In this document: in pieces, positions 1-32,000 of the stretch | Layout: each line of letters opens with the position of its first letter | Numbering within the stretch: the first letter of the stretch is position 1 | Assembly (NCBI GenBank): GCA_046719305.1 | Contig: JBDNDE010000001.1 | Coordinates: 8,607-40,606 of the forward strand | Source of the DNA: Gemmataceae bacterium | GTDB lineage: Bacteria > Planctomycetota > Planctomycetia > Gemmatales > Gemmataceae | Direction: 5' to 3' | DNA length: 32,000 nt | Made by a program: the position numbers and the translations under genes | The notes under the pieces: model-generated | What the model was told of the DNA's origin: nothing | Databases searched by the model: none | What the model saw: only the letters and a program-made list of their open reading frames with translations

Positions 1-2719
1 TCGTTAGCACCGTGTAGAGCGTCTGATAGGCCCCGAGCTTCTCCGCGTCGCGTTGCGCTTTTTGAAACGGCCGTTTGTTCCGGCGAACATACCAGTTGCT
101 GAGTTTGTCATCGACGAAGCGTTCAGCTTCGAGGCAGAAGTTCATGACCTCATACTGAGCAAACGATTCGCGGGCGGTGTGGATGAGGGTTTGCAAGTTG
201 GCCAGAATCCAGCGGTCCAGATCGCTGCGTTGGGCAACAGGAACAACGGGAGCCATCGGGTCAAAGTCGTCCAGCCGGGCGTAATTGCAGAAGAACGCAT
301 AGCTGTTCCACAGCTTCAAGACAAATCGCGAGCGTAATTCATCGGCGGGGCCGGGGCCGAGGTTGATATTCGACGCCGGAGCCTGTCGGCAATACAACCA
401 GCGGATCACGTCGGCACCGATGGGCTTATACTTGCCGATGAGCGCTGGAATTTTCTTGCCCTCGATGATCCGCTCCCCCTCGTACACTTCCAGATACCCC
501 GCCGGCAGACCGCCTTTATCGGCCGCTTGCTTGGCCTGAACCTCGAGCGGCTGTTTAGGATTACGCGGCACAAACAGTTCATAGCCGCTGTCGGCGGCAC
601 CATTGAATTCGATGGAGTTGCCCTTGGATTTGTGCATCTCTTGACCGTTCTGGTCGCGTACTAGGCCATGACCCAGCAACACTTTGAACGGCGGACGGTT
701 CTCCATCATCGTGCTCATGGCTAGGATGGCGTAGAACCAGTTACGGAACTGGCCCGGGAAACATTCGGTGATGAAGTCGGCTGGGAACCATTTCTCCCAC
801 TCGGCCCGATCGTGGTTGTAACCCAGCGTAGAATAGGGCACGATTCCCGCATCTAACCAGGGGTTGCCAACATCGGGAATCCGGCTCATCAAGTTGCCGG
901 TCTTAGGATTGCGAATCTTCACCTTGTCGATGTAAGGCCGATGCGGGGTGTGGCCAACAAATTCGTGCCAGCCTTCAACGGCACGTTCTTTCAGTTCTTC
1001 ATAGCTGCCGATCACCTCGAACTCGCCGGTGACCTCGTCGACCCAGATGGGCAGCGCTAACCCCCAATAGCGTTTTTTGGAGATCATCCAATCGCCCATA
1101 TTCCACAGCCAATCGCGCTCGCGAGCTCGGCCATTGATGCTCTCGGGTAGGAAGGTGACTTGATCGACGATCTTCATGATCGCGCCGCGGAAGCCTTCTT
1201 CGCTGTGGCGCGGCCCCATGTGGATGAACCATTCATCGACTAGGCGGTAGAGCAACTCCGTCTTGCAGCGCCAGCAGTGCGGGTATCGGTGGACGTAACG
1301 CTCGATGGCAAACAGCCGCCCTGTTGCCTTGAGATGCTCGAACACCACGTCGGCGGTGGTCGGATCAACCGCATGTTTGCCGCTCAGTGGGCCAAAACCC
1401 TCGAGAAAGACGCCAAACTCATCGAGCGGAGCGATCGGCGGCAGACCGTTCTCTTTGCCCCAGGTGAAGTCGATCTGGCCGCAGCCCGGCGCAGTGTGGA
1501 CGATGCCCGTACCTTCGTTTTCGGTGACATCCTCGCCGCCGGAAATGACGCGATGGGCCTCCGCTGCGCAGATGGCCCCATTCCAGCCGCGTTGCTGGGC
1601 GACGCGTGAGACCAGTTCGGGATAGCCGCCCGGATGCTGCTGCGCCGGCGTGTCATCAAACGGGCCGACATAGCGTAGCCCGAGTAATTCCTGCCCTGAC
1701 ACCTCCCCTAGAACAACATAGCCGTCTTTGCCGGCCTTTTCCTTGAAGATCTGCTCAATGGATTTCAGATGAGGCACACCGTCGATCCAGGCCCGCTTGC
1801 CCTTCTTGGCTGTGGCGTCGCCCTCGGATTCCGCGTCGAGGCCGGCTTCGCCACCCTCCATGCGATTAAGCTTAAAAGCCCCCTTGGCAACGTAGTAGAG
1901 TTCGTCCTTGAGTTTCACGCGTAGATACGTCAGTTTGGGATTGACCGCCGCACCGACGTTGCTGGAAAGTGTCCAGGGGGTGGTGGTCCAGACCAGCAGG
2001 TTTTCGCCGGGCCGATCCCGCAGCGGAAACTTGACAAAGACGGCCCGGTGTTCGATCTCCTTGTACCCCTCCTTAATCTCCTGCTCCGAGATACCCACAC
2101 CACATCGGCCGCACCAGGGCATGGCATCGTAGCCGCGGTAGATCAGCCCCTGGTGATGGCACTTTTGCAGAAACTTCCAGATGGTGTAGTTGTTCTCCTC
2201 GGAGAGAGTGAAGTAGGACTTCCGTTGGCCGGCGGGTTTGGCCCAGTCGGCGTCGGTGCGGTCCCAGTTCATCCAGTAGCCCAGGCGAATGGATTGCTCG
2301 GTCTGCACGCGGGCGAACCGGTCGACGCGGTCCTTGCACGCCTGGACGAATTTGGCAATGCTAGCGTCGCGGTCGCCGGGCACTAGGTTCTCGATGTCAC
2401 GCTTGGTCCGCAGCTGCAGTTCCTTCTCTACCTCCACTTCGACCCACAACCCCTGACAATCGAAGCCGTTCTGATATCGCAGCCGCTGGCCGAGCATGGC
2501 ATGGAAACGTTGATAGGCGTCCTTATAGGTACGGCCCCAGGCGTGATGGACGCCCATCGGGTTGTTCGCGGTTATAGGGCCATCAAGAAAGGACCAGATG
2601 GGGCCATTTTGGTTCTTTTCCACCAATCGCTCGAAGGCGTTGATTCGGTCCCAAAAAGCTAACACCTCACGTTCCAGAGCAGGAAAATCAACTTGCGTCT
2701 CAACTTTCTCAAACGGCAT
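1..2719 (-). CDS. ileS: isoleucine--tRNA ligase (class I aaRS); C-terminal end lies beyond the left window edge
   Basis: It is absent from the ORF track because no stop codon falls in the window. Manual translation from ATG at 2719..2717 gives MPFEKVETQVDFPALEREVLAFWDRINAFERLVEKNQNGPIWSFLDGPITANNPMGVHHAWGRTYKD..., open all the way to nt 1. A HIGH-region variant (PMGVHHAWG) is present. The IleRS-type motifs VWTTTPWTLSSN, WCGRCG and DWMISKKRYWGLALPIW are present. A KMSKS-like EMHKSKGNS lies at about 614-640, in frame with the start. Confidence 0.85.
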   Translation of the reverse strand, partial: MPFEKVETQVDFPALEREVLAFWDRINAFERLVEKNQNGPIWSFLDGPITANNPMGVHHAWGRTYKDAYQRFHAMLGQRLRYQNGFDCQGLWVEVEVEKELQLRTKRDIENLVPGDRDASIAKFVQACKDRVDRFARVQTEQSIRLGYWMNWDRTDADWAKPAGQRKSYFTLSEENNYTIWKFLQKCHHQGLIYRGYDAMPWCGRCGVGISEQEIKEGYKEIEHRAVFVKFPLRDRPGENLLVWTTTPWTLSSNVGAAVNPKLTYLRVKLKDELYYVAKGAFKLNRMEGGEAGLDAESEGDATAKKGKRAWIDGVPHLKSIEQIFKEKAGKDGYVVLGEVSGQELLGLRYVGPFDDTPAQQHPGGYPELVSRVAQQRGWNGAICAAEAHRVISGGEDVTENEGTGIVHTAPGCGQIDFTWGKENGLPPIAPLDEFGVFLEGFGPLSGKHAVDPTTADVVFEHLKATGRLFAIERYVHRYPHCWRCKTELLYRLVDEWFIHMGPRHSEEGFRGAIMKIVDQVTFLPESINGRARERDWLWNMGDWMISKKRYWGLALPIWVDEVTGEFEVIGSYEELKERAVEGWHEFVGHTPHRPYIDKVKIRNPKTGNLMSRIPDVGNPWLDAGIVPYSTLGYNHDRAEWEKWFPADFITECFPGQFRNWFYAILAMSTMMENRPPFKVLLGHGLVRDQNGQEMHKSKGNSIEFNGAADSGYELFVPRNPKQPLEVQAKQAADKGGLPAGYLEVYEGERIIEGKKIPALIGKYKPIGADVIRWLYCRQAPASNINLGPGPADELRSRFVLKLWNSYAFFCNYARLDDFDPMAPVVPVAQRSDLDRWILANLQTLIHTARESFAQYEVMNFCLEAERFVDDKLSNWYVRRNKRPFQKAQRDAEKLGAYQTLYTVLT

Positions 2720-2768
2720 CGCGAAAAACCTCAGAAGGAATGTTCGATTATTGTAGCAGAATGCCCCC

Positions 2769-3606
2769 ATGTGGTCAGGCGAGGCAGTTGATGGGGCGTA
2801 CTGCATCCGGCTGCCAGGGCCAGGGCGTTCGCACCTCTCCAGCACCTCGATGGATCAGTCGGCCGCCAAGTATCTTGGGCCGACCTGGTTGACCTCGTTG
2901 GCGTTGTCGTTCGCCAATGGGGGTAAACGCGACACTCTCACGCAATTCGATGGGTTAGACATCCCAGCGATTGGCACGTCCCGCAGGGTGTTTGAACGGC
3001 TGGTTCCCTCAGCGGACAAGGCACAACTCGAAGAGGCTCGCAAACGCTTGGCCCTGGAGCGCAGCGTATTGGATACCGCCTCAGACGAGGTGAACGCCCT
3101 GCAACGCCGACTCGGAGCCAGCGACCAGTATCGGCTGGAGGAGTATCTCACTTCCATTCGGAAACTGGAACGCCGACTGCTGGACACGGACGCTATTTTG
3201 CGCGGTGCTCACGACTACCACCACCAAGGTTGTCAGGGCTCGGCAGACAACCCCGATGGGAAACTGATTTCCGCTCGCGACGAGATGGTTTGCGCCTGCC
3301 TGGGGCGGCTAATGACCAAACTCGCCGCTTGGCCCGCTAAAGACGGCAGTGTGCTGGATTCCACCGTGCTACTGCTCGGCGGGGCGTAGATTAGCAGCCA
3401 CTGCGGCAAGAGCTTCCCGACGTTGCTAGCAGGCGGTAAAAAGCTCGGCTTCCGCCACGGTCAGCACCACCGCCGGCAGTCAGGCAAAATGCCGATGTCG
3501 GATCTGTACCTCACGATCCTGCAAGAACTGGGCTGCCCAATTAAAAGCATCAAAGATTAAGAGCATCAAAGAAAGCTGTGGCCCCATTGGCGAGTTGCTG
3601 GATGAA
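2769..3606 (+). pseudogene. degraded remnant of a DUF1552-family gene (planctomycete secreted-protein family)
   Basis: The 206-aa ORF contains SMDQ..(K)YLG, RRVFERLV and SVLDTASDEVNALQRRLGASDQYRLEEYLTSIRKLERRL, which matches my recollection of DUF1552 motifs. The frame is broken by an in-frame TAG at 3387-3389 and then continues in the same frame (..FPTLLAGGKKLGFRHGQHH..MPMSDLYLTILQELGCPIKSIKD*, stop at 3558-3560). The expected C-terminal motif (KSIKESCGPIGELL) continues in another frame after a 16-nt duplication. The N-terminal ~100 aa and a central block typical of the ~430-aa family are missing. Confidence 0.7.
3546..3577 (+). repeat. short tandem direct duplication (16-nt period) inside the DUF1552 relic
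   Basis: agcatcaaaga occurs at 3546-3556 and again at 3562-3572. Including the 3 preceding nt, the copies match 13/14. At protein level this is KSIKD(stop) followed by KSIKE in the +1 frame. Removing one 16-nt unit restores a continuous ..LGCPIKSIKESCGPIGELL.. reading. Confidence 0.6.
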
Positions 3607-3617
3607 TCCTGTCGGGG

Positions 3618-6600
3618 TCACTTTTCCTTCGGGGTGACCTTGTCCAGCAGTTTCTTGAAATCGTCGCGGTCATGTAGCAGTTTCAGTTGTGGATCGCGGC
3701 GTAGGATGGACGGCGATTCATCGCGGTCCTTGACGCTGAGTTCGATGTAGGTCACCGCCTGAGCGAGTATCTTCTCGCGCTCGGCCTTGTCCTCCGTTCG
3801 TCCAGCCAGGTGCATCAAGACCACCGCGGCCTCGTAGCCGCTGCGTTCTCTGGGGTTGTCGCGTTTGGTCATCTCCGAAGCGAGACGGAGAACCTCGTCA
3901 CGCCGGTTGCGCAAAAGAGCAACCATCGCTTTACATGTTAGAATCTGGAAATGATTCTCACGCCACCTGGGGTAGTCCTTCGCGTAGGCTTCCCACGACT
4001 TCAGTGCTTTCTGGAAGGCGGAGAGAGCGGCGAGTCGTTTGCCCTGACGCATCAGTGTCTCTGCAAGATGCACGTGTGTGTTGGCCAGATCGCGACGATA
4101 CATGCGTATGCGTGGAGCACTATCAACCAACTCGTCCAGCAGTTTCTCTGCCTTTCGGTACTGCAACTCGGCCGTGAGGGGCCGGTCGAGATACAAAAGC
4201 AAGAACTTTGCCTGATTGTGCAAGGTGGCCGCGAGGTCAAAGCGAGACATCGCGAGTTTGGGATCCTGACGGACCAGTTCACGCACGATCTCAAGGGCTT
4301 CCTCGTAGGCTACATCGGCATCGGCCAACTTCCCCATGCGTGCGTACAATCCTGCCACGGTACCGAGAAGCTCGGAGTAGTGACGTTTTAGGAAAGCCTG
4401 ATCGGGGTTCGCTTTCAACGCCCTGCGGATCAGGGCTAACGATTCTGCGATTGCTTTGGTCGCTTGGACTGGCTCGTCCTTCAAGACATGGCGAGCGGCT
4501 AACTCCATGTACGAATTCGAGAGATCGTGAATGATGTAAGGGTCGGGTTGGAGCTGGACCATCGGCTTAAGCAGGTCGATCGACTTCTGAAAACCGCTGG
4601 TGGCCAAGTCATCCTCTTGGCTACCGGCACAGATCGACGCCCGGTTGTGGTACAACGCTGCCAGCGGATACTGGATGGCAAAATCACCCTGGTGACGTTT
4701 TAGGGCCTGCTCGCCGTATTCCACGCCCTGCGAAAAAATCTTCTTGGCCAGGTCATCATCAATGTTTCCTTTATAGATACTGGCAAGAGTGTTGTAGGCC
4801 ATCACGACATCGCCATCTTTGGAAGGAGTGGATTGCAACGCGTGAGCCTTTTTAAACAGGTCGAGTGCCTGCTTGGCATGCTTGATCCCTTCGGTATGGA
4901 AACCTAATTCATCGAGCAGATCAGCATAGGTCATCAGCGTGTTCGCATAGTCACGCACATAATCGGGATCATTTGGGTAGCGTTTCACAAGCCTCTCGTA
5001 AATCGCCAGGCAGCGTTCCAGGCTGGGGCGAGCTACCTCGTGGCGATATTCCTCGACCATGCGTTTGGAAAGATTGTGGACAACGGCGGCAAGACTGTAG
5101 ATCACGTCAGGATTATCGCTACCCGTGACGCCCGCTCGCTCCAGGTGAAATTGCGCCTTGAACCATTGCTGATTGGTGTAGGCAATCTTCGCCTCGGACC
5201 CATTCCAGCTATCGCTCAACATCAGGCGTGTGGCCCGGGCCTGTTGTTCCTCCTTGTCGGGCAAACGCACCAGTTGCTGCAGTTGATCTTGTAGGATGTT
5301 GCCTCGAAATCCTTCGGACAAGCTGGTGAGCCGTACCCCCCGGCGTTGCCAGTTCAACTCCGATTGCACACGGGCGGTCATCACTGGGGGCAAGGGCTTA
5401 CCGGTTGCCGTGTCCCAAAGACGGAAGCCCTTGACCTCTCGTGTGACTGAATCCACGTTCGTGCAAACAATCTGCAACAGATCCTGGGAGAACCAGGGAC
5501 GTTCTGTTTCCTCAAAAGGCTTGTCAATCGGTTGATGAGAAAGCAAGTTGCCCGTCTCCACGTCCCAGATTGTGACGCTGGGTTGGGTTTTGAGCACGGT
5601 CAACCGCCCCCCGCTCAGACACCCCAGACGCTTGCCATCCGACGAGTAGGCCACCGCATAAATCGGTCCGGCCAGGTGCGGCCTCGCGTCGTATTGCCGG
5701 ATCGACTTGCCGGAGGGAACCTCGATCTCTCCCAGTTCGTAGCCTGCGGACACGGCCAGGCGTTTGCGGTCGAGGTGATAGGCACAGGTCATCGTGGCCA
5801 GGAGGGGCGTTGTTGTTTCCCACAGCAGGTTGCCTGTGGCCGAGCGGCACTCGATACGGGGACCGGGGTGGCGGCTCAGCGACCATTTTTGGTCCGGGTC
5901 GCGAACCCCCCAGGAGTTCCGATGTCCATTGACCGACGACATCTGCGCCAATTCTGGCACGGGTCGGTCATCGTACACTTGAACGCCCTGAGAACTGCTC
6001 ACGACCAGGTAGTGACCATCGGGACTGAAGCGTGCCACAACGGGTCGCAGGTCTCTTTTTTGCTTGGGATACGGGTCAAAGCCAGTTTGCAGTGCCAGCA
6101 ACTCTTGTTTCGTGAAAAGATCCCACAGCTGGATGCTTCCCGATTCATCGGAACTAACGATCCGTGACAGCGAGGGGTGCCAATCGGCGGAATAAATTGT
6201 TCCACGTAGCCCCGAAAGCAGAAAAAGGAAGCGATTGTTGCGGTCTCGCACTGCGATTTGTTCGGACATCTGTTGCAGGTTGTCTGCACCGAAAGAAAGC
6301 CACAGGCCCTCTCGGGGAGCGACGGCCCAACCTTGGGTCAGCCCGTCATGCAGCCGCAACTGCGGGAGAATTTTGCCCGACTTGGGGTCATATCGCCGAA
6401 CCTGGGGGCTACTGGATTCCAGGGTCCAGATGGCATCACCCTGAGGACTCAGCGAGATTTCGCGGATTAGTTGGGTGTCGACGCTCCAGAGGAGCTTGCC
6501 GGCCTCGACTTCCAGTAGCGACACCTTTCCACGTTTCCGAGCCAAATCGATACGCGAACCGACCAGCAACTGCTTGCTGTCGGGGCTAAAAGCCACCGCC

Positions 6601-9509
6601 GTTGTCGGAAGGTTGTCCCTCTTCCAGACCAACTCACCCGTTGCTGCGTCATACAGCCGCAGGTTGTGCTCCGGCTCACCGTCCTCGTCCCAGTTCCCCG
6701 TGGCAATCCATCGGCCATCGGGCGACCAGGCGGCCACCCGTGCCGGACGCAACGTGCGAACCAGTTTGCCGGTTGCCAGTTCCCAGACGTAGGCCGGCCC
6801 AGCGCCTGCCGTCAGGAGATAGCGGGAGTCAGGCGAAAACGATAGATGGCGTGGCAGATGACTGGCCACCTGCAACCAGCGGGCCTCGAAGCGCGGTTTG
6901 ATGCTCCAAAAGGTTGAATGGAGGAAGCCTTGCAGCGGCGACACCGCCACATGTTGGCTATCGGCCGTAAAGCTGTAGCTGAGCTGTTGCAAGGCCAGCG
7001 GTAAGCGAAAGGCAGTCTTGCCAGTGGTGGACTCCACGAAGGTCAGTCCGTCGCGGTTGCGCAACACCCAGTATTGCCCGTCGGGCGTGATTTGGACAAA
7101 GCGACTTCCGGGATGGTTTTCGGATAGGTCGGGTCCAGCCGGTTTGCCGGTGCGCGGCGCGACGATTTCCTGCTTTTCGGGTCGGAGCAGGAAAAGTTCA
7201 TCCCGCTCAGGATGCAATGCGAAGGAATCCGAGCGGCTCTCTCGCTCTAGGGGCCAGGTACGCGGCTGGCCCGTGCCTGTCTCCCAGATGCGGAGTTGCC
7301 CACCCTTAGTGTGGTCCACCGGGCCACCCAACCAGACCAACAACTGACTTTCCCGATCGAAATCAAGTGCATAGCTTCGCGGTGCTTTTGTTTCAAAAAC
7401 ATGCAGCTTCTTGCCCTCACTTGACCAGATCCTCACTCCCGAAGGGCCAGCTGCCGCATAGCTTTTGCCATCGCGTGCATAGGCGACCAGTTGCACGGGA
7501 TTGCTAGCGTCCTCAGGTGCAGGCAACGGCTTGCCCGAAGGAAATTCCCACCGCAACAGCCCTTTAGGACCACCAGCCAACAGAATCTTCCCATCGGGGC
7601 TGAACCGTGGCCGAAGATCGACTGCTACTTCCCCTTGCAGAAGGATCGGCTTTTCTACCTGGCTGAGGTCTACGAGGGCGAACTGATCCGGGCCTACGAA
7701 GCCGGCCATGTGCCTCCCATCGGGATGAAACACAACCTGGCCCCCCACACCGTCCACCTGCGTATGGCCATAGTGCATGACGCGGCGGAGGAAATGCCAT
7801 TCCCACTGGCGTAAATCAGGCGGCACCTGATCGAGCAGATCACAGGCCGATTTGTGGTTGGTCCGCTTCCAGGCTTCAAACGCTCGCGTAATCAGGTTGG
7901 CAGCTAAGGCACGCCGAGTGTCGCGTTCGGAGCGTTCCGCCTGTTGACGGGCCTGCGTGGCTTTGGCCTGGGCCGCTTTCGCTTTCGCCTCCTCGGCTTT
8001 GGCGCGTGCCTCTTCTTGCTCGGCTTTGGCCTGGGCCTTTTTGGCTGCCTGGGCGGAACGCTCCGCGACGCTCTTCTGGATTCTCGCCTCGTTGGCTTCG
8101 CGCTGGGCTCGTTCGCGTTGTTCGGCTTCCTTCTTCTGCGCGTCGGTTGCTTTGTCGCGCTCTTTACTGGCAATCTGCCGTTGTTCTTCGGCTGTTTGGC
8201 GTTCTTTGTCCGCCCGATCGCGCTGCAGAGTGGCCCAAAGAGACTGCATGCGCGCGTTATCGGCTTCGCTTTCGGCTCGCAGCCACAATCCCGTCACCAG
8301 GATGGAACCTACCAGTGTCAGCGTCACCGCCAGGCTACTCAACGCGGCCACTACTGGGTTGCGTTTGGCCCATTTGGCCGCACGGCCGACTGCGCTCAGT
8401 GGCCGAGCCACGATAGGTTCACCAGCCTGATAACGCCGCAGATCGTCGGCCAGTTCCTCGGCCGAGCCATAGCGGCGCGTGGGGTCTTTCTCCAGGCATT
8501 TGAGTGTAATGGTATTGAGGTCAACCGGGATGGTAGGAACAAGTTGTTTGGGCAGCACCGGATCGACATTCAACACTTGATGCAACGTCTCGCGGGTGCT
8601 GGCTCCCTGGAACGGTGCGCGGCCAGTCAAGCACTTGTACAGAATCGCCCCCAGGGCATAAACATCGGCCAACGGCCCAATGTCGTGGATACGACCGGCG
8701 GCCTGCTCGGGAGCCATGTACGATGGGGTGCCCATGATCTGGCCGGTGACTGTTTGGCCGTGATCGTCGTCGAGTTGTTTAGCCAGGCCGAAGTCCGTGA
8801 TTTTAACCAGGTGATACCATTCATTCGGACCGGCAACCGATTTGCTGGGTAGACTTTGTCCGGGGAGGCGAACATCGCGGCTACTCTGGCGACGAGCCGT
8901 CGCTTTGCGGTCGGCGCGATCTAGCCCTTGCAACAACACATTGGCCGGTTTGAGATCGCGATGGATGATCTGCCGCGTGTGCGCGTAATGCATCGCACGC
9001 GCCAACACCTCTACCAGGGCGGCCGCCTCAGCCGGAGTCTGTGGTTCGCTTCCCAGATACTGCGACAGATTGATGCCCTCGATCAATTCCAGCGAGAAAT
9101 AGGGCATCCCCTCGTGGTCGCCAATCTCATAAAGCGTCACGATGTTGGGATGCTGCAATCGCGCCGCTGACTGTGCCTCAGAACGAAACCGGGCCAGTTC
9201 TATCTCGCCGGCCAAGTTAGCCGAGCGGATCATCTTGAGCGCAACGGTACGGTTCAAGGCCGGTTGCCGGGCTTTGTACACGACGCCCATGCCACCACGG
9301 CCTAATTCGCCTAGCACCTCATACGGACCAATCTTCTGTCCAATGGGGCCAGGGAGCTTGCCGCCGGTAGAGTTGGGCAAGGCCAACGAATCCTCGGCAG
9401 CTTGACCTTCATAGGCATCGGTGTGACCGGCTTCGGCAGTCGTGGTTTGCTGGCGAACGTCTGGTTCAGAAGTGACAGCAGGGGGAACGGTCGGACGTTC
9501 GGGAGTCAT
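3618..9509 (-). CDS. giant membrane-spanning Ser/Thr protein kinase: N-terminal Hanks kinase domain, one TM helix, Lys/Ala/Glu-rich coiled coil, WD40-type beta-propeller repeats, C-terminal TPR region (1963 aa)
   Basis: The ORF is complete, with GGAGGA 5 nt upstream of the ATG. Kinase motifs are GELGRGGMGVVYKA, VALK, HRDLKPANVLL, DFGLAK and SYMAPE (about aa 62-366, nt ~8412-9326). The TM helix is VVAALSSLAVTLTLVGSILVTGLWL (nt ~8283-8354). The coiled coil is KAQAKAEQEEARAKAEEAKAKAAQAKATQARQQ (nt ~7875-8267). There are at least 10 repeats of the F/W-SPDG-x-hydrophobic type, e.g. FSPDGKILLAG, WSPDGRWIATG, FSPDSKQLLVG and FSPDGHYLVVSS (nt ~5400-7830). TPR-like helical repeats run to the C-terminus (nt ~3690-5370). 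Confidence 0.95.
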   Translation of the reverse strand: MTPERPTVPPAVTSEPDVRQQTTTAEAGHTDAYEGQAAEDSLALPNSTGGKLPGPIGQKIGPYEVLGELGRGGMGVVYKARQPALNRTVALKMIRSANLAGEIELARFRSEAQSAARLQHPNIVTLYEIGDHEGMPYFSLELIEGINLSQYLGSEPQTPAEAAALVEVLARAMHYAHTRQIIHRDLKPANVLLQGLDRADRKATARRQSSRDVRLPGQSLPSKSVAGPNEWYHLVKITDFGLAKQLDDDHGQTVTGQIMGTPSYMAPEQAAGRIHDIGPLADVYALGAILYKCLTGRAPFQGASTRETLHQVLNVDPVLPKQLVPTIPVDLNTITLKCLEKDPTRRYGSAEELADDLRRYQAGEPIVARPLSAVGRAAKWAKRNPVVAALSSLAVTLTLVGSILVTGLWLRAESEADNARMQSLWATLQRDRADKERQTAEEQRQIASKERDKATDAQKKEAEQRERAQREANEARIQKSVAERSAQAAKKAQAKAEQEEARAKAEEAKAKAAQAKATQARQQAERSERDTRRALAANLITRAFEAWKRTNHKSACDLLDQVPPDLRQWEWHFLRRVMHYGHTQVDGVGGQVVFHPDGRHMAGFVGPDQFALVDLSQVEKPILLQGEVAVDLRPRFSPDGKILLAGGPKGLLRWEFPSGKPLPAPEDASNPVQLVAYARDGKSYAAAGPSGVRIWSSEGKKLHVFETKAPRSYALDFDRESQLLVWLGGPVDHTKGGQLRIWETGTGQPRTWPLERESRSDSFALHPERDELFLLRPEKQEIVAPRTGKPAGPDLSENHPGSRFVQITPDGQYWVLRNRDGLTFVESTTGKTAFRLPLALQQLSYSFTADSQHVAVSPLQGFLHSTFWSIKPRFEARWLQVASHLPRHLSFSPDSRYLLTAGAGPAYVWELATGKLVRTLRPARVAAWSPDGRWIATGNWDEDGEPEHNLRLYDAATGELVWKRDNLPTTAVAFSPDSKQLLVGSRIDLARKRGKVSLLEVEAGKLLWSVDTQLIREISLSPQGDAIWTLESSSPQVRRYDPKSGKILPQLRLHDGLTQGWAVAPREGLWLSFGADNLQQMSEQIAVRDRNNRFLFLLSGLRGTIYSADWHPSLSRIVSSDESGSIQLWDLFTKQELLALQTGFDPYPKQKRDLRPVVARFSPDGHYLVVSSSQGVQVYDDRPVPELAQMSSVNGHRNSWGVRDPDQKWSLSRHPGPRIECRSATGNLLWETTTPLLATMTCAYHLDRKRLAVSAGYELGEIEVPSGKSIRQYDARPHLAGPIYAVAYSSDGKRLGCLSGGRLTVLKTQPSVTIWDVETGNLLSHQPIDKPFEETERPWFSQDLLQIVCTNVDSVTREVKGFRLWDTATGKPLPPVMTARVQSELNWQRRGVRLTSLSEGFRGNILQDQLQQLVRLPDKEEQQARATRLMLSDSWNGSEAKIAYTNQQWFKAQFHLERAGVTGSDNPDVIYSLAAVVHNLSKRMVEEYRHEVARPSLERCLAIYERLVKRYPNDPDYVRDYANTLMTYADLLDELGFHTEGIKHAKQALDLFKKAHALQSTPSKDGDVVMAYNTLASIYKGNIDDDLAKKIFSQGVEYGEQALKRHQGDFAIQYPLAALYHNRASICAGSQEDDLATSGFQKSIDLLKPMVQLQPDPYIIHDLSNSYMELAARHVLKDEPVQATKAIAESLALIRRALKANPDQAFLKRHYSELLGTVAGLYARMGKLADADVAYEEALEIVRELVRQDPKLAMSRFDLAATLHNQAKFLLLYLDRPLTAELQYRKAEKLLDELVDSAPRIRMYRRDLANTHVHLAETLMRQGKRLAALSAFQKALKSWEAYAKDYPRWRENHFQILTCKAMVALLRNRRDEVLRLASEMTKRDNPRERSGYEAAVVLMHLAGRTEDKAEREKILAQAVTYIELSVKDRDESPSILRRDPQLKLLHDRDDFKKLLDKVTPKEK

Positions 9510-9585
9510 GGCGAGTCCTCCGGGGCAATGGGGCCTGATTATCCTCTGCCGCTACGGAGGGGTCAAGCAGGCTGCTGAAAAGTCC

Positions 9586-10224
9586 TCAACTCACCTTTTC
9601 TTCGTCGGTGTCGTCGACTTTCTTTTTGGCTTTGAGATCTTTTGGGTTTGCAACAGGCGGGACGCTACGCGACTCGCTGCGTAATTTCTTGCGGGCTCGC
9701 GACAGGATCGGTCCGATCGAGTTTACCGGAATGTTTAACTCCATACTGATTTCTTCATACGATCGCCCTTCGATGTAGTGCAGTCGCACCACTTCCCGTT
9801 CGCGGCCCGGCAGCTTCGACAGTAGCCGTTCCACCTCTTCGAGCCGTTCTAGCCCCGTGGAAATCGGTTCGTCTTCGACCGGCTCGGGCGTCTCGGCCTG
9901 TGCTTGCACTTCCTTGGCGGCGGCTCGGCGGGCCAGTTCGTGGATGCAGATGCGCCGGGCAATCACCGTGAGATAGACTGATAGGCTGGCCTCACCGCGG
10001 AACTGCCGCAGTACCGCGTAATCGTTGGCTATGACCTGCGTGAGAATCTCAGCGGCCAGGTCTTCGATGTCTTCGGGCCGCAGAACCACGGAGCGAAGAT
10101 GGGCAGTGTGCTGGATGACGTGGTAGATTAGGCCCAGGAAGCGATCGACGAAGTCGTTCCAGGCCCCAGGTTTCTTGGCCAGGCAGCGAGTCAGCAAATC
10201 ACGATCCAGCGGAGTCAGGGCCAC
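9586..10224 (-). CDS. ECF-type sigma-70 family RNA polymerase sigma factor
   Basis: The ORF is 212 aa with a GTG start and GAGG about 8 nt upstream. Region 2 reads FVDRFLGLIYHVI...EDIEDLAAEILTQVIANDYAVLRQFRGEASLSVYLTVIARRICIHELAR. Region 4 contains an HTH: LPGREREVVRLHYIEGRSYEEISMELNIPVNSIGPILSRARKKLR. A ~30-aa charged C-terminal tail follows. The gene ends 76 nt upstream of the kinase gene on the same strand. Confidence 0.9.
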   Translation of the reverse strand: MALTPLDRDLLTRCLAKKPGAWNDFVDRFLGLIYHVIQHTAHLRSVVLRPEDIEDLAAEILTQVIANDYAVLRQFRGEASLSVYLTVIARRICIHELARRAAAKEVQAQAETPEPVEDEPISTGLERLEEVERLLSKLPGREREVVRLHYIEGRSYEEISMELNIPVNSIGPILSRARKKLRSESRSVPPVANPKDLKAKKKVDDTDEEKVS

Positions 10225-10477
10225 GACGCTACCTCGATGGGAGAGTGGGACAATAAATCAACTCGGCATCATTTTACGTCCTAGTGGCAAGTCCCGCCAG
10301 CGGGGCTAGTCAGATTTTCCGCCAACCCTGTCCTACCGCGTCACCGCTACGATTTAATTTACACAATTTAATTTCTTGAACATCTCGAACATCAGGCTAC
10401 CTCAGATGACCACTGTTCGGCAGATCTTGGGGGTACTCACCGCTGAGGCAGATACAGGCAAGTCGTAGATCTGGCGG

Positions 10478-10780
10478 TCATCCCTGCGGTTCGTGGATGC
10501 TGTAGCCCGGCAACAAAATCGCCTTGAGCGTCTCCGCAGCGGTCTTGCTCTTGCGGTCGTATTCTTTTTCGCTCTCGGTTAGCTCGGTGTATGGCACCAG
10601 ACACGGATGCTTCTTGGCCACATCGTCACGCTGTAGGTCATAGGTCCAGCCGACGTTGATCCGTTGAACTGCCCACACCTCATGAGGATTCTCTGCCAGC
10701 CTCTCCAGTAAAGCCGACTGCGAAACCGGCAAGCTCAGCTCGATAGTTAAACACCTCCACAGGGGCACGAAAGGCATCAT
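10478..10780 (-). CDS. RyR (ryanodine-receptor repeat, PF02026-like) domain protein; possibly the last intact frame of a longer disrupted gene
   Basis: The translation ELSLPVSQSALLERLAENPHEVWAVQRINVGWTYDLQRDDVAKKHPCLVPYTELTESEKEYDRKSKTAAETLKAILLPGYSI matches the RyR-domain signature as I recall it (AEN.HE.WA..R...GW.YG..RD...K.HP.LVPY.EL.E.EKEYDR). There is no convincing SD in front of the ATG at 10780. Confidence 0.65.
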   Translation of the reverse strand: MMPFVPLWRCLTIELSLPVSQSALLERLAENPHEVWAVQRINVGWTYDLQRDDVAKKHPCLVPYTELTESEKEYDRKSKTAAETLKAILLPGYSIHEPQG

Positions 10781-11143
10781 GGTAGCTCAGAATGCGTGGC
10801 ACTGATAACGTGCGCACGAAGTTGAGCATTTTCCGAGATGACGCATGCTCGTTGCTGGAAAAGCACCAACCGTTGAGAATCTGTTCTACGTGGGTTCCAA
10901 GTAATTGTTGAGGGCATGGAATGCCTTCGTAGCAGTGCGAATTGAATAGAAGATCCAAACGAGAAACTACGTCATCCAGTAGGACTTTGAGCGAGTCCCG
11001 ACTTGGTTCCCCAGGCGAACCGCCTGCCAAAAAGCTTGTTCGAGTGGAAGGATGTTCTGAGCATCCAGTCCAATAAACTGGTTGGCATCTTCGTAAATGA
11101 GAGCGGAGATGGGGCCTTCCATGGGGGCACGTTGGAGGCTCAT
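10680..11143 (-). pseudogene. out-of-frame upstream segments that look like the N-terminal part of the RyR-domain gene (two frameshifts)
   Basis: Three consecutive minus-strand frames overlap head to tail. Frame A (ATG 11143 to TAG 10967-10969) reads MSLQRAPMEGPISALIYEDANQFIGLDAQNILPLEQAFWQAVRLGNQ... Frame B (11030..10680) reads ..SRDSLKVLLDDVVSRLDLLFNSHCYEGIPCPQQLLGTHVEQILNGW..RILSYHDAFRAPVEVFNY... Frame C is the RyR ORF (10780..10478). Each segment looks protein-like only up to the overlap with the next. No domain was recognised in A or B. Confidence 0.35.
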
Positions 11144-11609
11144 GAGAACTCGATCGGTCTTCCGTCCACTAGATTGACAGGAGTTTTAGTTGTTCCATTC
11201 GCGTTCGAGTGCTGCTGTTTCTTCCGCCTGTTGTCCCGGGGTGAGTGCAGGCCGTTTGACGACGGAGACACTGCGTTTATTCTCTGGTGCAACCACTTCC
11301 ACTAGAAAAATATGCGTCCGCTCTCGCACCCGATCGAGAGACGGCATCCAGATCCAACACCACACTGCGTTTGGGCGTATGGGAAGGCTTGTGTCAAGAT
11401 GGTTGGATAGTGCCTCATGATCTGCTCCGGCATGTTTGGATGGTCCACGATCAACGGTGTCCATCTTCGTTCCAACAAATTCAACGCACGCACGCTGAAC
11501 ACCACTTGACCCATGGGAATTTCTTCCTGCCAGCTGGCAATAAGCGAAGCACGAGAGATTAACGACTCACGACCGGATTTTTTGGGCGATTATATTATTG
11601 TGTCTTCTC

Positions 11610-13538
11610 TCAATTCGCCGCATAGGCTGCTTGTATCTCTCTCAGGGCGCTTTGACATGCCTGTTTGAGTTCGTCGGGGGTTTGCTCGTCTTGGAGAATT
11701 TTCTCCAATGCCTTGACTCCGCGTTCGTCGCGATACACACCTAGCTCGCCTGCCGCTGCAATCCGTTGCTCCAGAGCCGTCTGCGTATCCAACAGGATGC
11801 GGCAGCGGCGTTGCGAAGCGCGGGGGCCGATAGTGCTTTCCCACTTCTCCCATTGGTCGCGTGAGGTGGGGTCGATCTGAGTCAATGCCTCCTTTAAGGA
11901 ATTGCATTGAAACTCTATCCCTTTTCGCAAAGCCTGTTCCAGCCGCTGCTTCAAGAAGTTCCTTTCCTCTGAAGCGTGGGCCATACCCAGAGCTTTAATC
12001 GCGGCTTGGACCACTTTTTCGTTGGTCTCTGTGGAACACTCCTTCAACACTTGTAACACGGCTCTGCGATCATAGGCATAGGGGCTTTTGAATCCCAGCG
12101 TAGCGACCAGACGACCCAGGGCTTCGATGGTGTCGTGAATCAGAATCGGATTGTTGGCCATGGCTGGATCATCTTTGCGCGATTGCAGCCGTTTGACGAT
12201 CGGCTCCACACCCCGGGGATCGGCGAGATCGGCCAAAGTGCGGGCGGCGGCGTTGCGGACACGCATCATCGGGTGATCCAGCACCATGGCCCGTTGATCA
12301 ATCAGCAACGGCAGTATCTGCTCGACCCAGTGCTGTGTCTGGACGCCGCGTTCGCGATGCCGACGAAGGAATTCGCCCAGGGCGGCTACAATTTTTTTCT
12401 GGACGCGCGGCGGCTCGTTGTTGCGTTTCTTTTCAAACAGTTCGCTTTGCATCTGGATCAAAAACCTGAGGGCTCGCTCGGAATTCATGCGGCCCAGGGC
12501 AACAGCAGCGGCGGAACGCGCAGCGGTCGATTCCATGCGTTCCTGCAAAATCTTCTCCAAGAAGATGACGTTACTCTCGTCGTCGGGGAAATGGGCCAAC
12601 CCCTCTAGGGCCGCCTCACGCACGGCATCCTCGCGATGTGGGGTAGCGTCCTTGAACTGAGCGGCCTCACGCAAAATTGGGATGGCGCGTGGGTCGCCAA
12701 TGCGGCTTAACGCTATCACCGTGTGCAAGCGGATTGTGTGCAGCCGTTCGGCCTTTTGCTCAGGGGGTAACTGGGTCTGGTGGATGAATTGTTGCTTTTC
12801 GAGAATCTCTTCAGGGCGTGCCCAGACCCGCAGCAACGGCCGCACCGCTCGCTGTCCCAGCCGCACCGCCATATCGGGGTCTACCGCCACACCAACAATA
12901 GCTTCATCTAGGTCGCGCCAAATTTGCATCCACCGGGTTAGCCCTTGGATAACAACGTAGGCAATCAACGCATAAGTGAGCAGCACAAGGATCCTTCCCG
13001 GCCAACCGAGCCAACTGGGGTGGTAGTCCAGCATGCCGCCATGCACATTTTCGAAACGGATCAGGGCTAAATCGAGCATGTCGGGCAACAGACGCAGGTA
13101 GGTCTTGTCCAGAAAAAACCACACTAGATCCCGTATGTTCGGCTCGCGGGCTTCGCTCACCTGAAACAACCCAAACGCTGATTGCATCTTGCCAAAGAGC
13201 AACAGCAGAAACACCGGCAACAGCACAAACACTAGCAACGCCAACCAGCGTAAATCGGGCATCTCGCGTAGGCAATTCTCTTCGATCTTCTTGGCGATGC
13301 GGCTGCGTCGGCGTTCATTAGCATCCCAGGTGAGGTAAACGCTTATCAGCAGCCACAGGCTCAGCAGGACGACGGGCAGTGCCAGCAGCGGCGGCAGAAA
13401 CAGGGCCAGGAAAAAGAGAATGCAGCAGACGACCAGACAGGTCACCAGTTGGTCCAGCGTGGAGGGTAAACGTGCCCCGAGCCAAAAGGCGTTGCGTTGG
13501 CAAAAGCTTTCACAGTTGCGCCAGAAAGTGGGCCACAT
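11610..13538 (-). CDS. integral-membrane protein with large C-terminal HEAT-repeat (PBS-lyase-like) domain
   Basis: The ORF is 642 aa, with AAGGAAG 9 nt upstream of the ATG. The N-terminal ~230 aa hold about 4 hydrophobic helices (LVVCCILFFLALFLPPLLALPVVLLSLWLLISVYL, WLALLVFVLLPVFLLLLF, ILVLLTYALIAYVVIQGL). The rest consists of repeated helical units of the type R..AA.ALG.igdprA...L (e.g. VIALSRIGDPRAIPILREA, AAVALGRMNSERALRFL, AARTLADLADPRGVEPIVKRL, AAGELGVYRDERGVKALEKIL). Confidence 0.85.
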   Translation of the reverse strand: MWPTFWRNCESFCQRNAFWLGARLPSTLDQLVTCLVVCCILFFLALFLPPLLALPVVLLSLWLLISVYLTWDANERRRSRIAKKIEENCLREMPDLRWLALLVFVLLPVFLLLLFGKMQSAFGLFQVSEAREPNIRDLVWFFLDKTYLRLLPDMLDLALIRFENVHGGMLDYHPSWLGWPGRILVLLTYALIAYVVIQGLTRWMQIWRDLDEAIVGVAVDPDMAVRLGQRAVRPLLRVWARPEEILEKQQFIHQTQLPPEQKAERLHTIRLHTVIALSRIGDPRAIPILREAAQFKDATPHREDAVREAALEGLAHFPDDESNVIFLEKILQERMESTAARSAAAVALGRMNSERALRFLIQMQSELFEKKRNNEPPRVQKKIVAALGEFLRRHRERGVQTQHWVEQILPLLIDQRAMVLDHPMMRVRNAAARTLADLADPRGVEPIVKRLQSRKDDPAMANNPILIHDTIEALGRLVATLGFKSPYAYDRRAVLQVLKECSTETNEKVVQAAIKALGMAHASEERNFLKQRLEQALRKGIEFQCNSLKEALTQIDPTSRDQWEKWESTIGPRASQRRCRILLDTQTALEQRIAAAGELGVYRDERGVKALEKILQDEQTPDELKQACQSALREIQAAYAAN

Positions 13539-13995
13539 GAGGATTGCTTCCTTGTTTCCTAAGGTGAACCACGGCTAAATCTAGGCGTTGGCTACCCGCG
13601 TGACGATGGCGATGACCTTAGGGTTTGCGGCTATCAGTTGTAGGAAATCGGAGAAGAGGTTCCCCGGGCGCATACGCTTGTAAGTGACCACAAGCGGTAG
13701 TAGCCTAGCCAATCCTCCTAGCCATTCTCACGTGATCGAGGTTTCGACGGTCTGGTTGGGTTCCTTGTCCTCTGGGGGCTGGGGTGTCATCTCCCAAGCG
13801 TAAAAGATGTAGACGGTACTGCAGCTGTCCAAAAGAAAGCGGCGACCGATTCGGGTCGAGCATCGTCTGCTGACGAAGTTCACCCGCGATCGAGTCATCG
13901 CTGCCGATTTTCCCGCCGAAGTTAACAAGCAGAAGCGGCAGCCGGTGGAGATTTCGGTCCACGTTCTTTCGATTTGTGCGTAGAACGACGGCTGG

Positions 13996-15111
13996 TTAGT
14001 CGCGTGAGCGTTGCCAGGCGAGCATTTCGCCGCGTGGCACCACCGAGCGGATCATCAGCAGTTCGCCAACCATCTCCGGTGACACCAAGCCGACAATCCG
14101 GCCAAAACGATCTACAACGGCCAGTCCCGGACAGGCACATTCTTGCATGAGTTGCATGGCGCGTTCCAGAGGAGCATCGGCAGTGATTGTCGGGACGTTG
14201 TGATGCATCACCTCGGTAACGGGGGTATCCGCCCCGCGATTTCGGTAGCCGGCTATCACATCATCGCGTGTCAGAATCCCGACGAGGGTTCCGCGGCTGT
14301 CGATGACAGGAAACTCGTGTTGTCCGGTCTGCAAAAGCGATTGAATGGCCTCGTGTAAATCGGCCTGCTGCTGCACCACCGTTAAATGAGTACGCATAGC
14401 GTCGCGCACCAGTAATCCTCGGGCCAACTCTTTCATCTGAGCCGAGGAGGATTCCTGCGAGGCGGCTAGATACACAAACAGAGCGATGAACAACAGCATC
14501 GGGTTTCCGCCCAGCAGCCCCAGCAAGCCGAATAAAAATGCCATCGCTTGACCGATGCCGGCGGCGGTCTGGGTTGCCGTGGCATAATTCATGAACATAG
14601 CCAGAACAGCACGTAGAACTCGGCCACCATCCATGGGAAAAGCGGGCAGAAGGTTGAACAACACCAGCCAGACATTGACCGCGGCGAGCTTGGGCAACAG
14701 CCCGACCTCGTGCGAAGTGATTTGTTTGATCTCCGAAAGATCGCCCCAGCGATCGAGTACTAAAAACAAAACTGCCGCAATCACCACATTAACCGCCGGA
14801 CCGGCCAGAGCCACCACGATCTCTTGCATCGGTTGGTCGGGCATCCGCTGCAATCGGGCCACCCCGCCGATCGGCAACAGGGTAATATCTGGCGTCGGTA
14901 TCCCGTACAGCCGAGCCGCCAGAGCGTGGCCGAACTCGTGCAACAAGACGCACAAAAACAGGGCCAGGATAAAGACAATTCCCGAAACGGCCGCAGCGGG
15001 GCCGCCTTGGAGATAATGAGCCACTCCGATCCAGGCTACCAAAATGAAAAAGGTGACGTGGATTCTCACCTCAATACCAGCGATCCGTGCAATCGGGAAG
15101 GACCAGCCCAT
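13996..15111 (-). CDS. site-2 protease family (peptidase M50) with C-terminal tandem CBS domains
   Basis: The zinc motif is HEFGHALAARLYG, and the second M50 motif is NLLPAFPMDGGRVL. Several TM helices are present. The C-terminal CBS pair includes VRDAMRTHLTVV, EFPVIDSRGTLVGILTRDDV, VTEVMHHNVPTI and LAVVDRFGRIVGLVSPEMV. The track ORF starts at GTG 15147. I prefer ATG 15111 (MGWSFPIARIAGIEVRIH, typical family N-terminus), which has AGGGGG 4 nt upstream. Confidence 0.9.
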   Translation of the reverse strand: MGWSFPIARIAGIEVRIHVTFFILVAWIGVAHYLQGGPAAAVSGIVFILALFLCVLLHEFGHALAARLYGIPTPDITLLPIGGVARLQRMPDQPMQEIVVALAGPAVNVVIAAVLFLVLDRWGDLSEIKQITSHEVGLLPKLAAVNVWLVLFNLLPAFPMDGGRVLRAVLAMFMNYATATQTAAGIGQAMAFLFGLLGLLGGNPMLLFIALFVYLAASQESSSAQMKELARGLLVRDAMRTHLTVVQQQADLHEAIQSLLQTGQHEFPVIDSRGTLVGILTRDDVIAGYRNRGADTPVTEVMHHNVPTITADAPLERAMQLMQECACPGLAVVDRFGRIVGLVSPEMVGELLMIRSVVPRGEMLAWQRSRD

Positions 15112-15371
15112 GCAACCCCCTGGTGTGTCGAAGCAGACTTTTGGCACACAGCAGCCAGTTTATAAACAGGGCTTGCTAAGGGAAAGCCGACGATCTTGAA
15201 GCACTCACTCGAGCACTCGATGGCCCGCTTCCTAGTAACATGAAACACTCCACCTTGGCCAGGAGATCCTTCGTAGCCGCCAAGAACGGTTGCTCTAGTC
15301 CGGAGGTGGTCGCACGGCTACGATGGAAGGGGTTGTTCGGCCTGTGCCGTCTGCACGGAGGAGTCCTGGCA

Positions 15372-18032
15372 ATGCATCGCATCTGGTTCGTTGTCACCTT
15401 GGTTGGTTTGCTTGCCTGCAATGCAGCGTTGCCGGCGGCCGGGCCACCAGGCCCGTTGCCCTCGCAGATCCAGCAGTGGATCATCGACCTGGGCGATGAC
15501 GACTTTCGCACCCGCGACAAAGCCACCCGCGCCCTGCGGGCCGCCGGAGAGCGCGCCGAGGCTGCTTTGGAAAAAGCCGCCACCAGTGACGATGCCGAAG
15601 TCAAACGCCGAGCCTTGTCGATCCTTAATCGATTTCGCCAGGGAATCTATCCAGACACGCCGGACGAGGTCGTCGAATTGATCCTGTCCTACGGTCGCGT
15701 CTCCGGTAGCGAAAAAGAACCGATAGTTCAAGCACTGATCCAATCGGGCTATCCGGGCATCCGTGCCCTGAGCAAATTGGCCCGAGCCGAAAAAGACCCC
15801 CTCGTCCGCAAAGACGTTTTTGCTGCCATCGCACCCGCCGTGGTCCGTCAGGCCCCCACACTGATCGAAGCCGGTCGTACCGATACCGTCGAGCTGCTGC
15901 TGGAATTAGCCACCGAGGGCAACCCGCTCACCGGTGCGCCGCACCTGGCCGCCTTCCACCTGTTACGCGGGTCGTTGCCCTCGGCAATCGCAAAGTACAC
16001 AGCCCAAGCAAAGAGCAACACCCCCGGCAAAGCCGAACACGAGGTATTGTTTTTTTTGCATCGCGCCGCAGGTGATTTCGAGGCTGCTAAGAAATCGGCC
16101 CAGATTGCCGATCACTCTGATTTGCTCGCCGGGTTGCTCTACGAGCAGGGCCGATGGAAGGAACTGGCCGAACGCCAAGAGTTGAGCGTTCACCCCCGCT
16201 CGGAGGTCAACAAAGCCTACCGGGCTGCTTTCGCCCGCCTGGCCGGCGACACCAAGAAACGCGATCAACTTTTGGCGGAACTAATCGAGCAAGCCCGGCC
16301 GCTAGCTAAAACAAATCAAGATGTGCTGCTTTTTGCTAAAGCACTGTTCTTTAATGGCCGAGCTAATCAGGCCCTGGAGTTACTAGAAACGGCCGGCAAC
16401 CAATCGCGCCTCTTGTTCGAGGCCTACATCGCTCAAATGCGCTACAACGAAGCGTTTGAACTGGCCGACCGCTGCGAGAAGAACAACCGACCCGAGGCTG
16501 GGCTGCTGCGGATTCTGGAAGCCCGGGCTCGTCACTCGCTGGGTCAAAAGGAACAGGCCCGCAAACTGCTCGATGCCGCCGCCACACGCCTGAAAGAAGG
16601 CAAACCGCTACCTTATTTCGGCGACTTGCTCGAAGCCGAGATCGCTCTGGATCGCCGCGATCAGGCCGTGCAATTGCTTGCTGATTATCTGGCCGCTACC
16701 AAAGACGAGACCCACCTACCGGCATTTTGGAAAGCGCTGTTCAAAGACCTCGGCGACGAGTTGCTGATCGTTTGGTACTCGATTCGAGGCGACGAATTCG
16801 GCGGCACGACAGCCGAAAAGTTAGCCCTGCTACGCCGTCTAGCGGAGGGAAAGGCCAAAGGCGATGAGCTGGCGGAGTTTGTACGCAAAGTACGCGAACG
16901 GCCGATCGATGGCGCGGTGGGCGAGACCCGACTGCGTGCCCTGGGTGAGTTGTGCGTGGTCAACAAGCAAGAAAAGCTGGCCATCTCTTGCTTCGCAGAA
17001 GCTGGACCGCGCGGGGCCATCCGGTGGGGTGACCTGCTGCGTCTGAGCAACAAGTTCGACAAAGCCCTAGAAGCGTATCGTACGGCTTACCTGCAAGCAT
17101 CCAAACGCGAACAAGTCCTTGATCTCGACGAACACGACGGTGAATCGCTCCCTTCCATGGCTTTGCTGTTGATGGCTGAGGTATTGCAAGCCCAGGGGCA
17201 ACAGGCTTTAGCCCAGCAGACCCGTGACAAGGCCCATCTGCTGCTCTTGGGCGATCTCCGCAAGCGTCTGGCCTTAGCCCGTGCCTTGCGCGAACGGGAA
17301 CTGCGGACGGCCGAACGCCGTGAAGGCGAACTTATGGCCCGACTGGGCGACCCGGTCCTCGCCAATCCCGACAGCTACTACACTATGGAGGGGGTGCGGA
17401 TTCTCGCCCTAGCAGCCGAACGCAAGGGCGACTCGGGGAGGGCGGCCAACGACTTGGAGAAGGTCTTTCTGGGCTGTATGCAACCGGGCATCAACTTCAC
17501 ACGCGGCCCGGCTTATCTCACCGTCCCTTCCCATGTCGCCAAACTTCATGCGGTCGGCCACGCCAAAGCTGGACGTTGGGAGCAGGCCAACGAGGCCGCC
17601 ACTCAGGCGATCACAGGCTGGCCGGCCAATCTAGACCTCGTAATCGCTCTGGTGCCGTTGCTCGACCAGGCCGGCAAAAAGGCCCAAGCCGACAAGCTCT
17701 ATCGTACCGCTCAGAGCCGACACGAGACGGTCTTGAAGGCATTCCCCGATAGCCCGTTGATGCACAATCAAGCGGCTTGGCTAGCGGCTTGCTGCAAACG
17801 CGACTTGGACCAAGCGGTGAAATGGGCTCGACGCGCCGTTGAATTGGCTCCGAAAACCTCTGCCTATCAGGACACTTTGGCCGAAGCCCTCTTCCAGGCT
17901 GGCAAAAAAGACGAAGCGCTTACCGCCATCAACCGCGCCATCGAACTGGACCCGAAGCGTCGCTACTATCAGGAACAACGCAAACGTATTGAGGCCGGCG
18001 ACCCCAAGGCGGCTTTGCCGCCAGAAGAGTAG
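15372..18032 (+). CDS. secreted TPR-repeat protein
   Basis: This is the 930-aa track ORF. The internal ATG at 15372 is preceded by GGAGGAG and gives a signal-peptide-like N-terminus (MHRIWFVVTLVGLLACNAALPAAG). An N-terminal helical module reads LGDDDFRTRDKATRALRAAGERAEAALEKAATSDDAEVKRRALSILNRF. Clear TPR units occur at the C-terminus (AVKWARRAVELAPKTSAYQDTLAEALFQAGKKDEALTAINRAIELDPK). Confidence 0.85.
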   Translation: MHRIWFVVTLVGLLACNAALPAAGPPGPLPSQIQQWIIDLGDDDFRTRDKATRALRAAGERAEAALEKAATSDDAEVKRRALSILNRFRQGIYPDTPDEVVELILSYGRVSGSEKEPIVQALIQSGYPGIRALSKLARAEKDPLVRKDVFAAIAPAVVRQAPTLIEAGRTDTVELLLELATEGNPLTGAPHLAAFHLLRGSLPSAIAKYTAQAKSNTPGKAEHEVLFFLHRAAGDFEAAKKSAQIADHSDLLAGLLYEQGRWKELAERQELSVHPRSEVNKAYRAAFARLAGDTKKRDQLLAELIEQARPLAKTNQDVLLFAKALFFNGRANQALELLETAGNQSRLLFEAYIAQMRYNEAFELADRCEKNNRPEAGLLRILEARARHSLGQKEQARKLLDAAATRLKEGKPLPYFGDLLEAEIALDRRDQAVQLLADYLAATKDETHLPAFWKALFKDLGDELLIVWYSIRGDEFGGTTAEKLALLRRLAEGKAKGDELAEFVRKVRERPIDGAVGETRLRALGELCVVNKQEKLAISCFAEAGPRGAIRWGDLLRLSNKFDKALEAYRTAYLQASKREQVLDLDEHDGESLPSMALLLMAEVLQAQGQQALAQQTRDKAHLLLLGDLRKRLALARALRERELRTAERREGELMARLGDPVLANPDSYYTMEGVRILALAAERKGDSGRAANDLEKVFLGCMQPGINFTRGPAYLTVPSHVAKLHAVGHAKAGRWEQANEAATQAITGWPANLDLVIALVPLLDQAGKKAQADKLYRTAQSRHETVLKAFPDSPLMHNQAAWLAACCKRDLDQAVKWARRAVELAPKTSAYQDTLAEALFQAGKKDEALTAINRAIELDPKRRYYQEQRKRIEAGDPKAALPPEE

Positions 18033-18332
18033 TGCTAGCGGGGGGTCTGAAGAGTAGGGCCAGCCAGGCGGTCCCTCCTGCATGGCAGCAGGAAAGACAG
18101 GGGCAGAGAGGGGGTAGCCTCGGGGTGTTGCCTGTCAAGCCTCCTAGGCTGACGACACCCTGGCCACGCAATGAGCCTGTGCCCCCGTCGCCTCCTCGGA
18201 CGCTGTTCGGACCCAAGCAGGCATCCCGCAGACAGATCCTCCGTGACTCAAACGCTCTTGGTAAGTTCCAAGCGACTTACAACATCGCATGGATCGGCTC
18301 TCAGCTTTCTCCTGGCCGCTCTCGATTCCCGC

Positions 18333-19931
18333 TTAAGCCAGCTTCACCCCTGGTTGGCCGGCCTCGACTACGAACGACTTGCGGATCTCGACCTTGCCTC
18401 CGGGTTTCAGCACGTCTGTAACCCCCACATAGTCGCTTCGCCAGGTCGTAGCGGTCACCTCGCAACGGACATAGCCGCGCTCCAAGTTGTGGAACTTAAC
18501 GAACGGATTCGTCCGCTGCAACAACGGCAGGTAAAACGGATTGGCCGAACCATTGCCGCCACTGGTGATGCTGGTGCCGACAAACTCGACGGCCACCACG
18601 GGAGTCTCTTGCTTGCGGTCATCGACACGCAATTCGTTGACCCAGTTGGAGTGGATGTCGCCAGTCAGCACCACGGGATTGGGAATCTTCCGCTCAGCGA
18701 TCCAGCGTAGCAACTCCATCCGCTCGAAGGCGTAGCCGGGCCACTGGTCCATGATGTAGCCTGAGCGTGTCACGCCTGGCACGCTCACATTAACCATTGC
18801 CATCATCACTTGTTGTGCTAATACATTCCAAGTAGCCGTCGATTGCAGCAGACCGGCCTGTAGCCAGTTCCGCTGTTGGCGGCCCAGAATGGTATTGGTG
18901 GGGGCCAGGGCGGCGTCATTGAGGTCTTTCAGGCCGTCACCGTTGGGCTGATCGGTGCGATATTGACGGGTGTCCAGAACAAAGAATTCGGCCAGTCGAC
19001 CAAAGCTGGCCTTACGGTACAACAGCATGTCGGGGCCACGCGGTATCGAACGAGCGCGCAGCGGCATCGCTTCGTAATATGCCTGATAGGCATTGGCCCG
19101 CATCTGGAGGAAGGCCACCGGATCGACACCGGCGCGTTCGGAGATGTCGTTGGCGTAGTTGTTCTCGACTTCATGGTCGTCCCAGGTCACAAACCAGGGG
19201 CACTTCGCGTGCATCGCTTGCAACGCCGCATCCCCGCGATACTGGGCGTGACGCACGCGATAATCGGCCAGCGTCTTGAGCTTGGGGCCGACGTGCTTCC
19301 GAACGCCGCCCCGACCGCGACCGGCTCCTTCATAGATGTAATCGCCTAGATGGAAAACAAGGTCGAGGTCATGCTTGGCCATGTCTTCATAAGCAGTGTA
19401 CAGGCCGCTCTCGAAGTGCTGACACGAGGCAAAAGCGAACCGCAACTTCTCCGGGGTGCGATCGGCTGCGGGCAAGGTACGCGTTTGGCCGACTGGGCTG
19501 ACCGCATCACCGACGCGGAAGCGATAGAAGCAGCGGCTGTCGGGTTTTAATCCCTTGACCTCGACATGAACCGAATGGCCCAGAGCGGGGCTGGCCAGGG
19601 TCGTGCCGCTCTTGAGAATCTTCTTGAATGCCTCGTCTTGGGCCAGTTCCCAAGTGACGGCGACGAACTGCGGCTTCATCCCGCCATCAGGATCAAGAGG
19701 CCTAGGAGCCAGTCGAGTCCACAAGACGACGCTGGTGGAATCAGGATCTCCCGAAGCAACGCCTAAGGTGAACGGATCGTTGGCGAGGACCGGCCGGGTC
19801 ACCACAGGACCAGCGGCCCGGCTGGCCCAAGTGGGCAACGCCGCCAAGGTGGCAGTGTAAGCTAGCCAGAGACGACGACTGAGGCCCCCTTCATAGCGAA
19901 TGGCGTCAGCTAGACGATGCAGATCGAGCAT
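18333..19931 (-). CDS. phoD: PhoD-family alkaline phosphatase/phosphodiesterase with twin-arginine (Tat) signal
   Basis: The Tat-like N-terminus is LSRRLWLAYTATLAALPTWASRA. The PhoD N-domain reads FTLGVASGDPDSTSVVLWTRL. Metallophosphatase motifs are FASCQHFESGLYTAYEDMAKHDLDLVFHLGDYIYE, WDDHEVENNYAND and LTGDIHSNWV. Confidence 0.9.
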   Translation of the reverse strand: MLDLHRLADAIRYEGGLSRRLWLAYTATLAALPTWASRAAGPVVTRPVLANDPFTLGVASGDPDSTSVVLWTRLAPRPLDPDGGMKPQFVAVTWELAQDEAFKKILKSGTTLASPALGHSVHVEVKGLKPDSRCFYRFRVGDAVSPVGQTRTLPAADRTPEKLRFAFASCQHFESGLYTAYEDMAKHDLDLVFHLGDYIYEGAGRGRGGVRKHVGPKLKTLADYRVRHAQYRGDAALQAMHAKCPWFVTWDDHEVENNYANDISERAGVDPVAFLQMRANAYQAYYEAMPLRARSIPRGPDMLLYRKASFGRLAEFFVLDTRQYRTDQPNGDGLKDLNDAALAPTNTILGRQQRNWLQAGLLQSTATWNVLAQQVMMAMVNVSVPGVTRSGYIMDQWPGYAFERMELLRWIAERKIPNPVVLTGDIHSNWVNELRVDDRKQETPVVAVEFVGTSITSGGNGSANPFYLPLLQRTNPFVKFHNLERGYVRCEVTATTWRSDYVGVTDVLKPGGKVEIRKSFVVEAGQPGVKLA

Positions 19932-20102
19932 GACAAAGCTCTCGCGGGAAACGAGGAGAGGGCGACACTAGCAGAGTAAGCCGATCGTGCCTGAACGTCT
20001 GAGAAAATTCGATGAATTACCCACGGGGAGTAGGCGATTCGGGCTCCACCATCTGTATGATAGTTTGCAGAATTGTATTACTTCCCATCCCGAGGTGCTC
20101 TT

Positions 20103-20633
20103 ATGTCACGTTTGTTTGCCCTGGCGGGGGTTGGCCTACTGGGGCTCGGCTTGCCTCTGGCCGCTCACGACCTCGGAGCGCAAGCCAAGTTACAAGACGG
20201 CAAGGTGATCCTTGAGGCATACTTTGACGACGACACAGCTGCCAGTGAAGCCAAAGTTCGCGTGATGGACGACAACGGAGCGACGGTCAGTAGTGGCACC
20301 ACCGACGACAAAGGCACCTGGACCTTTGCTGCTCCGCCACCGGGTCGTTATCGCGTGGTGGTCAATGCTGGCGGCGGCCACAAAGCAACAATTCCTCTGA
20401 AGATTCCGAACAGGCCCGGAGAGTCTCGTCTTGTTCCAGAGAAATCCGAAACCGCAGCGTCCCCGCACGCCGAACAAACCATTTCCGCTGGCCCCACCCG
20501 AGAGCAGTTTACGCGATTTCCCTGGGGGCGATTGCTCCTGGGGCTTGCAGTGCTGGTAGGCTTGGCCGGCCTCACCTACTGGTGGCTACGCACACGGCCG
20601 ACAGCTGCCCCGGATCAACCACCAGTGGCTTGA
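20103..20633 (+). CDS. small secreted beta-sandwich (carboxypeptidase-regulatory/transthyretin-like) protein with C-terminal membrane anchor
   Basis: The ATG at 20103 has GAGGTG 5 nt upstream, whereas the track ORF start at 20073 lacks an SD. The signal peptide is MSRLFALAGVGLLGLGLPLAA/HDL. The core reads KVRVMDDNGATVSSGTTDDKGTWTFAAPPPGRYRVVVNAGGGH, which is the typical pattern of this fold. A Pro/Ser-rich linker follows, then a TM helix (LLLGLAVLVGLAGLTYWWL). The function is unknown. Confidence 0.6.
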   Translation: MSRLFALAGVGLLGLGLPLAAHDLGAQAKLQDGKVILEAYFDDDTAASEAKVRVMDDNGATVSSGTTDDKGTWTFAAPPPGRYRVVVNAGGGHKATIPLKIPNRPGESRLVPEKSETAASPHAEQTISAGPTREQFTRFPWGRLLLGLAVLVGLAGLTYWWLRTRPTAAPDQPPVA

Positions 20634-20700
20634 CCCTCTCTGGCAGGGAGTTTAGGATAGTTCAAGGGATGGGGTTGCACCACCAAGCGAGGTAAGCGTC

Positions 20701-21831
20701 ATGCAGGTGATAAATTGGCTCCGGCTTAGCCTGGCAGTGGCTATGGTTTGTCTGGCCGTGCTGACCGCCCCCCCGTCAATCCAGGCCCAGGCTGCCAAGA
20801 AGGGCAAGTCGATCACTGTCCGTACCTTCGATGGTGTAGACCTCTCTGGCACCCACTACCCCAATACCAGCGGCAAACGAGACGCTGTCGCGATCTTGAT
20901 GCACCATTTTGACAAGTCCAAAGGCGGCAGCAGTTCTGCCGAAGGCTGGAGCCAACTTGTCAACGACCTGCTAGCCGATGGCTACACGGTGATTAATTTC
21001 GACTTCCGGGGTTTCGGCGACAGTAAGAACGTCGACAAGGAAAAATTTTGGAAGTATTCGCATAACACAGCAAACATCACCGGGAAACGCGGTGAAACCA
21101 TCGACTACAAAAACTTCCGCCCCAACTACTATCCTTACCTTGTTAATGACCTTGCCGCCATCAAGGCCTATCTGGACCGCCGCAATGATGCGCGGGAACT
21201 AAACAGCGGCAACATTCTCCTCATCGGGGCGGGTGATGCTGCCGCGGTCGGCAATCTGTGGTTGGCTCATGAATCCAAACGCCGCCGCGATAAATCGGGG
21301 GGGGCCATCGGAGCCATGATGGCACTAGGAGAACCCGAGGTAAAGGATGTTGCCGCGGCCATCTGGCTCTCACCGACGAGCAAGATCGGAGCCAAGACCG
21401 TTCCCCTACAGACCCTTCAGAAGTGGGCCGCTGAGGCGGGCAAGGTCAATAAAGTGCCAATGGCTATCGTCTACGGAAGCAAAGATGCCACCAGTTTAGA
21501 CGTTGCCAGCAAACTCTACAACGCGATCAAGGGGGGGGCCAAACCGAAGGAGTTTCCTCACACGGTCCTAGAAAAGATTCCTGATACCAATCAAAAATAT
21601 GCCGATCTGCTCACGCGGGACAATGGAGGGTCCGCCTGGATCGTGAAAAAATACCTCCCCAAAGTGATGGAAGATCGTGGCGCAGTGGAACGCATTGAAC
21701 GTGATATCATCAAGTCGCCCTACTATTATCAACTGACCAAAAACGGCATCCCACAGATTCAGAAAGCACCGGGGTTGGATGTCGCTGAGGTCAACCTCAA
21801 ACTATTCTGGCCGGGTCTCCTCGGTCCCTGA
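20701..21831 (+). CDS. secreted alpha/beta-hydrolase-fold protein with non-canonical nucleophile elbow
   Basis: GAGGT lies 7 nt upstream of the ATG. The signal peptide is LSLAVAMVCLAVLTAPPSIQA/QA. The alpha/beta-hydrolase hallmark YTVINFDFRGFGDS is present. The nucleophile-elbow position reads ILLIGAGDAAAVG instead of G-x-S-x-G. Confidence 0.7.
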   Translation: MQVINWLRLSLAVAMVCLAVLTAPPSIQAQAAKKGKSITVRTFDGVDLSGTHYPNTSGKRDAVAILMHHFDKSKGGSSSAEGWSQLVNDLLADGYTVINFDFRGFGDSKNVDKEKFWKYSHNTANITGKRGETIDYKNFRPNYYPYLVNDLAAIKAYLDRRNDARELNSGNILLIGAGDAAAVGNLWLAHESKRRRDKSGGAIGAMMALGEPEVKDVAAAIWLSPTSKIGAKTVPLQTLQKWAAEAGKVNKVPMAIVYGSKDATSLDVASKLYNAIKGGAKPKEFPHTVLEKIPDTNQKYADLLTRDNGGSAWIVKKYLPKVMEDRGAVERIERDIIKSPYYYQLTKNGIPQIQKAPGLDVAEVNLKLFWPGLLGP

Positions 21832-22767
21832 TTCTTCAGGCGCGGTCGCTCGTCGACTCCCACGTGGGTGAAACTGGCGATGAATGGCCCGCAAGCGTTC
21901 GCGGTCGACATGGGTGTAGCGTTGGGTCGTCCGAATACTCGCGTGCCCGAGCATTTCCTGTACTGTCCGCAGGTCCGCTCCTCCAGAGAGCAGATGCGTC
22001 GCGAAACTATGCCGCAACGCATGGGGGCTAATCTTGCTGGGAAGATTGGCTCGTTTGGCATACTTCTTCACCAGCGACCAGATCACTACCCGTGACAACG
22101 ACTTGCCCGCTCGGCTGACAAACAGCCACGGCGACTCGGGCGCTGTCTTGGTCAGGCTCGGTCGCTGTTTCTCCAAGTAGGCCTGCAAGCTGGCTACGGC
22201 CATCTTGCCCAGCGGTACCACCCGTTGCTTGTTCCCCTTGCCGATGCAGCGGCAAAAGCCGGCGTTGAGTTGCAAGTCATCCAGGCGCAGCCCCGCTACC
22301 TCGGATACCCGACAGCCGGTCGCATACAAGGTTTCCAACACGGCGCGATCTCGCAGATAGAAGCGATCCGCATTTGTGGGCGCTTCCAGCAGTCTGTTCA
22401 CCCCTGCTGGATCGAGCACCTGCGGCACTCGCTCCCAAAGCATCGGCGAGGCTAACAATTCGACAGCTGTTTGAGTGGTACGTTCTTCGAGTTTGAGGAA
22501 GCGGTAAAATACCTTGAGTGCGACTAAATGTCGGGCGACGCTGGGTGGGGCCAGATGCATCTCCTCGCGCAAAAAGGCCACATACTGGGCCAACTCCCGC
22601 AGGGACGGCAATAGGTAGTTCGCTACGTTGCCCTGTTCCACCCAGCCGGCATAGCGTTCCAAATCCCGGCTATAAGCGGCTTGGGTGTTGACGGCCAGAC
22701 CGCGTTCGCAACGCAGGTACTGCCGGAACGCTCTGACATCGTCGCGCAGTTCACTGATACCACTCAT
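21802..22767 (-). CDS. xerD: site-specific tyrosine recombinase, XerD-like
   Basis: The N-terminal SAM-like domain reads FRQYLRCERGLAVNTQAAYSRDLERYAGWV and ARHLVALKVFYRFL. The catalytic domain has ATGCRVSEVAGLRLDDL, HALRHSFATHLL, LGHASIRTTQRYTHV and RLRAIHRQFHPRG. A ~17-aa acidic tail overlaps the convergent hydrolase gene by 30 nt. Confidence 0.8.
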   Translation of the reverse strand: MSGISELRDDVRAFRQYLRCERGLAVNTQAAYSRDLERYAGWVEQGNVANYLLPSLRELAQYVAFLREEMHLAPPSVARHLVALKVFYRFLKLEERTTQTAVELLASPMLWERVPQVLDPAGVNRLLEAPTNADRFYLRDRAVLETLYATGCRVSEVAGLRLDDLQLNAGFCRCIGKGNKQRVVPLGKMAVASLQAYLEKQRPSLTKTAPESPWLFVSRAGKSLSRVVIWSLVKKYAKRANLPSKISPHALRHSFATHLLSGGADLRTVQEMLGHASIRTTQRYTHVDRERLRAIHRQFHPRGSRRATAPEESGTEETRPE

Positions 22768-22800
22768 AGCAAAGGTATCGACCAGTGGGGCGGCAGAGGT

Positions 22801-23466
22801 TTATTCCCTAATCTCGACGTTCTGCACGCCTTCAAGTCGCGACACCGCATCGACCAGCCCTAGGATGGCCGACGGGGAAGCTAACTGAATCTCGTAAGTG
22901 GCATCCAGGGCAGCCCCGCCCCGGGCCGTAGTGATCGCTGCGAGTCGCGCTGCTTTGGCATGCTTGCTCAAAAGCGAGGCAATCTGCTCGGGCGAGAAGC
23001 TGTTGCTGGCCACCCGCACCAGCAGTTGGAGCGAGCGTTGCCGTTCGACCGGCGGCGTGCGAAAACACCACCCCACTAGCAACACCAGCGGCGCGACCAT
23101 CAGCGGCGCTAGTACATAGCCCACCCCAGCCGACATACCGAAGCCAACGGCCAGGATCACGAAGGCGCTCTCGCGAGTGTCTTCGACCACGGTGCGAAAT
23201 CGCACTAGTGACAGTGTGCCCACTAGACTAAAAGCTCGTGCCACGCTGTTGCCGATCACGATCGTGACCAAGGCAATCAAAAGACTCAGCAGCACCATTG
23301 TCGCCAGAAACGGCCAATTCACGCCGCGTTCGCGGCTGTAGGTTGAGAGATGATATAGCAGTGCGGCCAACAATCCCAGAGCGAAGGCAGCGACGAGGCG
23401 CACTGCCAATTCGGGCCAGGAAGTGTCGATATCGGCATGAATACCGTGTGTTAGCCAATCGGGCAT
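22801..23466 (-). CDS. DUF4956-family integral membrane protein
   Basis: The track ORF (325 aa) is over-extended. The ATG at 23466 (MPDWLTHGIH..) overlaps the stop of the upstream VTC gene by 16 nt. About 4 TM helices are present. The family signature as I recall it is IGNSVARAFSLVGTLSLVRFRTVVEDTRESAFVILAVGFGMSAGVG. A C-terminal soluble ~80 aa follows. Confidence 0.8.
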   Translation of the reverse strand: MPDWLTHGIHADIDTSWPELAVRLVAAFALGLLAALLYHLSTYSRERGVNWPFLATMVLLSLLIALVTIVIGNSVARAFSLVGTLSLVRFRTVVEDTRESAFVILAVGFGMSAGVGYVLAPLMVAPLVLLVGWCFRTPPVERQRSLQLLVRVASNSFSPEQIASLLSKHAKAARLAAITTARGGAALDATYEIQLASPSAILGLVDAVSRLEGVQNVEIRE

Positions 23467-24254
23467 TCGCTGATCCCCTCGGCTCGCAGGCACAAGCGGT
23501 ACTTGGAAACACCGCTGGGTAGTTGGCCTGGTAGCGTTGCCAGCAAATCGCGAAATAATCCAGGTAAGAGTCCGGCAAACTTCAGTTCCAGCACAGCGTG
23601 ACCCTGAAGCAAGGGCCGACCAGCGGTCAACGGTGTGAGGTCCCAATCCGTGGCCCGTTCGCCGCGTAAATGACGATCGATGGTCAAGCGGATGCCCGGA
23701 CCGTGAAACGCTGTGCGTGAATAAGCGACTCGAGCCGTTGGCTGGAGTTGTCGTCGCCGCAGGGCGTGAAGAAACCAAGCGAAGGGAAGTTGCTCCGGGA
23801 TGGTATCGGGTTCCCTTTGCAAGAGAGCCAACTGATCCAGGGGCAGAAGCTCGCGACGTTTGCGTACCTGATCGCCCTGTCGGCGTTTGCGCTCGAGGTG
23901 AATCAGATTTCCTGATTCATAACGGCGCAAGCGATATTTGATGCGTCGATGGCCAGGACGGCGATAAAACACGTCCAACGCAGCGGTGTCACAATAAAGC
24001 GAAGTGGTGTGGTAGGTACCGTCTACACCGTGCGGATCAGGCAACAGGTGCTGGCGTGCCCAGGCTTCGACTTGCTGGGCCTCCGGACCTAGCACATATT
24101 TGAGTTCATAGGCCGGTCCCTCTCCACGCTGTTGTAAGGAGGGAGAAAGCGAGATAGGGGGAAGATCATCCACGGCGGGATCTCCAGTAGGAGACAAGCG
24201 AGGCGAGGACTCCAGGCAGGACCAGGTTGGCACCTTCGCCAATCGTTCACACAT
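23451..24254 (-). CDS. VTC-domain protein (polyphosphate-polymerase-like triphosphate-tunnel fold, PF09359-like)
   Basis: Motifs are YELKYVL (the ExK strand of tunnel enzymes), HTTSLYCDTAALDVFY, RRIKYRLRRYESGNLIHLERKRRQGDQVRKRR, RTAFHGPGIRLTIDRHL and AVLELKF. The N-terminal ~50 aa are of uncertain validity. Confidence 0.8.
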   Translation of the reverse strand: MCERLAKVPTWSCLESSPRLSPTGDPAVDDLPPISLSPSLQQRGEGPAYELKYVLGPEAQQVEAWARQHLLPDPHGVDGTYHTTSLYCDTAALDVFYRRPGHRRIKYRLRRYESGNLIHLERKRRQGDQVRKRRELLPLDQLALLQREPDTIPEQLPFAWFLHALRRRQLQPTARVAYSRTAFHGPGIRLTIDRHLRGERATDWDLTPLTAGRPLLQGHAVLELKFAGLLPGLFRDLLATLPGQLPSGVSKYRLCLRAEGISECPIG

Positions 24255-24459
24255 TCTACACTAAATCGACATCAAGAGTACCCCAACCGACGCCGAAGGA
24301 AGGGCCAAAAAATCCTGCCTGAAAATTCCCAAAAAGGCTCAACCGCTAGGCCGCGGCAGCTAGCCCGCGGCACGCGTCAGGAGCCTCGCCCTGTTGACCG
24401 AGCGCTTGGCCCTTGCCACGCCTCTGCGGGCTAGCCTCCAACCACCTTGCGCTTCTTGG

Positions 24460-24483
24460 GCTTTGCGACTAGCTTTGCGACTA
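24460..24483. repeat. perfect 12-bp tandem duplication spanning the sppA stop codon
   Basis: gctttgcgacta occurs at 24460-24471 and again at 24472-24483. On the minus strand this reads ..TTC AAA TAG TCG CAA AGC TAG TCG CAA AGC.., so the stop codon plus 9 nt are duplicated. Confidence 0.8.
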
Positions 24484-26286
24484 TTTGAAGCTCAGCTGAT
24501 ACGGAGCGATGGCCCAGATGTGTTCTTTTTCTTTGTTCAGGAACATCCCGATGCCTCGCACCTTCTCGGTCAGCCTAGGGTTCTCACCCAGCAGCCTTAT
24601 CACTTCCAGGCCAAAACCGCTCAGCAGCGAATCCAACGATGCCTTGGGCTTGGGCAACAGCAGCAACTCTGGCTCCTTGTCTGCCGCTAGGCCGCCGAGC
24701 TTAGCCGCCTCAGCAATAGCCTCTTCGAGCGTGCCCAACTGGTCGATCAGGCCGTTGGCCAACGCTTGCCGTCCGGTCCAGATGCGGCCGCCAGCTAATG
24801 CCTTGAGTTGATCACGGGTCATTTTCTTTCCGGCCAGGTGGCGTCCTTCCAAGGCCTTGTCCAAAAACAGGTCGTAGGTGTCCTCCATCATCGCCTTGAA
24901 AGCAGCCTTTTGAGCGTCGGTGAAGGGTTCATCGCTGAAGATGCCACTGTTGGCCCCGCGTGTAATGACCTCGCTGTCCAGACCTACCTTCTCGTACAAC
25001 CCCTTCAGGGCCAACTTACCACCCACCACGCCAATGCTACCGGTGATGGTGCCCGGTTCGGCGTAGATTTTCTTAGCGGCCATGGCGATATAGTAACCGC
25101 CTGAAGCCGCTACATCGGACATGCTGGCCAGAACAGGCTTTTTGCAGCGTTTGAGTTCCTTCCAGATCAGGTCACTGGCCAGGGCCGAACCGCCGGGACT
25201 ATCGACGCGTAGGACGATGGCTTTGACGGTTTTGTCTTCCTCCGCCTCGCGGATCGCCTTGACCATCGTTTCGGCTCCCATGCTCGCTCCCAAGAGCGGG
25301 TTGTTGCCCCCTTTGCCCGTATTGATCGCCCCTACGGCGTAAATCACGGCTACCTTGTCGGCCTTGGAGGTACTGGTTTTTGTGGGGCCGAAGACCAGCT
25401 TGCGATACAGACCGAAGATATCGAGGTCATCGTCTTTAGGCTTGCCGTAATCGCGTTCGAGTTTGACTTCCGCGACGTTCAATCGCTTCTTCAAGGACTC
25501 GGGAATTTCATCCAAGTAGCCAATCCGGTCAAACAGGTTAGCCTTGAGGGCGGCTTTGGGGCTGTAGGGGCCGGCGTCGATCAGTTTGCGAACCACCGCC
25601 GGTTCGAGTTTTCGTGTCTTGGCAATTACCCCGACGATCTCATTGTCGTAGAAATCGTCGATCATCTCGTTGAGCTGTTTCCGATTGGCATCACTCAGCT
25701 TATCCCGCAGGTAGGGTTCGGCCGCACTTTTGAAATCGCCCATCATGACAAAGTCGGCCTTGATGCCCACCATTTCGAGCAAACGTTTGTAGAAGGTAAC
25801 CTCGGTCCGCAAGCCGGTAAGCATGAGCATGCTTGCTTCGGGAATCACCACTTCGTCGCATGAGAGGGCCAGCAAGTAGTCCTTCATCGCTCCGCCTTCT
25901 ACGAAGCCGATCACCGGCTTGCCGCTGGCCCGCAACTTTTCGATAGCCGATCGTAATTCATGCAGTTTACCCCAGCCGGCGTTTAGGCCGTCGATCTCCA
26001 GCAGGACAGCAGCGACGTTTTTGTCTGCACCGGCTTTTTTGAGACGATCGATACGTGACTTGAAGTTTTCGCCCAGTGAGCCAAGCAACGAGTCAGCCAT
26101 AGGGGCGCTTTCATCCAGCGAGCCGGATAGTTTGATGTGGGCAATAACAGCCGGTTTGGCTTTTTCCTTGGGTTGATCGGCATCAGAGGCCGAGGCCTTG
26201 TCCGAGGTTTGGGCCGGAGCCGACCCCCATCCGGCCAGAGCAAAGAGCAGGGCGAGAAGCAATCGCGACATGGAAAATCCTCGCAA
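24481..26286 (-). CDS. sppA: signal peptide peptidase SppA, 67K type (two tandem S49 domains)
   Basis: The protein is 601 aa. The signal peptide is MSRLLLALLFALAGWGSAPAQT. The first S49-like domain contains VAAVLLEIDG and the second contains VKAIVLRVDSPGGSALASDLIW. The catalytic-serine motif MSDVAASGGYYIAMAA is present. GAGGA lies 7 nt upstream of the ATG. Confidence 0.9.
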   Translation of the reverse strand: MRGFSMSRLLLALLFALAGWGSAPAQTSDKASASDADQPKEKAKPAVIAHIKLSGSLDESAPMADSLLGSLGENFKSRIDRLKKAGADKNVAAVLLEIDGLNAGWGKLHELRSAIEKLRASGKPVIGFVEGGAMKDYLLALSCDEVVIPEASMLMLTGLRTEVTFYKRLLEMVGIKADFVMMGDFKSAAEPYLRDKLSDANRKQLNEMIDDFYDNEIVGVIAKTRKLEPAVVRKLIDAGPYSPKAALKANLFDRIGYLDEIPESLKKRLNVAEVKLERDYGKPKDDDLDIFGLYRKLVFGPTKTSTSKADKVAVIYAVGAINTGKGGNNPLLGASMGAETMVKAIREAEEDKTVKAIVLRVDSPGGSALASDLIWKELKRCKKPVLASMSDVAASGGYYIAMAAKKIYAEPGTITGSIGVVGGKLALKGLYEKVGLDSEVITRGANSGIFSDEPFTDAQKAAFKAMMEDTYDLFLDKALEGRHLAGKKMTRDQLKALAGGRIWTGRQALANGLIDQLGTLEEAIAEAAKLGGLAADKEPELLLLPKPKASLDSLLSGFGLEVIRLLGENPRLTEKVRGIGMFLNKEKEHIWAIAPYQLSFK

Positions 26287-26296
26287 GATGGAGCGT

Positions 26297-26351
26297 GAAA
26301 AACATACAGGCCGTACCTGCTCATCCCACTAGAGAGGAGCTAAGACGGCCT
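26297..26351 (-). terminator. candidate rho-independent terminator after the 141-aa gene
   Basis: On the minus strand the stem is AGGCCGT (26351-26345) paired with ACGGCCT (26314-26308), enclosing an imperfectly paired ~30-nt segment. It is followed by GUAUGUUUUU (A-run 26298-26302 on the plus strand). The loop is long and sppA starts only 11 nt further on, so confidence is moderate. Confidence 0.4.
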
Positions 26352-26389
26352 TTCGACGTATCAACAGCCCGATGTAGGTAAACAGCGGC

Positions 26390-26815
26390 TTAAAGACCGA
26401 CAGCCTTTTTCTCGGCGGTGAACCAGTTGCTGAACCAACCACTGCTGGTCTTGAAGCCAATCTCGTCGATCAGTTCAAGAACCATGCGACGGCACTGGAT
26501 GTCGTTCTTCTTGTTGTTGCACTTGATCTTCAGAAGAGCGACAGCGTCCTTGTACTCTTTCTCGTCGATCTTGCCGTCGTTGCCTGCCGCAACTTCCAGG
26601 GTTTGCTTGATGTCGGCCAGGATGCGGCTTTCCAGGACGTAACCGTTGGCTTCGCAGACTTGGCCGAGGGCAGCGCGAGCCGAATCGACGGTAATGCCGT
26701 GCTGGAGGGCGAGTTGGAGAATTTCGCGTTCTTCGCCCTTGTCGATGTATTTGTCATCGTAGGCGCGGAGCTTGACTTGTTCGACAAACTGTTTCTTGAT
26801 CTCATCCAGGGTCAT
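26390..26815 (-). CDS. conserved-looking small hypothetical protein (141 aa, Lys/Glu-rich, no signal peptide)
   Basis: A strong SD (AAGGAG) lies 6 nt upstream of the ATG. The coding pattern is clean. There are two loosely similar halves (..DDKYIDKGEEREILQLALQHGI.. and ..NDGKIDEKEYKDAVALLKI..). No family was recognised. Confidence 0.75.
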   Translation of the reverse strand: MTLDEIKKQFVEQVKLRAYDDKYIDKGEEREILQLALQHGITVDSARAALGQVCEANGYVLESRILADIKQTLEVAAGNDGKIDEKEYKDAVALLKIKCNNKKNDIQCRRMVLELIDEIGFKTSSGWFSNWFTAEKKAVGL

Positions 26816-26976
26816 CGGTCACTCCTTTATGTGGTACAGAGCCACACACTCGGGGCACATCCCCGACCGTCGGGTCGTGCGTATCAAAGGGAAATTCGTC
26901 GGGTTCGACCCACTATTTTACTGGACAAGCTTTGATTTTATTTTCGCCGCAGTACAGGGGAAAGTCCACAACGGGG

Positions 26977-27011
26977 AAAAACCAACCAGCCCGCGGAGGT
27001 TTCCTCCGCGG
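26977..27011 (-). terminator. rho-independent-type terminator downstream of the thioredoxin-like gene
   Basis: A perfect 9-bp inverted repeat, ccgcggagg (26991-26999) and cctccgcgg (27003-27011), has a 3-nt loop. It lies 34 nt after the TGA stop at 27045-27047. On the minus strand it is followed by GCUGGUUGGUUUUU (U-run = plus-strand A-run 26977-26981). Confidence 0.55.
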
Positions 27012-27044
27012 ACCGTGACTGTTTCGCTAAGCGAAGGGAAACGA

Positions 27045-27596
27045 TCACTCGAGAATCTTCGGCAGGGCGGCTAGGATCGCCTCGATGTCCTTTTCCTTCA
27101 GTTCGCCCTTTTTATAGGCAAACTGAGCGCGAGTCTTGCGGTTCTTGTAGAGAACCACGGTCACATCGGCATCAGGATGCAGTTCATAGCCCCCCGGACC
27201 CGACTTGCTATCCACCAGCGTCAGAATGGTCTTGGTAATCTTTTCCTTCTTGGCCAGGTTCTTGAGCTCATCTTCAAGCTTTTCGGAGTCGTTGCAGAAG
27301 ACCACGAAAGAACCCATCTTCTTCTTGGCATTCTCTTCGGTCTTCTTGTCGATGGCCTTGACCAAACTGGTCAAGTTGTCGGAGACTTCGCGAGCGAAGA
27401 TCATCACGACAGGGTTGCCACCGTTGCTTCAGACAAGGCAATTTTTGGAGCCGACGTTCTTGCCACTGCAGTGTAGTGGGTTGAACGCCTTAATCGGCAT
27501 AGTGGGCTTCTGTTCGCCCGATTTGAGTTCATCCGCTGCTAGCACGACGGTCACTATCGCGCAGGCCAGGGATGCTCCCAGCACCATCTTGTTCAT
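27045..27596 (-). CDS. secreted thioredoxin-like protein with one in-frame TGA (27431..27429) in a C-x-x-TGA motif; candidate selenoprotein (183 aa if TGA = Sec), otherwise a freshly inactivated gene
   Basis: The ATG at 27596 is preceded by AGGAGG at 6-nt spacing. Translation gives MNKMVLGASLACAIVTVVLAADELKSGEQKPTMPIKAFNPLHCSGKNVGSKNCLV-TGA-SNGGNPVVMIFAREVSDNLTSLVKAIDKK...KILE*. The track's 120-aa ORF (27045..27407) is the tail of this same frame. I checked the frame codon by codon from 27596 to 27402. Confidence 0.55.
27378..27410 (-). promoter_or_regulatory. stem-loop 18 nt downstream of the in-frame TGA (possible SECIS-like element)
   Basis: The minus-strand RNA is GUCG-UGAU-GAUCUUCG-CUCG-CGAAGUC-UC-CGAC. 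It has a 4-bp outer stem, a small internal loop, and an inner stem of 7 bp with one bulged U. The tetraloop starts about 34 nt after the UGA. That spacing is compatible with bacterial SECIS models as I recall them, but the structure is short and not diagnostic. Confidence 0.3.
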
Positions 27597-27885
27597 GAGA
27601 TCCTCCTATTGTGGAAGAAAGCCGGACCGTTCCGACTTCACCGTGTTGGACGAGAGCTACCGCTTTGCGATTCGAGCAAGCCGGCCAAGATGTGAAGGAT
27701 TTTCGGAAAAACGATTACGGCAACCAATTTCGCTAATCAAATCGAGGGAAGTGATAAGATTCTTCTATCGCGACTTTGCTTTACGATCCTCTATCAACAC
27801 CGGGCTTCGACTTGCCCCGACTGGCTTGGTTTGCTATCGCTGGCCCTCGCGCGATCGCCTCGTGCCGGTTGGGAGTTACCCTGTG

Positions 27886-30800
27886 ATGACCAGTCTCGGC
27901 TTGCTAGCGTTGCTGTTCTTCCTGAACGGCTCCACGACGGGTGAGCTACCAGCCTATCTACCGCGTTATGATCTCGTGATCGACCTAGATGTCAAGAATC
28001 GGCAGGCCCAGGTACAGCAGGTTGCAACGTGGACCAACCCGCACGAAACGCCCACAGATCGGGTTGTGCTGGTCGCTCACGCCAGGTATGTCGTGCCCGA
28101 GAAAGAGATCGGGTTTACTGCTAAGACGCTGGAGATCTTGCGAGTGCGACCTAGTGAGGCGATGGGAATCGTCGCGCCACCGTTGAAACTGCACGCGTTG
28201 AGAGTCGAAGGCCAATCGGCCCGATACACCGTTGAGGGGGACACCCAGACCACCTTGGTTGTCCCCCTAGGTCGTCCCCTTGGCAAGGGCCAGAGCATTC
28301 GGTTAACGCTGGATTTCACACTCGATTTGCCCGCCAAAATGGGCCGCTGGGGTCAATGGGACGGGATCACCACCTTAAGCAACTGGTTACCCATCTTTGC
28401 TTATTATGGCCCCGAGGTGAACCGCTTTGAGGTCCGCCCAGATGGAGCCAAATGGCAACCAACGAATTTCATCGCCTGGCATCAACCATTCTTTAATGAA
28501 GCGGGCATCTATTCGGTGCGGCTCACGGTCGATGGTGACCAGAAAGTCGTGGCCACGGGCAAGATTTTCGACCGCAAAACGAGCCCTGAAGGACGCCAAG
28601 TGTTGCACATTCACGCCTGTGGGGTGCGAGAATTCTCCCTCTTTTGTAGCAGCAAGTATTGCTTCCATGAGGCGGACGTGCCCGCTGGACCCGATGGGAG
28701 CATGGTCCGCGTCCGGACCGCGGTTTCGCCACGCAATGTCTTTTATGGCAAAAAATGTGTCGAATTCGCCTCGCATGCCTTGCTTTGCTACAGCCGCTGG
28801 CTGGGACCATACCCCTATCCCGAATTGACCGTAGCCGAATCCTACTTTGGCTGGAACGGTAACGAGTGTTCGACGATCGTGATGCTAGATGAGCGGGTGC
28901 TGGGCATGCCACAGGTAGCCCAAGAATATGTGGATTATTTGCTCACCCATGAGGTGGCTCACCAATACTGGTACAACCTCGTCGGCACCAATGGCTTTAG
29001 CGAAACCTGGATGGACGAGGCGATGGCCAATCACCTGTGCCAGCGGGTGATGACCGAGAAGTATGGCAAGAACAACGCCCTGATGACCTACCCCAAATGG
29101 CTGGATTGGCTGCCGAAGATTCACCGCGACGACTTTCGCTCTAGTGGCATGTACGGTACCTTTGGCCGGGGGGAGAATACGGCGATACTACAGGAACTCA
29201 ACGGCTTTGGGCATCTCATCACTCTGTTTAACATGTGTTATGACAAGGGCAGTCGGGTGATGGCGATGATCGAGAACCGAATGGGAGGCGAACGATTTTT
29301 TTATGATTTTCTGCGTCTGATCGTGAGCAAGTATCGCTACCGCATCCTCCGCGTGGCTGATTTCCGCCGGGAATTGGAAGCCTACACCGGCAGCACGCCC
29401 AAGAGGTGCGGCCAGTGCTGGGCAGACTTTTTCGAGAACTGGCTGTGCAAAGAGGGGTTGAGCGACTGGAGCGTCGAAAATGTCACGCTCACCAAGCCGC
29501 CTAAATGTGTTAATGAATCGTATGAGCGATGTTTTCTCAAACGTCGTTTGCTGTTGTGCCGGGGTGCCTGTCCCGAAAACGACTTACCGACTGACGGGGT
29601 TCGAGTGGAGGTGATTGTTCACCAACGCCAAGAGTATGACGAGCCAACGCAACTGGGCTTGGAACTGCCCAACTGCCAGGGCTACCCGATTCGCATTCCG
29701 ATTCTCCCGCACCTATCGATCTACACGATCTGTGAGCCGCCCGCTCGCGTCACTCGTCTGGAAAATGGCCCCAAAGGCGGTGTACGGATGAAAATCGAGG
29801 TCGTCCTGCCTGCGGAGCCAACACAAATTGCCATCGACCCCGACCAGAACCTGATCGACGCCAACCCCGCGAACAATTATTGGCACACGCCGATTCGTTG
29901 GCGTTTGACGCCCTTATACACTTTTTTAGAAGAAACAGATCTGACCAACGCCTATGATCGCTGGAACATCATTGCCGGGCCTTGGCTGTTTACGCCGCCT
30001 TATCAAGACCCCTGGTTCACTCGTTCGACGATGGCCGGCGCACGCCTGGGGGCCTACCGCACTCAGCAGTTCGTTGGTGGGGCCTACATCGGCTTCCGCA
30101 CCGATTTCCGCGATGTTGTCGCCGGCGTCGATGGCATGTGGGACCACTGGCCCCAGCCTACTATGCAATCCGGCGTTATTGCCGAACGCCGACTTGCAGA
30201 GGTGCAACGGGGTGATCCGAACGCCTTTCGGGCTGTCGCATGGACACGCTACATCTTTCTTTATTCACCCAGTTTGTATCTACCCCCGGCTCATTTCGTT
30301 GAAGGGTTTGTCAAATATTCCGATAACTTTCTCCCGTTTCCAGCCGAGAGGGTGCCGACCGGGGTTCGTTACGATCGCACGACCACAGCGGGGTTGCATT
30401 ACCGCATCAACTACCTAACCCCCTATTGGGATCCCGAGGGCGGTTTTCAGTTCGATGCCTGGTACGAAGGCGGGATTGCGGCTCAGCCTTCTACCGTGAT
30501 GGTGCAGAAGCTCTCCGGTCAGTTCAGCAGCGTTCATTTCCCCCCGGATCTGCGACCCTGGTTTGCCGAGGGAAGCCTAGCACAAAAGATCAGCGGCTGG
30601 CTGGCCGACACTCGCTTCGCTTTGCGCCTTTTTGGTGCCACCTCGATGCCCTCGCGTGGTGAATTTTTCACCTTGGGCGGGGCGGATCTGTTTCGCGGCT
30701 TTGACATGCGCGAGCGTCAGGGCAGCATGGTTTATGTCGGCTCGGTGGAGTGGCGTGTGCCTCTGGTTCAAGCTGTCAAATGGGACTGCTGCGACCACAT

Positions 30801-31026
30801 GATCGGCCTGCGTAGTGCCTATCTGGCCGCGTTTTATGATGTCGGCAATGCCTTCACCAGTGGCCGCTCGGTGGGGTCGATGGTACACGCGGTCGGTTTG
30901 GGGCTACGAGCCGATGTGGCGTGGTTCAGTTTTGTCGAGCGGACGACGCTGCGGCTAGATATTGCCCAGACCCTCAATAGCAGCAGGGGGGTGCAAGCCT
31001 GGATTGGGGTCAATCACCCGTTTTGA
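27886..31026 (+). CDS. fusion protein: N-terminal M1-family (gluzincin) metallopeptidase plus C-terminal Omp85/BamA-type outer-membrane beta-barrel (1046 aa)
   Basis: The 1273-aa track ORF is over-extended, because its first 680 nt run antisense through the thioredoxin-like gene. The in-frame ATG at 27886 (GGGAG 10 nt upstream) gives MTSLGLLALLFFLNGSTTG... The M1 active site reads HEVAHQYWYNLVGTNGFSETWMDEAMANH, with exact HExxH-x18-E spacing. The barrel has the Omp85 loop-6-like motif GGADLFRGFD, plus AAFYDVGNAF, GLGLRADV and LRLDIAQ. The protein ends in ..GVNHPF, i.e. a terminal Phe. Confidence 0.85.
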   Translation: MTSLGLLALLFFLNGSTTGELPAYLPRYDLVIDLDVKNRQAQVQQVATWTNPHETPTDRVVLVAHARYVVPEKEIGFTAKTLEILRVRPSEAMGIVAPPLKLHALRVEGQSARYTVEGDTQTTLVVPLGRPLGKGQSIRLTLDFTLDLPAKMGRWGQWDGITTLSNWLPIFAYYGPEVNRFEVRPDGAKWQPTNFIAWHQPFFNEAGIYSVRLTVDGDQKVVATGKIFDRKTSPEGRQVLHIHACGVREFSLFCSSKYCFHEADVPAGPDGSMVRVRTAVSPRNVFYGKKCVEFASHALLCYSRWLGPYPYPELTVAESYFGWNGNECSTIVMLDERVLGMPQVAQEYVDYLLTHEVAHQYWYNLVGTNGFSETWMDEAMANHLCQRVMTEKYGKNNALMTYPKWLDWLPKIHRDDFRSSGMYGTFGRGENTAILQELNGFGHLITLFNMCYDKGSRVMAMIENRMGGERFFYDFLRLIVSKYRYRILRVADFRRELEAYTGSTPKRCGQCWADFFENWLCKEGLSDWSVENVTLTKPPKCVNESYERCFLKRRLLLCRGACPENDLPTDGVRVEVIVHQRQEYDEPTQLGLELPNCQGYPIRIPILPHLSIYTICEPPARVTRLENGPKGGVRMKIEVVLPAEPTQIAIDPDQNLIDANPANNYWHTPIRWRLTPLYTFLEETDLTNAYDRWNIIAGPWLFTPPYQDPWFTRSTMAGARLGAYRTQQFVGGAYIGFRTDFRDVVAGVDGMWDHWPQPTMQSGVIAERRLAEVQRGDPNAFRAVAWTRYIFLYSPSLYLPPAHFVEGFVKYSDNFLPFPAERVPTGVRYDRTTTAGLHYRINYLTPYWDPEGGFQFDAWYEGGIAAQPSTVMVQKLSGQFSSVHFPPDLRPWFAEGSLAQKISGWLADTRFALRLFGATSMPSRGEFFTLGGADLFRGFDMRERQGSMVYVGSVEWRVPLVQAVKWDCCDHMIGLRSAYLAAFYDVGNAFTSGRSVGSMVHAVGLGLRADVAWFSFVERTTLRLDIAQTLNSSRGVQAWIGVNHPF

Positions 31027-31067
31027 ACTGTCCTCTTTTTGCTTGCCTCGCAGTGTTTTATTTCCTC

Positions 31068-32000
31068 TCAACTCGGACCGAGTTGATACTTGAGTACCCC
31101 TCCAACAAACACCTTCTCGGCCCGGCCACGTACCTCCCAGCCGGCAAAAGGACAGTTGCGGCTCTTGCTTTTGAAATGAGCCGGGTCGATGGTCCAGGCC
31201 CGCTCGGGATCAATGATGGTCACGTCAGCAATCGCCCCCACCGCGAGCGTACCGCGGTCGATCCCCAGCACCCGCGCCGGCGCGATCGTCATCTTTTCGA
31301 TCATCTGCGGCCAGGTGAGGATACCCGGTTCAATCAACGCTTTGATGCAGATGGGCAAAAAAGTCTCCAACCCGATGATGCCATTGGGGGCTTGATCGAG
31401 TTCGCGCATTTTCTTTTCCGGTGCGTGCGGGGCATGATCGGTGGCTAACACCTCGATAGTGCCGTCACGTAAACCCACAAGGATGGCGTCGATGTCGGCC
31501 TGAGTCCGCAACGGGGGCGACATCTTGTAGTTGCTATCAAAGCTGGCCATACAAGCATCTGTCAGAGTGAAATGATGCGGGCAGGCTTCACCAGTGACAC
31601 GCACGCCCCGCGCTTTGCCACGGCGAATCAGATCGACACCGCCCGCTGTCGAAACATGTAAGATATGCACTCGTGCGCGAGTAAGTTCGGCCAAGGCAAT
31701 CTCGCGGTAGATCAGGATCTCCTCGGCAACGGCGGGATAGCCCCTCAAGCCCAGGCGCATGCTTTCGTACCCCTCGTTCATGACTGCGCCTTGCGTGAGT
31801 GTCAGATCTTCGCAGTGGCTCAAAACCGCCTTGTCAAACATGCGGCAATACTCCATTGCCCGCCGCATGATCTCGCTATTGACCACCGGGGAGCCATCAT
31901 CGGTGAAGGCGACTGCCCCCCCATCGACCATCGCGCCCATTTCGGCCAGTTCTTGACCGAGTCGCCCCTTGGAGATGGCTCCGATGGGAAAGACGTTGGC
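31068..32000 (-). CDS. pyrC: dihydroorotase; N-terminal end lies beyond the right window edge
   Basis: The frame is open from nt 32000 (..ANVFPIGAISKGRLGQELAEMGAMVDGGAVAFTDDG..). Further motifs are HCEDLTL, VHILHVSTAGGVDLIRRGKARG, EACPHHFTLTD, LATDHAPHAPEKK and GIIGLETFLPI. The stop is at 31068-31070. Confidence 0.85.
   Translation of the reverse strand, partial: ANVFPIGAISKGRLGQELAEMGAMVDGGAVAFTDDGSPVVNSEIMRRAMEYCRMFDKAVLSHCEDLTLTQGAVMNEGYESMRLGLRGYPAVAEEILIYREIALAELTRARVHILHVSTAGGVDLIRRGKARGVRVTGEACPHHFTLTDACMASFDSNYKMSPPLRTQADIDAILVGLRDGTIEVLATDHAPHAPEKKMRELDQAPNGIIGLETFLPICIKALIEPGILTWPQMIEKMTIAPARVLGIDRGTLAVGAIADVTIIDPERAWTIDPAHFKSKSRNCPFAGWEVRGRAEKVFVGGVLKYQLGPS

Follow-up and report, generated by a model that had tools for sequence, protein, structure and literature searches.

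Does the TGA triplet inside a reading frame on the minus strand of this DNA end a gene, or is it read as selenocysteine (Sec)? The window, that is the whole stretch of 32,000 nucleotides that was analysed, contains a frame that opens with ATG at 27596, meets a single in-frame TGA (27431..27429, directly preceded by C-L-V), and continues for 127 codons to the stop codon TGA 27047..27045. The part before the internal TGA encodes 55 amino acids, a hydrophobic signal-like segment and then ...NPLHCSGKNVGSKNCLV. Cys53 (codon 27440..27438) is located three residues before the TGA, and Cys43 10 residues before Cys53. The following elements were recognized:

27045..27596, minus strand: full coding sequence of the selenoprotein candidate, 183 codons and stop, with Sec at codon 56 (conceptual translation)
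27602..27607, minus strand: Shine-Dalgarno-like AGGAGG, 5 nt before the ATG at 27596..27594 (read from the sequence)
27534..27596, minus strand: predicted signal peptide MNKMVLGASLACAIVTVVLAA of about 21 residues, with an inferred rather than computed cleavage site
27429..27440, minus strand: C-L-V-U motif, TGC (Cys53) CTT GTC TGA (Sec56), with the TGA at 27431..27429
27045..27407, minus strand: truncated 120-aa open reading frame with GTG start at 27407, called in place of the full gene (ORF calling)
26977..27015, minus strand: intrinsic-terminator-like hairpin, a 13-bp stem with 10 G-C pairs and then a T-run, 30 nt past the stop codon

An earlier note on this DNA, made from the sequence alone, had proposed a selenoprotein gene here. 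Its statements on the ribosome binding site, the frame, the TGA, the cysteine spacing and the short downstream frame were each checked and each holds. It had also described TGA as an ordinary stop codon in the vicinity, and TGA indeed terminates 7 of the 15 large open reading frames of the window, the candidate gene itself among them. The signal-like segment reads as a basic n-region, a hydrophobic core and a c-region of small residues, and all full-length homologues have a comparable hydrophobic N-terminus. Full-length homologues with Cys at the site (183-190 aa) align with the candidate coding sequence from end to end, and 47 other TGA-containing genes of the family have the same architecture.

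In the public annotation the gene is consistently cut short. The NCBI and JGI gene calls that were seen all give the truncated frame, with 119-122 aa. P0001, a 120-aa 'hypothetical protein' from a Gemmataceae MAG at NCBI that shows 99% identity, is truncated in exactly the same way, and the NCBI entries P0001, P0033, P0042, P0101 and P0102 are 'hypothetical proteins' of 110-122 aa starting at or just before the conserved M-I-F-A-R. The GTG start at 27407 falls within the conserved strand PVVMIFAR, as the suspicion that the 120-aa frame begins in mid-strand had it, with database entries cut identically. In some database proteins the motif appears as 'CLVW'; there the DNA has TGA, and the W is an artefact of the translation table.

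To see what other genes have at this codon, a family set of 85 genes was assembled from the window and 80 GTDB loci, nearly all of them from Gemmataceae/Gemmatales. The codon aligned with the TGA of the window was TGA in 48 genes, TGC or TGT in 37 and TAA or TAG in none, a pattern well outside chance; Cys was the only standard amino acid found at the site among these DNA-read genes. The alignment bore out the proposal of the earlier note that the homologues have a CxxC motif and that its second Cys stands opposite the TGA: in full-length homologues the aligned columns read C-L-[YFV]-C, at least 90% of these homologues retain Cys53, and 47 other genes keep the TGA. The TGA forms make up a deep clade whose members share about 50-60% amino acid identity, which shows that the TGA has been maintained over long divergence. 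Three Cys copies are nested within this clade. More than 2,300 database relatives of the family were found, and roughly half of the best hits were TGA forms. The redox pair is wholly missing in a few members (P0014, P0021), and P0085 has Glu at the site ('CLVE'), so the family can do without the motif.

The codons preceding the TGA bear the mark of translation: in positions -11 to -2 the amino acids are kept while the synonymous codons for G, A, K and L vary. The N-terminal motif KSGPQVG...F.PL..G..AG.K.C is common to the TGA and the Cys forms. Judged from this substitution pattern, the 55 codons upstream of the TGA evolve as coding sequence in the same frame under purifying selection.

Many genomes have a Cys paralogue beside the TGA form. 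The two are arranged in tandem in loci L019, L030 and L041, and occur together outside tandem loci in at least six further assemblies. The complete chromosome OZ245717.1 is among the sequences with a TGA form, whereas Zavarzinella formosa is an example of a genome with Cys forms alone.

If the TGA is decoded as Sec, a signal for recoding can be expected in the mRNA. Two hairpins were found downstream of the codon:

27377..27411, minus strand: hairpin 1, 18 nt after the UGA, MFE -12.9 kcal/mol, z = -2.5
27357..27375, minus strand: hairpin 2, CUUGACC-AGUUU-GGUCAAG, loop (A)GUY(U) on a stem of 7-8 bp, at a distance of about 60 nt from the UGA

Hairpin 1 corresponds to the stem-loop that had been placed at 27378-27410, and it proved to be present (27411..27377), conserved and covarying in the TGA forms only. 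Its lower stem is GUCG(U/C)/(G/C)CGAC, its upper stem, CUUCG/CGAAG, is made from the codons for I-F-A-R-E, and its loop, CNCG, is about 34 nt from the UGA. In the TGA forms pairing amounts to 85-94%, six pairs have changed on both sides, and pair 21-55 occurs as five pair types; none of 500 shuffles reached the observed values. In the Cys forms the structure equals the shuffle mean and is no better, and an RNAalifold consensus was obtained for the TGA forms only. The Arg codon in this hairpin is CGC in 45 of 45 TGA forms and variable in the Cys forms.

Hairpin 2 is still more strictly conserved. Across the TGA forms it reads CUUGACC-AGUYU-GGUCAAG, almost invariant even at synonymous sites, with TTG in 43/45, ACC in 41/41, AGT in 41/41, GTC in 44/44 and AAG in 43/45. 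Pairing is 98.8% in 47 TGA forms, with one compensatory change from C-G to U-A. The 19-nt element has an MFE of -9.2 kcal/mol (z = -4.0), and none of 200 shuffles folded equally well. None of the 37 Cys forms has it, not even the three Cys copies that branch inside the TGA clade. The hairpin uses TTG and AGT, whereas the Cys forms prefer CTG for Leu and have Lys instead of Ser there, so that the peptide is LTSLVK in the TGA forms and LTKLIK in the Cys forms. Both hairpins are intact in the window. Folding energy as such does not separate the two groups, the MFE over the 66 nt following the codon being -18.6 kcal/mol for the TGA forms and -18.8 kcal/mol for the Cys forms; only the specific structure distinguishes them.

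Two other structures were considered. A third helix, suggested by single-sequence folding (columns 15-17 with 58-60), conflicts with hairpin 2 and was dropped, and an outer stem closing both hairpins in the 92-nt fold of the window was rejected, as it is not conserved in most TGA forms. A scan of the loci for stem-loops like hairpin 2 returned the family genes and about 20 chance-like matches only, and exposed a tandem TGA copy in L019 that had been missed. Searching Rfam, no match was obtained in the window at gathering thresholds, and around the site there were only chance-level matches at E up to 10.

Published criteria for the bacterial SECIS are a loop of 3-9 nt, an upper stem of 4-16 bp, a G in the first two loop positions, a distance of 16-37 nt from the UGA and an MFE of -7.5 kcal/mol or lower (PMC13188914). 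Hairpin 1 fits in spacing (34 nt), stem and MFE (-12.9 kcal/mol), but the leading G of the loop is missing. Hairpin 2 fits in loop (GUU closed by A-U), stem (8 bp) and MFE (-9.2 kcal/mol), but at about 60 nt it is outside the spacing. The stem-loop that the earlier note had called compatible with a SECIS, now hairpin 1, has the spacing, stem and MFE of one and lacks the loop G; the downstream hairpin 2 is the more conserved of the two and has the better loop.

Taken together, these data point to a single intact gene at 27596..27045 (minus strand), which very probably encodes an exported selenoprotein of thioredoxin fold, with Sec inserted by SelB-directed recoding of UGA. A 55-aa peptide followed by a separate 120-aa open reading frame is disfavoured, with the annotated start inside a conserved beta-strand and the upstream codons under selection. 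SelB carrying Sec-tRNA(Sec) would decode the UGA at 27431..27429 as Sec, directed by a signal within the coding sequence that is apparently composed of two parts, hairpin 1 and, one nucleotide later, hairpin 2. We infer that hairpin 2 is the candidate SelB-binding apex, its loop (A)GUY(U) matching the published loop pattern of the bacterial SECIS; the reverse assignment, with hairpin 1 as the SelB-binding apex, is possible. Folding of hairpin 1 would shorten the effective path and place hairpin 2 at a workable distance from the ribosome, the distance between UGA and loop being reduced to about 26 unpaired or stem-entry nucleotides instead of 60. The product, to judge from its predicted signal peptide, would be exported via the Sec pathway to give a mature protein of about 160 residues.

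For the fold, an AlphaFold2 model was made of P0012, the closest full-length Cys homologue, rather than of the window protein (pLDDT 88.7, pTM 0.82; residues 1-23 have pLDDT <50). Transferred to the window, the model defines one more element:

27048..27419, minus strand: predicted thioredoxin-fold domain, from NPVVMIFAR to the C-terminus, beta-alpha-beta-alpha-beta-beta-beta-alpha (model of P0012)

In the predicted model this thioredoxin-like core is preceded by an N-terminal extension. Foldseek matched the model to PDB structures of BCP/Prx, AhpC, TlpA/ResA/DsbE and Sco proteins with probability 1.0, and the target-normalised TM was 0.68-0.82 against 3gl3, 8t4c, 4nmu, 3hjp and ResA structures. 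The description 'thioredoxin-like' has thus gained support at the level of the fold, with Foldseek probability 1.0 to TlpA/ResA/DsbE and peroxiredoxin/BCP structures. No family model of Pfam or NCBIfam matched at E up to 10, the family profile found no PDB sequence, and none of 120 listed homologues had a precomputed Pfam domain.

The location of the motif is unusual. The canonical active-site position is taken by F-A-R-E-V-S, whose F, A and R are invariant (Arg69, Thr146 and Tyr150 are listed as invariant residues), and in the topology of the model no catalytic CxxC or peroxidatic Cys was found at the N-terminus of the first long helix. The CxxC/CxxU motif would instead lie off the canonical site, at a short helix that comprises residues 55-60 of P0012, about 9 residues before the central strand. 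Of the idea that CxxU forms a redox motif, the spacing and the alignment with Cys are upheld, and what does not agree is the position, F-A-R occupying the canonical thioredoxin active site. We propose that Cys53-x-x-Sec56 would sit at the start of this short helix, just before the central strand leading to the canonical site, and cycle between the selenolate/thiol and the selenenylsulfide, in what would be a periplasmic redox protein of thiol-disulfide or peroxide type.

The same motif could serve another purpose. If Sec insertion is taken as given, Cys-x-x-Sec and His42-Cys43 might together bind a soft metal or metalloid (for example Cu(I), Hg or As), the protein then working as a chaperone or scavenger in the periplasm. 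The modelled position off the canonical active site, the presence of Sco copper chaperones among the structural matches, the metal binding of several catalogued CxxU or UxxC selenoproteins and the extra H-C in the subgroup of the window are all in line with this function. His42-Cys43 is, however, a feature of the window subgroup and is not kept across the family, many members having N-V or N-I there. Moreover, no metal-handling genes are consistently adjacent, and a redox role is assumed for most selenoproteins with CxxU. We regard metal binding as rather unlikely and prefer the redox function.

As regards the decoding itself, it is conceivable that the UGA is read through without Sec, a near-cognate or suppressor tRNA inserting Trp, Cys, Arg or Gly and the hairpins acting as stimulators. 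In other systems, read-through of a stop codon can be stimulated by structured RNA that follows it, and neither hairpin here fits every SECIS criterion. The Sec machinery was also looked for. ARAGORN found no tRNA-Sec in the window or in any of the 80 loci, and selA, selB and selD were found neither in the window nor in 1.19 Mb of flanking sequence of related genomes; the sole tblastn match of E. coli SelA, SelB and SelD to the 1.19 Mb, in L007, is an EF-Tu beside a tRNA cluster. Lack of sel genes in the flanks is expected if they are unlinked to the family genes, and selA, selB, selC and selD have been reported in Gemmata obscuriglobus, of the type genus of Gemmataceae (PMC4807772, main text and Table S8). 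Read-through without Sec is further contradicted by the classic Sec/Cys pairing of the site, which stands opposite the second Cys of CxxC in 37 homologues, by the occurrence of no standard amino acid other than Cys there among the 85 genes, and by the loop of hairpin 2, which fits the SelB-type G-U loop rule. These observations make it improbable.

That the annotation is correct, with translation stopping at the TGA and the 120-aa GTG frame giving a functional cytoplasmic product, or that the locus is decaying, is less probable still. The gene calls of both databases agree on the short frame, and a weak GGTGG precedes its GTG. Against this, TGA and no other stop codon is kept in 48 genes over a deep clade, the upstream 55 codons show purifying selection in the same frame, the GTG lies inside a conserved beta-strand and the full-length Cys homologues are contiguous; in a pseudogene frameshifts and other stop codons would be expected, and none was seen. 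A sequencing or assembly error in the window, where TGA is one base change from TGC or TGT, is ruled out for practical purposes by the TGA found at the same codon in 48 of 85 genes, never as TAA or TAG, 47 of them from 44 independent assemblies made with different methods, and by the two hairpins of the window, which the Cys forms lack.

Recoding to Sec being the preferred reading, the candidate can be compared with known selenoproteins. Of the 119 catalogued prokaryotic selenoprotein families, nearly all are defined by Pfam, TIGR or NF models (PMC13188914, Table 1). On sequence comparison the present family is absent from these 119, with no Pfam or NCBIfam model matching; the catalogued families known only from CDD (cd02966, cd02970, cd10141, cd01144) were set apart by their motifs (UxxC, UGC, UxxS etc.) and the positions of these, not by scanning. 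Nearest in kind are the TlpA/Prx-type selenoproteins of thioredoxin fold, i.e. the Prx-like thiol:disulfide oxidoreductase, thiol-disulfide isomerase-like, redoxin family and UGC-containing TlpA proteins (PMC13188914, Table 1). The candidate shares with them the fold class (ResA, DsbE, BCP and AhpC by Foldseek), a Sec/Cys pair in a dithiol-type motif with two-residue spacing, and a UGA inside the coding region with a stem-loop downstream; many members of that group are exported. In those families UxxC, UxxU or UGC occupies the canonical site, where helix alpha1 begins behind the central strand, whereas the candidate has F-A-R-E-V-S there and its CxxU about 9 residues before the central strand. 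Even at E up to 10, the candidate hits none of PF00578, PF08534, PF13098 and PF13905, nor any selenoprotein model in NCBIfam. The SelW-like/Rdx proteins (PF10262) are likewise small and thioredoxin-like, have a CxxU with Sec in second place and are presumed to cycle through a selenenylsulfide. Rdx proteins are, however, cytosolic and carry CxxU between beta1 and alpha1 of a minimal fold, whereas the candidate is about twice as large, has a predicted signal peptide and a TlpA/Prx-like topology, and does not match PF10262.

The RNA signal resembles the canonical bacterial SECIS (E. coli fdhF type, bSECISearch consensus; PMC13188914, section 5) in being a stem-loop inside the coding sequence downstream of the UGA, and in hairpin 2 having a small apical G-U loop, a closing A-U pair, an 8-bp stem and an MFE below -7.5 kcal/mol. 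It departs from the canonical element in that the hairpin with the consensus loop lies beyond the 16-37 nt range, at about 60 nt, with a second conserved hairpin between it and the UGA, and in that the hairpin at the canonical distance has no leading G in its loop. We suggest, tentatively and as somewhat less than an even bet, that the genes represent a new selenoprotein family confined to Gemmatales, with a new location of the redox or binding site on the thioredoxin scaffold, and with an undescribed SECIS architecture in which a covarying 'spacer' hairpin brings a SelB hairpin about 60 nt from the UGA into range. If so, genes of this type systematically escape searches that rely on the SECIS, and the rule on spacing for SelB action would have to be revised; the 16-37 nt rule of current predictors excludes a hairpin at about 60 nt. 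The conserved CxxU, off the canonical active site in the model of a predicted exported protein, would point to uncharacterised chemistry.

In the public entries seen, the whole family is mis-annotated, either cut to about 120 aa or with the UGA mis-translated as Trp. A corrected annotation would add a selenoprotein family and show use of Sec in at least 44 assemblies of Gemmatales, an order hardly mentioned in the selenoproteome literature. The TGA and Cys forms encode a near-identical downstream peptide and show an RNA signal constraining the choice of codons and even of amino acids; SECIS models could be tested on such natural pairs, which include a possibly non-canonical arrangement of two hairpins.

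The Cys paralogue may serve as a selenium-independent back-up. Selenium-regulated Sec and Cys forms are known for subunit B of the formylmethanofuran dehydrogenase of Methanopyrus kandleri (cited in PMC4807772). There, as in the genomes described above, Sec and Cys forms of one protein occur in the same genome, but the archaeal enzymes are documented to respond differentially to selenium, whereas for the Gemmataceae pair such regulation can only be presumed.

A naive screen of the fetched loci for in-frame TGA with a nearby Cys yielded 784 candidates and was uninformative, because GC-rich DNA gives long spurious open reading frames in every frame. The fetched loci showed no conserved gene neighbourhood with a consistent partner; in 13 of the loci a 141-aa gene without a Pfam match is located downstream of the family gene.

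Translation of the minus strand, read from 27750 to 26900, gave the following elements of the candidate gene:

27607..27602, minus strand, Shine-Dalgarno-like AGGAGG, 5 nt ahead of the ATG at 27596
27596 up to the TGA, minus strand, frame with the product MNKMVLGASLACAIVTVVLAADELKSGEQKPTMPIKAFNPLHCSGKNVGSKNCLV
27431..27429, minus strand, in-frame TGA
27015..26987, minus strand, strong terminator-like hairpin past the stop codon of the gene

After the in-frame TGA the frame continues for 127 sense codons and ends with the TGA at 27047..27045. In the mechanical ORF list the gene is split into a 55-aa ORF and a 120-aa GTG ORF, whose start falls within PVVMIFAR. The coordinates and residues in the earlier note, which had proposed a selenoprotein, were all correct in the sequence, the translation and the ORF list. 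It had also taken TGA to be an ordinary stop elsewhere; indeed, TGA terminates 7 of the 15 large ORFs of the window, the candidate gene included, thus recoding must be site-specific and not a change of the genetic code. A mechanical ORF of 1273 aa (27205-31026, plus strand) runs antisense through the gene. Because its family match (Peptidase_M1) is confined to the part downstream of about 27805, the overlapping N-terminal portion is most likely spurious, an artefact of ORF extension in GC-rich DNA. Comparable antisense ORFs cross the family gene in 57 loci.

A protein search with the conceptual 183-aa protein, in which U was written as C, yielded 2,329 relatives, and none of the 120 that were listed had a Pfam domain. 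By length there were two classes. One, of about 120 aa, covers only the C-terminal 64% of the query with 70-99% identity (among them P0001, from a Gemmataceae MAG at NCBI, with 99% identity to the window protein); the other consists of full-length proteins of about 185 aa with approximately 50% identity. As the earlier note had suggested, the aligned full-length homologues carry a CxxC motif, C-L-[YFV]-C, with the second Cys in the column of the window TGA. The aligned codon was read in the DNA of 80 loci fetched from GTDB species representatives, labeled almost all as Gemmataceae, Gemmatales or Planctomycetota. In 85 family genes, a count including genes overlooked by the initial search pattern, it was TGA in 48 and TGC or TGT in 37, and never TAA or TAG. 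The TGA forms derive from 44 different assemblies and the window, which excludes a sequencing error; their NCBI records are shortened 'hypothetical proteins'. By neighbour joining, the TGA forms group in a deep clade with the CL[YF]C forms as its sister paralogue clade; three Cys forms are nested inside the TGA clade.

The contig encoding P0009, a protein with CLVW at the site, has TGA in the DNA (L083:160-711), showing that the gene caller used a table with TGA as Trp. The CLVW entries on short metagenome contigs are thus evidently full-length but mis-translated selenoproteins. P0017 and P0018 also read C-L-V-W; the DNA-level check was made with P0009. Both motif Cys residues are gone in P0014 and P0021 (SSLVV and TSQVV), and P0085 has, at the protein level, Glu at the site (CLVE) and retains LTSLVK, the peptide that is typical of TGA forms.

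In the codons preceding the TGA, amino acids are kept across the TGA forms and synonymous codons vary (Gly GGC/GGT/GGG, Ala GCC/GCT/GCG, Lys AAG/AAA, Leu CTG/CTT/TTG). The N-terminal motif KSGPQVG...F.PL..G..AG.K.C is common to TGA and Cys forms. This codon pattern indicates translation ahead of the TGA, in the frame that continues after it. Neither a pseudogene nor a pair of independent genes would be expected to combine this synonymous variation with the common motif.

The Cys forms encode nearly the same peptide (NG.NPVAMIFARE...), and therefore serve as a natural control for RNA structure downstream of the TGA. Two stem-loops were found in the TGA forms (alignment column 1 is the U of UGA):

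Columns 21-55, window 27411..27377, minus strand, hairpin 1, covarying in TGA forms
Columns 57-75, window 27375..27357, minus strand, hairpin 2, CUUGACC-AGUYU-GGUCAAG, found via synonymous-site analysis

Hairpin 1 is the stem-loop that the earlier note had pointed out, and it covaries in the TGA forms. Among 47 of these, pairing is 85% in one helix and 94% in the other, both sides have changed in six pairs, and pair 21-55 occurs as five standard pair types; the observed values were reached by none of 500 shuffles. In the Cys forms, by contrast, the same structure is 65% paired, which equals the shuffle mean, and RNAalifold predicted a consensus hairpin from an alignment of TGA forms but not from one of Cys forms. 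Hairpin 2 is a perfect hairpin (MFE -9.2 kcal/mol over 19 nt, z = -4.0). It overlaps codons +19 to +24 (L-T-S-L-V-K), which in the TGA forms are TTG (43/45), ACC (41/41), AGT (41/41), TTG/CTG, GTC (44/44) and AAG (43/45), whereas the Cys forms encode L-T-K-L-I-K with free codon choice. It is 98.8% paired in the TGA forms, with one compensatory C-G to U-A change, and is missing in every Cys form, including the three that originated inside the TGA clade and have lost it. Overall folding energy did not separate TGA from Cys forms; only the two hairpins did. In the window (27336-27431, minus strand) an extra stem, CGGUGGC (+9..+15) with GCCAUCG (+76..+82), joins the two hairpins in a three-way junction, and the 92-nt fold has an MFE of -34.7 kcal/mol (z = -3.8). 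This stem is also present in a few close relatives, e.g. at locus L002; most other TGA forms cannot form it.

The bSECIS model requires a loop of 3-9 nt, an upper stem of 4-16 bp, an MFE of -7.5 kcal/mol or lower, a G in the first two loop positions (typically N1-G-[G/U]-N-N2 with N1-N2 paired) and a UGA-to-loop distance of 16-37 nt (PMC13188914). The two hairpins compare with it as follows:

Hairpin 1: loop CNCG, lacking the leading G; upper stem within the range; MFE -12.9 kcal/mol, within the limit; 34 nt from the UGA, within the range
Hairpin 2: loop A-G-U-Y-U, an exact fit; upper stem 8 bp, within the range; MFE -9.2 kcal/mol, within the limit; about 60 nt from the UGA, beyond the range

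Rfam had no match. The two hairpins may act as a compound element, in which folded hairpin 1 would shorten the path from the UGA to the loop of hairpin 2, leaving about 26 nt unpaired or in stem entry, and hairpin 2 would thereby come within workable reach of SelB. The roles may also be reversed. The two-hairpin SECIS of the compound reading is possibly non-canonical.

Searches of the window and the fetched loci for tRNA-Sec were negative, and tblastn with E. coli SelA, SelB and SelD against 1.19 Mb of fetched sequence returned only an EF-Tu. Genes of the Sec machinery need not be linked to selenoprotein genes. Full Sec-insertion gene sets have been reported for Gemmata obscuriglobus and Isosphaera pallida (PMC4807772); selA, selB, selC and selD of the former are listed in Table S8 of that work, thus the Sec trait exists in Gemmataceae.

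The structure of P0012 (54% identical, full coverage, same HC...CLVC arrangement) was modelled with a 73-sequence alignment. The model (pLDDT 88.7, pTM 0.82; residues 1-23, the signal-peptide region, disordered) has a short helix, 56-60, starting at the CxxC, followed by beta-alpha-beta-alpha-beta-beta-beta-alpha. Foldseek matched it with probability 1.0 to PDB entries of BCP/peroxiredoxins, TlpA/ResA/DsbE-type oxidoreductases, FetE and Sco (target-normalised TM up to 0.82); at the sequence level there was no match in Pfam, NCBIfam or PDB sequences. In thioredoxin-type folds the first long helix comes after the central strand and carries the catalytic CxxC or peroxidatic Cys at its N-terminus. 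In this family that position is occupied by invariant F-A-R, then E-V-S, whereas the CxxC/CxxU is placed by the model about 9 residues ahead of the central strand. Thus, the earlier description as thioredoxin-like holds for the fold, but the canonical active site is missing. The modelled location of Cys-x-x-Sec, at the start of a helix, is suggestive of a selenenylsulfide redox couple, with metal binding as the main functional rival.

Taken together, the Sec/Cys codon pattern, the in-frame upstream coding and the TGA-specific hairpins support the selenoprotein reading, and the candidate is very probably a genuine Sec-encoding gene; we are much less confident about the exact SECIS mechanism and the biochemical function. 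In a 2026 review, 119 families of prokaryotic selenoproteins were catalogued, almost every one linked to a model in Pfam, TIGR or NCBIfam (PMC13188914). The query matched no catalogued family model in Pfam or NCBIfam at E up to 10, and Planctomycetes are unmentioned in that review, the BSepDB paper and the deep-Sep paper. These observations and the shortened NCBI entries point to a new selenoprotein family using a known mechanism. For annotation this is a well-founded gap that can be corrected, and it provides a clean natural experiment on the constraints of a SECIS, but it is no conceptual surprise for the field. The putative two-hairpin SECIS and the off-site CxxU could make it more than that.

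The family gene has tandem copies at the following loci, and the combination of a TGA and a Cys copy resembles known Sec/Cys isoform pairs:

L019:9285-9838 and 10001-10561, tandem TGA and Cys copies, complete 8.8-Mb Gemmataceae chromosome
L030, about 10150 and 10940, tandem TGA and Cys copies
L041, about 9480 and 10140, tandem TGA and Cys copies
L034, about 10160 and 10815, two tandem TGA copies

Hairpin 2 has been lost from the tandem Cys copies, which cluster with the TGA forms in their clade. A TGA form and a paralogue of the Cys clade are on separate contigs in at least six other assemblies. The Cys paralogue may be a selenium-independent back-up.

The window is typical planctomycete DNA, encoding a Ser/Thr kinase with WD40 and TPR repeats, an ECF sigma factor, a HEAT-repeat protein, an M50 protease, PhoD, a tyrosine recombinase, SppA and an M1 peptidase fusion. 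There was little conserved synteny across the loci, the only recurrent neighbour being the following gene, found downstream of the family gene in 13 related loci:

26390..26815, minus strand, 141-aa protein without Pfam match, MTLDEIKKQFVEQVKLRAYDDKYIDKGEEREILQLAL..., directly past the terminator of the candidate selenoprotein gene

The XerC/D-type tyrosine recombinase gene (21802-22767, minus strand) overlaps by about 30 nt the 3' end of a convergent alpha/beta-hydrolase-like ORF (20701-21831, plus strand); no sign of a mobile element was noted. Five contigs with clearly Gemmataceae-type family genes (L011, L020, L026, L034 and L004) are labeled as Candidatus Kuenenia stuttgartiensis, Alcaligenaceae, Acidobacteriota or Nitrospirota MAGs, probably through binning or labelling errors in the public records.

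Follow-up and report, generated by a model that had tools for sequence, protein, structure and literature searches.

The open reading frame studied here lies on the plus strand of the window (the whole stretch of 32,000 nucleotides of Gemmataceae DNA that was analysed) and encodes an M1 peptidase joined to an Omp85-type β-barrel. It runs through 1046 codons to its stop codon without interruption (Table 1), as an earlier note on this DNA had described. The protein is 100% identical to the NCBI protein P0001, "M1 family aminopeptidase [Gemmataceae bacterium]". A GGGAG sequence is found 10 nt 5' of the ATG. An alternative in-frame start, TTG at 27826, would add an n-region containing Arg. No conserved neighbor gene hinting at the function of the fusion protein was found around the fusion loci. 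The AlphaFold2 (AF2) model has a hydrophobic helix at aa 2–13, and the homologs carry signal peptides with an n-h-c organization directly before domain I, with AxA-type sites 3–6 residues ahead of a conserved PAWLPRYD. On this basis, residues 1–19 probably represent a Sec signal peptide.

Table 1. Features of the M1 peptidase-Omp85 fusion gene and its product (positions in the window).
Feature	Residues (aa)	Position (nt)	Strand	Basis
Whole gene, M1 peptidase-Omp85 fusion with stop codon	1–1046	27886..31026	+	Single open frame
Probable Sec signal peptide, MTSLGLLALLFFLNGSTTG	1–19	27886..27942	+	Hydrophobic helix and homologs
M1 domain I, N-terminal β domain	27–280	27964..28725	+	AF2 model, Foldseek
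M1 catalytic thermolysin-like domain II	282–520	28729..29445	+	Pfam PF01433, PDB profile matches
Exopeptidase-motif variant GWNGNEC	322–328	28849..28869	+	HMM alignment to 4kx7
Zinc-binding/catalytic HEVAH, then Glu378	355–359, 378	28948..29019	+	Sequence itself
Tyr452 in CYDKGS, equivalent of the transition-state-stabilizing Tyr of M1	452	29239..29241	+	Alignment
β-sandwich in M1 domain III position	528–650	29467..29835	+	AF2 model
Conserved linker, DPDQNLIDANPANNYW...TPLYTFLEETDLTNAYDR	651–692	29836..29961	+	Conservation
16-stranded Omp85-type β-barrel	693–1046	29962..31023	+	AF2, Foldseek, PF01103 in homologs
Turn between strands 8 and 9, YLTPYWDPEGG	843–853	30412..30444	+	Conservation, strand parity
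Loop 6, between strands 11 and 12	922–947	30649..30726	+	AF2 secondary structure
FRGF on loop 6	936–939	30691-30702	+	Sequence
FYDVG, Omp85 (F/G)xDxG inner-wall motif	983–987	30832..30846	+	Within strand 13 (aa 973–991)
Last strand with C-terminal Phe, QAWIGVNHPF, β-signal-like terminus		30994..31023	+	Conservation, AF2

The N-terminal part of the protein has the features of an M1 peptidase. The Pfam scan proposed earlier placed Peptidase_M1 (PF01433) at aa 307–502 with a score above the gathering cut-off (E 1.1e-13; 51.7 bits against 27.7), and the same family was found in 36/36 homologs. The PDB profile matches of domain II are M1 aminopeptidases, the best with an E value of 1.4e-12. The full-length AF2 model (pLDDT 80.9, pTM 0.72) matched ERAP1, ERAP2, IRAP and PSA over ≈690 columns in Foldseek (E 2e-21), and the E values for these four and LTA4H ranged from 2e-21 to 1e-18. 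The identity to solved M1 enzymes in these alignments is low (11–15%). Domain I is all-β in the model and contains WHQPFFNE (aa 198–205), in which WHQP lies opposite WDEP of puromycin-sensitive aminopeptidase, which pairs Gln200 with the Glu in the xEP motif of domain I.

Conservation was analyzed in a sample of 160 sequences from three clades, the Gemmatales, the Isosphaeraceae and the Omnitrophota. The residues H355, E356, H359, E378, and Y452 are kept in 100% of them. Glu378 follows His359 by exactly 18 residues, which bears out the HEVAH-x18-E spacing read from the sequence before, and Y452 corresponds in the alignment to the Tyr that glutamyl aminopeptidase and puromycin-sensitive aminopeptidase carry in SYSKGS. 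With the five catalytic residues intact in all 160 sequences, the M1 module is apparently catalytically competent, in line with the apparently active gluzincin proposed in the earlier note. GWNGNE had been assigned to the GAMEN position, and the profile alignment to glutamyl aminopeptidase (4kx7) agrees: residues N324-G325-N326-E327-C328 lie opposite G-A-M-E-N, with only the Glu kept. The three clades have G322 and G325 in common, while E327 is found in 97–100% of the Gemmatales and Isosphaeraceae sequences and is Gln in the Omnitrophota. The motif of the latter reads GYGGEQM, with the Glu of GGEQM shifted by one position. As the motif is both non-canonical and different between clades, the exopeptidase specificity is uncertain, and the enzyme may not be a classical aminopeptidase, as the earlier note had suggested.

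The region after the catalytic domain had previously been described as a Cys-containing linker. A variable Cys-rich insertion is indeed found there (aa 543–565), but most of the region is a β-sandwich in the position of M1 domain III, followed by a short linker. The sandwich is all-β apart from one short helix of low confidence, and its conservation is the lowest in the protein (0.32 overall). Within the insertion, pLDDT is below 50 at aa 543–545 and 552–565. The 42-aa linker, on the other hand, has a mean conservation of 0.82 in the Gemmatales, where its invariant residues include L681, E683, D685, T687, and D691; pLDDT is below 50 at aa 681–684. That a POTRA domain could not be recognized before the barrel holds also by HMM and predicted secondary structure, since neither the whole protein nor aa 501–700 gave a POTRA match at E ≤ 10 and the β-α-α-β-β pattern was not found in the AF2 model. 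The linker falls short of the length of such a domain, and its secondary structure does not fit one either. Since Omp85 subfamilies that have no POTRA are already recognized (PMC4104836), the missing POTRA does not exclude membership of the Omp85 superfamily.

AF2 modeled the C-terminal part as 16 long strands both in the full-length protein and in aa 655–1046 alone. The best 50 PDB matches of the barrel model in Foldseek are all members of the Omp85 superfamily (TamA, BamA, Toc75 or Sam50), with 8us3 at the top (E 1.4e-7, TM 0.52), as expected from the Omp85-family barrel that the earlier note had seen here. The Pfam scan for this family, also suggested at that time, gave a divided answer: the window protein has no PF01103 match, but 25/36 close homologs match at E ≤ 0.01. 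Distant full-length homologs even pass the gathering score (48.9–63.9 bits against 24), and the window protein is missed because the barrel of the Gemmatales is so divergent. NCBIfam Omp85_fam matches aa 922–1046 below threshold (E 1.1e-6; 28.4 bits against a cut-off of 200), and the barrel profile has no detectable sequence match to any solved BamA or TamA.

The motifs of the barrel point in the same direction. The Omp85 signature on loop 6 is given as (V/I)RG(F/Y) in the literature (PMC4490367). [quoted passage not shown] F983, D985, and G987 on strand 13 are conserved at 99–100% in the 160 sequences. The G-x-G-x-R strand pointed out before is present as GLGLRAD (aa 1004–1010), and so is the C-terminal aromatic residue (...NHPF): strand 16 spans aa 1037–1043 in the AF2 model and the terminal Phe is 98% conserved. 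The strand 8/9 turn is the most conserved turn of the barrel (0.95 in the Gemmatales), with P-Y-W-D-P common to all clades. HMM matches, motifs, structure prediction and comparison thus confirm an M1 gluzincin and a POTRA-less Omp85-type barrel in one polypeptide, in which the barrel stands where classical M1 enzymes have their helical domain IV. The absence of domain IV may leave the active site more open than that of these enzymes.

The survey of this architecture proposed earlier revealed it in hundreds of bacteria of the PVC group. In species-representative genomes the fusion occurs at 367 loci, and hundreds of full-length homologs were found in the Gemmatales, the Isosphaeraceae (including the cultured Singulisphaera acidiphila) and Candidatus Omnitrophota. 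The homology to the Omnitrophota clade extends collinearly from the M1 module across the junction and along the barrel, and the carriers of the collinear fusion include complete genomes of cultured strains. The fusion is therefore conserved across three PVC lineages. No description of an M1-Omp85 fusion was found in the literature searched. A frameshift or mis-assembly that joined adjacent peptidase and Omp85 genes has next to no probability as an explanation, because the frame is continuous, the junction region itself is highly conserved, and hundreds of assemblies, independent of one another and drawn from three lineages, share the same collinear architecture. Such a join near 29400–29900 had been named as a possible pitfall; it was excluded by the identical NCBI protein and by >100 full-length homologs (47–77% identity) from independent assemblies, and the comparative data show one gene.

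Some Gemmataceae also have a dead paralog in which HExxH has become QATCH while every other motif is retained. These paralogs are 76–96% identical among genomes. As the full-length QATCH paralog is maintained, the module can be kept for something besides catalysis, and this would fit an M1 module that mainly has a non-catalytic binding or regulatory role, for example that of a receptor or of a chaperone-like stand-in for POTRA, with catalysis secondary. We regard this as very unlikely, since the window copy and 160/160 sampled members keep every catalytic residue and the genome with the dead copy also has an intact copy in 5/6 cases. For the sixth dead copy, L053, no intact partner was among the 80 loci listed.

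We consider it likely that the fusion is a Sec-exported outer-membrane protein, namely a barrel-anchored M1 aminopeptidase at the periplasmic face that likely trims N-termini. The product of this stand-alone gene would be exported by Sec to the outer membrane, where the barrel (aa 693–1046) would anchor the three-domain M1 module (aa ≈20–650) at the inner, periplasmic face. The enzyme could then trim N-terminal residues of peptides or of unfolded polypeptide ends in the periplasm beside the outer membrane, which would serve peptide scavenging or else the processing of envelope proteins. The periplasmic orientation, the exopeptidase specificity and the physiological substrate are what we infer from the data. 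For the orientation, the position of loop 6 between the 11th and 12th strands and the homology to solved Omp85 structures place the start of strand 1, and hence the M1 module, in the periplasm. By strand parity relative to loop 6, the YLTPYWDPEGG turn would be periplasmic as well, so that the most conserved turn (PYWDP) and the conserved linker would share the same side. Overall conservation is 0.63 for extracellular loops against 0.67 for periplasmic turns in the Gemmatales, and this order is reversed in the other clades.

The earlier note had instead suggested a type-Vd-like surface protease. On such a reading the Omp85 barrel, or BAM during assembly, would export the M1 module through the outer membrane in a type-V-like manner, and the enzyme would digest environmental peptides at the cell surface. 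A C-terminal barrel on an enzyme is indeed the type V layout. The extracellular loops except L4 and L6 are short (4–13 residues), so a large dome capping the barrel may be absent, and the low model confidence of the conserved 42-aa linker before strand 1 means that the linker could thread through the barrel lumen. A barrel-tethered aminopeptidase is moreover known from a Pseudomonas aeruginosa autotransporter (PMC3426542). Against this stand the absence of a POTRA domain, the strict conservation of the lumen-docking L6 and strand-13 motifs, and the passenger itself, which is neither β-helical nor repetitive but a globular zinc enzyme of ≈650 aa with 17 Cys residues, several of them conserved. 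A Cys-rich globular enzyme differs from the known type V passengers and is an unfavorable one for a narrow barrel, and the periplasm is without ATP. The only Omp85-enzyme fusion that has been tested is PlpD, whose enzyme domain was experimentally shown to be periplasmic, and its authors find translocation of a folded domain energetically implausible (PMC11116518). With patatin and POTRA both absent, a strand order that points to the periplasm, and PlpD itself periplasmic, surface display is improbable and the type-Vd-like label is not supported.

It is similarly doubtful that the barrel works as a conduit or insertase, beyond anchoring, and hands polypeptides that dock on it or pass through to the M1 site, which it would cap like domain IV. 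In such a coupled channel-peptidase, imported peptides or exported or assembling proteins would be fed to the periplasmic site, and the active and QATCH copies may form a hetero-oligomer in Gemmataceae having both. The barrel does replace domain IV precisely behind the domain-III-position sandwich, and the whole-chain pTM of 0.72 weakly suggests a defined inter-domain arrangement. Strong purifying selection acts on the functional motifs of L6 and strand 13 as well as on the linker and the PYWDP turn, seemingly more than a passive anchor would call for, and according to PMC11116518 the Omp85 proteins characterized before PlpD all function in protein assembly or translocation. If true, this would be an Omp85 function unlike insertion by BamA, secretion by TpsB or lipid processing by PlpD. 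However, the substrate-receiving POTRA is absent, no partner or substrate gene conserved nearby was found, and PlpD provides a case of an Omp85 barrel that serves without a transport role (PMC11116518).

The anchored periplasmic aminopeptidase that we favor combines features of several known systems. With classical M1 enzymes (PepN, APN, ERAP1/2, glutamyl aminopeptidase, LTA4H) it shares the β fold of domain I, the thermolysin-like domain II, HExxH-x18-E, the catalytic Tyr within Y-x-K-G and the Glu at the GAMEN position. It differs from them in having NGNEC in place of GAMEN and a membrane barrel where they carry a helical C-terminal domain as a cap over the active site. BamA homologs have been reported separately for Gemmata obscuriglobus and S. 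acidiphila (PMC3422733), and the M1-Omp85 fusion is therefore probably an additional Omp85 paralog beside BamA. BamA and TamA, the best structural matches, resemble it in the 16-stranded barrel, the (V/I/F)RG(F/Y) of L6, FxDxG on strand 13 and the C-terminal aromatic residue, whereas the fusion has no POTRA and much shorter extracellular loops. The aminopeptidase autotransporter of P. aeruginosa reportedly belongs to the classical type Va, in which the barrel is small and the passenger surface-exposed, and its peptidase is reportedly of a different family. Like the fusion, it is an aminopeptidase that a C-terminal β-barrel holds at the outer membrane, and autotransporters are described as three-domain structures in its source (PMC3426542).

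Heinz and Lithgow (2014) described the non-POTRA Omp85 subfamilies "Metallo", "WD40-like" and "noNterm", and also weighed a periplasmic against a translocated location (PMC4104836). These proteins are similar to the fusion in having an Omp85 barrel with a non-POTRA N-terminal region and, for "Metallo", an enzyme-like domain directly before the barrel (PMC4104836). The domains differ, however, being PF00149 in "Metallo" and PF07676 or PF00930 in "WD40-like" (PMC4104836) as opposed to PF01433 in the M1 fusion. PF00149 has no Pfam match in the window protein, and PF01433 does not appear in the accessible text and supplementary files of that study.

PlpD is the closest architectural analog. PlpD and FplA are patatin-like Omp85 proteins formerly called "type Vd autotransporters", although a surface passenger is disputed for PlpD (PMC11116518). 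PlpD, which dimerizes, has a patatin phospholipase and one POTRA instead of M1 zinc peptidase domains I–III without POTRA, and no patatin domain was matched by Pfam in the window protein; PlpD and FplA occur in Proteobacteria and Fusobacteria, while the M1 fusion belongs to Planctomycetota and Omnitrophota. Like the M1 fusion, they join an N-terminal hydrolytic enzyme to a C-terminal 16-stranded Omp85 barrel in one chain and are, as the fusion probably is, accessory Omp85 paralogs rather than BamA, and the periplasmic enzyme domain of PlpD (PMC11116518) matches the orientation proposed here.

The gene encodes an exported polypeptide in which an intact M1 active site is covalently joined to a POTRA-less Omp85 barrel. 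The frame is uninterrupted from start to stop, and the product is 100% identical to the NCBI protein "M1 family aminopeptidase [Gemmataceae bacterium]" (P0001). The single ORF joining an M1 domain to an Omp85 barrel, as described in the earlier note, is borne out by this continuous frame and by widespread full-length homologues, and every motif quoted there was found at its position. Two genes joined at about 29400–29900 by a frameshift or an assembly error, the alternative that the same note had raised, were ruled out by the comparative data. The start codon is ambiguous within 27826–27885. The annotated ATG, with GGGAG 10 nt 5' of it, gives a signal peptide without a positively charged n-region, and an in-frame TTG would add LVCYRWPSRDRLVPVGSYPV with three Arg. 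The annotated N-termini of the closest homologues are likewise short and uncharged. Homologues begin with typical signal peptides, which end 3–6 residues ahead of the conserved PAWLPRYD where domain I starts.

Features of the M1-Omp85 gene and protein, of the window around it, and of the paralogues with a QATCH motif (aa, residues of the protein; L numbers, loci in species-representative genomes)
Feature	Position	Strand	Remark
M1-Omp85 gene	27886–31026	+	ATG 27886; stop 31024–31026; 1046 residues
Alternative start	27826	+	TTG
Intergenic region	27408–27885		478 bp, divergent, towards the 120-aa ORF
N-terminal beta domain	aa 27–280		AlphaFold2 model
WHQP	aa 198–201
Helical catalytic domain	aa 282–520		AlphaFold2 model
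Peptidase_M1 match	aa 307–502		Pfam
Cys328	28867–28869	+	GAMEN-equivalent motif
HEVAH	aa 355–359
Position 358	28957–28959	+	fourth residue of HExCH
Beta-sandwich	aa 528–650		AlphaFold2 model
Cys-rich insertion	aa 543–565		in the beta-sandwich
Linker before strand 1	29836–29961; aa 651–692	+	with TPLYTFLEETDLTNAYDR
FRGF	aa 936–939		loop 6
FYDVG	aa 983–987		strand 13
Kinase-WD40-TPR protein	3618–9509	-	1963 aa
ECF-type sigma factor	9586–10224
M50 site-2 protease	13996–15147	-	with CBS domains
XerC/D-type tyrosine recombinase	21802–22767
DUF4956 ORF	22801–23778	-	as listed
VTC-domain ORF	23451–24254	-	as listed
SppA-type signal peptide peptidase	24481–26286	-	upstream neighbour; 601 aa, two S49 domains
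141-aa ORF		-	upstream neighbour
120-aa ORF		-	upstream neighbour
Amidohydrolase (dihydroorotase-like)		-	downstream neighbour
QATCH locus L045	6001–9195
QATCH locus L048	6001–9114
QATCH locus L053
QATCH locus L054	6001–9105
QATCH locus L057	6001–9075
QATCH locus L058	6001–9102
Partner loci of QATCH copies			L008, L013, L015, L017, L016

The Pfam model Peptidase_M1 matches the protein with E 1.1e-13 (51.7 bits against a cut-off of 27.7), and a profile of 36 family members searched against solved structures retrieved M1 aminopeptidases only, the best being the glutamyl aminopeptidase 4kx7 (E 1.4e-12). In the residue-by-residue alignment HEVAH and E378 lie opposite HELVH/E, Tyr452 (CYDKGS) opposite the catalytic Tyr (SYSKGS), N324-G325-N326-E327-C328 opposite G-A-M-E-N, and WHQP opposite WDEP of puromycin-sensitive aminopeptidase. 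M1 enzymes anchor the free amino group of the substrate through two residues, and given the last two equivalences the alignment makes Gln200 and Glu327 plausible counterparts of both. The exopeptidase motif reads GWNGNEC in both planctomycete clades and GYGGEQM in Candidatus Omnitrophota. H355, E356, H359, E378, and Y452 are 100% conserved among 160 sampled sequences from the three clades (Gemmatales, Isosphaeraceae and Omnitrophota), in agreement with the earlier view of an apparently active domain.

The full-length AlphaFold2 model (mean pLDDT 80.9, pTM 0.72) contains an N-terminal beta domain, a helical catalytic domain and a beta-sandwich, and Foldseek aligned ∼690 of its columns to ERAP1, ERAP2, IRAP, PSA, and LTA4H (E 2e-21 to 1e-18). 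The helical domain IV is absent, and a 42-residue linker connects the beta-sandwich to the barrel. What had been taken for a Cys-containing linker does hold a Cys-rich insertion, poorly conserved and modelled with low confidence, but the region is beta-sandwich and not linker. The M1 module has 17 cysteines, several of them conserved. Cysteines at positions 328 and 358 occur together in 57 of 60 sequences from Gemmatales and in 35 of 50 from Isosphaeraceae, and both are absent from all 50 Omnitrophota sequences, a pairing that points to a disulfide or a contact in the active site. Ala358 is found in few members, the window protein being one, and leaves its Cys328 unpaired.

The barrel was far less visible to sequence searches. 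Pfam Omp85 gave no match in the window protein, and sub-fragments of it gave chance-level Pfam matches only, with no POTRA, ShlB or Omp85 among them. NCBIfam Omp85_fam reached 28.4 bits at aa 922–1046 against a cut-off of 200, and a barrel profile searched against PDB sequences found no Omp85 match even at E ≤ 10. The barrel has diverged too far to be detected from sequence only, and a fold search was therefore needed. PF01103 does match 25 of 36 close homologues, and among distant relatives that are full-length and have Peptidase_M1 as well it scores 48.9–63.9 bits (gathering score 24); the standard Pfam Omp85 model thus misses divergent barrels of this kind.

Both AlphaFold2 models contain 16 long strands (barrel-only model: pLDDT 78.6, pTM 0.78). 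The 50 best PDB fold matches to the barrel model are all Omp85-superfamily barrels (E 1.4e-7 to 2.4e-4, TM ∼0.5), including TamA of P. aeruginosa and E. coli, BamA from several phyla, Toc75 and Sam50. Two Omp85 signature motifs, in loop 6 and strand 13, are described in PMC4490367, and both are found in their expected places: FRGF in the long loop that connects strands 11 and 12, FYDVG on strand 13. R937, F983, D985, and G987 are 99–100% conserved in the 160 sequences, and the C-terminal Phe is also conserved. POTRA models had no match in the protein or in aa 501–700 at E ≤ 10, and the model has no beta-alpha-alpha-beta-beta pattern between the catalytic domain and strand 1. The profile scan and structure prediction proposed in the earlier note hence agree with its C-terminal Omp85-type barrel and with its failure to recognise a POTRA, Omp85 being visible to Pfam in the homologues and not in the window protein. 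The linker belongs to the best-conserved parts of the protein: its value in Gemmatales is 0.82, and several of its acidic residues are invariant. Despite this conservation both AlphaFold2 runs modelled it with pLDDT below 50. It may contact something missing from a monomer model; a metal, a partner subunit and the lumen of the barrel are candidates for the contact.

The survey of architecture and spread that had been suggested revealed hundreds of loci in Gemmatales, Isosphaeraceae and Omnitrophota. An initial search gave 813 matches, the best 120 of which are almost all full-length (98–100% coverage, 47–100% identity), with a few partial ones at 81–94% coverage. Scanning one genome per GTDB species gave 367 loci; the best 80 of these are nearly all from Gemmataceae, Gemmatales or Planctomycetota MAGs, a few carrying other labels, and include the genera Zavarzinella, Limnoglobus and Fimbriiglobus. 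Searched against 1.84 billion cluster representatives, the barrel alone retrieved only 240 clusters. Nine of ten distant barrel matches scanned also have Peptidase_M1, one of them weakly; the tenth, a 464-aa protein (P0172), has an Omp85 match only. Full-length family sequences number ∼330 across the three clades. The Isosphaeraceae proteins (∼980 aa) include those of the cultured Singulisphaera acidiphila, Paludisphaera borealis and Tundrisphaera and are annotated "M1 family aminopeptidase" or "Aminopeptidase N", names that together with "hypothetical protein" cover all source-named Gemmatales and Isosphaeraceae matches. The Omnitrophota proteins (∼940 aa) have both PF01433 and PF01103 in every member among the matches listed and are called "BamA/TamA family outer membrane protein" or "M1 family aminopeptidase" at NCBI. 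A further architectural variant from this clade (P0296, 1088 aa) carries extra N-terminal TPR-type domains, PF13431 and PF13181, before the M1-Omp85 core. Alignment of the window protein with an Omnitrophota member is collinear (27% identity over aa 26–533, E 4e-62; junction aligned at aa 646–699; 35% identity over aa 895–1046), which points to one ancestral fusion, or whole-gene transfer, within the PVC group.

Some Gemmataceae genomes have two copies, one with HExCH and the other with QATCH, a change that removes the first zinc ligand together with the catalytic Glu. The QATCH copies, found at six of the best 80 of 367 loci, retain H359, E378, Y452, GWNSNEC, the loop 6 and strand-13 motifs, a PYWNP turn and the terminal Phe. 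They are full-length, 76–96% identical among themselves and ∼50% identical to the active copies, and the two copies are not adjacent wherever a partner locus was identified. They look like conserved pseudo-peptidase partners. The module can therefore be maintained without catalysis, and a role in binding, or in hetero-oligomers, is hinted at.

All immediate neighbours of the M1-Omp85 gene lie on the opposite strand. None of SppA, VTC, DUF4956, the integrase, dihydroorotase or the two small ORFs recurs beside the 80 homologous loci, nor is the M50 protease, like SppA an envelope or membrane protease, conserved there, and all-against-all clustering of the flanking ORFs at these loci found no conserved partner, so that there is no operon-based clue to function. 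Promoter and terminator scans stayed at background level, including the promoter scan of the divergent intergenic region, and Rfam found no RNA family in that region or elsewhere in the window. For these reasons the gene looks like a stand-alone unit. Gene content fits a Gemmataceae genome: besides SppA, the window encodes DUF1552 and PhoD proteins and, next to an ECF sigma factor, a giant protein that has a Ser/Thr kinase at its N-terminus, TPR repeats at its C-terminus and long arrays of WD40 beta-propellers, a typical large planctomycete signalling protein. The VTC and DUF4956 ORFs, which adjoin the recombinase, overlap by ∼330 nt as listed, and the DUF4956 start is therefore probably further downstream.

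The earlier note tentatively read the protein as a type-Vd-like surface protease, a reading that, unlike the fusion itself, found no support here. To our knowledge, strands 11 and 12 flank loop 6 in all solved Omp85 proteins, and strand 1 begins at the periplasm. With the same strand count here, the 650-residue module N-terminal to strand 1 would by analogy be periplasmic, unless the linker threads the lumen. Translocated type V passengers are unlike a globular, zinc-dependent module with 17 cysteines. PlpD, a patatin-Omp85 protein, is the one Omp85-enzyme fusion that we know to have been studied experimentally, and it was long called type Vd. Its patatin domain stays in the periplasm, and its authors considered export through the barrel after folding implausible (PMC11116518). 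The periplasmic side would also hold the linker and YLTPYWDPEGG, which at 0.95 in Gemmatales is the best-conserved turn of the barrel; these two alone stand out, and periplasmic turns and extracellular loops so assigned show no overall difference in conservation. On these four arguments we favour, as fairly probable, an M1 module anchored at the outer membrane and facing the periplasm, where it would act as an aminopeptidase. Surface display is less likely, and so is a coupled channel-peptidase role for the barrel.

The usual definition of Omp85 proteins combines a barrel with POTRA domains and with roles in protein insertion or secretion. In PlpD this scaffold is reused to hold an enzyme beneath the outer membrane (PMC11116518); the M1-Omp85 family differs from it in enzyme class and in being without POTRA. 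Ten Omp85/TpsB subfamilies are distinguished in the census of Heinz and Lithgow (2014; PMC4104836), among them patatin-like, "Metallo" (PF00149), WD40-like (PF07676, PF00930), and noNterm. An Omp85 barrel bearing a non-POTRA enzyme module is thus of a known kind and not categorically new. PF01433 was not found in its text or in the supplements searched, later papers repeat the same subfamily list, and the literature searched held no description of an M1-Omp85 protein. The proteins are already in public databases under automatic names, and the subfamily is apparently undescribed in that literature. Since BamA homologues have been reported separately in Gemmata obscuriglobus and Singulisphaera acidiphila (PMC3422733), the fusion is probably an extra Omp85 paralogue and not the BamA of the organism.

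This is a large, conserved and experimentally tractable Omp85 subfamily in which one domain has been replaced in an unusual way and pseudo-enzyme paralogues exist in nature, and in cultured strains such as S. acidiphila its topology and activity can be tested directly. Planctomycetes have a large periplasm and, as far as we know, few characterised outer-membrane proteins, and the family bears on peptide processing in that compartment. Conserved across hundreds of species of Gemmatales, Isosphaeraceae and Omnitrophota, with catalytically dead paralogues occurring naturally, it would add to PlpD a second case, independent and much larger, of an Omp85 scaffold that holds an enzyme under the outer membrane.
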